In this document: piece by piece, positions 1-36,860 of the stretch
How the letters are laid out: every line of letters begins with the position of its first letter
Numbering within the stretch: the stretch's first letter is position 1
NCBI GenBank assembly: GCA_016218805.1
Contig: JACRCW010000091.1
Location: 1-36,860 of the forward strand
DNA from: Deltaproteobacteria bacterium
GTDB taxonomy: Bacteria > Myxococcota > JACRCW01
Reading direction: 5' to 3'
Length of the DNA stretch: 36,860 nucleotides
The notes under the pieces: generated by a model
Database searches by the model: none
What the model saw: only the letters and a program-made list of their open reading frames with translations
Told to the model about the DNA's origin: nothing
Translations under genes and position numbers: made by a program

Positions 1-139
1 CCGAAAGAAGCCGCTCATGGATGGCGAGTCCCTGCCCGTGCGCGTGGCCGAGGATTTGGAGCGAATCAAGGCAGATGCCGAACTCGTCCGCAGCTTCTTC
101 GGGGCACCGAGTGTAGTCTATACCAAGGACTAGGCAATA
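1..139 (+). mobile_element. Right end of IS630-family insertion sequence
   Basis: Transposase stop at 131-133 is followed by GCAA and a TA at 138-139. IS630 elements target TA. The flanking minus-strand gene loses its membrane-protein character at this point. Confidence 0.65.
2..133 (+). CDS. IS630-family transposase, C-terminal fragment (5' part outside window)
   Basis: Frame 2 reads RKKPLMDGESLPVRVAEDLERIKADAELVRSFFGAPSVVYTKD*, resembling the KKPL..GESL..RV..DL..IK....LVRSFF...SV.Y..D C-terminus of an IS630 transposase subgroup (recognised from memory). Not in the ORF track because there is no start in the window. Confidence 0.75.
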   Translation, partial: RKKPLMDGESLPVRVAEDLERIKADAELVRSFFGAPSVVYTKD

Positions 140-793
140 AAGCAGGTACGCGGACGCCACGCGTGCAAAGTCCGCCACCACCGCCCACCACGCGCCGTCA
201 CTGAGAACCGTGACATCCGCCAGCACCAGCAGCGCCAGCGGCGCAAGCAGGCCGCGGGTCTCCGGGTCATCCAGCGCGCGCCGCTGCCGCCAGAGCAGCA
301 ACAAGGCCGCCAACAGCACGGGCAGCACGGCCGCGCGCGCCCACCCGGCCGGAGGGAGCCCGCGCCACAGGGACATCAGCAACAACATGCTCAGCCCGAC
401 GACGAGCGCGCCCAGGACCGCCGCCAGCGCCGCGTTCCGTGAACACACGCGCGCAGACACCGCCGGCACGGTGAGCCACGCCACCGCCTGCAGCACCCGC
501 GCACAGAGTCGCAAGGCACCGGCGGCGTCTGACCCGGCGGGCGCACCCACCGCGTGAATATCGGCAAGGACGTCCAGCGCACTCCCCAACAGCAACCCAA
601 GCGTCAGCGCCCACAGCGGGTCTTCGGCGCCGGGGCGGCGCGCATGGGCCGTGACCACCCACATGCCACCCGCCAACAGCAGGCAACTCACGTCCGCCAA
701 TGTCCCGAATTGCTCCGGGCTGTGCGCGCGCACAACCGCCAGCAGCGCCGCAATCACCACCAGGCCGGCCAGCGTCCCCGCAGAAAAAGTCAC
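140..793 (-). pseudogene. Multi-TM membrane sensor N-terminus (MASE3-like), interrupted by IS630; start approximate
   Basis: Open minus frame from GTG at 793 (VTFSAGTLAGLVVIAALLAVV...WALTLGLLLGSALDVL...LLAPLALLVLADV...VVADFARVASAYLLY) has several hydrophobic helices and no stop before running into the IS. The last helix resembles the MASE3 end motif GH..K..S.YL.Y. Confidence 0.55.
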
Positions 794-953
794 CTTATGG
801 GTGTGCGCGGCGCCTGCTCCGCGTGTTCCAACTGGCCCAGCCACGTGCGCCTCAACTCCCACCCGCGGCGGACAATGGGTGCCCGGCGCGCTCTCCGCAA
901 TCTTCCGCTACGGAAAGTAGCGTCCCACGTCGACGATCCGCCGCGGGGACACC

Positions 954-971
954 TGTCTCGTTTTCGAGACA
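954..971. promoter_or_regulatory. Perfect palindrome TGTCTCG-TTTT-CGAGACA, candidate activator (EBP) binding site
   Basis: 7-bp perfect arms with a 4-bp spacer; related copies at 10365, 24550 and 30223. Confidence 0.65.
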
Positions 972-1001
972 TCCCGTGCCGCCAGACCGCGAGCGCAGGC
1001 G

Positions 1002-1017
1002 AGGCATGATCAGTGCA
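1002..1017 (+). promoter_or_regulatory. Candidate sigma54 -24/-12 promoter of chemosensory operon
   Basis: AGGCATGATCAGTGCA = GG-N10-GC, close to consensus TGGCACG-N4-TTGCW, about 65 bp upstream of the first gene. Confidence 0.6.
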
Positions 1018-1081
1018 CGGTGGCGCACGGACGCGAGCGGCGCCGTAGGGCCGCCTGCGCCATGAGGGGAGAGCGGTGCGT

Positions 1082-1447
1082 ATGAAGAAGATCCTCCTGG
1101 TTGACGACTCGTCGACGTCGCTGATGCACAACCGGATGATCCTCGCCAAGGGCGCGTGGGAGATCATCACCGCGCGGGACGGGCAACAGGCCGTGGCCAT
1201 GGCCAGCCAGGAGAAACCGGACCTCATCGTGATGGACGTGATGATGCCCAATCTCGACGGATTCGGCGCGCTGCGCCTTCTGCGCGGGTCGGAACAAACG
1301 CGGGGCGTGCCGGTGATCATGGTGACCACGCGCTCAGAGGCCGATCACATTGAGCGCGGGTATGAGACCGGTTGCAGCGACTACGTCACCAAACCCGTCA
1401 ACGGAGCTGAACTGCTGGCGAAGGTCCGCAACCACCTGGGGGAGTAG
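1082..1447 (+). CDS. Single-domain response regulator (CheY-like receiver)
   Basis: ILLVDDS, LIVMDVMMP, VIMVTT and YVTKP motifs intact; purine-rich RBS upstream; alternative GTG start at 1076. Confidence 0.93.
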   Translation: MKKILLVDDSSTSLMHNRMILAKGAWEIITARDGQQAVAMASQEKPDLIVMDVMMPNLDGFGALRLLRGSEQTRGVPVIMVTTRSEADHIERGYETGCSDYVTKPVNGAELLAKVRNHLGE

Positions 1448-1454
1448 GAACGAC

Positions 1455-2180
1455 ATGGCGACCACAGACGCGGACGGCCGGGCGGAATACGTGCGCAGCG
1501 TCCGCGAGAACACGCAGCGGCTGGCGCAGGGGCTGCTCGCCGAGAACGAGAAGCTGGTGGCCCTGGCCACCGCGCTGCAGGTGGAACTGGACCGGTACCG
1601 GAAGGAGCGCGAAGAACTCCAGCACCAGCTGACCCGCATCCAGTCGGACGGCCAGCGGTTCCGCCAGCAGTATCACGAGGTGGAGCAGCAGAACGCGAAT
1701 CTCGCCAACCTCTACGTTGCCAGCTACCAGATGCACGCCGCGCTCCACCATGACGACGTGCTGGCCGCGCTCTCGGAGATCATCGTCAACCTCATCGGCA
1801 GCGAGGATTTCACCATCTACGAGGCGTCCGCGGAGGACCCGGAGTTGCTGGTGCGGGCGTGCGGCATGGGGCCGTCAGACAACGCGCGGCCCACGGTGCG
1901 CGTGGGTGATGGCGTTGTGGGTGGCCTGGTGGCGCGCGGCGTGGTGCACGTGGCCGGTCCCGACGGCGAGCGCGGCAGTGCGGAACCGGTGGCGTGTGTT
2001 CCCCTGCGGATTGACGGCGAGACCACCGGGGCCATTGTGGTGTTCAGCCTGCTGGCCCACAGGCCCGCGCTGGGCACGCAAGACCACGAGCTGCTGGACC
2101 TGCTGGCTACGCACGCCGCCACGGCGCTTCACTGCGCGCGGCTGCACGAGCGGTACTGCGCCGGCGGAGCGCTGACGTGA
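1455..2180 (+). CDS. Coiled-coil + GAF domain protein without output domain
   Basis: N-terminal heptad-rich helix (LLAENEKL...LQHQLTRIQ), then GAF-like VGDGVVG...VACVPLRIDGETTGAIVVF...DHELLDLLATHAATAL. ATG at 1455 follows the REC stop. Confidence 0.85.
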   Translation: MATTDADGRAEYVRSVRENTQRLAQGLLAENEKLVALATALQVELDRYRKEREELQHQLTRIQSDGQRFRQQYHEVEQQNANLANLYVASYQMHAALHHDDVLAALSEIIVNLIGSEDFTIYEASAEDPELLVRACGMGPSDNARPTVRVGDGVVGGLVARGVVHVAGPDGERGSAEPVACVPLRIDGETTGAIVVFSLLAHRPALGTQDHELLDLLATHAATALHCARLHERYCAGGALT

Positions 2181-2689
2181 GTTTCCCCCCGCATCCGGAG
2201 ACCTCTGCCAAGCCCCCTGACGATGTGGACTCGGCGCCGGGCCCGCGCCGCTACCTGCATGCCGGGCAACTCATGGTGTCCCGGGAACCGTGCTCCATCA
2301 CCACCATCCTGGGCTCCTGCGCTGCCGTGTGCCTGTTTGATCCACGTACGCGCACCGGCGGAATGAACCACTTCCTCCTGCCGCGGGGCGGCGCGCGGCA
2401 GTTTGAGCCGGCCCGGTACGGCGACGTCGCGGTGGAGTTGTTGCTGCGGCAGGTGCTTGCGGCGGGAGCCAACGCGGGGGCGCTGCAGGCCAAGCTGTTT
2501 GGCGGAGCACACGTCCTGTCCACGGAGCCGGCCAAGGCCGAGGACCTGGGCACGCAGAACACGGACGCGGCGCGCGCGGAGCTGGCCCGCCTCAAGGTGC
2601 CCGTCGTGGCGCACGACGTGGGCGGCCGCCGCGGCCGCAAGTTGGTGTTCAGCACGGATGATGGGCGCGCTTGGGTCAAGTTGCTCTGA
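2177..2689 (+). CDS. cheD: Chemoreceptor glutamine deamidase CheD
   Basis: ITTILGSCAAVCLFD, GGMNHFLLP, RYGD, AKLFGGA and DVGG..GRK motifs. Confidence 0.95.
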   Translation: MSFPPHPETSAKPPDDVDSAPGPRRYLHAGQLMVSREPCSITTILGSCAAVCLFDPRTRTGGMNHFLLPRGGARQFEPARYGDVAVELLLRQVLAAGANAGALQAKLFGGAHVLSTEPAKAEDLGTQNTDAARAELARLKVPVVAHDVGGRRGRKLVFSTDDGRAWVKLL

Positions 2690-2701
2690 GGCGGAGGCGG
2701 C

Positions 2702-4333
2702 GTGGAGACAGACCGCGAAGCGCTCACGCGCGAGTTCCTGGCCGAAAGCACGGACCTCCTGCGCGACATGGAGGAGGCGTTGGTGACCATGGAAGGCGCG
2801 CTTCCGGAGACCGCCGCCGTGGACGCGGTGTTCCGCGGAGCGCACACGCTCAAGGGAAACGCCGGCATTCTCGCGTTTGACGCGGTGGTTGAACTGGCGC
2901 ACGCGTTTGAAGGCCGGCTGGAGGGACTGCGCGGGCGGCACCCGGTGGACAGCGGCACGGTCACGCTGTTGCTCCGCGGAGTGGACGCCCTGCGTGACGC
3001 CATCAGCTGCGCACAGGTGGACCGCACCGCCGCCCTGCCCCCTTCCACCGCGCAGGTGCTGCAACAACTCCGCGCCGCTCCCGGCGCCGCCACCCGCGCA
3101 CCCACGGGCGCCCCGGCTGACGCCGCGCCGCCGGACGAGCGCGCGCGGACCTTGCGGGTGGACGTGGCGCGGCTGGACGAAATGCTCAACGTGGTGGGGG
3201 AAATCGCCGTGGCGCGGGGCCGGCTCACGCAGGCGCTTTCCGCCGGCGCCGCGCACGGCGGTGACGAACTGCTGGAGGCGTACGGCGACACCGAGCGCCT
3301 GTGGTCATCCCTGCAGGAATTGGTCATGCAGGTGCGCCTGGTTCCCGTGGGGCCCCTGTTCCGGCAACACCGCCGCACCGTGCGTGACCTGGCGTTGCGG
3401 CTGGGCAAGCGCGCCCGCCTGGTCCTTGAGGGCGAGGACGTGGAGTTGGACACGGCGGTACTGGACCACCTGCGCGATCCCCTGGTTCACATGGTGCGAA
3501 ACGCCGTGGACCACGGCTTGGAACCGCCGGAAGCGCGCGTGCAAGCCGGCAAGGACCCCGTGGGGACGGTCACGCTCCGCGCGCGTCACGACGCAGGCTC
3601 CCTGGTGATTCAGGTGGAAGACGACGGCCGCGGCCTGGACCGCGCGGCGATCCTGCAACGCGCGCGCGAGCGTGGCCTGCCCCCCGAAGCGGCCACGCAT
3701 GACGCGGACGTCTACCAACTGGTGCTGGAGTCCGGCTTCTCCACCGCGCCCAACATCACCGACGTGTCCGGCCGCGGCGTGGGGCTGGACGTGGTGCGCC
3801 GGAACATTGAGGCGCTCCGGGGAACAGTGACGCTGGACCTGCGCCCGGGAGGCGGTACCCGCGTCACGCTGCGGTTGCCCCTGACGCTGGCGATCATTGA
3901 TGGCTTCCGTGTCGCCGTCGGAGAGCACACGTTTGTGATCCCCATGGGCTCCGTGGTGGAGTGCCTGTCCCTGCCGGGCACCCGGCAGGCAAACGGCGGT
4001 AGCGGCGGCGTCCTGAACCTCCGCGGTGAAGCGCTCCCGTACCTGCAGCTGCGCAATGCGTTCCATCTGGGAGGTCCGTCGCCCACACGCGAGAGCGTGG
4101 TGGTGGTGCGCTACCACGGCGGACGCGCGGGTATCGCTGTCGACGAGCTGCTGGGCCAGGCGCAGACGGTCATCAAGCCGCTGGGTCCGTTGTTCCAGCA
4201 TCTCCCGTCCATTTCCGGCTCGGCCATCCTGGGGAATGGGCGGGTCGCGTTGATTGTCGACGTCGCGGCACTGGTTCGCGATGCCCTGCGCGGCGACGCT
4301 GCCCCACATATGGCCGGAGGAGAGACCGCATGA
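2702..4333 (+). CDS. cheA: Chemotaxis histidine kinase CheA (no P2 domain)
   Basis: Hpt FRGAHTLKG; dimerisation [44 protein letters not shown]-terminal CheW-like domain. Confidence 0.97.
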
Positions 4334-5964
4334 ATGTCAACATCGGCACACGACTCGCAGTCGGCTTTGGGATCATGTCCGCGCTGCTGCTGGCACTGGG
4401 CGGCGTGGCCCTGGACCGCATGGCACAGCTTCAAGCGGACATGCGGCTGGTGGTGTTCAACCGGATGCCCAAGGTGCGCGCCGCGGAAGACGGCATGTCG
4501 CTCATGGAGGACAATGCCCGCATTTCGCTGGCGGTGTTCATTGCCCGGGACCGCGCAGACGTGGACCGCCTGCTGGCGCGGCAGGAAGACAACCGCCGCG
4601 AGATCACGGACACCCTCCAGAAGCTGGAGCGGTCCTTGGACGACGAGCGCGGCCGCTCCCTGCTGCTGGCGGTCAAGGACGCGCGTGAGCGCTTCGTCGC
4701 GACCTTTGTCCGTGCACGCACGCTGCTGTTGCAGGACAAGCGTGACGACGCCCTGGCGGTGGCCAACACGGAGATTGCGTCGCGTCTGGACGACGTGCGG
4801 CGCGCGTGGGACGGGTTCATTGCGCACCAGGAGAACCTGGTGGATGAAGCCGCCCAGGCGGGCGAAGCCAACTACGTGGCCACGCGTGCCATTGTTTCCA
4901 CCGTCATGCTGTTGGCCCTGCTGGCGGCCATCTTTCTCGCATTCCTGGTCACCCGCAGCATCACCCGGCCCATTGCCACCGCCGTGGGCGCGGCGGAGCG
5001 CATTGCCGCGGGAGACCTCAGCCAGCAACTCCAGGTGGCGGGGACGGATGAGACCGCACGGCTGCTGCAGGCCATGCAGCAGATGTCCACGCGCCTGTCG
5101 CAGATCATCGGCGAGGTCCGGACCGGCGCGGACGCGCTGGGTTCCGCATCCACGCAGGTGTCTGCCACGTCACAGACGCTGTCACAGGGGACCAGCGAAC
5201 AGGCCGCGTCCGTCGAAGAGACCACCTCCAGCCTTGAGGAGATCAGCGCTTCCATTTCCCAGAACGCGGACAACAGCCGGCAGACGGAGCAGATGGCAGT
5301 GCGCGGCGCGAGCGACGCTGCGGAAAGCGGTGCGGCGGTGGACGCCACGGTCAACGCCATGAAGGACATTGCCGGGCGCGTCTCCATCATTGAGGACATC
5401 GCCTACCAGACCAACCTCCTGGCGCTGAACGCCGCCATTGAGGCGGCCCGTGCCGGCGAGCACGGCAAGGGGTTCTCCGTCGTGGCAACCGAGGTGCGGA
5501 AGCTTGCAGAGCGCAGCCAGGCCGCCGCCAAGGAGATTGCCACCCTGGCAACGTCCAGCATGGCGGTGGCCGAGCGTTCCGGCCAGTTGCTCAAGGACCT
5601 GGTCCCCGCCATCCGGAAGACCGCGGACCTTGTGCAGGAAGTCGCCGCCGCGTCCCGCGAGCAATCCAGCGGCGTGGCGCAGATCAACAAGGCGATGTCC
5701 CAGGTGGACATGGTGACACAGAGGAACGCGTCCGCTTCGGAGGAGTTGGCGTCCACGGCTGAGGAGATGGCGGCGCAGGCGGAATCCCTGCAGCAGCTGA
5801 TGGGCTTCTTCACGCTGGACACGGTCCACGCGCTGCGCACACCGCCCCGGAAGGACCGCGCGCGTTCCGTTCTCCCGCGGCTGGCGCCCTCTCCCTCGCG
5901 CCCACCGGCACCGGCCCCCCATCACGACGGCGTCGAACCCGAACCGGAATTCAGGCCATTCTGA
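4330..5964 (+). CDS. Methyl-accepting chemotaxis protein (TM, four-helix sensor, TM, HAMP, signalling domain)
   Basis: Two TM helices; HAMP (ITRPI...IAAGDLS...[10 protein letters not shown]); hairpin [40 protein letters not shown]. Confidence 0.97.
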
Positions 5965-5981
5965 GCCGCGGGGGAGTGGTC

Positions 5982-6512
5982 ATGCTGAACCAGACGGACG
6001 GCGCGGCGCAGTACCTGACGTTCTTTGTGGCAGGCGAGGAGTACGCCATTGCGATCCTGCGGGTGGAGGAAATCATCCAATACCGCCCCATCACGCGGGT
6101 TCCCGGCACGCCAGCGTGCATCAGCGGCGTCATCAACCTGCGCGGCCACGTGGTTCCCGTCGTGGACCTCGCGGTGAAGCTCGGGCAGCCTCCCAGCCTG
6201 GTGGCGCGGCGGACGTGCATCGTGGTGGTGCAGGCGCGGGCGGAAGACCGGCCGCTCCTGCTCGGAATCATTGCCGACTCCGTGCACCAGGTGGTGGACC
6301 TCCGCCCGGAGGACATTGAGCCGCCGCCGCCCTTTGGCGTCCGCATCCGGCTGGAATACCTGACGGGCATGGTCCGGATGGACGCCAAGTTCGCACTGCT
6401 GCTCGACATTGACCGCGTGCTGGGCACGGAGGAACTGCTGGGCACAGCCACCCTGACAGCGGCCGAAGCGGCCACCGCCCACGCGGCACCCTCCGACGTT
6501 TCGCGCCTGTGA
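5982..6512 (+). CDS. cheW: Chemotaxis adaptor CheW
   Basis: QYLTFFVAGEEYAI, ITRVPGTP, GVINLRGHVVPVVDL; GGGGAG RBS before ATG 5982. Confidence 0.96.
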   Translation: MLNQTDGAAQYLTFFVAGEEYAIAILRVEEIIQYRPITRVPGTPACISGVINLRGHVVPVVDLAVKLGQPPSLVARRTCIVVVQARAEDRPLLLGIIADSVHQVVDLRPEDIEPPPPFGVRIRLEYLTGMVRMDAKFALLLDIDRVLGTEELLGTATLTAAEAATAHAAPSDVSRL

Positions 6513-7399
6513 CCGGTGCTCCTGGTCGCCCGAGAATGACCCGCGGCGAATTCGCGCTGTTTCAGGCACTGGTTCTCTCCGAGGCGGGCATCTGGCTGGC
6601 CGACGCCAAGCAGGCGCTGCTGGTAACCCGGCTGACCCGGCGCGTCCGCGAGCTGGGCCTGCCCTCGTTCCGCTCGTACCACGAGTTCGTGGAAGCGCAC
6701 CGCGACGCCGAGTTGCCGCGGATGCTCGACCTGGTCTGCACCAATGAAACCCATTTCTTTCGTGAGGCGCAGCACTGGGACCTGCTGGAATCAGCGGTGT
6801 TTCCCCGCTGGGAGGCCGAAGCAGCCGCCGGCCTCCGGCCGCACCACATCCGCGCCTGGTGCGCGGCCTGCTCAACGGGGGAGGAGCCGTTCTCGCTCGC
6901 CATGGTCTTGCACCGGCGGTTCGCTGCGCAGGGTTGGTCCGTGGACGTCCTGGCCAGTGACCTGTCCACGCGCGTGCTGGCCGCAGCCATGGAGGCAACC
7001 TGGCCGGTACAACGTGCGTCAGAGATTCCACCTCCGCTGCTGCGCCGCTACATGCTGCGCGGCACCGGCAGCCAGGAAGGCCGGATGCGGGCAACGCGCC
7101 AGTTGCGCGCGTTGGTCCGGTTTGAGCGGGTCAACCTGAGCCGCGCCCCGCTGCCGGTGCAGGGCCCGTTTGACCTGCTGCTGTGCCGCAACGTCCTCAT
7201 CTACTTCCGGCCCGACGACAAACTCGCCGTCATCCGCCGGCTGCTGCCGCACCTGGCTCCCGCCGGGCTGTTGCTCCTGGGTCACGCTGAGAGTCTCCAA
7301 GCCACCGATCTTGACATCGTCACGGTGGCTCCCACCGTGTACCAGCGACCCTCCCACGCGGCCCGCGCCGCTACCGGGCGGGAAGCGGACCCGCAATGA
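6509..7399 (+). CDS. cheR: Chemotaxis methyltransferase CheR
   Basis: TNETHFFRE, WCAACSTGEEPFSLAM, ASDLS, FDLLLCRNVLIYF, GHAESL. Confidence 0.97.
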   Translation: MTGAPGRPRMTRGEFALFQALVLSEAGIWLADAKQALLVTRLTRRVRELGLPSFRSYHEFVEAHRDAELPRMLDLVCTNETHFFREAQHWDLLESAVFPRWEAEAAAGLRPHHIRAWCAACSTGEEPFSLAMVLHRRFAAQGWSVDVLASDLSTRVLAAAMEATWPVQRASEIPPPLLRRYMLRGTGSQEGRMRATRQLRALVRFERVNLSRAPLPVQGPFDLLLCRNVLIYFRPDDKLAVIRRLLPHLAPAGLLLLGHAESLQATDLDIVTVAPTVYQRPSHAARAATGREADPQ

Positions 7400-8517
7400 T
7401 GAACACGCACCCGCCGTGCACCGTGCTGGTCGTGGATGACTCCGCCGTCGTCCGGGAATCCATGTCCCTCCTTCTGACACGCAGCGGACATTTCCGGGTC
7501 ATTTCTGCGCGTGACCCGATTGTTGCTGCGGAGCGACTCCGCGTGGTGCGGCCGGATGTGATTCTGTTGGACCTGGAGATGCCCCGGCAGGATGGCCTCA
7601 GCTTCCTCCGGCAGGTGATGGCCTCTGGTGATCCGTTGCCCGTGGTTGTGCTCTCGGCGCTGACGGGGGCGGGCACGGACGCCGCCCTCACGGCCCTGGA
7701 GGAGGGCGCTGTGGACGTCATCACCAAACCGCGCCTGGACGTCAAAGGCTTTCTTGAGGACTCCGTGATCCTCATCTCGGACGCGCTGCGTGCGGCCGCA
7801 AGCGTCCGCGCGCCGCGGGCCCGGACACCAATCCTGCCGTCCGCGCGTTTGTCCGCGGGTGCAGTCCTCCCCGCCGCGCGGCTGCTGGCGGTCACCACGG
7901 ACAAGCTGGTTGCCGTGGGAGCCTCCACCGGGGGCACCGAGGCGCTGCGGCGGTTCCTCACCGCGCTCCCGCCCTCCGCTCCGGGAATCGTCGTGGTCCA
8001 GCACATGCCGGAGCGGTTCACGCGTGCGTTCGCTGCGCGGCTGGACGCGGAGTGCGCCGTGACCGTCCGCGAGGCCGCCCACCTGGACAGCGTGATTCCC
8101 GGGCGCGTCCTGGTGGCGCCCGGAAACCGCCAGACCCGCGTCCGCCGAAGCGGCGCCAACTACATCGTGGAGGTTGTGGAGGGTCCGCTGGTGTCACGGC
8201 ACCGGCCCAGCGTGGACGTGCTGTTCCGCTCCGTGGCCGAGTCCGCCGGCGCCAACGCGGCGGGCGTCATCATGACGGGAATGGGCGACGACGGCGCCGC
8301 GGGCCTGCTGGAGATGCACCACGCCGGCGCCCTGTCCCTCGCCCAGGACGAGGCGTCCTGCGTGGTATTCGGCATGCCCAAGGAGGCCATCCGCCGCGGC
8401 GCTGTGGACGAGGTGGTAGCGCTGGACGCGCTGGCGGCCCGCGTCATGGCCTGGGCCGGCCGCCCCGTCAGCCCCAGTCCGCCAGGCGGCACCGCGCCTC
8501 CATCTCGTCCACGGTGA
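7396..8517 (+). CDS. cheB: Chemotaxis response regulator methylesterase CheB
   Basis: N-terminal REC; catalytic GASTGG, QHMP and TGMGDDG; HRPSVDVLF. Confidence 0.97.
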   Translation: MMNTHPPCTVLVVDDSAVVRESMSLLLTRSGHFRVISARDPIVAAERLRVVRPDVILLDLEMPRQDGLSFLRQVMASGDPLPVVVLSALTGAGTDAALTALEEGAVDVITKPRLDVKGFLEDSVILISDALRAAASVRAPRARTPILPSARLSAGAVLPAARLLAVTTDKLVAVGASTGGTEALRRFLTALPPSAPGIVVVQHMPERFTRAFAARLDAECAVTVREAAHLDSVIPGRVLVAPGNRQTRVRRSGANYIVEVVEGPLVSRHRPSVDVLFRSVAESAGANAAGVIMTGMGDDGAAGLLEMHHAGALSLAQDEASCVVFGMPKEAIRRGAVDEVVALDALAARVMAWAGRPVSPSPPGGTAPPSRPR

Positions 8518-9724
8518 TGGGCTTGCTGAACAGGTAGCCCTGCCCCACGTCACAACCCAGTTCCTCCAGCACGGCCAGCTGCTCGCGCGTTTCCACGCCT
8601 TCGGCCACCACCACCAGCTCCATCCGGTGCGCCATCTCCACCACGGCGCGCGCAATGGAGCGTGCCCGCGCGCTGACCGGCATGTCCACAACAAAAGACC
8701 GGTCCAGCTTCAGTTCATCCAACGGCAGCCGGTTGAGGTGACCGAGCGACGAGTAGCCCGTCCCGAAGTCATCCAGCGCGATGGTGAACCCCAGGTCCCG
8801 CGCTGCGGTCAGGACCGCGGCGGCGCGCGCCATGTCCCGCGCCACGGAGGTTTCCGTCACCTCCAACTGCACGCGTCCGGTGGCAACACCGGCCTCCGCG
8901 GCCAGGCGCTGCAGGCCCGGAATGAAATCCGCGGATTCAAGCTGGCGGGCGGATACGTTGACCGCCACATGCGGTGGTTCAATTCCGCCCTTTTCCCAGG
9001 CGGCAACCTGCAACATGGCGCACCGTAACACCCAGTTTCCCACGTCAATGATGAGGTCCGTCGCCTCCGCAACGGGAATGAACTCCGCGGGCGGGACAAA
9101 GCCGCCGTCGGCCCGCGGCCAACGGATCAGCGCCTCCGCACCCACCAGCAAGCGCCCGCGGATGGCAACCTTGGGCTGGTAATGCAGTGCAAACGCGTCA
9201 TCACGCAGCGCCGCGCGGATTCCCGCCTCCAGGCGCTGCTGGCCTTCGTCCGGCGGGCGGGCACCGGGCTGCCGCTCCATGCGGCGCCGGAACTCGGCCT
9301 CCGTGGCCTCGCGCCGCTTCAGGCGCGCTCGCACCGCGCGAAGCAGATCGGCCTTGCGGAATGGCTTGGGCACGTAGTCGTCCGCGCCCAGGTCCATGCC
9401 GGTACGCACGTCCGCATCCGAGGTGCGCGCGGAAAGGAAGATGACGGGAATGGCCTCCGTGGCCGGGTTGCCGCGGAGCTCTGCAAGCAGCTGGTGACCG
9501 TCCACGTGCGGCATGGCCACGTCTGAGACCACCAGGTCCGGCAGGCTGGCCACCGCCAGCGCAAGCCCAGCGCGGCCGTCCGCAGCCGCGGAAACACGAA
9601 ATCCCTCGTTTTCCAGAAAGCGCGCAATTGCCGTCCGCAGGCCCGGATCGTCCTCCACCACCAGCACGTGGCGCCCGGCGGCGCCGTCCTGCATGGGTGC
9701 GGGCACCACGGTGCGCTCGCTCAC
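8468..9724 (-). CDS. REC-EAL c-di-GMP phosphodiesterase response regulator
   Basis: REC (VVEDD, VSDVAMP, FLSA, VPKP) then intact EAL motifs: YQPK, EALIRW, VNVS, LEVTE, DDFGTGYSSL, KLDRSFV, AEGVET, QGYLFSKP. No GGDEF. Confidence 0.95.
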   Translation of the reverse strand: MSERTVVPAPMQDGAAGRHVLVVEDDPGLRTAIARFLENEGFRVSAAADGRAGLALAVASLPDLVVSDVAMPHVDGHQLLAELRGNPATEAIPVIFLSARTSDADVRTGMDLGADDYVPKPFRKADLLRAVRARLKRREATEAEFRRRMERQPGARPPDEGQQRLEAGIRAALRDDAFALHYQPKVAIRGRLLVGAEALIRWPRADGGFVPPAEFIPVAEATDLIIDVGNWVLRCAMLQVAAWEKGGIEPPHVAVNVSARQLESADFIPGLQRLAAEAGVATGRVQLEVTETSVARDMARAAAVLTAARDLGFTIALDDFGTGYSSLGHLNRLPLDELKLDRSFVVDMPVSARARSIARAVVEMAHRMELVVVAEGVETREQLAVLEELGCDVGQGYLFSKPITVDEMEARCRLADWG

Positions 9725-10164
9725 CGCGCGCGCGCCGACGGATCAGCCGCGTAGTAGCGGTCAACCAGCGGGAAGAACTCCTCCTCCTCCCGGTTGATGC
9801 GTCGACGCAGCGCAGCGGCCACCGCACGCCACTCGCTCAGGAACTGCGGCCCGGCCATGGCAATCTCGCAGGGGGACTTCCAGCGCGCCAGGAACGCGTC
9901 CAGCTCGCCGCTCAGCAGTTGCAGCTCGTCGCCAAACCGTTCCGCAACCGCCCGCAGGTCCGGGTCACTCTTTTCCCGCAAACCCGCAAACAGCACCCCG
10001 TCCTCCATCGCCAGGTGCACGCGCAGGACCCCCGCCAGCTCGGCCACCACGTTGCGAACGTCCGTGGCGGATTTCTCCACGTCGGAGTCAGCCAGCCGAT
10101 CAAGCTTGCTGGCCTTGTCCAGGATGAGACGATGCTGCCTTCGCAGATTGCTGGTGAATGCCAT
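9721..10164 (-). CDS. Hemerythrin-like (HHE cation-binding) domain protein
   Basis: LRRQH..I, VHLAMEDGVLF and RINREEEEFFP motifs; GGGAG RBS before ATG 10164. Confidence 0.85.
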   Translation of the reverse strand: MAFTSNLRRQHRLILDKASKLDRLADSDVEKSATDVRNVVAELAGVLRVHLAMEDGVLFAGLREKSDPDLRAVAERFGDELQLLSGELDAFLARWKSPCEIAMAGPQFLSEWRAVAAALRRRINREEEEFFPLVDRYYAADPSARAR

Positions 10165-10198
10165 CAAGACTCCCAGCGGGACGCGCCCGGGAGCGCAT

Positions 10199-10214
10199 CG
10201 CACTCCGCGTGCCA
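10199..10214 (-). promoter_or_regulatory. Candidate sigma54 promoter of hemerythrin/REC-EAL operon
   Basis: Minus strand TGGCACGCGGAGTGCG: perfect -24 box TGGCACG, GG-N10-GC. Confidence 0.7.
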
Positions 10215-10340
10215 TGCCATTTCGCCCCGGTCGCGGCGCCGGTGCCCGCCCCACGTCCACGCCCCTGTTCATGACGCTGCGCTCCCCGGGGCGCGAGCCC
10301 GGCACGCTTTCCACTGCAAACATTCCGTGGCGGCATGAGG

Positions 10341-10382
10341 TGTCGCACCGTCGGGCCGGACAGGTGTCTCACCGCCGCGACA
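10341..10382. promoter_or_regulatory. Tandem candidate EBP binding sites between divergent sigma54 promoters
   Basis: TGTCGCA-CCGT-CGGGCCG (10341, weak) and TGTCTCA-CCGC-CGCGACA (10365-10382); direct repeat AGGTGTC(G/T)CACCG. Confidence 0.55.
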
Positions 10383-10420
10383 GTGGGTTCCGCGGGGGCG
10401 CCTGGACGGTCTCATGGACG

Positions 10421-10436
10421 AGGCACGCAAGCTGCA
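10421..10436 (+). promoter_or_regulatory. Candidate sigma54 promoter of Roadblock/ODP operon
   Basis: AGGCACGCAAGCTGCA, GG-N10-GC, near-consensus. Confidence 0.7.
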
Positions 10437-10531
10437 CAGGCCCGCGCTTTGACCACACCGGACCGCGGCGAGGCGTCGGAGTTGCGGCGCAGGGGACGCC
10501 TGACGGGCAATCACCAACGGGGAGTTGTCCA

Positions 10532-10900
10532 ATGACGAGGACCGAAACGCTCAACAAGGTGCTGGCGAACCTCCAGTCCAGCGCGGCGGACATCGAGGCC
10601 GCCGCCGTCGTCTCACCCGACGGCCTGATTATCGCCCATTCCCTGCCGCAGGGTCTGGAGGAGACGCAGATTGCCGCCATGAGCGCAGCGCTGTTGTCCA
10701 TGGGCGTGCGGACCGCCCGTGAGCTGCGCCGCGGTCAACTGGAGCAGTTGTTCGTCAAGGGAACTGAGGGATTCATCGTGATCATGCAGGCGGGGCCCCA
10801 CGCGGTCCTCCTCACGCTCGCACGCCGGGACGCCAAGCTCGGGTTGATCTTCCTCGACGTGTCGCGGGCGGCGGAAGAGATCAAGAAGACACTGGCGTGA
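10532..10900 (+). CDS. Roadblock/LC7 (MglB-like) protein
   Basis: IEAAAVVSPDGLIIA, IAAMSAALLSMG...ELRRGQLEQLFVKG, AKLGLIFLDV; GGAG RBS before ATG 10532. Confidence 0.93.
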   Translation: MTRTETLNKVLANLQSSAADIEAAAVVSPDGLIIAHSLPQGLEETQIAAMSAALLSMGVRTARELRRGQLEQLFVKGTEGFIVIMQAGPHAVLLTLARRDAKLGLIFLDVSRAAEEIKKTLA

Positions 10901-10927
10901 TGCCGGCCCACAAAAGGAGACCCCAGG

Positions 10928-11677
10928 ATGATCACGCTCTTTGAGGCACCCCATCACCGCAACGTGATGTTCCATGACATGTCCAGCGGCCAGATGGTCC
11001 AGGCCAACCAGCACGTCATTGTTGACCACGGTGAGTCCATGCTGCTGGACCCGGGCGGTCACAAGGTCTACTCGCGCCTCTTTGGCGAGATGTCCAAGGC
11101 GGCCCCCCCGGCGGGCCTGAAACACCTGTTCTTCTCCCACCAGGACCCGGACATCGTGGCGGCCGCCAACGGCTGGTTCATGGTGACGGAAGCCCGCGGC
11201 TACATCTCTGAGTTGTGGACGCGCTTCGTGCCGCACTTTGGCCTGGATGATCTGGTGGCCGCGCGCCTGCAGGCCATCCCGGACCCGGGCATGACGCTCA
11301 AGGTGGGCCAGTGCGAGTTGCTGATCCTACCCGCCCATTTCCTGCATTCCTCCGGCAACTTCCACGTCTATGACCCCGTCGCCAAGACCCTCTATTCGGG
11401 TGATTTGGGCACGTCCATTGGGCAGGATTACACGGAGGTGGGCAACTTTGATGAGCACGTGCGCTTCATGGAGGGCTTTCACCGCCGCTACATGCCCACG
11501 TCCAAGGCGCTGAAGCGGTGGGTGACCATGGCCCGGAAGCTGGACATTGAGATTCTGGCGCCGCAGCACGGCGCGGTGTTCAAGGGCAAGGAGCGCGTGA
11601 ACCGCTTCCTGGAGTGGGCTGACAACCTGCCCTGCGGGCTGGACCTCATGCCCGACGACGTCGCGCTTCCCCGCTGA
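10928..11677 (+). CDS. ODP-type oxygen-binding di-iron protein (metallo-beta-lactamase fold)
   Basis: VQANQHVI, LLDPGG, FSHQDPD, LWTRFVPH, PAHFLHSSGNF, SGDLG, FHRRYM, APQHG; 249 aa with no flavodoxin domain. Confidence 0.88.
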   Translation: MITLFEAPHHRNVMFHDMSSGQMVQANQHVIVDHGESMLLDPGGHKVYSRLFGEMSKAAPPAGLKHLFFSHQDPDIVAAANGWFMVTEARGYISELWTRFVPHFGLDDLVAARLQAIPDPGMTLKVGQCELLILPAHFLHSSGNFHVYDPVAKTLYSGDLGTSIGQDYTEVGNFDEHVRFMEGFHRRYMPTSKALKRWVTMARKLDIEILAPQHGAVFKGKERVNRFLEWADNLPCGLDLMPDDVALPR

Positions 11678-11693
11678 CGCGCCGGAGCCCGCC

Positions 11694-14600
11694 GTGGAAC
11701 CCACCGAACGAAAGGCCACGCTGTTCTCGGACCTGGTCCGGGCGCTGTCGCTGGCCATGGACCTGGACGGTGGACACAAGCTGTATCACGCCTGGCGCGT
11801 GGGCGTGCTGAGCGAACGGGTGGCGCGGCACCTCGACGGTGCGGAGCCGGAAACGGCGTTTTTGGCCGGCGTCCTGCACGACATTGGCGCAGCGGGAATG
11901 GCGGACCACGTGGTCCACGTGCTGCCGCGCGGCCCCGCGTCCGACGCTGTTCGCCAGCACCCGGCGGTGGGCGCGGCGGTGTTGGCACCGTTCCGGCTCC
12001 TCCGCCCGGTGGCGGACATCGTGGCGGATCACCACGAGAACACCGACGGCTCGGGTTATCCGCACGGCAAGTGCGGTCCGGAGATTGCCGCGGCCGCGTC
12101 GGTGGTGTCGCTCGCTGACACGCTGGAGATTGGGATGCGGGGACAGACCGGAGAGCGCCGGGCCACCACCGCGTGGCGGATTCTCCGCGGCGGCCGGGGC
12201 ACCCGCTGGCCAGCTCACGTTGTGGACGCGGCGTACGGCGCCCTGCACGGCGAGCCGGATCTGTTGGCCGGTCTCTACGAAGAGGAGACGTTGACGCGGT
12301 GGGCGCACGAGGTGCGGTGCGCGCCAGCCGGCCTGGCCGAGTGCACGGAGCACGAGATGTTGTGCCAGTTGTTGTGGCTGTTCGTGCGGCTGTTGGAAGC
12401 AAAACACCCCGCCACCCTGGGCCACTCCGTGCGCACCGCGTTCTACGCGCAGCGCATTGCGCGGGCCGCCGCCCTCACGGAAACGCAACTGTGGGACGTG
12501 TTGTGGGCATCACTGCTGCATGATGTGGGAAAGCTGGGTGTGCGCCGGGAGTTGCTGGAGCGGCAGGCCCCCCTGTCCGCGGACGAGTGGAACGCGGTGA
12601 AGAAGCACGCGGCAGATTCCATGGAAATCATCGGGACCATTGGCGAGCTGGGGCACCTGGCCTACCCGGCCGCGTCACATCACGAGCGCTACGACGGCAC
12701 CGGCTACCCGCTGGGCCTCAAGGGTGACGCCATCCCGCTGCTCGGGCGGATACTTGCGTACGCCGACACGTTTGACGCCATGACGAGCCGGCACGTGCAC
12801 CGGGACCGCATGCCGGCCCGTGAGGCCATCCAGCACATGCACCGTCTGATTGGCGGGCAGTTGGACCCGCACCTGGCCGAGGTGGCCATGGCGGAACTGG
12901 AGCAGTGCAGCGCCGACGAGAGCGCGTTGGCGACCGAACTGGCGGACTTCCGCGCGGTGTTTGAGTCTGACCAGCCAGACCTGGACCGGCTGGTGGGCGT
13001 GAGCGGCGCGCGAACCAGCTACGTCCAGTCCCGCGCGCGCGGGATGATCCTCACGGACGTGGAACCGTTCCACCGCGTGACGGTGAACGCGGCACTGGAG
13101 ATCCTGGACGGACGCGAACACGTCGCATCCGTTGCCGGCGCATCATCCGCCGCGCTGTTCCACCAGTACTTCGACGCGCACGAACACAACGCCATCCGCG
13201 GATATGCGGCGGGGCTGGCTCACGGCCAGGTGACCACGCGCCTGCTGATGACGGCGGACGGTGGAACAGCGGAGTGCGTCTTTGAGCGTGAATCCGCCAC
13301 CGGCACCCTGCGCGTGCTCATTCGCAACGCCTCTCACCGCCTGCGGACGCTCAAGCACCTCTCATTGTTCCACCGCAGCTTCCTGACCAGCGCGGAAGGC
13401 GTGTTCATCGTTGATGACGCGTTGTGCATCGTGGACGCCAACCAGTGCCTGCTGGACATGCTGGGGTACACGCTGGAGGAACTGCGCGGCCAGCCTGCCG
13501 CCGTGCTGTCCCCGCTGCGCCAGCCTCCCGGTCTCACGCTGTTCTCCGGCGCGCGCCGGCGGGCCGTCCCGGGCGCGTGGTCAGGTGATCTGGCGCTGGA
13601 GCGCAAGGATGGACGGGAGATTCCGGTGCATTTCAGCCTGTCCACCGTACGGGACGCGTTTGGGCAATCCGCGGGATTCATCGCGCGGGCCACGGACATC
13701 ACGGAGCGCAAGCGGCTGGAGTTGGAACTGGCGGAAAAGAACCGGCGCCTTGAAGAGCTCAGCCGCTTCAAGAGTGACATCGTCGCCATTGCGTCACATG
13801 ACCTCAAGACGCCGCTGGCGGCCATCCTGGCCTGGACGGAACTGCTGGCTGACGACCTGGCCGCGCAGGGACGCCCGGATGCGGCGCGGAACATTGGCCA
13901 CATCCTGGAGGCGGGTCACAAGATGAGCATGCTCATCCGTGATCTGCTGGATTTGGCCAGGATCGAATCAGGCACGTTGACCATCCACGGCCGCGCGGCG
14001 CTGCTGGAGACCATCATTGAAGACTGCATCTCCATCCACGCGCCCGGCGCGGTGGAACGCGGCATCCAGCTGAAGTTCCGCAATGACGCACCCCGGGTCC
14101 GCGTCAACGTGGATGATGCGCGGCTGGAGCAGGTGCTCAACAACCTGCTTTCCAACGCGGTCAAGTACTCACCGCGCGGGAGTTGTGTGGAGATCATGGC
14201 GGCGCACGCCGCGGGCGGCGCGGTCAGCGTGGCCGTGTTGGACGGCGGGCCCGGTATCCCGGAGGGTGAGCTTGAACGCATCTTTGAACGCTACGCGCAG
14301 GGTGCGCCGCCGCTGGAGCACCGCGGAGCTGTCGGAGCCAGCGTCGGAATGGGGCTCCACATCGCCCGCAGCATCGTTCAACTGCACGGCGGGTCGCTGC
14401 TGGCGGACAACCGCCCGGGCGGTGGCTCGTGCTTCACGCTGACCCTGCCGCCGGAGCGCGTCCTATCCGGCGCGGCCGTGGCTACCGCGGTCCTGGCCAC
14501 GTCGGACGACCGTGCCCTGGCGCAATTCTCGGAGATTCTTGCACGCCAGCACATCAGTGCAGTGGTGGCCTCCCATCCCGGCCAGTTGCCGGCACTCGTG

Positions 14601-14849
14601 GACGGCGGCTCGCCGCGGCTGTGCGTGGTGGATCTCCGCCAGGCGGATAACCCGCCGCCCGCGTGGGATGAGCTCGTGCGTGCCGTGGATCGGCGCGGGC
14701 CCACGCGCCCGCTGCTGGTGGCCCTGGGCCACGCGGCATCTGCGTCCGTGGACGCGGTCCCGTGGGATCGCGTGCTGGAGCCCCCGCTGCTGGACGTAGA
14801 GATTCTGGAGCTTCTACGCGACTGTCACATCGCCGCGGAGCGCGGATGA
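11694..14849 (+). CDS. Tandem HD-GYP + PAS + histidine kinase + pseudo-receiver fusion protein
   Basis: HD-GYP 1 (HAWRV, LHDIG, HHENTDGSGYP); HD-GYP 2 (HSVR, LHDVGK, HHERYDGTGYP, ADTFDAMTS); PAS (DANQCLLDMLGYTLEELRG...RKDG...DITERK); HisKA SHDLKTPL; NLLSNAVKYS, DGGPGI, GMGLHI; C-terminal REC-like fold. Confidence 0.92.
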   Translation: MEPTERKATLFSDLVRALSLAMDLDGGHKLYHAWRVGVLSERVARHLDGAEPETAFLAGVLHDIGAAGMADHVVHVLPRGPASDAVRQHPAVGAAVLAPFRLLRPVADIVADHHENTDGSGYPHGKCGPEIAAAASVVSLADTLEIGMRGQTGERRATTAWRILRGGRGTRWPAHVVDAAYGALHGEPDLLAGLYEEETLTRWAHEVRCAPAGLAECTEHEMLCQLLWLFVRLLEAKHPATLGHSVRTAFYAQRIARAAALTETQLWDVLWASLLHDVGKLGVRRELLERQAPLSADEWNAVKKHAADSMEIIGTIGELGHLAYPAASHHERYDGTGYPLGLKGDAIPLLGRILAYADTFDAMTSRHVHRDRMPAREAIQHMHRLIGGQLDPHLAEVAMAELEQCSADESALATELADFRAVFESDQPDLDRLVGVSGARTSYVQSRARGMILTDVEPFHRVTVNAALEILDGREHVASVAGASSAALFHQYFDAHEHNAIRGYAAGLAHGQVTTRLLMTADGGTAECVFERESATGTLRVLIRNASHRLRTLKHLSLFHRSFLTSAEGVFIVDDALCIVDANQCLLDMLGYTLEELRGQPAAVLSPLRQPPGLTLFSGARRRAVPGAWSGDLALERKDGREIPVHFSLSTVRDAFGQSAGFIARATDITERKRLELELAEKNRRLEELSRFKSDIVAIASHDLKTPLAAILAWTELLADDLAAQGRPDAARNIGHILEAGHKMSMLIRDLLDLARIESGTLTIHGRAALLETIIEDCISIHAPGAVERGIQLKFRNDAPRVRVNVDDARLEQVLNNLLSNAVKYSPRGSCVEIMAAHAAGGAVSVAVLDGGPGIPEGELERIFERYAQGAPPLEHRGAVGASVGMGLHIARSIVQLHGGSLLADNRPGGGSCFTLTLPPERVLSGAAVATAVLATSDDRALAQFSEILARQHISAVVASHPGQLPALVDGGSPRLCVVDLRQADNPPPAWDELVRAVDRRGPTRPLLVALGHAASASVDAVPWDRVLEPPLLDVEILELLRDCHIAAERG

Positions 14850-15748
14850 CAAACGCCGACGGGGGACGCGTGCTGATCGTGGACGATGACCCGTCCACGC
14901 ACGCTGCATTGGCCACCTACCTGCGGCATGCGGGTCTGGACGTCTGTGATGCGTTCTCCGGCGAGGAGGCACTGGAGGTGATTGTGGCCCAACGTCCGCA
15001 CCTGGTGCTGCTGGACGTGCAGATGCCAGGCGTGGACGGATTTGAAACGCTCCGCCGCTTCAAGGCGATGCCCGGCATCCGGGATATCCCGGTGTTGATG
15101 GTGACCAGCATGGACCGCCAGCACCTCAAGGTGCGCGGGCTGGAACTCGGCGCGGAAGACTACGTGCTCAAACCGTTTGATCGCGCGGAATTGCTCGCCC
15201 GCATCCGTGCCGTGCTCCGCCGCGCGCGCCGGTCGTTCTCGTCGGACGCGTTCATGGCCGGCCGGCTGGAGGAAATCGGCATCCTGGAAGTGCTGCAGAC
15301 GCTGGATGGCACCGGGCGTGCAGCCCGGGTGACCGTGCCCGCGTTGGAAGCCGTCATTGAGCTGCAGAAGGGCACGCTGGTGCGCGTCACCCTGGGACGC
15401 TGGACCGGACAGGCCGCGCTGGAACGCCTCCTGCTGCTCCAGCAGGGGTCGTTCTCCGTTACCCCCGCCGACAACCAGGCGGCCCCCGGTGACGCCCGCC
15501 TCATGCCGGCGCTGCTGGCGGCGGCCACGGTGGTGGACGAGGCCCGCGACCTGCTTGCCGCGCCGCTGCGGGACAACCCGCGCGTTCAGCGGCCCCACGC
15601 GGGCGCGGCAGATACCCGCGCACCCGCGCGGGTGTTCCGGCTGCTGGCGGAGATGGACGGTGACCTGCGGGATTGCGCCCGCTCAATCAACGCGGAATTC
15701 GAAAGCGGGCAGTTGCTGCCGCTCGACGACAGAACCGCCGGCCCGTGA
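14846..15748 (+). CDS. Response regulator REC + DUF4388 (PatA-N-like)
   Basis: Canonical REC, then FMAGRLEEIGILEVLQTL...GQAALERLLLLQQGSFSV typical of DUF4388; ATGA overlap with upstream gene. Confidence 0.88.
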   Translation: MTNADGGRVLIVDDDPSTHAALATYLRHAGLDVCDAFSGEEALEVIVAQRPHLVLLDVQMPGVDGFETLRRFKAMPGIRDIPVLMVTSMDRQHLKVRGLELGAEDYVLKPFDRAELLARIRAVLRRARRSFSSDAFMAGRLEEIGILEVLQTLDGTGRAARVTVPALEAVIELQKGTLVRVTLGRWTGQAALERLLLLQQGSFSVTPADNQAAPGDARLMPALLAAATVVDEARDLLAAPLRDNPRVQRPHAGAADTRAPARVFRLLAEMDGDLRDCARSINAEFESGQLLPLDDRTAGP

Positions 15749-15770
15749 ATTGCGGCAATTGGAGGTGAGC

Positions 15771-16577
15771 ATGGGAAGGATCATCACGGTGGCGAGCCAC
15801 AAGGGTGGCGTGGGCAAGACCACCACGACGCTCAACCTGGGCTTCAGCCTGGCGCGGGCCGGAGGCCGCACGCTCGTCGTGGACGCGGACCCGCAGGGAG
15901 GGCTGGGCGCTGCGTCCAACGTCCGGTCGCGCACGCCGTTGGGGGTGACGGACGTGCTGGCGGGCCGCGCATCACTTGAGGATGCCATTGCCCGCAGCCG
16001 TTCCGGGAACCTGTCGGTGATTGGAATGGGTGCGGCCACGGCGGAGGATGTGCGCTGCGTGGAGGACGCCGCGGCGGATGGCCGGTTGGCGGACCTGTTG
16101 CGCTCCCTGGCGCCGGCCTGGGACCACGTGCTGGTGGACGCGCCCGCTGGCGTGGGCGGCCTGGTGCGCGCCTTGCTGGACGGGAGTGACGGCGTCCTGC
16201 TGGTGCTGCATTGCCGGCCCATTGCCGTCCGCACGCTGCCTGCGTTCCTGCGGCTGCTGAAGGACCAGGCGCAGGCCGGGGACGCGCCCCGCCTGGAGGG
16301 TGTGCTGGTCACCATGATGAACCACGCCAGTGCCGTGGACGTGGGCCTCCTGCAGGAGCTGCGCGCGCGCCTGCCGGCGGGCACGTTGTTCCACACCGTG
16401 GTCCCGCAAGACCCGCGTTTTGAATCCGCCAGTGCCCAGGCCATTCCCGTGGCGCTCTCCGCCGAGGCGGCGTCGCTGGCGCGCTACTACCTGGAACTGG
16501 CGATTGAGCTGGAACAGCGCAACCGGCAGGCCGCCGGTGGAGTGGATGATGACGCAGCGTCTGCCTCCCTTTTCTGA
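15771..16577 (+). CDS. ParA/MinD/Soj-family ATPase (orphan, no parB)
   Basis: Deviant Walker A SHKGGVGKTT, VVDADPQG, VLVDAPAG; GGAGG RBS. Confidence 0.93.
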   Translation: MGRIITVASHKGGVGKTTTTLNLGFSLARAGGRTLVVDADPQGGLGAASNVRSRTPLGVTDVLAGRASLEDAIARSRSGNLSVIGMGAATAEDVRCVEDAAADGRLADLLRSLAPAWDHVLVDAPAGVGGLVRALLDGSDGVLLVLHCRPIAVRTLPAFLRLLKDQAQAGDAPRLEGVLVTMMNHASAVDVGLLQELRARLPAGTLFHTVVPQDPRFESASAQAIPVALSAEAASLARYYLELAIELEQRNRQAAGGVDDDAASASLF

Positions 16578-17121
16578 GATTGACGAGGCTGCGAGCCTGG
16601 CGCGGGAAATCGCGGTGCTTGGCGTTTCTACGCGGAGGACCAGCCGGCCCCCGCCGGCGTCCGCGCGTGCCCGCGCCGTCCCGCCGCCCGCCCCGGACCG
16701 GCTGCCGCCGTTGCCGCCCCGTCCCGCGGCCACGGGTAGCTACCGGTCGGACCGGCTCGGCTCGCTGCTGGCGGGGATGTGCCACCGCGGAGGGTTTGCC
16801 GCCGCGCTGCTGGCGGACCGGGGCGGACTTGCCCTGGTGGGTCACAACAGCGCCCCCAACGCGGACCGCGCCGCGGCGTTTGCTTCCATCGTCGGCGAGG
16901 CCATCACGCGCGCCGAGACATTGCTCAGCGTCCCGCAGGCCAACAACCTGGCGCTGGACATCAACCTCCAACAGAAGATTGTCATTCACCGCTTTCCTGC
17001 CGCCGGGGAGGAGTTCCTCCTCATGGTCACGTGTGACCAGGACGTTGACGTGCGCGCTGAGACCGAGGCCACGGTGGAGCACCTGGCCCGCGAGCTGGCG
17101 CCCGCACTGGAGGCCGGATGA
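16546..17121 (+). CDS. Pro-rich linker + Roadblock/profilin-like domain protein
   Basis: C-terminal GFAAALLADRGGLALVG...RAAAFASIVGEA...KIVIHRF...FLLMVTC pattern resembles Roadblock/LC7; overlaps both neighbours. Confidence 0.7.
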   Translation: MMTQRLPPFSEIDEAASLAREIAVLGVSTRRTSRPPPASARARAVPPPAPDRLPPLPPRPAATGSYRSDRLGSLLAGMCHRGGFAAALLADRGGLALVGHNSAPNADRAAAFASIVGEAITRAETLLSVPQANNLALDINLQQKIVIHRFPAAGEEFLLMVTCDQDVDVRAETEATVEHLARELAPALEAG

Positions 17122-18224
17122 TCCTCGTTGTTGATGACGACGCCGCGATGACGGCGTTTGTGCGGACCACGCTGGAGAGCGACGGCCGTGCGGTCCGGAC
17201 CTGCCATGCCGTGCCCGAGGCGATGGAATGGTTGGAAGGCGCCGAGCCGGACCTCATCATTTCCGACGTGGTGATGGGCACGCTGGGCGGGTTTGAGTTC
17301 CGCCGGCTGCACCAGGATCGCTTTCCCACCCGGCTCACGCCGTTCCTGTTCCTCTCCTCACTGTCGGACACGGAGAAGATTGTGGAGGGCCTGGAACTGG
17401 GCGCGGATGATTTCCTGGTGAAGCCCGTGGCCCCGCAACTGCTGCGGGCCAAGGTGCGTGCCCACCTGCGGCAGAAGTCGCGCTATGCCGCGGCAACGTT
17501 CCAGGGTGACGTGGCCAGTTTTCCCTTCATCAAGGTGCTGCAGTTCTGCGAAACCAAGTTCCTCAACGGCGACGTCACGGTGGACGCCCCCGGACTCAGC
17601 GTGCGGCTGGGGTTTGCGGCCGGCCAGGTGCTGCAGGACGGCGGTTCCAGTGACACGGTCCTGGAAAAGCTGCTGGACCTGCGCGAAGGCCGGTTCACCG
17701 TCCGTTCCGCGCCCGTGGATTTCTCCGAGATTGCCGCGGCCAGCCCGGCACGCGCACCGGCCGCGCCGTCACCCGCCGCTTCCAGCTCCGTGATGGGCTG
17801 CCTGTCCGGGGTTCGCGTCGGCAAGCGCCTGTTCCAGGTGCAGTCGGAGTTCTTGGCCCACCCCGACCCGGTGGCCGTGTCCGTGGTGATCCTTGATGGG
17901 CGCACGCTGCTCAAGCGCGTGAGCGACCCGCTACCCGGGCGCACGCGCGAGGAGTGGCAGCGCGCGGTCCAGGAACAGCACCGCCGCGTGGAAGCGGAGG
18001 TGGGTGAGCGCGTGCAGGCAGCGGCGGACAAGGGCACCGCCGCCTCCACGCCGGTGCGGGATGCCCACGTCTGGATCGAGGAGGGACTCGGGCGCTACCT
18101 GGCGCTGGACTACGTGGGAGCGCTGGCCGCGTGGGAGGAGGCGGCGCGCCTGGACCCGGGCAACAAGGGCCTGGAGGTGAATCTGCGCATTGTCCGGAAG
18201 AAGCTCACGGACGCAGCGCCATGA
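17118..18224 (+). CDS. Response regulator REC + DUF4388 + unknown domain + C-terminal TPR
   Basis: REC intact; FQGDVASFPFIKVLQFCE...LLDLREGRFTV (DUF4388); FQVQSE-containing small domain; EEGLGRYLALDYVGALAAWEEAARLDPGN TPR. Confidence 0.87.
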   Translation: MILVVDDDAAMTAFVRTTLESDGRAVRTCHAVPEAMEWLEGAEPDLIISDVVMGTLGGFEFRRLHQDRFPTRLTPFLFLSSLSDTEKIVEGLELGADDFLVKPVAPQLLRAKVRAHLRQKSRYAAATFQGDVASFPFIKVLQFCETKFLNGDVTVDAPGLSVRLGFAAGQVLQDGGSSDTVLEKLLDLREGRFTVRSAPVDFSEIAAASPARAPAAPSPAASSSVMGCLSGVRVGKRLFQVQSEFLAHPDPVAVSVVILDGRTLLKRVSDPLPGRTREEWQRAVQEQHRRVEAEVGERVQAAADKGTAASTPVRDAHVWIEEGLGRYLALDYVGALAAWEEAARLDPGNKGLEVNLRIVRKKLTDAAP

Positions 18225-18248
18225 GCCGGATGCGGGCTTGATCAGGTA

Positions 18249-19658
18249 ATGCCCGCCGTGCACCGCCACCTCCCGACCCCTGTTGCCGGTTTGGCCGGCG
18301 TCCGCGTGCTCCTGCTGGAGCGCGATGACTCCCGCCGCGCTGCGGTGCGTGACGCCCTGCAGTCCTGCGGTGCGGTGGTGGGTGACGTTCCCGCCAGCTG
18401 CGCCGCGCCGGAGCGGCACGGGGTCCGCGGCGGGTTTGACGTGGCGCTCTGGGACGGCACGCTCACGGGCCGGTGGAACCTGGATGACCTCCAGCGGTTC
18501 CACGCCGCCCAGCCGGAGATTGCCGTGGTTGTCACCACGGCCCGGGATTCCGCGGCATTTGCTGTGACCGCGCTGCGCCGCGGCGCGCACCATGTGGTGG
18601 TGCGCCCCGCGCGCTTGGAGGAATTGCTGCGCATTGTGGCGGACGTGGCGCTGGCCACGCGCGTCCCCCTTCCCGCTCCTGCCGCCGTGGAGGGCGGCTG
18701 TGTGGTGGCCGGCGCGGCCATGCGGGAGGTGATGGACACACTGCGCCGGGTGGCGGACTCCGCCGCGCCCGTGCTCCTCCTCGGTGAGACCGGGGTCGGC
18801 AAGGACGTTGTGGCGCGCCTGTTGCACGCGCGCAGCGCACGGGCGGCGGGTCCGTTTGTCGCCGTGAACTGCGCTGCGCTCCCCGTGGCGCTTGCCGAAT
18901 CCGAGTTGTTTGGCCACGAGCGCGGGGCGTTCACCGGCGCCACCGCGGACCGGCCGGGCCGTTTTGCGGAGGCGGATGGCGGAACGCTGCTGTTGGACGA
19001 GGTGGGAGAGCTGCACGTGCGGCTGCAGGCCAAGCTGTTGCGCGTTCTGCAGGACGGAACGCTGCCACGCGTTGGCGGTCCTACGCATCGCGCGGACGTG
19101 CGGGTGGTGGCGTCCACCCACCGCGACCTCCGCGCCGACATGCGCCATGGCCGCTTCCGCTCCGACCTGTTCCATCGCCTGAATGTCCTGGCCATCCGCC
19201 TTCCGCCGCTGCGTGAACGCGTGGATGAGATCCCGGCGCTGGCCACCCACCTGCTCCACCGCCTGGCCGTGCAAGAGCAGTGCGTGCCGCGGCCGCTGCT
19301 GCCAAATGCCATCCGCGCCCTGCAGGAACATGCGTGGCCCGGCAACGTGCGCGAGTTGGAGAACCTGCTGCGCCGCACCCTCCTCACGCGGCCGGGCTCC
19401 GTGATCTCCGCGGCTCACCTCGCGTGGCCCGAGCCCGGACCGCTGCCCGCGGTCACCGCCGCACCCCTCGCCACGCCTGCCGGCCCGGCACCGGCGCGGG
19501 GCACCACCATGCGTTCCGCCGCCATGGAGCGCGAGGCCACCACCATGCTCCGCGCGCTGGAGGTGTACGGCGGCAACGTCCGGGAGGCCGCGCGCTCGCT
19601 CGGGATTTCGCGCGCCACCTACTACCGGAAGGCCCGCCGGCTGGGGCTCCGCCTGTGA
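18249..19658 (+). CDS. Sigma54-dependent enhancer-binding protein with degenerate receiver
   Basis: GETGVGKD, ESELFGHERGAFTGA, LLLDEVGE, WPGNVREL, Fis-type HTH GISRATYYRK. Receiver atypical (LLERDD; RP in place of KP). Confidence 0.93.
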   Translation: MPAVHRHLPTPVAGLAGVRVLLLERDDSRRAAVRDALQSCGAVVGDVPASCAAPERHGVRGGFDVALWDGTLTGRWNLDDLQRFHAAQPEIAVVVTTARDSAAFAVTALRRGAHHVVVRPARLEELLRIVADVALATRVPLPAPAAVEGGCVVAGAAMREVMDTLRRVADSAAPVLLLGETGVGKDVVARLLHARSARAAGPFVAVNCAALPVALAESELFGHERGAFTGATADRPGRFAEADGGTLLLDEVGELHVRLQAKLLRVLQDGTLPRVGGPTHRADVRVVASTHRDLRADMRHGRFRSDLFHRLNVLAIRLPPLRERVDEIPALATHLLHRLAVQEQCVPRPLLPNAIRALQEHAWPGNVRELENLLRRTLLTRPGSVISAAHLAWPEPGPLPAVTAAPLATPAGPAPARGTTMRSAAMEREATTMLRALEVYGGNVREAARSLGISRATYYRKARRLGLRL

Positions 19659-19747
19659 CGGCGCCGCGCCGCCCCGGCACGCGCCCTGTCCCGGGGAATG
19701 AAACGCCGTCATCCACCTTGCGGCGGGCGGACGGCATGCAAACGCCG

Positions 19748-19763
19748 CGGTACGCTGGCTGCA
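19748..19763 (+). promoter_or_regulatory. Candidate sigma54 promoter of hybrid kinase
   Basis: CGGTACGCTGGCTGCA, GG-N10-GC, 55 bp before ATG 19819. Confidence 0.5.
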
Positions 19764-19818
19764 TCCGGTGGCGGATGGCGCGTGTTTCCGCGTGCAGCAC
19801 CATGCTGAGGGACGGACC

Positions 19819-22800
19819 ATGAGTGTCACCCAGGAACTGGCCGCACAGGAACGCTGCGTGCTGATTGTTGACAATGACGCCCGCACGCGGAGCGCGCTGG
19901 TGCGCCACCTTTCCAGTGCGGACATCCGCTGCGTGACCGCGGAGCACGGGGAACAGGCCCTGGCGCTGGCGCGCTCCCAGCGGCTGGGGGCCGTGGCCCT
20001 GGACGTCATGCTCCCCGGAATGGACGGCTTTGAGGTGCTGCGTGCACTGCGGGAGGATCCGCGGACTGCATCCCTGCCCGTGATGCTCATGAAGGGCGTG
20101 GATGACCGGAGCATCCGCGAGCGCGCGTGGGCGGCGGGCGCCGATGATTTCATTGCCAAGCCGCCGGAGCTGGGCGAGTTCCTGGCGCGGGTCCGCAACC
20201 TGCTGCGGCTGGCGCAGCTGCACGAGGCGTGCGAGAGCCGCCGCGCGGAACTGGAGCGGGACCTGACCGGACGCGACCAGGCACTGGCGACGCTGCTCGA
20301 CGCGGCGCCCATCTATCTGCTCCAACTGGATCGCGACCTGGTCATCCGGTTTGCCAACCGCTCCAGCCGCGCCCAGGGACCGCTGCTGGGACGGACGCTG
20401 GATGCGCTCGGATCGCCGCCGGAGGTGATGGCGGACCTCCGCGCCAAGCTCCGCAGCGTGTTGGACACCGGGCAGACGCTCTCGTTTGAGGCGCCCGGCC
20501 TGGCTCCCGGATCCAGCGCCATTTACGCCACACGCATGGCGCCCTATCATTCCGGCACGGACGTGGCCGGCGTCATCATTGCCGCCATTGACGTGACCAC
20601 GCGCAAAGCAGCGGAAACGGCGCTGCGTGAAGCGGACAGCCGCTTCCGTACGGTGCTGGAGCGCATCAACTCCGGCGCGCTCATGCTGGACCCGGACGGG
20701 CAGGTGTCCTTTTGTAATGATTACCTGGCCGGCCTGCTGGGCTACCCGCGTGACCAAATCATCGGGAAGAACTGGTTTTGCGCGTTCCATCCGCCCGACG
20801 TGGAGGTGACCGCCAGCCAGGCGTGGGCGCGCATCAAGCGGGAGGGCGAGCCGGTCCACCTGGAGAACGAAGTCCTGACGCAATCCGGCAAGCGGCTGCT
20901 GCTGCGTTGGACCAACACCGTGCTGCGCGATGCGGACGGCAACGTGACCGGCGTGGTGTCCCTGGCGGAGGACATCACGGCCCAGCGCGCCGCAGAGCGC
21001 GACGTCGAGAACCGCTCGCGCAACTTGAGTGTCAACCACGCCGCCGCCCGCCTGCTGCAGGACCGCGCCCGGCCGGCCGGTGACCTGCTTCGCGAAGTTG
21101 CCAGCCTGCTCGCCGCGTCCGTCCGCCACCCTGAACTCGCGGAAGCGTGCGTTTGCGTGCGCACCATCCGGGCGCGCACCGCGCGCTTCCACGAATGCCC
21201 GCACACCATGGGGGCGACGTTTCCGCTGGCTGACGGCGTGCGGGGCTCCGTGCGGGTGGGCTACCGGGAGAAACCCGCGGATGCGGATGCGGCGGAGCCC
21301 TTTGGCGCGGATGAGCACCGGGCACTGGACTCCCTGGCGGACACGCTCAGCCTGTTCATGGACCGCGTGGAGGCTGAAGCGGCGGCCACGGCCACGCGGT
21401 TGTCCCTGGAGGAGGCGCAGCAACTGGCCCACGTGGGCAACTGGGATTGGGAGATCCCCGGCGGGGGCATCACCTGGTCTGACGAGGTGTTCCGCATCTT
21501 TGGCGACGCGCCGCAGGCGTACACGCCGACATACGCGGGGTTCCTCCAGCGGGTGCACGTGGAGGAGCGCCCGGCCGTGGAGGCCGCGGTGAACGCCGCA
21601 CTGCGCGGTGAGCCGTATGACATGGTCCACCGCATTGTGCTGCCCAACGGCCTGCAGCGTACGGTGCGTGAGCGCGGTGCGCTCGCGCGTGACGCCGGTG
21701 GGCGTCCCGTCCGGATGCTGGGCACGGTGCAGGACATCACGGAGTCCCAACGGTCTGCGGATGCGCTGCGGGATCTCAATGCCACGCTGGAGCGCCGCGT
21801 GGCGGAGCGCACCACGTCCCTCAAAGAGGCCAACCGCGAGTTGGAGGCCCTGGTGGAGGAGCGGCAACGGGCGGAGGCCGCGCTGCGTGCAAGCCGGGAT
21901 GACCTCAGCGCCGCCAACGCCGCCCTGGCACGCGCGTCGCGTATGAAAGACGAGTTCCTGGCCAGCATGAGCCACGAGCTGCGCACGCCGCTTGCGGGCG
22001 TCCTGGGCCTCGCCGAAGCGCTGCAATCCGAGGTCTACGGGGCCCTTGCTCCGGCACAGGCCCGGGCCGTGCGCACCATTGAGGAGGGCGGCTCCCACCT
22101 GCTGTCGCTTATCAATGACATTCTGGATCTTTCCAAGGTGGAGTCCGGGCAGGTGGAACTGGAGCTGACCCGGTGTTCCATCATGGAGGTGGTGCACGGC
22201 GCCACGGCGGTCATCCGGCGGATGGTGGAAGCCAAGAACCAGGCGGTGCAGGTTTCCGTGGAGCCGAATGATCTGGTGGTGCGCACCGACCCGCGCCGCC
22301 TCAAGCAGGTCCTCATCAACCTGTTGGGCAACGCGGTGAAATTCACGCCAACGGGAGGCGAGCTGGGCCTGGATGTGACCGCCGACGCCACCGCCGGCGT
22401 GCTGCGGCTGGCAGTCTGGGACCGCGGGATTGGCATTGCGGCCGAGGACCTGCCACGCCTGTTCCAACCCTTCACCCAGTTGGATTCCGGGCTCGCCCGT
22501 CGCTACGAGGGCACGGGGCTGGGACTGTCACTGGTGATGCGCATGACGCGGCTGCTTGGGGGCAGCGTGACGGTGGACTCCACGCCTGACCGCGGCAGCC
22601 GCTTCACGGTCACCCTGCCCTGGCAACCACAACCGGCGGACCCGTCCCAGGCCGGCAAGGGCTTGCCAGAACCGCTGCCCGTTGCCAGCGCGGCCGCCCG
22701 CCTGGTCCTGCTGGTTGAGGACAATGAGGTGGCGCTCAACCTGATGCGGGATTACCTGCAATCACGCGGGCTCCGCGTGGCCGGTGCGCGTGGCGGCCGC

Positions 22801-23067
22801 GAGGCACTGGCCCAGGTCCAGGAGCTCCACCCCGACGTGGTCCTCATGGACATCCAGATGCCGGACATGGACGGCCTGGAGGCCATCCGCGAACTGCGCC
22901 GTCACCCGGAAACGCGGGCTTTACCAGTTGTGGCGGTCACGGCGCTTGCCATGCCCGGCGACCGCGAGCGCTGCATGGCGGCGGGCGCGACCGACTACCT
23001 GAGCAAACCCGTCAATCTGGCCGCATTGCTGGGAACCGTGCAGGCGCTCACCGGTTCGCCCGCGTGA
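19819..23067 (+). CDS. Hybrid sensor histidine kinase REC-PAS-PAS-(GAF-like)-PAS-HisKA-HATPase-REC
   Basis: SMSHELRTPL, NLLGNAVKFT, DRGIGI, GTGLGL; receivers at both ends; three PAS/PAC repeats; no TM segments. Confidence 0.95.
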   Translation: MSVTQELAAQERCVLIVDNDARTRSALVRHLSSADIRCVTAEHGEQALALARSQRLGAVALDVMLPGMDGFEVLRALREDPRTASLPVMLMKGVDDRSIRERAWAAGADDFIAKPPELGEFLARVRNLLRLAQLHEACESRRAELERDLTGRDQALATLLDAAPIYLLQLDRDLVIRFANRSSRAQGPLLGRTLDALGSPPEVMADLRAKLRSVLDTGQTLSFEAPGLAPGSSAIYATRMAPYHSGTDVAGVIIAAIDVTTRKAAETALREADSRFRTVLERINSGALMLDPDGQVSFCNDYLAGLLGYPRDQIIGKNWFCAFHPPDVEVTASQAWARIKREGEPVHLENEVLTQSGKRLLLRWTNTVLRDADGNVTGVVSLAEDITAQRAAERDVENRSRNLSVNHAAARLLQDRARPAGDLLREVASLLAASVRHPELAEACVCVRTIRARTARFHECPHTMGATFPLADGVRGSVRVGYREKPADADAAEPFGADEHRALDSLADTLSLFMDRVEAEAAATATRLSLEEAQQLAHVGNWDWEIPGGGITWSDEVFRIFGDAPQAYTPTYAGFLQRVHVEERPAVEAAVNAALRGEPYDMVHRIVLPNGLQRTVRERGALARDAGGRPVRMLGTVQDITESQRSADALRDLNATLERRVAERTTSLKEANRELEALVEERQRAEAALRASRDDLSAANAALARASRMKDEFLASMSHELRTPLAGVLGLAEALQSEVYGALAPAQARAVRTIEEGGSHLLSLINDILDLSKVESGQVELELTRCSIMEVVHGATAVIRRMVEAKNQAVQVSVEPNDLVVRTDPRRLKQVLINLLGNAVKFTPTGGELGLDVTADATAGVLRLAVWDRGIGIAAEDLPRLFQPFTQLDSGLARRYEGTGLGLSLVMRMTRLLGGSVTVDSTPDRGSRFTVTLPWQPQPADPSQAGKGLPEPLPVASAAARLVLLVEDNEVALNLMRDYLQSRGLRVAGARGGREALAQVQELHPDVVLMDIQMPDMDGLEAIRELRRHPETRALPVVAVTALAMPGDRERCMAAGATDYLSKPVNLAALLGTVQALTGSPA

Positions 23068-23078
23068 CCGCGGTCCGC

Positions 23079-24212
23079 TCAGAGCACGTCCCCGTCTGAC
23101 AGCGAACGACCGCTTCCCGCCGCGGCGGGTGCGGCCGTTGGCGCGTGCGCCAACCGCTGCCGCACGTCACGGAGCACGGCGAGAAGCTCCCCCACAGTCA
23201 CCGGCCCGGTGCGAAGCCGCAGTGCGTCCAACTCCCGGTCCCGGCCGCTCACCGGCAGCAGCCGTTCCAACTCCGCGGGCGGGAGCGGCTGCGCCGGATC
23301 CCCCACGGCCTCCAACCGCGTGATGACGTCGCTGACCACGGCAAGATCGTGTTCGCGCAGCTCGGCGCGGTTGTTAACCCCCAGCAGGATTTCCGCGGCA
23401 CTGGCAATGTCGCGCCAGAGGCGCTGCCCCGCCTGCGCCCCCCCCGCCGCGCCCTGCGCGGCCGCGCGCAGCCACTCCATGAGCCGCGCATGCAGCGTCC
23501 GCAGCAGAATCCGGTCGTCCACGCGCATGGCCGGATAGATGGCGCGGCCGGTCAGCTTGACAATGCTGGTTGCCGCAACACGCACACGCTTCACCACGTC
23601 GTCGGGACCCGGCTCACCGCTTCCCAGGATGTCCGCGCAAAAGGTCACATACGTACGGCGGACCTCGCGGGACGTGGCCACCTCGGACTGGTAGTCACTC
23701 CCCGTGTACGGAAGACCTTCAAACCCGCACACGGCCAGTTCCAGTGCCCCCAGCGATTTGCGGACTTCCCGGCACGCGCTCCCGGCGATGGAGATGATCT
23801 CCCACTTGTCCGCGCTGGCAACGGACGCGGCCAGTGCCTCCCTGCGGTCACGCAGCGCGAGCCGCCCGATGAAGGCCAGGTCCGCGACGTCCTGGGCCGA
23901 CCGGATGGACGCCACGCGACGGTCCATCTCCAGGCCGACCTTGGCCTCCGCGCACGGCGCGGGATGCGTGCCGGGGGCTTCGTAGTAGTTCACCACCAGC
24001 CCCATGATCTCCGTGGCCACTTCCACCGCCGCGGCCACGCGGGGCACCAACCCGCGGCACGCGTCAATCTCTGCCTCCTCGTAGTTGGCAATCGATATCG
24101 CCTCCACCTGCGCGAGGCTGGCGCAAATAAAGCGCAGGAAATCGCGCGGAGGGACCACGCGGGGGGGCGCGGAGCCCGCGGCGGTTGATTCCTCGACGAC
24201 AACGGTGCTCAT
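23079..24212 (-). CDS. Uncharacterised alpha-helical protein (377 aa)
   Basis: Long ORF with GC-rich codon usage; start placed at ATG 24212 (MSTVVVEES) just downstream of a sigma54-like element; no domain recognised. Confidence 0.8.
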   Translation of the reverse strand: MSTVVVEESTAAGSAPPRVVPPRDFLRFICASLAQVEAISIANYEEAEIDACRGLVPRVAAAVEVATEIMGLVVNYYEAPGTHPAPCAEAKVGLEMDRRVASIRSAQDVADLAFIGRLALRDRREALAASVASADKWEIISIAGSACREVRKSLGALELAVCGFEGLPYTGSDYQSEVATSREVRRTYVTFCADILGSGEPGPDDVVKRVRVAATSIVKLTGRAIYPAMRVDDRILLRTLHARLMEWLRAAAQGAAGGAQAGQRLWRDIASAAEILLGVNNRAELREHDLAVVSDVITRLEAVGDPAQPLPPAELERLLPVSGRDRELDALRLRTGPVTVGELLAVLRDVRQRLAHAPTAAPAAAGSGRSLSDGDVL

Positions 24213-24224
24213 GGCCAGGCGAGT

Positions 24225-24240
24225 TTCAATGCGCGTGCCA
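24225..24240 (-). promoter_or_regulatory. Candidate sigma54 promoter (GA variant at -12)
   Basis: Minus strand TGGCACGCGCATTGAA: perfect TGGCACG-N4-TTG with A replacing C. Confidence 0.65.
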
Positions 24241-24271
24241 GGACGCCCCGCAGCATCCAGCGCAAACCGGC

Positions 24272-24407
24272 GTTGGGCGGGGGCTTGTCCCCCGACCGGT
24301 TCGGTCGAACGCGAGCGCGCCAGCTTCCGGACCGCAATGGTCTTCAAACACCCGCCCCACCTCCGCCTCTGCATCCCAATCCGGCGGGGGACAAGCCCCC
24401 GCCCTAC
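24272..24407. repeat. Inverted pair of GTAG-type REP palindromes (REPIN/BIME-like doublet)
   Basis: GTTGGGCGGGGGCTTGTCCCCCGACCGG (24272-24299) and the reverse complement of GTAGGGCGGGGGCTTGTCCCCCGCCGG (24381-24407); each has an internal hairpin; 81-bp spacer. Confidence 0.8.
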
Positions 24408-24530
24408 GGAGATCTCGCTGGGGATCGACGCCACCGACCAAGCCATCGCGCTTTCACGACACCGTCGTCACCGCTCTCGCATGCACGCGTCATGGATGTT
24501 GGACACGCTGCGCTTATGACCACGCACAAG

Positions 24531-24567
24531 CGCTCCGCCCTTGAGACGGTGTGCCGCTGACGAGACA
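24531..24567. promoter_or_regulatory. Tandem candidate EBP binding sites
   Basis: CGCTCCG-CCCT-TGAGACG (24531) and TGTGCCG-CTGA-CGAGACA (24550), between divergent sigma54-like promoters. Confidence 0.5.
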
Positions 24568-24647
24568 CCGCCCGCGCAAAGCGTGCGGGAAGGTGGATTG
24601 AACTCCTTCCGCCGCGCCACCGTTCCCAACGCGCGTTGCGAAAGCGT

Positions 24648-24663
24648 TGGATTGGACCTTGCA
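24648..24663 (+). promoter_or_regulatory. Candidate sigma54 promoter of ABC-phosphatase operon
   Basis: TGGATTGGACCTTGCA, GG-N10-GC with perfect TTGCA. Confidence 0.6.
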
Positions 24664-24675
24664 CCGCGCCCACGC

Positions 24676-26025
24676 ATGCCCTTGGAAGCAAGTGTGGACG
24701 GGAACAGCGTTGATCCGCCGATCACGCTCCCGGTGCAAGCCGCGCCGCCGCCGGCGCCCGCCCTGGAATTGATGGGTTTTGGCGTCGCCTTTGGCGACAG
24801 CGTGGTGCTCCACCGCGTGACGCTGGCCGTGCCGCCCGTGGGTGTCACCGTGCTCATGGGCCCCGGTGGCGCCGGAAAATCCACACTGGTCCGCACGCTG
24901 GCCGGCGCCAATGACTCCCAGCCCACGCTGCGCACCTGGGGAAGCGTGCAATACCGGGGCGCCCCCTGGCGTGCTGGTGAGCTTCCGGCCCTGGTTCACC
25001 AGAACGCGCGGCTCATGACGGCGTCCGTGTTTGACAACCTGGCGCTATCCCTGCGGGGCCGGCCGCGCCTCACCCGCCCGCAGCAGCGTGACGCCGTGGT
25101 GGCAGCGTTGGAGCGGTTCCAGATGGGTGAGTTGGCGTCACGCCTGGATGACAGCGTCCTGACCCTGCCGCTGGCGGTGCAGCGCCAGGTTGCGCTGGCC
25201 CGAACCGCGCTGGGTGACCCGGCGCTCCTGTGCGTGGACGAGCCCACCGCGGGCCTGGATGACGACGCCCGGCAACGCATCATTGCGATGATTCTCCGCG
25301 AAGCCGAACAGCGCGCCGTGCTCCTGGTCACCCACCACCAGCGCGAGGCCCGCGCCATGGGCGGCCAGACCGCGCTGCTCGCCGGCGGAGTGCTGCAGGA
25401 ATGTGCCTCCACGCAGGCGTTCTTTGAATCCCCGCAATCGGAAGCCGGCCGGAAATTCGTGGCGTGGGGCAGTTGCGCGGTCCCGGCGCCGGAGGACGCG
25501 CGCGTCCCGCCGCCGGGGGCCTCGGCCGGTTCCGCTGCGCCACGCGGATTCCACTGGATTCGGCGCGGCCTGCTCGCCGGGCTGCCGCGGCCCGGCCTCC
25601 TGTCGGACACGGAGGAGGACCTGGCCGCGCTGGGCGCGTTGGGCATCCGGGTCCTCGTGTGCCTGGAGGAACAGCGCACGGTCCCCGAACCGCTGCTGTC
25701 GCGCGTCGGAATCGTCGGGTTGTTCCTCCCCATCACGGACATGCGCGCCCCGGACGTCGCGGATGCGTGGGGCATGTGTTCGCTCGTCCACCATGAGATG
25801 GCCCGCGGCCACGCCGTCGCCTACCACTGCCGCGCCGGGCTGGGCCGCACGGGAACCCTGCTCGCGGCGCAACTGATCTTCAGCGGACAGACCGCGCTGG
25901 AGGCGCTGGAGGCCGTCCGCCACGTGCAGGCGCGGTTCGTGCAGTCACCCGAGCAGGTGGATTTCCTCTCGGCGTTTGAACGCCATGCCAGGCACAAGAG
26001 CGCCGGGGACACCCGCAACAGTTGA
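24676..26025 (+). CDS. ABC-type ATPase fused to CX5R protein tyrosine/dual-specificity phosphatase
   Basis: Walker A GPGGAGKS, Q-loop VHQN, degenerate signature LPLAVQRQVALAR, Walker B LCVDEP, H-loop LVTHH; then PRGFHW, PITDMRAP, HCRAGLGRTG and VQSPEQ phosphatase motifs. Start uncertain. Confidence 0.88.
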   Translation: MPLEASVDGNSVDPPITLPVQAAPPPAPALELMGFGVAFGDSVVLHRVTLAVPPVGVTVLMGPGGAGKSTLVRTLAGANDSQPTLRTWGSVQYRGAPWRAGELPALVHQNARLMTASVFDNLALSLRGRPRLTRPQQRDAVVAALERFQMGELASRLDDSVLTLPLAVQRQVALARTALGDPALLCVDEPTAGLDDDARQRIIAMILREAEQRAVLLVTHHQREARAMGGQTALLAGGVLQECASTQAFFESPQSEAGRKFVAWGSCAVPAPEDARVPPPGASAGSAAPRGFHWIRRGLLAGLPRPGLLSDTEEDLAALGALGIRVLVCLEEQRTVPEPLLSRVGIVGLFLPITDMRAPDVADAWGMCSLVHHEMARGHAVAYHCRAGLGRTGTLLAAQLIFSGQTALEALEAVRHVQARFVQSPEQVDFLSAFERHARHKSAGDTRNS

Positions 26026-26065
26026 TACGCACTGGGACAACACCCCCACACACAAGGACACCATC

Positions 26066-26470
26066 ATGTCTCTCGAGAAGGCTCTCAATGCATCCATGCC
26101 CGGTATTCCTGAATGCCTCGCCGCGGGCTACGTCGACATGAGCACCGGAATGCTGCTGGCCGTGAAAACGGTGGATTCACACCCTGCTGAAGTGCTGGAC
26201 CTGGTGGCCGCAGCCACCGCGGACATGTTCCAGGGCACCAACGTCAGCGCCATTGAGCGGATGTTCAAGCGTTCGCGCGGCCTCCCGGACGACGGGCACC
26301 ACTATTTCCAGGAAATGATTGTCAACAGCGACAATCTGGTCCACATGTTCCTGCGCGGGAAGAAACACGACAACCACGCGCTGATCTTCGTGTGCCGCAA
26401 CACCGCCAACATCGGCATGATCATCAGCAAGTCCCGGCTGGCGCTTCCCACCATCGAAGCGGCACTCTGA
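26066..26470 (+). CDS. Small Roadblock/LC7-like fold protein
   Basis: IPECLAAGYVDMSTGMLL...LDLVAAATADMF...FQEMIVNS...HMFLR...ANIGMII pattern; AAGGA RBS. Confidence 0.75.
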   Translation: MSLEKALNASMPGIPECLAAGYVDMSTGMLLAVKTVDSHPAEVLDLVAAATADMFQGTNVSAIERMFKRSRGLPDDGHHYFQEMIVNSDNLVHMFLRGKKHDNHALIFVCRNTANIGMIISKSRLALPTIEAAL

Positions 26471-26490
26471 TTCCCTGACAACGCGCACTG

Positions 26491-26524
26491 CGCAGTACCG
26501 CCCCGCGCCTGGGGCGGTGCTGCG
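26491..26524. terminator. GC-rich hairpin between convergent genes (probable terminator)
   Basis: CGCAGTACCGCCCC-GCGCCT-GGGGCGGTGCTGCG, 14-bp stem with one G-T pair; no U-tract. Confidence 0.55.
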
Positions 26525-26557
26525 TACTGGCACACCCTGCCAAATCGCGCCTCCCAG

Positions 26558-28177
26558 TCAGCGCAGTTCGTCCAGCGTGAAGGTGAACCGGCCCGCGTAC
26601 TTCCGCCGCTGCGGAACAAACATCGCAATGGGATCGGGATACGCCTCAATTGCGTGAACGCGCTCCCGCACGTGGATGCGCAGGATCTCCCGGAACCGCT
26701 GTTCGCTGAGCAGGCCCCAACTCACCAGCACCTCGCCCAGGTTGCGGCCCTCCCGGCGGCATTCCTGCACCACGTGCCCAACCTCCGCCGGCGGAAGCCC
26801 CTCTTCCAGCAGCCGGTCCGTCAGGACGCCCCGCACACACGTTGCGTGCGCCCACGCCACCCGGCCCTGGAACACGTAGATGCGCCCCACATCCTTGGCG
26901 CTGCGCACCACCACTTCGCCACCGTGCGCGTTCTCCATGGCCTCCGCCAACACGCGCCGCACCACCGCGCCGCCCGGCTGGGCCGGCGGAGGGAGCGGCG
27001 CGCGGTCCGGGGCCGGCGCAGGCGCCGCCGGGCGCTGGACGCCGCTGGCCTCAATGGCGGCGGTGCCCGGCGGATCACCCAGCTGGCGGTGCAACTCAAC
27101 AAACGCCCCCCGCATGGAGCCCAGCGCCTCCACCGCAAGCGGACTGAACTGGGCCCCGGCGCGTGCCGTGATCCACGCAAACGCCTCGTCCACGCTGGCC
27201 GCCTTCTTGTACGGCCGCTCGCTCGTCAGCGCGTCAAAGACGTCCGCCACAATGGCCAACTGCGCGTGGACGGGGATGGCGTCACGCACGGCGCCATGGG
27301 GATAGCCCGTTCCGTCCCACGCTTCATGGTGGTGGAGCACAATGTCGCGCGCCACGCGGAGGAACACGGACTCCGGTTGCACAGCCAGCACACGGTCAAT
27401 GATGTCCGCGCCCAGGCGGGGGTGCTGCCGCATGACCGCCTGTTCAGCTTCATCCAGGCGCCCGGGCTTGAGGAGGATGGCGTCGGGGATGCCCACCTTG
27501 CCAATGTCATGCAGCATGGCGCACCGGCCAATGACGTCGGGAGGCGGCAGCCACTCCGGCAGCGCTCCCGCGCGCTGCTCCTTCGTCCACCGCGCCAGGT
27601 GCGCCGTGTACGCCTCAATGCGCTGCAGGTGACGCCCCGTGGTCCGGTCGCGCTGCTCAGCCAGGCTGGCCAGCGCCAGGATGGTGCTGTCCCGCGCCTC
27701 GGTGGCCTGGCGCGCCAGCTGCGAAAGCCGCTCTTCCATCTGGTGGTCCAGCGTGACATCCCGCATCGTTGCCAGGATGTAGCCGGGGTTTGTTGACGTG
27801 GCGTTGACCTTCACCAGCGACAGGTCCGCGTGAAACAGTGAGCCATCCGCGCGCCGGTTCACCAGCCGTCCGCGGTACCTCCCGCATGACCCCAGCGCGT
27901 CCCACAGTGCACGGATGGCCTCCGCGCTCGTCTGGTTGGACCGCAGCAGTGAGGGCTTGCGCCCGACGAGGTCTTGGAGCGCATAGCCGGTGAGGTCACA
28001 GTACGCCCGGTTGGCCCACTGGAATGTGCTGTCGCAATCCGTGACCGCCACGGCGGCGTCCACGTGTTCAAACACCTGCCAGAACTCCGTGAGGCCCGGC
28101 AGCGCAGCGAACTGCCGGCCTGCCAAGGTCTGGCGGTGGGATGCATCCTGCTTGTCAACCATGTGGTCTGGCTCCAT
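26558..28177 (-). CDS. PAS + HD-GYP phosphodiesterase + C-terminal DUF4388-like domain
   Basis: PAS (WANRAYCDLTGY...GRKPSLLRS); canonical HD-GYP (TGRHLQRI, LHDIGKVGIPDAILLKPG, HHEAWDGTGYP, ADVFDALTSERPYKK); C-terminal GEVVVRS...GRIYVFQGRVAWA...LGEVLVSWGLL. Start at 28177 or 28162. Confidence 0.92.
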   Translation of the reverse strand: MEPDHMVDKQDASHRQTLAGRQFAALPGLTEFWQVFEHVDAAVAVTDCDSTFQWANRAYCDLTGYALQDLVGRKPSLLRSNQTSAEAIRALWDALGSCGRYRGRLVNRRADGSLFHADLSLVKVNATSTNPGYILATMRDVTLDHQMEERLSQLARQATEARDSTILALASLAEQRDRTTGRHLQRIEAYTAHLARWTKEQRAGALPEWLPPPDVIGRCAMLHDIGKVGIPDAILLKPGRLDEAEQAVMRQHPRLGADIIDRVLAVQPESVFLRVARDIVLHHHEAWDGTGYPHGAVRDAIPVHAQLAIVADVFDALTSERPYKKAASVDEAFAWITARAGAQFSPLAVEALGSMRGAFVELHRQLGDPPGTAAIEASGVQRPAAPAPAPDRAPLPPPAQPGGAVVRRVLAEAMENAHGGEVVVRSAKDVGRIYVFQGRVAWAHATCVRGVLTDRLLEEGLPPAEVGHVVQECRREGRNLGEVLVSWGLLSEQRFREILRIHVRERVHAIEAYPDPIAMFVPQRRKYAGRFTFTLDELR

Positions 28178-28214
28178 CGCTACGCCCCGCGTCCTCCCCG
28201 CCGGCGGTACCCCT

Positions 28215-28230
28215 TCCAAGTCGCGTGCCG
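28215..28230 (-). promoter_or_regulatory. Candidate sigma54 promoter (GG variant at -12)
   Basis: Minus strand CGGCACGCGACTTGGA. Confidence 0.45.
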
Positions 28231-28242
28231 GCCCTGCGGTGA

Positions 28243-28258
28243 AGGCATGCCGGGTGCA
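28243..28258 (+). promoter_or_regulatory. Candidate sigma54 promoter of YkgJ-like gene
   Basis: AGGCATGCCGGGTGCA, GG-N10-GC; back-to-back with the leftward element. Confidence 0.55.
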
Positions 28259-28280
28259 GCGCTCGGAGCGGGGAGGCCGG

Positions 28281-28646
28281 ATGGCGGACACCTACCTGGA
28301 CTGCGAGGAGGGCCGGCGGTTGGGCTGTGCCACCTTCTGCTGCCGGCTCATTGTCCGCCTGGAAGAACACGAGCGGCCGCTCGCCGCGCCGGGACAGCCA
28401 CGCAAGAGCTGTGTGGACAAGGACCCGGTGGATGGCCTGTGCATCCACCTGGACCGCACCACCCACCGCTGTCTCATCTGGGAACAGCGCCCCGCCGTTT
28501 GTCGCACTTACGAGTGCAACACCGATCCGCTCCTGCAGGTGGTGCTTCGCGAGGGATTCAGCGGATTGCGCGCACTGGTCACCTCCAGGCTGCGCGTCCC
28601 GCTGGCGGACTGGCGCACCATTCCGCGCCGGCCGCCGCCGTCCTGA
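28281..28646 (+). CDS. YkgJ/CxxCxxCC-type cysteine-cluster (putative Fe-S/Zn) protein
   Basis: C..GCATFCC, CIHLD....RCLIWEQRPAVCRTYEC; GGGAGG RBS. Confidence 0.85.
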   Translation: MADTYLDCEEGRRLGCATFCCRLIVRLEEHERPLAAPGQPRKSCVDKDPVDGLCIHLDRTTHRCLIWEQRPAVCRTYECNTDPLLQVVLREGFSGLRALVTSRLRVPLADWRTIPRRPPPS

Positions 28647-28685
28647 AGAGACGGTGTGGGGCCCTTGGCGGTCCATGCCACCTCT

Positions 28686-28901
28686 TCACTCCACCTCCGG
28701 CTCCGCCGGCGGAGGCGCCTCAAAACCGGTACGGTTGTGCGATCCGTCGCACAGCGGGCGCACGCGCGTTGCGCCGCACCGGCACAGCAGCACGCGCTGG
28801 CGGCCCGCTGTCTCCACCGGCCGCCCATCCAGATCAACCAGGTCAATGTCGCCCTCAACCACCAGGGGGCCCCGTGCCCGGGGCGAAATGCGGACTTTCA
28901 C
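28686..28901 (-). CDS. CDGSH iron-sulfur domain protein
   Basis: GPLVVEG...LCRCGATRVRPLCDGSH; GTG start overlaps the upstream TGA. Confidence 0.92.
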   Translation of the reverse strand: MKVRISPRARGPLVVEGDIDLVDLDGRPVETAGRQRVLLCRCGATRVRPLCDGSHNRTGFEAPPPAEPEVE

Positions 28902-29506
28902 CGCGGCACCTCCACACCCGGCGGGGCGGACGCGCCCTGCGCCACACAACCGGCGCAAACGGACCGGCCGGTCCGCACGTGGTAGCGGACGCGCGCGCCG
29001 GGCGGGACCTCGCTGCCACACGCATCACAGAGCATTCCCACCGTCACGTCCACGTCGTCGTAGCCCTCCAGCGGAAGTTCCACGCCACCCAGCTTGCGCG
29101 GCCGCGGCGCCGCCTTCACGATCTGTTTGCGGAACACTTCCTCGGTGGCGCGCCAGCGCCGCACCAGGTGGTCCGCCAGGCCGTGCCGCCGCAGGCACTG
29201 CTCCATGAGCGCCTCGCGGTGGTCAAACAACTCGTCAGAGATCACCATCCAGTGATGCGCGTTGCGCGGGCGGTCACCGAAGTAACACTTCTCCCCGGAG
29301 AAGATCTGCTTGAGAAACGAGTACTGCTTCTCCACGGCGCGTTGCCGGGTCACGCCCTCAAAAAAGTGCGCCAGGCGCGGGTCCGCGTACACGCGCTCAT
29401 AGAAATCCCGCAGGATACGGCCCAGCAGGTCGTTCTCGGCGAGCGCAGCCCACAGCTCGGGGTCGGGCGCCAGGTCTCCGCGCCGCCGCCGGTGTTCGCC
29501 GCTCAT
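28898..29506 (-). CDS. Truncated (2/2, group I-like) globin with C-terminal CxxC...CxxC ribbon
   Basis: DFYERVYADPRLAHFFEG, KQYSFL, YFG...RNAH..M.IS...FD globin pattern; then CDAC-x20-CAGC. Confidence 0.85.
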   Translation of the reverse strand: MSGEHRRRRGDLAPDPELWAALAENDLLGRILRDFYERVYADPRLAHFFEGVTRQRAVEKQYSFLKQIFSGEKCYFGDRPRNAHHWMVISDELFDHREALMEQCLRRHGLADHLVRRWRATEEVFRKQIVKAAPRPRKLGGVELPLEGYDDVDVTVGMLCDACGSEVPPGARVRYHVRTGRSVCAGCVAQGASAPPGVEVPR

Positions 29507-30156
29507 GCGTCAAACTCCTCGGGGTATGCGGCGGGATCAAACCCGTGCTTTCGCAGCGGCTCAACCACGCGGTGCCGCGTGATGCGCGCGTTGGACAGGA
29601 TGAACGCCCGCACGACGTGGTCACGCTCCACGCGGTGCCCACCGCGGCTGCGGGAGACGTGCTCCGCATTGCGGACCACCTTGCGGCGGGCCAGCGCGCG
29701 GAACAGCGCCGGCACGCTCTGCAACATGCTCTTGAGCAGCGCCTCCGCGTCCGGCTGCCATCCCATCTCCACCGGCAGCTCCGGCACAAACCCGTACTCG
29801 TCCTCGGAGAGATCCCGCTGGAGCGTCACCGTGTTCCCGTCCGGGTCCGCCACAGACGCCAGCAGTTCCAGCGCCGGGGTCCGCATGGGTTCCGCCAGTG
29901 AGCGCGCTCCATGCTCCAACAGGAAGCGGTAGGCCGCCTCCACCTCGCGCACGCCAACACGCACAGCCGCCCGCCGGTCCGGCTGCGTCACCTCCACCAG
30001 TCGCAGCACCACGCTGCCCGTGTCCACGTCGACAAAACCGTCCCCGTGACGCGTGACCGGGAAGCCCAGTGCATCTGAGTAGAACGCGCGCGCGCGGCCC
30101 AGGTCACGCGTGGGCACATCCACGTGTGTCACCCCATAAAAGCTCGGCTTGGCCAT
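29503..30156 (-). CDS. VOC/glyoxalase domain fused to DUF2621/PCP_red-like helical domain
   Basis: HVDVPTRDLGRARAFYSDALGF...DPDGN (VOC); WQPDAEALL...VPALFRALARRKV...VVRAFI (DUF2621/PCP_red-like). Confidence 0.82.
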   Translation of the reverse strand: MAKPSFYGVTHVDVPTRDLGRARAFYSDALGFPVTRHGDGFVDVDTGSVVLRLVEVTQPDRRAAVRVGVREVEAAYRFLLEHGARSLAEPMRTPALELLASVADPDGNTVTLQRDLSEDEYGFVPELPVEMGWQPDAEALLKSMLQSVPALFRALARRKVVRNAEHVSRSRGGHRVERDHVVRAFILSNARITRHRVVEPLRKHGFDPAAYPEEFDA

Positions 30157-30168
30157 GCTGCGCATGCC

Positions 30169-30184
30169 TGCACCTGCTGTGCCC
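30169..30184 (-). promoter_or_regulatory. Candidate sigma54 promoter of VOC/globin/CDGSH operon
   Basis: Minus strand GGGCACAGCAGGTGCA, GG-N10-GC. Confidence 0.55.
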
Positions 30185-30222
30185 GCCCCAGGACTGCCGT
30201 GCCGGCCCCGCGTGGCCGTCTG

Positions 30223-30262
30223 CGTCTCGCGGGCGAGACAATCCCGTCCCGTGACTGACACG
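30223..30262. promoter_or_regulatory. Tandem candidate EBP binding sites
   Basis: CGTCTCG-CGGG-CGAGACA (30223-30240) and CGTCCCG-TGAC-TGACACG (30245-30262), directly upstream of the second EBP gene. Confidence 0.62.
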
Positions 30263-30492
30263 CACCACGCCACCGCTGCGCGCGCCAGCGGCGCACGGGG
30301 CGCACCACGACGACGTTGTGCCCCACGGCCGCGCACCGGTGGCGCTCCCGTCCGGCAAGAAGCGCCCGCCGCCTGAGGCCCAAGCGCGGCCGCCACCGCA
30401 ACCGGGCTTGCGGCAAACGCGGCATTGAGCGAGAAGTCACGGTCCACACGTCCGTTCCCGTGCCGGTCGCGCCCGGCTCTTCGAGGGTACTT

Positions 30493-31974
30493 GTGATTGA
30501 AACCCGGCCAGGCCCCGCGTGGGTCACCAGCGAAAGCGCCGCCGCGCTGAACGCGGCGTGCATCCTGGTTGTGGAGGATGACCCGGTCCAGCGGGACCTG
30601 CTGTCAGACACCTTGCGCGCCGCCGGGTGCGAGGTGGCAACCGCCGCCGACACCGCCCAGGCGGAGGCGCAGCTGCTGGGGGACGAGGCTGCCGGCCCGT
30701 TTGACGCGGTGCTGCTGGACATCATGTTGCCGCGTGAGAGCGGACTGGACCTGCTGGTCCGCCTGCATGCTGCATTGCCCGCGTTGCCCGTGGTCATGCT
30801 GACGGCGCGGGACACCGCCGCTGACGCGGTGTTTGCACTCCGCCATGGAGCGTTTGATTTCCTGGTGAAACCGGCGCGCCAGGAGGAGCTGCTGTTGGTG
30901 CTCCGCAACGCCGTGGAGAAAGCCCGGATGGCGCGGGAACTGGAGGCGCGCCGCGCGCTGACCGGTCCCGTGGTGGAAGAAGGCGAGTTTGTCTTTGCCG
31001 GCCCCGCCATGCGCGGCGTGCTGGCCACGCTGGACCTGGTGGCCGCGTCCAGCGCGCCGGTCCTGCTGCTCGGGGAGAGCGGCACTGGCAAGGACGTGGC
31101 GGCACGCGTGCTGCACCGGCGGAGTCCCCGCCGGAACAAGCCGTTTGTCGCCGTCAACTGCGCTGCCCTGCCGCGTGAGCTGGCGGAGAGTGAATTGTTC
31201 GGCCACCAGCGCGGCGCGTTCACGGGCGCCACCGCGCAACGCGCCGGCCGGTTTGAGGAGGCAGACGGTGGCACGCTGTTTCTTGACGAGGTGGCCGAGC
31301 TGGACCCGCTGATCCAGGCCAAGCTGCTGCGCGTCCTCCAGGAGCGCGAGGTGACGCGCGTCGGCGGTCCCACGGTGCGGGTGGACGTCCGCGTGGTCGC
31401 CGCCACCAACCGTGACCTCATGGCGGAGGTGCGGGCCAACCGGTTCCGCGAGGACCTCTACTACCGCCTTGAGGTCATCAGCCTCCGCATGCCGCCGCTG
31501 CGCGAGCGCGTGGAGGAGATTCCGCTGCTGGCCACCAAGCTGCTGGAGCGCATGGCGGTGCAGGAGCACCAGGCCGCGCGGCACTTGTTGCCGGACGCGG
31601 TGGCGGCCCTGCAGGCGCAACCCTGGCCGGGCAACGTACGCGAACTGGAGAACCTGCTGCGGCGCACCACGCTGTTGCGTCCCGGCGCCAGCATCTCCGC
31701 GGCGGACCTGGCGTGGCCCGCTCCGGGCGCGCCCGGCGCCCGCGCGGTTGACGCCGCCCCGCCCTCCGCGCCCGCCGCTGAGACGGCGCCCGCGGCGGCG
31801 TCCACCCCGCCGCGTGAAGCGTCGCTTTCCTCCGCCGTGGAGGAGCGCGAAGCGGAGGTCATGCTGCAGGCCCTGGCGGACGCGCATGGCAACGTCACCC
31901 AGGCTGCCGCCATGCTGGGAATTGGCCGCGCCACGTTCTACCGCAAGGCCCGGCGCTACCAGCTGCGCTTCTGA
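30493..31974 (+). CDS. NtrC-type sigma54 response regulator (REC-AAA+-HTH)
   Basis: Intact REC (VVEDD, LLDIMLP, MLTA, LVKP); GESGTGKD, GAFTGA, FLDEVAE, FREDLYYRL, HTH GIGRATFYRK. GTG start chosen from a GAGGG RBS (uncertain). Confidence 0.94.
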   Translation: MIETRPGPAWVTSESAAALNAACILVVEDDPVQRDLLSDTLRAAGCEVATAADTAQAEAQLLGDEAAGPFDAVLLDIMLPRESGLDLLVRLHAALPALPVVMLTARDTAADAVFALRHGAFDFLVKPARQEELLLVLRNAVEKARMARELEARRALTGPVVEEGEFVFAGPAMRGVLATLDLVAASSAPVLLLGESGTGKDVAARVLHRRSPRRNKPFVAVNCAALPRELAESELFGHQRGAFTGATAQRAGRFEEADGGTLFLDEVAELDPLIQAKLLRVLQEREVTRVGGPTVRVDVRVVAATNRDLMAEVRANRFREDLYYRLEVISLRMPPLRERVEEIPLLATKLLERMAVQEHQAARHLLPDAVAALQAQPWPGNVRELENLLRRTTLLRPGASISAADLAWPAPGAPGARAVDAAPPSAPAAETAPAAASTPPREASLSSAVEEREAEVMLQALADAHGNVTQAAAMLGIGRATFYRKARRYQLRF

Positions 31975-32129
31975 CCGCCCGGCCGTGGACAACACCGGGA
32001 AATGACCCACATTCCCGCTGGGCGAAATGACGCGATTCGTCATTGACGCGACCGGATGCAACGGCCCCTTTGCCCGTGCTACGCGCTTGTCTTGCAGCAC
32101 CCGGACACCGGTCCACCAGGGAGGAACCC

Positions 32130-32966
32130 ATGCAACGTGTTGTGGTCGTCGTCATCGCGCTGGCGCTGTCGTCCCATTCGGTGCGGGCGGAGGAGGCCCA
32201 GGAACCCGCCGTCAAACTTGCCAAGGGGCCGCTCTCCGGGGCGCTGGGTGACATCGCCACCATCAAGGTCCCCGAAGGCTACCGCTTCGCCGGCAAGTCG
32301 CAGATGGCGATGGTCAACAAGCTCACCGGCAACCTGGACAACCCGGATGATATCGGGGCGATCTTTGGCGAGGGATGGGTGGTGTTCTTCAATTGGCAGG
32401 ACATTGGCTACGTGAAGGACGACGACAAGGGCGCGCTGGATGCAGACAAGCTGATGGAGTCGTTCAAGGACCGGGAGGAACCCGCCAACGACGCGCGGCG
32501 GGAACAGGGGCTGGAGCCCATGTTCATCGTCGGCTGGCACACCCGGCCGCACTACGACACCCGCACCAACAACCTCACCTGGGCCATTGCGCAGGAAATC
32601 GGCGAGAAACGCGAGGACAAGAACCTCAACCATGAGGTCCGCCTGCTGGGGCGCCGCGGCGTGGTATCCGCCACGCTGGCCGCCGGCCCGGAACGGCTGG
32701 ATTCCGCCATCAAGGAATTGGACGGGCTGCTGGCAGGTTTCACGTTCAACAGCGGCAGCACGTACGGGGAGTACCGCCAGGGTGACAAGCTGGCGACGTA
32801 CGGACTGGCCGGGCTGGTCCTGGGCGGCGGCGCGGTGCTGGCCGCCAAGAGCGGGCTGTTGGCGAAGCTGGGTAAGTTCATCAAAGTCATCGTGCTCGGT
32901 GTGGCGGCCCTGGTGGGAGGCATTGTCAAGATGTTCTCCGGCAAGAAGGATGAGCCCAAGACCTGA
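32130..32966 (+). CDS. DUF2167-family membrane-anchored protein
   Basis: Signal peptide; IGYVKDDD, GWHTRPHYD...LTW, NHEVRLLGRRG, GDKLATYGLAGLVLGG; C-terminal TM. Confidence 0.9.
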   Translation: MQRVVVVVIALALSSHSVRAEEAQEPAVKLAKGPLSGALGDIATIKVPEGYRFAGKSQMAMVNKLTGNLDNPDDIGAIFGEGWVVFFNWQDIGYVKDDDKGALDADKLMESFKDREEPANDARREQGLEPMFIVGWHTRPHYDTRTNNLTWAIAQEIGEKREDKNLNHEVRLLGRRGVVSATLAAGPERLDSAIKELDGLLAGFTFNSGSTYGEYRQGDKLATYGLAGLVLGGGAVLAAKSGLLAKLGKFIKVIVLGVAALVGGIVKMFSGKKDEPKT

Positions 32967-32987
32967 GCGCAGCGCGGCGCGCGTCCC

Positions 32988-34073
32988 ATGATCGAATCGC
33001 TCGTCGCGGTGCTTGTCATCCTCTACCTGGTGGAGCTGTGCTTCGCGCTGCCTCCCCACGCCATTGTGTTCAGCCGCCCGGGCTGGGGCCGGTTCTCCGT
33101 CGCCACTGCCGCCGAGCGCGGGCTGGAGATCCGCGGGCGCACGCGGTTGGTCCTGGCTCCACCCCTGCCGCTGGGCTGCATCCTCGTCACGGAAGTGCCG
33201 CCGCTGCATGCTGCGCCTGACGGGCTTGTGCCCAGCGCGGCGTTCGCCTGGCTGCCGTTGCCGCCGCCGGCCACCGCGGCCGCCGTGCCCTATTCGCAGG
33301 TGTCACTGCGGCGTGTCGGCACCACCCTGCTGCTGGCCGGCGGGACGCGCACCCGCTGGGCAAGCGAACCCGCGGCGACCCTTGCCGCCGACGCGCCCAA
33401 CGCGGTTGCCGGTGGGACCGAGCGCGCGTGGCAGCGTTGGCTGCAGGAGAACGTGGCGCGCTCCGACGAAGGCGCGATCCGTACCCGCGTGGGGGACTTC
33501 AGGCGGGCAACCCTTCCATTGCGCGTGTTGTGCACGCTGTTGTTCGCGTTCCTATTTGGTGTGATTCCCGTGACTGCGCTGCTGCACCTCCCGTGGAGCG
33601 CCTGGCACCTCGTCGCGTACGTCGCGCTGCTCGGCGGCATTCAGGTCTTTGCCTGGCGGGTGGGCTCGCGCTTCTACCCGGCGGACCGTGCCAAGCGCTG
33701 GACCCGCGTGTTCACCATGCTGGTGAGCCCGGCGGAACTCATGTGCGTCCCCCACGCACTCAGCCGCGACCTCCTCGCCGGCCATGATCCGCTGGCCGTT
33801 GCCGGCGTGCTGCTGGATGGGCCGCGCTTTGCGGACGCGGCAGCCCGCGCGCTGCGCGGTGCGCATTTCGGGACCAGGCTGCCGGTCGCGGACCGTGAAC
33901 GGCTTGAGGGAATCGTGCGGCGGCACGGCCTCGCAGCGGCGGAGTTGGTTGCCGCTCCCACTCAGGAGGCCGGTTCCCGCGTCTACTGCCCGCGGTGCCA
34001 TGAGCAACTCACCCTGGTGACGGCGGAGTGCCGCAATTGTGCCGGCGTGCCCATGGTGGAATTCCGCGCGTGA
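32988..34073 (+). CDS. Uncharacterised membrane protein with C-terminal zinc ribbon
   Basis: N-terminal and two central hydrophobic helices; YCPRC-x10-CRNC at the end. Confidence 0.78.
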   Translation: MIESLVAVLVILYLVELCFALPPHAIVFSRPGWGRFSVATAAERGLEIRGRTRLVLAPPLPLGCILVTEVPPLHAAPDGLVPSAAFAWLPLPPPATAAAVPYSQVSLRRVGTTLLLAGGTRTRWASEPAATLAADAPNAVAGGTERAWQRWLQENVARSDEGAIRTRVGDFRRATLPLRVLCTLLFAFLFGVIPVTALLHLPWSAWHLVAYVALLGGIQVFAWRVGSRFYPADRAKRWTRVFTMLVSPAELMCVPHALSRDLLAGHDPLAVAGVLLDGPRFADAAARALRGAHFGTRLPVADRERLEGIVRRHGLAAAELVAAPTQEAGSRVYCPRCHEQLTLVTAECRNCAGVPMVEFRA

Positions 34074-34177
34074 CCCGTCCTACCAGCGCGCTGCCCGCCG
34101 CTCAGTACATCCCGGAGGCCGCTTCGCAGGTTCGTCACACAAGCCTGGAGCCGCGGCCGTGGAGAGCCCTGGCGCGA

Positions 34178-34204
34178 TGTCGATCCTGCCGGTTCCCATT
34201 CGTC
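34178..34204 (+). promoter_or_regulatory. ECF42-type promoter (TGTCGA -35, CGTC -10)
   Basis: TGTCGA-N17-CGTC upstream of the YciI/DGPF gene; matches the known ECF42 target motif. Confidence 0.78.
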
Positions 34205-34253
34205 GCCAGATCAATGGGAAGGCACTCAAGCCCCCACTTCAAGGAGCAAAGCG

Positions 34254-34688
34254 ATGCGAGTCATGGTGATGATCAAGGCGACGAAGAACTCCGAGAACGG
34301 CGTCCTGCCCGACGAGAAACTGCTGGCCGCCATGGGCAAGTACAACGAGGAACTGGTGCAGGCGGGGATCATGCTCGCGGGCGATGGATTGCATCCCAGC
34401 CGCAAGGGCAAGCGGGTGCGTTTCGCCGGCGGGCGGCGGACGGTGATTGACGGTCCGTTCGCCGAGACCAAGGAACTGGTCGCCGGCTTCTGGATCTGGC
34501 AGGTGAAGTCACTGGAGGAGGCTGTGGAGTGGGTGCGGCGCTGCCCGGATCCCATGCCCGGCGAGGAATCGGAGATTGAGATTCGGCCAGTGTTTGAATC
34601 GGAGGAATTCGGGGCCGAGTTCACGCCGGAGCTGCGCGCGCAGGAGGAGCGCCTGCGGGCGGAAGTTGCACGGCAGGCGCGGAGCTAG
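34254..34688 (+). CDS. YciI family (DGPF) protein
   Basis: IDGPFAETKELVAGFW, EIEIRP. Confidence 0.95.
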   Translation: MRVMVMIKATKNSENGVLPDEKLLAAMGKYNEELVQAGIMLAGDGLHPSRKGKRVRFAGGRRTVIDGPFAETKELVAGFWIWQVKSLEEAVEWVRRCPDPMPGEESEIEIRPVFESEEFGAEFTPELRAQEERLRAEVARQARS

Positions 34689-34701
34689 GGTTCCGACGAC
34701 A

Positions 34702-35964
34702 ATGCCCGTGTTCTCAGACGCAGCGCACCGGGCCATCGATGCTGTCTGGCGCATCGAATCTGCCCGGCTCATCGGCGGCCTGGTGCGCCTGGTCAGGGAC
34801 GTGGGGCTGGCGGAGGACCTTGCACATGACGCGTTGGTGACCGCCATGGAGCGCTGGCCGGCAACTGGAATTCCAGACAATCCTGGCGCGTGGCTGATGA
34901 CAACCGCAAAGCACCGGGCAATTGACCTGCTGCGGCGGGAGCAGCGCGTTGAGCGCGTGATGGAATCGCCCGAGACCGGCCCCCTTGCCAGGCTCTCGGT
35001 GGCGCCGGATTTTGAGACCGCGGCGGACATCCCGGTCCGTGACGACCTGCTGCGCCTCGTATTCATCGCCTGCCACCCCGTCCTCTCGCCGGACGCCCGC
35101 GTGGCGCTCACCCTGCGGTTGATCGGCGGGCTGACCACGGAGGAAATCTCGCGCGCGTTCCTGACGCCGGCGCCAACCCTGGCGCAGCGGATTGTCCGGG
35201 CAAAACGCACCCTATCTGAGGCCCGCGTCCCGTTCGAAGTGCCGCAGGGTGCTGAACTGTCCGCGCGGCTGCCGTCAGTCCTTGAGGTCATCTACCTGAT
35301 ATTCAATGAGGGCTATGCGGCCACCGAGGGAAATGACTGGATTCGCCCGGAGTTGTGCGAAGACGCCATGCGCCTGGGGCGGATCCTTGCGGGCCTGGTC
35401 CCGCGGGAGGCGGAGGTGCACGGGCTGGTGGCGTTGATGGAGTTGCACGCGTCCCGGTCACGGGCCCGCGTGGGGCCCGCCGGGGAGCCGGTCCTCCTCC
35501 TGGAACAGGACCGTTCACGCTGGGACCGGTTGCTGCTGGGCCGCGGCTTGGCCGCGCTGGCGCGCGCCGAAGCGCTGGCCAGTCCCCTGGGCCCCTATGC
35601 GCTGCAGGCGGCGATTGCCGGGTGCCATGCCCGCGCGCGCACCGCCGCGGAGACGGATTGGAACCGCATTGTCGCACTGTATGACGCGCTGGTTGAGCTC
35701 ACCGGCTCATCCGTGGTGGAGCTGAACCGCGCGGTGGCGGTGTCCATGGCGTTTGGCCCGGAGGCTGGGTTGGTGCTTGTTGAAGAACTTACCCGGGACC
35801 CTGCCCTGCGCGGCTATCACCTGCTGCCTGCCGTTCACGGGGATTTGCTGATGAAGTTGGGGCGGACGGACGAGGCGCGGACGCTGTTTGAACAAGCGGC
35901 ATTCCTGGTGAAGAACTCGCGCGAGCGCGCGCTGCTGTTGGCCAGGGCCCGCGCCGCATCCTGA
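34702..35964 (+). CDS. ECF sigma factor with C-terminal TPR extension (ECF42 type)
   Basis: Region 2 (AEDLAHDAL...PGAWL); DDLLRLVFIACHP; region 4 (GGLTTEEISRAFL...QRIVRAKRTL); YLIFNEGY; YALQAAIAGCH; adjacent to a DGPF gene. Confidence 0.95.
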   Translation: MPVFSDAAHRAIDAVWRIESARLIGGLVRLVRDVGLAEDLAHDALVTAMERWPATGIPDNPGAWLMTTAKHRAIDLLRREQRVERVMESPETGPLARLSVAPDFETAADIPVRDDLLRLVFIACHPVLSPDARVALTLRLIGGLTTEEISRAFLTPAPTLAQRIVRAKRTLSEARVPFEVPQGAELSARLPSVLEVIYLIFNEGYAATEGNDWIRPELCEDAMRLGRILAGLVPREAEVHGLVALMELHASRSRARVGPAGEPVLLLEQDRSRWDRLLLGRGLAALARAEALASPLGPYALQAAIAGCHARARTAAETDWNRIVALYDALVELTGSSVVELNRAVAVSMAFGPEAGLVLVEELTRDPALRGYHLLPAVHGDLLMKLGRTDEARTLFEQAAFLVKNSRERALLLARARAAS

Positions 35965-36137
35965 ACCGCCGCGGACCTCCTGCACGGCAGGCCCCCTTGC
36001 CGAGCACGGGTGCAGCGGGCCAACATCAGCCCAGCGGAACCCGCGGAGTCCAGATTGGGCCCTTCCGACGACGATACGCGGCCCACGCGCATCCCGCGCG
36101 ATCCGAGAGCGACCGGGCGCGAGGACCCCCGCTCACC

Positions 36138-36740
36138 ATGGAGCCACGGACTGGGCGGGGCGCGCCTATGACGAAGGCGATCGTGAGGGCGGCGCTGGAA
36201 TGCGCACTTCAGGGAGACCTGGCCCGCGCCGTGGCGACGCTCCGTCAGGCTGACCGCGGGTTTGCATTGAAGCGGCTGAAGCACTTCGCGCGGAGCGCAG
36301 CCCCAGGGTCAGACATGCAGCAGGCGGCCAACCTCCTGCTGGAGGCCCTCAACCAACCGGCACCGGTTCCGCAACCGGAACACTTTCCAACGCCCCGGCC
36401 GTCCTCGGACTCCCGGTCTACGACGGGGGGCCACGAGCCCGTTCGAGTTCTTCGCGAACCCGGCCGTGTCACGCTGGACAACACGATGGAGGTGATTGGC
36501 TGGCTGGCGAATCCGGACTTGCATGAAGTGAACTTGGACGCCATTCAGCTCATCCACATGTACGGCGTTGTTGCGCTGGCCTCACTCGCCCGGAAGGAAC
36601 GGGAATCCGCACTAGCGCTGATGCACAGCCACGGCAGCAGCGCAGCGCGCTTCGCGCACAGTGTCGGGCTGGAGGATGCAGCAGGGAATCGAACGCCCGC
36701 GAGCCCCGGAGAGCCTGGACCGAGGCGGATTCGATCCTGA
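36138..36740 (+). CDS. Hypothetical protein, possibly a 3'-truncated STAS-like-domain protein
   Basis: ORF with visibly more A/T-ending codons; EVNLDAIQLIHMYGVVALASL...ARFAHSVGL resembles a STAS-like segment; ends in a short atypical tail. Start at 36138 or 36168. Confidence 0.5.
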   Translation: MEPRTGRGAPMTKAIVRAALECALQGDLARAVATLRQADRGFALKRLKHFARSAAPGSDMQQAANLLLEALNQPAPVPQPEHFPTPRPSSDSRSTTGGHEPVRVLREPGRVTLDNTMEVIGWLANPDLHEVNLDAIQLIHMYGVVALASLARKERESALALMHSHGSSAARFAHSVGLEDAAGNRTPASPGEPGPRRIRS

Positions 36741-36802
36741 GCAACCGGGTGAGCGAGAAGTTGTGGCGCGGAGCAACGCAGGCCCGTTCCACGACGCGTG
36801 GC

Positions 36803-36849
36803 GGGCTTGCCGCAGGCAAGCCCATCTACCCGCCCCCCTTGGGGGGCGG
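36803..36849. repeat. Two adjacent perfect hairpins
   Basis: GGGCTTGCC-GCA-GGCAAGCCC (36803-36823) and CCGCCCCCC-TT-GGGGGGCGG (36830-36849). Confidence 0.7.
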
Positions 36850-36860
36850 CCCTCGACGAC

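What the first reader, a model, noticed from the sequence alone, without database searches (positions are those of the whole stretch)
10532..19658. Candidate undescribed O2-responsive Roadblock-ODP-kinase-ParA-DUF4388 signalling operon
Seen: eight closely spaced or overlapping co-directional genes: Roadblock, ODP di-iron protein, HD-GYP2-PAS-HK, REC-DUF4388, ParA ATPase, Roadblock-like, REC-DUF4388-TPR, sigma54 EBP. Known: Roadblock proteins (MglB, conservon CvnB) normally partner a small Ras-like GTPase; ODP was described as an O2/Fe(II) sensor for chemoreceptors; orphan ParA ATPases position protein complexes. No MglA-like GTPase is present in the window, and a ParA lies between the Roadblock and DUF4388 genes. 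Inference: an O2/iron-gated spatial (polarity or positioning) switch, with ParA as the NTPase and ODP feeding a soluble kinase/phosphodiesterase instead of an MCP.
Basis: partly seen in the sequence, partly recalled or inferred. Interest (0 to 1): 0.85.

Follow-up and report, generated by a model that had tools for sequence, protein, structure and literature searches.

The report
Oxygen-sensor polarity switch with ParA ATPase
A conserved but untested bacterial gene cluster couples an oxygen/iron-binding protein and a kinase to the regulator parts of the myxobacterial front-rear polarity switch, with a ParA-type ATPase sitting where the usual small GTPase gene would be.

Summary
All eight genes are real and tightly packed. 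Seven form a conserved cassette; the sigma54 activator is accessory (1 of 41 related loci). Of 79 related ODP loci, 41 carry ParA and 11 carry MglA instead, 7 of them directly before a homologue of the same second Roadblock. That Roadblock has the MglB fold, overlaps parA, and is fused to ParA in 8 natural clusters. The seventh gene holds a domain related to RomY, the MglB co-GAP (hhalign 96.9%), so the cassette is an MglB/RomY/PATAN kit with ParA in MglA's place and ODP as likely input. Against a simple replacement: 40 of 40 cassette genomes encode MglA elsewhere (background 146 of 251), so action in trans remains open. The ParA lacks the DNA-binding arginines of Soj. No interaction is shown. 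A 2026 preprint already states in one sentence that ParA can displace MglA, and this scan found the cassette twice before on other DNA. The ODP and RomY links were not found in my paper searches. New variant of a known kind.

The parts
10421..10436 (+). Candidate sigma54 (-24/-12) promoter, about 95 nt before Roadblock-1; weak lead
   Evidence: 10 of 12 consensus positions (consensus recalled). 3 of 40 upstream regions reach this score vs 0.2 expected, one being L079, the only other locus with a downstream sigma54 activator. But 18 such matches lie in the whole window vs 9.35 by chance.
10532..10900 (+). Roadblock-1 (RB1), 122 aa, highly conserved Roadblock/LC7 protein
   Evidence: Pfam Robl_LC7 9e-18; 72% mean column identity in 39 rows; directly before ODP in 60 of 79 loci; nearest solved sequences are archaeal Roadblocks 7F8M/9JUE, Myxococcus MglB only E 4e-4
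10928..11677 (+). ODP, oxygen-binding di-iron protein, 249 aa
   Evidence: Pfam ODP 8e-68; solved ODPs 6QRQ E 5e-67 and 6QNM E 4e-58; H71, Q72, D73, D75, H137, H140, D159, Q213, H214 kept in 92-93 of 93 rows
11694..14849 (+). Soluble tandem HD-GYP - PAS - histidine kinase, 1051 aa
   Evidence: Pfam HD_5 x2, PAS_9, HisKA, HATPase_c; both HD and both GYP-region motifs and the H-box present; kinase in 26 of 41 ParA loci, with HD-GYP fused or adjacent in 17 of these 26
14846..15748 (+). REC-PATAN (DUF4388) response regulator, 300 aa
   Evidence: Pfam Response_reg 3e-29, DUF4388 1e-7; phospho-Asp motif conserved; DUF4388 = PATAN per bioRxiv 10.1101/2021.06.11.447907; in 36 of 41 loci
15771..16577 (+). 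Orphan ParA/Soj-type ATPase, 268 aa, with an acidic tail ending in xLF
   Evidence: Best PDB hits are ParA/Soj (8RAY 2e-27, 1WCV 2e-20); signature Lys 37 of 40, Walker B Asp 40 of 40, Arg at the two Soj DNA-binding positions 3 and 2 of 40, xLF end 33 of 40
16549..17121 (+). Roadblock-2 (RB2), 190 aa: conserved N-terminal helix, variable Pro-rich linker, MglB-fold domain
   Evidence: AF2 + Foldseek top hit MglB E 4e-8; overlaps parA in 35 of 36 homologous loci; fused to ParA in 8 clusters; related to the Roadblock after MglA in Chloroflexota operons
17118..18224 (+). REC - PATAN-like - RomY-like - TPR regulator, 368 aa
   Evidence: Pfam REC 4e-21, weak DUF4388, weak TPR; in 20 of 41 loci; alignment
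17781..18044 (+). RomY N-terminal-like domain inside gene 7
   Evidence: NCBIfam NF053858 RomY_Nterm matched by 12 of 16 family rows (best 2.1e-7; the window's own row did not match; the one score shown, 24.1 bits, is under the cut-off of 50); hhalign vs 22 canonical RomY 96.9%, E 1.6e-10; a RomY profile ranks 15 of these proteins first among 4399 ORFs
18249..19658 (+). REC - sigma54 enhancer-binding protein - Fis HTH, 469 aa; accessory, not part of the conserved cassette
   Evidence: Pfam Sigma54_activat 2e-62; downstream of the cassette in 1 of 41 loci
9721..10161 (-). Divergent hemerythrin gene (neighbour, followed by REC-EAL at 8468-9724)
   Evidence: Pfam Hemerythrin 3e-15; a hemerythrin also follows the cassette in 2 related loci, L060 and L087

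Best explanation
A spatial switch built from the parts of the MglA/MglB/RomY polarity module, in which a ParA ATPase has taken MglA's place. Shown by sequence: the parts, their order, their motifs and their co-occurrence. Inferred: RB1 and RB2 form a Roadblock dimer. RB2 is tethered to ParA by its N-terminal helix and/or ParA's acidic xLF tail, both of which are lost when the genes fuse. The Roadblock dimer, helped by the RomY-like domain of gene 7, sets ParA's nucleotide state as MglB and RomY set MglA's. ODP reports O2/Fe(II), most likely to RB1 and, where present, to the soluble kinase. The kinase phosphorylates the two REC-PATAN proteins and its HD-GYP domains lower c-di-GMP. ParA, unable to bind the nucleoid like Soj, marks a cell site (probably a pole), and the PATAN domains act there on the type IV pilus motor or the host polarity module, so that surface-moving cells change direction or attachment with oxygen.
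For: ParA directly precedes and overlaps RB2 in 35 of 36 loci; MglA directly precedes an RB2 homologue in 7 of 11 MglA-type ODP loci. Of the 52 ODP loci with either NTPase, only L095 has both, and its mglA is a separate opposite-strand gene. The natural ParA-RB2 fusion occurs in 8 clusters from four sources and lacks the tail and the helix. RB2 has the MglB fold. A RomY-like domain is present; the RomY N-domain is the MglB co-GAP in M. xanthus (PMC9481161, passages). PATAN regulators contact the pilus motor in Synechocystis (passages). All 20 genomes with gene 7 have a PilB above cut-off vs 7 of 15 without. ODP motifs are invariant. Other O2-binding genes recur nearby: a second ODP in 6 of 41, hemerythrin in 2 of 41 plus the window, protoglobin in 7 of 11 MglA-type loci. 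The preprint infers the same displacement.
Against: 40 of 40 cassette genomes carry MglA elsewhere vs 146 of 251 in a phylum sample. Gene 7 is kept almost only where canonical RomY exists (19 of 20 vs 2 of 15). Both fit action on the host MglA. Five loci keep RB1, ODP and RB2 with no NTPase seen. The fused ParA has lost the signature Lys, and no family member has the Asn that follows DPQG in Soj (0 of 40), so ATP turnover may be weak. The RomY likeness is remote and below the family cut-off. Pilus output rests on co-occurrence without a background control. Many hosts are anaerobes, where ODP may report iron rather than O2.
Confidence: 0.45

Rival explanations
1. The cassette is a plug-in for the host's own MglA. 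RB1/RB2 and the phosphorylation-gated RomY-like domain act in trans as a second, O2-controlled GAP complex on chromosomal MglA, and ParA only positions or holds RB2.
For: MglA in 40 of 40 cassette genomes vs 146 of 251 background. The own genome has three MglA-like proteins with no Roadblock detected beside them; its only detected Roadblocks are in this cassette. Gene 7 tracks canonical RomY, 19 of 20 vs 2 of 15. NTPase-free versions exist in 5 loci.
Against: The co-occurrence is not corrected for kinship: the cassettes without gene 7 are mostly from Desulfobacterales-type and Desulfocapsaceae hosts. ParA and MglA are nearly mutually exclusive at the RB2-adjacent position. RB1 is far from Myxococcus MglB in sequence (E 4e-4).
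Confidence: 0.3
2. ParA is a cargo-positioning ATPase of the ParC/PpfA type (families recalled). RB2 is its adaptor, and the Roadblocks scaffold an ODP-kinase-phosphodiesterase cluster whose output is c-di-GMP and gene expression, with no polarity switching.
For: Intact tandem HD-GYP and kinase motifs. RB2 has the helix-linker-domain layout of an adaptor. A sigma54 activator, a REC-EAL gene and a che cluster lie beside the cassette in this window.
Against: HD-GYP is present in only 17 and the kinase in 26 of 41 loci. Che genes lie near the cassette in 1 locus only and the activator in 1. The view leaves the RomY-like and PATAN domains unexplained. Soj-type DNA-binding arginines are missing.
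Confidence: 0.17
3. The cluster is a loose signalling island: ODP and RB1 form one unit, REC-PATAN/ParA/RB2 another, co-transcribed but not physically linked.
For: In L036 the two halves are transcribed divergently. ODP also pairs with unrelated outputs or stands alone.
Against: The halves stay adjacent even in L036. The minimal versions RB1-ODP-ParA/RB2 (L027, L053, L069) keep both ends with nothing between.
Confidence: 0.08

Closest known systems
Myxococcus xanthus polarity module MglA / MglB / MglC / RomY (PMC9481161, PMC13408092; passages read)
   Same: Two Roadblock-fold proteins, a RomY N-terminal-like domain, receiver-domain inputs, hosts with type IV pili
   Different: No MglA in the operon and ParA at that place; RomY-like domain fused to REC-PATAN and TPR; dedicated ODP and soluble kinase/HD-GYP; hosts include anaerobes
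ParA-displaces-MglA systems noted in bioRxiv 10.64898/2026.10.19.760177 (section 12 and passages read; Fig. 2B panel 16 and supplements not visible)
   Same: States that PriB1-clade ParA domains displace MglA in MglA-MglB signalling systems; this ParA has the PriB1 Gln after DxD, though Ser where PriB1 is said to have Asn before Walker A
   Different: One sentence and a figure panel; 'oxygen', 'roadblock', 'PATAN' and 'receiver' occur 0 times in its main text. Whether its example is this cassette could not be seen.
ODP-chemoreceptor system of Treponema denticola / Thermotoga maritima (Muok et al. 2019, not held, recalled; PMC7666581 passages read)
   Same: True ODP orthologue by profile and by match to 6QRQ/6QNM
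   Different: No receptor gene is coupled; the constant neighbour is a Roadblock
MglA/MglB-PATAN neighbourhoods (PMC4316618, section 18 read) and cyanobacterial PatA-type PATAN-REC regulators (10.1101/2021.06.11.447907, passages)
   Same: Roadblock plus PATAN/DUF4388 plus two-component parts
   Different: ParA instead of MglA; REC is N-terminal to PATAN; ODP input
Chloroflexota HK-MglA-Roadblock-PATAN/Roadblock-protoglobin-ODP operon (seen here in 10 of 79 loci; earlier scan note e1-974519)
   Same: ODP, both Roadblock types, PATAN, kinase
   Different: Carries MglA directly before the RB2-like gene and often a protoglobin; no ParA and no RomY-like domain detected
Chromosomal ParA/Soj and orphan positioning ParAs
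   Same: Deviant Walker A, Walker A' and Walker B; closest solved structures are ParA/Soj
   Different: Nucleoid-binding arginines and the post-DPQG Asn absent; acidic xLF tail; Roadblock partner gene; no ParB recognised among the cassette genes

Membership tests
MglA/MglB polarity module | MglA-family GTPase encoded within four genes of the Roadblock (coupling rule of PMC4316618) | tested here: not met
   MglA profile hits only contigs C143, C15, C18 of the own genome; of 41 ParA loci only L095 has an mglA within the fetched flanks, on the other strand with its own Roadblock
MglA/MglB polarity module | Roadblock/MglB-fold regulator | tested here: met
   RB1 Pfam 9e-18; RB2 Foldseek top hit MglB E 4e-8
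MglA/MglB polarity module | Roadblock stimulates NTP hydrolysis of its partner; polar localisation | not testable with these tools
   Needs biochemistry and imaging
RomY (NF053858) | Score above the curated cut-off of 50 bits | tested here: not met
   Window domain no hit; L026 homologue 24.1 bits
RomY (NF053858) | Homology to the RomY N-terminal domain | tested here: met
   hhalign 96.9%, E 1.6e-10 over 64 columns, with QxE, G and QH shared; 12 of 16 rows hit the family
ODP (PF19583) | Profile score above cut-off and conserved metal-site motifs | tested here: met
   228.6 bits vs 27.2; alignment to 6QRQ/6QNM; motifs invariant. Which residues bind iron is recalled.
ODP (PF19583) | Reversible O2 binding at a di-iron site | not testable with these tools
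   Spectroscopy needed
ODP chemotaxis system | Coupled soluble chemoreceptor gene | tested here: not met
   An MCP was found in 1 of the related loci (L039, opposite strand); the window's MCP is a 4HB-HAMP receptor 4.5 kb upstream in a separate che cluster
Chromosomal ParA/Soj | Deviant Walker A with signature Lys; Walker A' and B Asp | tested here: met
   37, 38 and 40 of 40 rows
Chromosomal ParA/Soj | Two basic residues for non-specific DNA binding (R189, R218 of B. subtilis Soj, PMC3778016 legend) | tested here: not met
   Arg in 3 and 2 of 40 rows at the columns mapped through the 1WCV alignment; the mapping is my inference and the first region aligns with gaps
Actinobacterial conservon | Membrane HAMP kinase CvnA, CvnB, CvnC, GTPase CvnD | tested here: not met
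   Kinase has HD-GYP and PAS, no HAMP hit among those listed; no GTPase in the cassette
HD-GYP phosphodiesterase | HD and GYP motifs intact | tested here: met
   Two of each in the window protein; substrate not tested

The most novel reading that the evidence does not exclude
A Roadblock heterodimer plus a phosphorylation-gated RomY-like co-activator works as the activating complex of a ParA (SIMIBI) ATPase, and a di-iron protein bound to the Roadblock turns this on or off with oxygen. This would be a GTPase-free, oxygen-controlled polarity switch steering pilus motility, showing that MglB/RomY machinery can be re-targeted across NTPase classes.
Probability: 0.3. Interest if true: 0.85.

Novelty: new variant of a known kind. 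Interest (0 to 1): 0.6.

Why it matters
Roadblock proteins are known as regulators of small GTPases, and PMC4316618 (2014) noted that no orphan MglB had been characterised. This cassette gives a direct test of whether Roadblock and RomY-type proteins can regulate a ParA ATPase, or else retune the host MglA from a separate operon. It also offers a route by which oxygen or iron could reach the polarity and pilus machinery without chemoreceptors, and a new output for ODP. Named isolates carry it (Geomonas sp. Red32, Desulfuromusa kysingii, Desulfatibacillum alkenivorans, Desulforhopalus sp. IMCC35007), and the core proteins are small, with no membrane domain detected.

Tried and rejected
Folding the natural ParA-RB2 fusion gave pLDDT 79.8 but pTM 0.56 with a low-confidence linker: no fixed orientation of the two domains, uninformative. 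The ODP tree (quick method, careful search unfinished; 26 of 77 inner branches open) puts the Chloroflexota MglA type in one clade (SH-aLRT 98) but does not give the direction of the ParA/MglA swap. The sigma54 activator as a core member was rejected (1 of 41), as was a link to the upstream che cluster (1 locus with MCP/CheW, none with CheA/R/B). 'No MglA in the genome' was rejected: the Pfam ATP_bind_1 search missed them, but three were found with a custom profile. A Soj-like nucleoid role was rejected on residues. The ESM Atlas gave only unnamed or TPR clusters for the gene 7 domain. No solved RomY structure matched. RB2 vs RB1 profile comparison was weak (32.9%). The MglB interface residues could not be checked, because the paper query failed. 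Paper searches for the ODP-Roadblock, ParA-DUF4388-HD-GYP, MglA-globin and RomY combinations gave nothing on this cassette; one search found the displacement preprint. The original ODP paper is not held, so its own neighbourhood analysis was not seen.
Full report
Observation. The window is contig C52 of a 6.43 Mb, 70% GC genome, 92% complete; a Myxococcota-like host is my inference from gene content. Eight + strand genes run from 10532 to 19658 with gaps of 27 nt or less or overlaps. The sixth gene has no Pfam hit, but its AF2 model (pLDDT 86.6) matches MglB best (3T1S, E 4e-8), and 25 of 36 family rows hit Robl_LC7 at E<=1.

Conservation. A scan of genome contigs with ODP returned at least 589 relatives; the best 80 gave 79 loci, and all locus counts below refer to these 79, many cut short by contig ends. 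Roadblock-1 directly precedes ODP in 60 of 79. ParA follows in 41 of 79; of these 41, 38 have Roadblock-2, 36 REC-DUF4388, 26 the kinase (17 with HD-GYP fused or adjacent), 20 the second regulator and 1 the sigma54 activator. In L036 the cassette is split into two divergent halves. Hosts named in the records are Desulfobacterota, Myxococcota, Nitrospirota, Acidobacteriota and two labelled Pseudomonadota/Proteobacteria. The cassette is patchy: Roadblock-2 was found in 5 of 251 genomes of one phylum sample (3 strong, one being the centre genome) and 0 of 40 relatives of the window's genome.

ParA in MglA's place. Eleven other loci carry an MglA instead of ParA, ten from Chloroflexota, with kinase, MglA, PATAN-Roadblock fusion and ODP in all ten, a separate Roadblock after MglA in seven and a protoglobin in seven. 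A profile made only from ParA-cassette Roadblock-2 domains hits the Roadblock in 8 of these 11 loci at E 4.5e-15 to 1e-5, mostly above the Roadblock-1 type (best 3e-6), and in 7 it lies directly after mglA. In ParA loci Roadblock-2 overlaps parA in 35 of 36. Only L095 holds both NTPases, and its mglA is an opposite-strand gene with its own Roadblock. Two loci fuse ParA to Roadblock-2; a protein search found 8 such clusters from four sources. The fusions lack ParA's acidic xLF tail and Roadblock-2's N-terminal helix, which suggests that these are tethers, and they replace the signature Lys by Gln. Five further loci keep both Roadblocks and ODP with no NTPase seen.

The ParA. Its nearest solved relatives are ParA/Soj. 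Among 40 unfused rows the signature Lys is kept in 37 and Walker B Asp in 40. The Asn after DPQG is kept in 0, and Arg at the two Soj DNA-binding positions in 3 and 2 (positions from PMC3778016 legend, mapped by me through 1WCV). It is therefore unlikely to be a nucleoid-surfing partition protein.

A RomY-like domain. The region between PATAN and TPR in gene 7 (17781-18044) is conserved (the alignment holds the window and 15 of 20 homologues, five having been missed or mis-cut by my extraction). Its profile's best non-self hits in the own genome (E 0.019 and 0.18) are RomY-family proteins by NCBIfam (1e-34 and 3e-20). Twelve of 16 rows hit RomY_Nterm (best 2.1e-7); the window's row does not. 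Profile-profile comparison with 22 canonical RomY domains gives 96.9%, E 1.6e-10, and a RomY profile ranks 15 gene 7 proteins first among 4399 ORFs. In M. xanthus this domain stimulates MglB GAP activity on MglA (PMC9481161, passages). The cassette thus holds Roadblocks, a RomY-like domain and PATAN domains, that is, the regulators of the MglA switch.

Evidence against simple replacement. All 40 genomes holding the 41 ParA loci encode an MglA elsewhere, against 146 of 251 in a sample of one host phylum. The own genome has three MglA-like proteins, RomY, six PilT-family genes over cut-off and FliG. Canonical RomY is present in 19 of 20 genomes whose cassette has gene 7 and in 2 of 15 whose cassette lacks it; 5 genomes were left out because the contig ended. 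PilB is above cut-off in 20 of 20 vs 7 of 15. None of this is corrected for kinship. It fits a cassette that feeds the host polarity module as well as one that merely lives in such hosts.

Input side. ODP matches the solved ODPs and keeps its motifs in 92-93 of 93 rows. The kinase keeps both HD-GYP motif sets and the H-box, and both receivers keep the phospho-Asp. Since the kinase is absent between ODP and ParA in 15 of 41 loci (several of these have a kinase upstream) and the smallest versions are Roadblock-1, ODP, ParA/Roadblock-2, I infer that ODP signals chiefly through Roadblock-1. Extra O2-binding genes recur (second ODP in 6 of 41, hemerythrin in 2 of 41 and in the window). A sigma54-type motif at 10421 occurs upstream in 3 of 40 loci vs 0.2 expected, including the one other locus with an activator, but such matches are common in this window, so local sigma54 control is only a lead.

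Mechanism and odds. Most likely (0.45): an O2/iron-gated spatial switch in which Roadblock-1/2 and the RomY-like domain control ParA, with PATAN outputs to pili or poles. Next (0.30): the same parts act on host MglA in trans and ParA positions them. Then a ParA-positioned c-di-GMP/kinase cluster (0.17), or two unlinked units (0.08). Every interaction is inferred.

Prior description. bioRxiv 10.64898/2026.10.19.760177 (section 12 and passages read, figures and supplements not visible) says that ParA domains displace MglA in some MglA-MglB systems; its main text does not mention oxygen, PATAN, Roadblock or receiver domains. PMC4316618 (section 18 and passages) notes MglA/MglB beside PATAN genes and many orphan MglBs. 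Searches found no paper on ODP with Roadblock/ParA or on RomY fused to REC-PATAN. The library lacks most subscription papers, including Muok et al. 2019. This scan noted the same cassette in two other genomes (e1-3830831, e1-1420383) and the MglA version once (e1-974519); a word search for RomY with these terms found no note holding all words. Verdict: a real, conserved, untested variant of the MglA/MglB module; interest 0.6.

Noticed in passing
G000:C144, L023:6406-9061: The genome's second ODP lies directly after, and on the same strand as, a tubulin/FtsZ-family GTPase with a TubZ-like C-terminal hit (Pfam 5e-14 and 6e-5), with no Roadblock nearby.
   Followed up: partly
L067:10866-11579: Roadblock-2 fused to an HTH_17/MerR-type DNA-binding domain in an RB1-ODP locus without ParA, a possible transcriptional output of the same core.
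   Followed up: partly
L061, L077, L080: Myxococcota variant RB1-ODP-REC protein-(OmpA in L061)-membrane/coiled-coil RB2-kinase with no NTPase seen.
   Followed up: partly
L062:3836-8647 and L073: ODP, Ser/Thr kinase-TPR, two Roadblocks, second ODP: another output wired to the ODP-Roadblock pair.
   Followed up: partly
window:10532-10900: Roadblock-1's closest solved sequences are Asgard archaeal Roadblocks (7F8M E 4e-34, 9JUE E 7e-30), far above Myxococcus MglB.
   Followed up: no
window:1076-8517: Complete che cluster (CheY-like receiver, GAF protein, CheD, CheA, MCP, CheW, CheR, CheB) upstream; not conserved beside the cassette in related loci.
   Followed up: yes
window:10199-10214 (-): A second sigma54-like motif faces the hemerythrin/REC-EAL genes, so the intergenic region may hold divergent sigma54 promoters.
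   Followed up: no
window:24541-26025: ABC-transporter-like ATPase domain fused to a dual-specificity/tyrosine phosphatase domain.
   Followed up: no
window:26558-28291 (-): PAS - HD-GYP protein with a C-terminal DUF4388/PATAN match; the genome has 26 DUF4388 matches.
   Followed up: no
G000:C13, L108:3247-4680 (-): RomY N-terminal domain fused to two TIGR02266 domains, a second case of RomY as a modular domain.
   Followed up: no
G005:C23, G013:C26, G016:C432, G001:C3, G026:C28: In several cassette genomes lacking gene 7, an MglA lies within about 8 kb of a PilB/GspE-type ATPase.
   Followed up: no
L048, L052, L075, L082, L086: ParA variants with altered Walker A (catalytic Lys to Gln in two; signature Lys lost in three) inside otherwise complete cassettes.
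   Followed up: partly

Follow-up and report, generated by a model that had tools for sequence, protein, structure and literature searches.

Two adjacent genes in a 36,860-nucleotide stretch of DNA from a Deltaproteobacteria bacterium (Myxococcota in GTDB; the whole stretch is called the window here) code for an ABC nucleotide-binding domain (NBD) fused to a dual-specificity phosphatase and for a small Roadblock protein. The two are inherited together and are not a lone two-gene unit; in the window the conserved set spans 23079-30156. We propose that a cytoplasmic signalling module, and not a transporter, has this pair as its conserved core; tentatively, and at slightly less than an even chance, the phosphatase would be controlled by nucleotide and by Roadblock, with ATP as the switch.

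The fusion gene and its ABC domain

The fusion gene and the sites in its ABC half are:
24676..26025, plus strand, ABC-NBD/CX5R dual-specificity phosphatase fusion gene (449 aa; open reading frame, Pfam and AlphaFold model)
24763..25470, plus strand, PstB-like ABC nucleotide-binding domain, residues 30-265 (best NCBIfam model PstB; best folds E. coli PstB)
24859..24885, plus strand, Walker A GPGGAGKST, residues 62-70 (kept in 120/120 aligned homologues)
25165..25179, plus strand, degenerate signature LPLAV, residues 164-168 (family consensus LPLxxQR)
25225..25242, plus strand, Walker B LLCVDE, residues 184-189, with the catalytic Glu189 and followed by the D-loop
25333..25335, plus strand, H-loop His220 (120/120)
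25468..25476, plus strand, family-specific GSC motif closing the NBD, with Cys267

The public gene call starts 6 codons downstream, and homologues begin near residue 29. Both domains are detected by Pfam (ABC_tran 45-192, E 1e-15; DSP-PTPase families 289-436, E 3e-18) and are present in the AlphaFold model (pLDDT 91.9, pTM 0.87). GC3 is of the coding type in the fusion (0.85) and in the Roadblock gene (0.80), and no membrane helix is predicted in either protein. A scan of the locus for promoters and terminators gave no signal exceeding shuffles.

The initial annotation described an NBD with intact Walker A and B, Q- and H-loops in which LSGGQ is replaced by LPLAV. The motifs of the open reading frame and the alignment with PstB agree with this, and the loss of the signature is common to the whole family. 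Walker A, Q109 of the Q-loop, the DE of Walker B and H220 are found in 120/120 close and 53/53 diverse family NBDs, whereas the SGG of the signature is found in 0/120 and 0/53 as against 19/20 PstB and 36/37 other importer NBDs. The D-loop Asp is kept in 43/120 and 16/53 family NBDs compared to 20/20 PstB and 37/37 other NBDs; the window protein itself retains it as Asp195. The Cys of the GSC motif is present in 119/120 close and 44/53 diverse homologues and in 0/89 other NBDs, and the motif also terminates the stand-alone NBD of a split form. The family NBDs form a single clade (SH-aLRT 97). Long variants have an extra second NBD.

Judged from these alignments, every motif predicted to let one NBD grip and cleave its own ATP is kept (A-loop Phe39, Walker A, Q-loop, Walker B Glu and H-loop), and the motifs that would be offered to a second NBD are lost, the signature always and the D-loop Asp mostly. 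According to the account in PMC7756269 the second NBD normally contributes its signature to complete the ATP site, and the D-loops stabilise the dimer. A hydrolysis-dead scaffold would explain the missing signature just as well.

The phosphatase domain

The second half of the fusion contains:
25537..25983, plus strand, DUSP23/Cdc14-like phosphatase domain, residues 288-436 (sequence and fold matches)
25825-25851, plus strand, phosphatase P-loop HCRAGLGRT, residues 384-392 (120/120)

An intact HCRAGLGRT phosphatase fused to the NBD was also part of the first description and is confirmed: the general acid Asp355, the P-loop and Gln423 each occur in 120/120 homologues. The closest solved sequences are CCaDUSP 25XA (E 5e-20) and DUSP23 (E 2e-12), and the fold matches Tk-PTP (Z 22.9, rmsd 1.9, 153 aligned) and VHZ (Z 22.6, rmsd 1.8, 149 aligned). 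We predict from the catalytic residues, with good confidence, that the phosphatase is active. With Gln423 in place of the second acid Glu the fusion has a VQSxxQ loop, which we take to resemble the Q-loop of classical PTPs.

The top Pfam phosphatase model is Tc-R-P ('polymorphic toxin system'; 66.7 bits, cut-off 27), one homologue is named 'putative toxin' by NCBI, and the distribution is patchy (11/301 genomes). These observations would suit a toxin or conflict phosphatase to which the small protein gives immunity. However, the Tc-R-P model is not specific because PTP-SAK passes the cut-off as well, the two proteins lack membrane helices, no secretion or delivery gene is among the conserved neighbours, the partner is highly conserved and not diversifying, and the context is one of signalling. 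We regard a toxin as very improbable.

The Roadblock partner

The second gene begins 40 nt downstream of the fusion gene:
26066..26470, plus strand, 134-aa Roadblock/MglB-fold protein of a distinct, very conserved family (model and Foldseek)
26054..26058, plus strand, AAGGA ribosome-binding-like site of the Roadblock gene (from the sequence; 7 nt before the ATG)

The protein matched no family in Pfam (E 0.01, PF03259 included) or NCBIfam, and Robl_LC7, the closest Atlas cluster with a name (0.89), is no more than a lead. Its model (pLDDT 89.8) matches MglB and Roadblock structures (Foldseek E 2e-8; Z 14.7-14.8, rmsd 2.1-2.4, 116-119 residues), and the Roadblock-like nature suggested initially is thus borne out as a Roadblock/MglB fold. 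A helix and loop specific to the family are inserted at residues 58-82. No sequence kinship was found with the other Roadblock-like open reading frames of the window.

Roadblock is the most conserved member of the module. The mean identity over the ten loci which have all six proteins is 67% for Roadblock, 56 for the phosphatase, 52 for MglA, 50 for the globin and 49 for both the NBD and MglB. Such extreme conservation, as expected of a hub, and the residues Tyr22, Thr35, Ser38, Thr51, Tyr80 and Ser88, which are invariant or near-invariant in 120 homologues, suit another model. It postulates that Roadblock is a substrate or docking adaptor of the phosphatase, that the ABC domain is an ATP-binding pseudo-ATPase scaffold, and that phosphorylation of the hub controls MglA or PATAN proteins. 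In the second NBD of the long variants even Walker A is gone, as a scaffold would allow. Among 25 long matches scanned, Roadblock is found in one chain with the phosphatase in 3 and with Ser/Thr kinases in 3; MglA-like GTPases (by P-loop sequence) account for 2, none is a fusion to the NBD alone, and several of these long proteins may be read-through gene calls. Because of these fusion partners, Roadblock as substrate or adaptor of the phosphatase fits at least as well as Roadblock as regulator of the NBD. Against the model as a whole, the Walker B Glu and H-loop His in 53/53 first NBDs argue for catalysis, the kinase-fused chains come from a Roadblock subfamily further removed (99-134 bits), and the loci have no conserved kinase. 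We consider it unlikely.

That Roadblock contacts the fusion directly we consider probable. A complex prediction with fusion residues 26-440 and two copies of Roadblock (score 0.01, mark 0.32) weighs neither way.

Linkage of the two genes

Among 301 genomes of the same phylum the fusion is found in 11 and Roadblock in 13, and all 11 fusion carriers have Roadblock; a twelfth Roadblock carrier has the NBD and the phosphatase as split genes. Roadblock lies within 6 kb of the fusion in 21/24 fusion-anchored genome loci, and the phosphatase is present in 35/35 Roadblock-anchored metagenome loci, counting only those with at least 2 kb on each side. At one locus (L115) Roadblock comes directly after MglA and the fusion does not lie between them. 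The pairing of an NTPase with Roadblock, proposed from this one stretch, is therefore recurrent.

The pairing had also been said to echo a ParA-Roadblock operon in the window. This is an analogy only: the open reading frame after ParA (16546-17121) has no Pfam match and does not match the profile of the 134-aa family, and neither ParA nor this frame is found in any of 118 related loci. Frame 16580-17134 was rejected as the gene after ParA; it is the wrong frame, and the likely gene is 16546-17121.

A conserved cognate kinase was ruled out, a kinase being found in 5/118 loci. There is none on the contig of the window, though the genome has 72 kinase-like frames. Because no kinase is a conserved neighbour, the context does not indicate a phosphoprotein substrate.

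Conserved neighbours in the window

In this lineage the pair is accompanied by a truncated haemoglobin, by PATAN, glyoxalase and CDGSH proteins and by a 377-aa helical protein, all of which are in the window:
23079..24212, minus strand, 377-aa protein, probably all-helical (divergent from the fusion; no Pfam or Atlas assignment)
26558..28291, minus strand, PAS - HD-GYP-type - PATAN/DUF4388 protein (Pfam; convergent on the Roadblock gene)
28281..28646, plus strand, CxxCxxCC (putative Zn/Fe-chelating) protein (Pfam; 14/118 loci, both subtypes)
28686..28901, minus strand, CDGSH iron-sulfur domain protein (Pfam; 5/118 loci)
28898..29506, minus strand, group 1 truncated haemoglobin with a C-terminal CxxC...CxxC ribbon (Pfam; 38/118 loci)
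29503..30156, minus strand, glyoxalase - DUF2621 protein (Pfam; 7/11 same-phylum genomes)

These six flanking genes are on other strands or in other transcription units than the pair. The initial annotation called the fusion an orphan with Roadblock as its only partner. This is right in so far as Roadblock is the only co-oriented neighbour; it is at variance with the six flanking genes of the conserved set and with the proteobacteria, where the pair lies within an MglA operon.

The 377-aa protein is a recurrent neighbour in the subtype that lacks MglA. Homologues of it are found in 16/118 loci and in 6/11 same-phylum genomes; it was rejected as a PhoU homologue (hhalign probability 0.4%). The true start of the PAS - HD-GYP-type - PATAN protein is probably downstream of the first GTG. 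Its architecture adjoins the module at two other loci (L088 and L195), and a PATAN domain is found in 11/118.

The globin is present in 15/24 fusion-anchored genome loci and occurs in each subtype, in 16/25 MglA loci and 9/20 helical/PATAN loci. It is missing in 9/24, some of them cut by a contig end, and in the fetched stretches of 4/11 same-phylum genomes. B10 Tyr, CD1 Phe, E7 Gln and the proximal His align to group 1 truncated haemoglobins, and in proteobacterial loci the globin is fused to a 2Fe-2S ferredoxin, with or without FAD/NAD domains.

Haem, 2Fe-2S, CDGSH and CxxCxxCC proteins as neighbours, a conserved Cys at the C-terminus of the NBD, and PhnK and the A2 component among the fold matches point towards a role in handling or repair of metal cofactors under nitrosative or oxidative stress, with an ABC protein like PhnK, SufC or component A2 and a phosphatase acting on a small molecule. 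Yet the PhnK and A2 matches are generic for ABC proteins and rank below PstB, and the cofactor genes vary while the pair, with a Roadblock as its constant member, does not; signalling proteins (MglA, MglB, receiver-wHTH, PATAN, HD-GYP) make up the rest of the recurring neighbours. We find cofactor handling improbable.

The earlier statement that no permease or binding-protein gene is nearby was upheld by a Pfam scan of 36 + 8 window open reading frames, and a single frame, that of a MASE3 sensor at a distance of 24 kb, has 3 or more predicted membrane helices. A survey of 92 loci ruled out a conserved permease beside the pair: the 31 membrane open reading frames near them include 1 importer permease and 1 self-contained exporter, and an importer permease lies within 4 kb in 1/92. 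This supports the non-transport role inferred from the start, of which we are very confident. Alternatively, the NBD could dock on a permease encoded elsewhere (e.g. PstCA), and the phosphatase would then respond to phosphate or transport status. PstB gives the best match in profile and in fold, its clade is the neighbouring one (support 81), and PstB signals through PhoU. Against this stand the scarcity of importer permeases, the absence of a signature with which the NBD could build a site together with a partner NBD, a true PstB encoded on another contig of the genome (C28), and a helical neighbour that is not PhoU-like; we consider it very improbable.

The Group 3 MglA context

In beta/gamma-proteobacteria the pair is found within Group 3 MglA GTPase operons, and in 11/24 genome loci it lies inside a receiver/wHTH - MglA - MglB operon. 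The window's genome, which is 92% complete, gave no match to the Group 3 mglA profile and none to PF03029 over the cut-off; four weak Arf matches lie elsewhere in it. The receiver-like/wHTH gene found upstream of mglA in 11/24 homologous loci had no profile match there. An MglB-like gene at 10532-10900, beside ODP, is 14 kb from the pair and outside the operon.

A model for the module

Since a transporter-less ABC-phosphatase travels with a conserved partner and usually with a haemoglobin, we may be dealing with an unstudied signalling switch, possibly tied to O2/NO. In the model we prefer, the ABC domain would be a nucleotide switch that is unable by itself to close the normal ATP-sandwich dimer. 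Its regulator would be the Roadblock dimer, in a role analogous to that of MglB towards MglA, and its nucleotide state would determine how active or accessible the attached phosphatase is, or where it is located. Gating of the phosphatase by ATP has in our view almost an even chance. The input might be O2, NO or redox, with the truncated haemoglobin and the Fe-S neighbours as readers and perhaps also the conserved cysteines (Cys267, Cys368, the catalytic Cys385 and Cys17 of Roadblock); such an input is conceivable but rather doubtful. The output, at a similar level of doubt, may be the Group 3 MglA/receiver-wHTH branch where the host is a proteobacterium, and PATAN/HD-GYP (c-di-GMP) proteins in the lineage of the window.

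The most specific version of this model is speculative, and that all of it holds is distinctly unlikely. It hypothesizes that the ABC domain, derived from a PstB-like ancestor, works as a monomeric switch like a G-protein, that Roadblock replaces the second NBD as activator, that the zinc-ribbon haemoglobin reports O2/NO, and that the output is cysteine-based dephosphorylation. In proteobacteria such a self-standing pathway would feed into an MglA branch, and in the present lineage into a PATAN/c-di-GMP branch that has no MglA. Direct tests are feasible, as all the proteins are small and soluble and the module occurs in cultured organisms (Marinobacter guineae, Parathalassolituus penaei, Extensimonas soli and Wenzhouxiangella sp.).

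If the model is true, Roadblock regulation extends from small GTPases to an ABC ATPase, Group 3 MglA systems gain an enzymatic output, and the unusual ferredoxin/globin/zinc-ribbon protein becomes linked to signalling. A Roadblock acting on an ABC ATPase and a bacterial dual-specificity phosphatase gated by ATP would both be without precedent in the literature searched. A description of the module was not found in that literature; full surveys of the rhodanese-phosphatase superfamily and of ABC ATPases were outside its scope and may already list the architecture.

Relation to known systems

The best profile, sequence and fold match of the NBD is PstB, with which it has in common the THN H-loop and the C-terminal FxxP...F/Y..G pattern. 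However, the fusion scores 114.5 bits with TIGR00972 against a cut-off of 343.2, about one third, its signature is lost, and no pstSCA or phoU adjoins it. The two form separate clades (supports 97 and 100); support for their being sisters is 81, unstarred, with PstB sampled from one phylum.

The phosphatase shares fold and P-loop type with the microbial DUSP23/VHZ-like enzymes (CCaDUSP, Tk-PTP, SsoPTP) and with the catalytic domain of Cdc14. The P-loop is HCRAGLGRT instead of their HCRAGYGRT and the general-acid Asp is the same, but where CCaDUSP, DUSP23a and Tk-PTP have a Glu as second acid the fusion has Gln423, invariant in 120/120. The microbial enzymes are described in PMC13577060 as single-domain, in contrast to the two-domain fusion. 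As counted in PMC13687992 only two bacterial dual-specificity phosphatases have been characterised structurally and biochemically, both single-domain; the fusion family is a multi-phylum class of two-domain phosphatases that carry a candidate regulator in the same chain and have a constant partner.

The 134-aa protein shares its fold with MglB of the MglA-MglB polarity switch (Myxococcus xanthus, Thermus thermophilus), and both are paired with a P-loop NTPase. It differs in having 10-21% identity to the MglB structures, no PF03259 match and a family-specific insert, and the NTPase, unlike that of the MglA-MglB and Roadblock/LC7 regulators, is an ABC domain bearing a phosphatase.

Group 3 MglA systems are described as an unknown protein with MglA and one or two MglB (PMC4316618, Wuichet and Sogaard-Andersen), and this operon description matches the 11/24 loci above exactly. 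The words 'phosphatase', 'globin' and 'ferredoxin' are absent from its main text, and none matched in the supplementary files searched. These systems carry mglA in the operon, whereas the window locus is without MglA. Finally, the globin-Roadblock sensor HGbRL of Methylacidiphilum, as presented in PMC4476040, also links a globin to a Roadblock, with an output proposed to regulate an NTPase; it differs from the module here in having another class of globin, in being a single fused protein and in having no ABC-phosphatase.

Gene organization and linkage

The fusion and the Roadblock gene were confirmed where the initial annotation had placed them, and all the motifs it had named are found in the fusion. 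A third gene marks the MglA-less subtype of the neighbourhood.

Genes of the module region in the window
24676-26025 (+): fusion gene, 449 aa; ABC domain at about 30-265, CX5R phosphatase at 288-436
26066-26470 (+): Roadblock gene, 134 aa, starting 40 nt downstream of the fusion gene
23079-24212 (-): helical protein (probably all-helical), 377 aa, without known family; marker of the MglA-less subtype

The genome scan gave at least 80 loci, at least 22 of them fusions, and the fusions among the matches listed come from Myxococcota, Gamma- and Betaproteobacteria, a planctomycete and an acidobacterium. Together with two loci from relatives these 22 make up 24 fusion-anchored loci, and a Roadblock lies within 6 kb of the fusion in 21 of them; in two of the other three the contig stops within the gene or shortly behind it, and in the third (L018) the upstream stretch is only 1.3 kb long. 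In the opposite direction, a phosphatase is found in 68 of 80 Roadblock-anchored metagenome loci and in all 35 that extend 2 kb or more to both sides. Among 301 same-phylum genomes, which are kin and not independent, 11 carry the fusion and 13 the Roadblock, all 11 being common to both. The remaining two are G231, where NBD and phosphatase are two frames with one stop between them, and G173, which has a distant Roadblock only. The pair is real, conserved and non-transport, and a toxin role is less likely.

No membrane helix is predicted in either protein. The absence of a permease or binding-protein gene nearby, noted in the initial annotation, held among the 36 + 8 window ORFs scanned. It had also asked whether homologues sit beside permeases: of the 31 frames with at least three membrane helices that lie up to 4 kb from 92 loci, one encodes an importer permease and another a self-contained exporter, and no transport-related gene is conserved within that distance. 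A remote permease as partner of the NBD is a less likely explanation. In two loci (L001:6550-7746, L126:3479-4681) a gene for a cyclic-nucleotide-binding ion channel is found upstream of the fusion, at a distance of 255 nt.

The ABC domain

The homologue search with the fusion gave 1841 matches at E 0.001 from 8000 scored candidates, a number to which ordinary ABC proteins may contribute. The top 120 of the 1841 are all full-length two-domain proteins with 44% identity or more across 90% or more of the query, and judged by sequence the architecture constitutes a family. In the alignment of these 120 rows Walker A, Gln109, the Walker B Asp-Glu and His220 are kept throughout, the signature SGG is found in none, and the D-loop Asp in 43. 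A more diverse set was made from 81 NBDs of the loci, thinned to 60 rows including that of the window; dropping the seven rows that lack Walker A, of which six are second copies and one is truncated, left 53. Here SGG is found in 0/53, compared with 19/20 PstB and 36/37 other importer NBDs, and the D-loop Asp in 16/53, compared with 20/20 and 37/37. The family NBD has thus retained the cis-acting motifs and shed the trans-acting ones. A cysteine closing the NBD (GSC) is family-specific (119/120 and 44/53 family NBDs against 0/89 others).

PstB is the nearest relative of the NBD both by fold and by profile, in the latter case at 114.5 bits against a cut-off of 343. A quick tree of 142 rows places the family NBDs in a single clade (97) beside PstB (100). 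PstB ancestry is likely, not proven, since the joint branch has only 81.

Long variants of 850-1250 aa exist (L097:3274-6900, L148:3191-6958, L142:1-2568, and in L127, L120 and L096), with the order N-terminal region, intact NBD, second NBD without Walker A and H-loop, phosphatase. The Roadblock gene still comes after them.

The phosphatase domain

The phosphatase domain is DUSP23-like; among solved sequences it is nearest to CCaDUSP (25XA) and human DUSP23, followed by archaeal PTPs and Cdc14. Asp355, HCxxGxGRT and Gln423 are kept in all 120 rows of the fusion alignment. CCaDUSP, which shows activity on pNPP, works with two acids, Asp67 and Glu135 (PMC13687992). The first acid is kept in the fusion as Asp355, and the residue aligned with the second is Gln423, which lies in a VQSxxQ loop. 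This loop resembles the Q-loop of classical PTPs. The commonest P-loop, HCKAGLGRTG (31 of 91 phosphatase domains from the loci), is the Cdc14 motif. Microbial DUSPs identified so far are all described in a 2025 review as having one catalytic domain only (PMC13577060).

The Roadblock partner

The 134-aa protein has no Pfam match. The proposal that it is Roadblock-like is borne out by a confident model, which superposes on MglB and other Roadblocks and has an additional helix and loop spanning residues 58-82; it is a Roadblock of a separate family. Of 2933 candidates 2916 are relatives, and a 120-row alignment has 37 invariant columns. In the ten loci with all six common genes the Roadblock is the most conserved member (67% mean identity against 49-56% for the others). 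Over the 68 loci with NBD, phosphatase and Roadblock the means are 39%, 49% and 66%, the last being inflated as most of these loci were chosen via the Roadblock.

The simplest account is that the pair would be a soluble switch. The NBD would bind ATP without being able to complete its site by homodimerising, the Roadblock would be its ever-present and most tightly constrained partner, and the attached phosphatase would be active. The strongest rival makes the Roadblock a substrate or adaptor of the phosphatase. It is somewhat favoured by single-chain fusions: the 25 longer Roadblock-family proteins scanned, taken from the best 150 of 609 matches in a 50%-cluster library, include three phosphatase-Roadblock and three kinase-Roadblock chains, and two further proteins start with an MglA-like P-loop; some of these may be read-through gene calls. 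Against it, the kept catalytic Glu and His of the NBD favour a working ATPase.

The Ser/Thr kinases (P0289, P0316, P0369) and MglA-like GTPases (P0253, P0260) carry a C-terminal Roadblock of a more distant subfamily. Two genomes have a second, divergent Roadblock copy away from the fusion, one (L197:6332-6766) adjoining a topoisomerase VI-like gene and the other (L198:5861-6445) a fragmented copy of the gene for the helical protein.

Two subtypes of gene neighbourhood

The proteobacterial order is receiver/wHTH, MglA, fusion, Roadblock, MglB and a (2Fe-2S, FAD/NAD) globin; MglA is present in 11 and the globin in 15 of the 24 fusion-anchored loci. No MglA is found in the fetched stretches from the window's phylum. 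Beside the pair in the 11 same-phylum genomes are PATAN/DUF4388 (8), globin (7), glyoxalase-DUF2621 (7), a 370-aa protein without known family (6) and CDGSH (3) genes. Among 118 loci 25 have MglA, 20 have a helical or PATAN gene and none has both, an exclusion which may be explained by lineage. The window has the fullest MglA-less gene set, rearranged across 23079-30156; its PAS-HD-GYP-PATAN gene likewise adjoins the pair in two other loci (L088, L195). The helical protein has the conserved motifs LR..Gt.iakLvGr..Y..lR..DR and G.RLwqd...vN.R.EL..HD.

The globin belongs to the group 1 truncated haemoglobins; its haem-pocket residues align in register, and four cysteines are conserved at its C-terminus. 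The neighbouring genes alone suggest a possible gas or redox input to the switch. Cofactor repair is a less likely reading of the module. Three loci encode 2Fe-2S - FAD - NAD - truncated haemoglobin - zinc ribbon proteins (L004:10458-12023, L005:10310-11923, L013:6087-7655), of which no description was found in the literature searched; the domain set is similar to that of flavohaemoglobin, in another order. A gene of the haem-copper oxidase subunit I family (COX1; L008:12239-13684), 3 kb downstream of the module, could be a NO reductase.

The window contig is dense in signalling genes (chemotaxis, hemerythrin, ODP, HD, histidine kinases, ParA, sigma-54 regulators). Two similar receiver-sigma54-Fis regulators stand either side of the module region, at 18249-19658 (+) and 30316-31974 (+). 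A ParA/MinD ATPase gene, 15771-16577 (+), overlaps an ORF at 16546-17121 (+) whose C-terminal part is Roadblock-like by eye, yet without a Pfam match; two receiver-DUF4388 genes flank them, and this pair (15771-17121) has no linkage to the fusion in related loci. A canonical MglB-like Roadblock gene, 10532-10900 (+), matches MglB of Group 3 operons at 109 bits and directly precedes an ODP oxygen-binding di-iron gene, 10928-11677 (+), with a hemerythrin gene opposite (9721-10323). MglA was not found in this genome, which is 92% complete.

Relation to known systems

No published description of the module was found in the literature searched, the surveys likeliest to list the architecture lying outside that search, and the pair is apparently unstudied. 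The proteobacterial locus is a Group 3 MglA operon (PMC4316618) plus an inserted cassette, which is absent from the main text of that paper. The pair would represent a form of Roadblock-NTPase signalling with an enzymatic output. A further possibility is that the Roadblock turns on the ABC domain and gates the phosphatase in response to a globin. Regulation of NTPases by Roadblocks is established for MglB, and by analogy it may extend to the ABC domain here.
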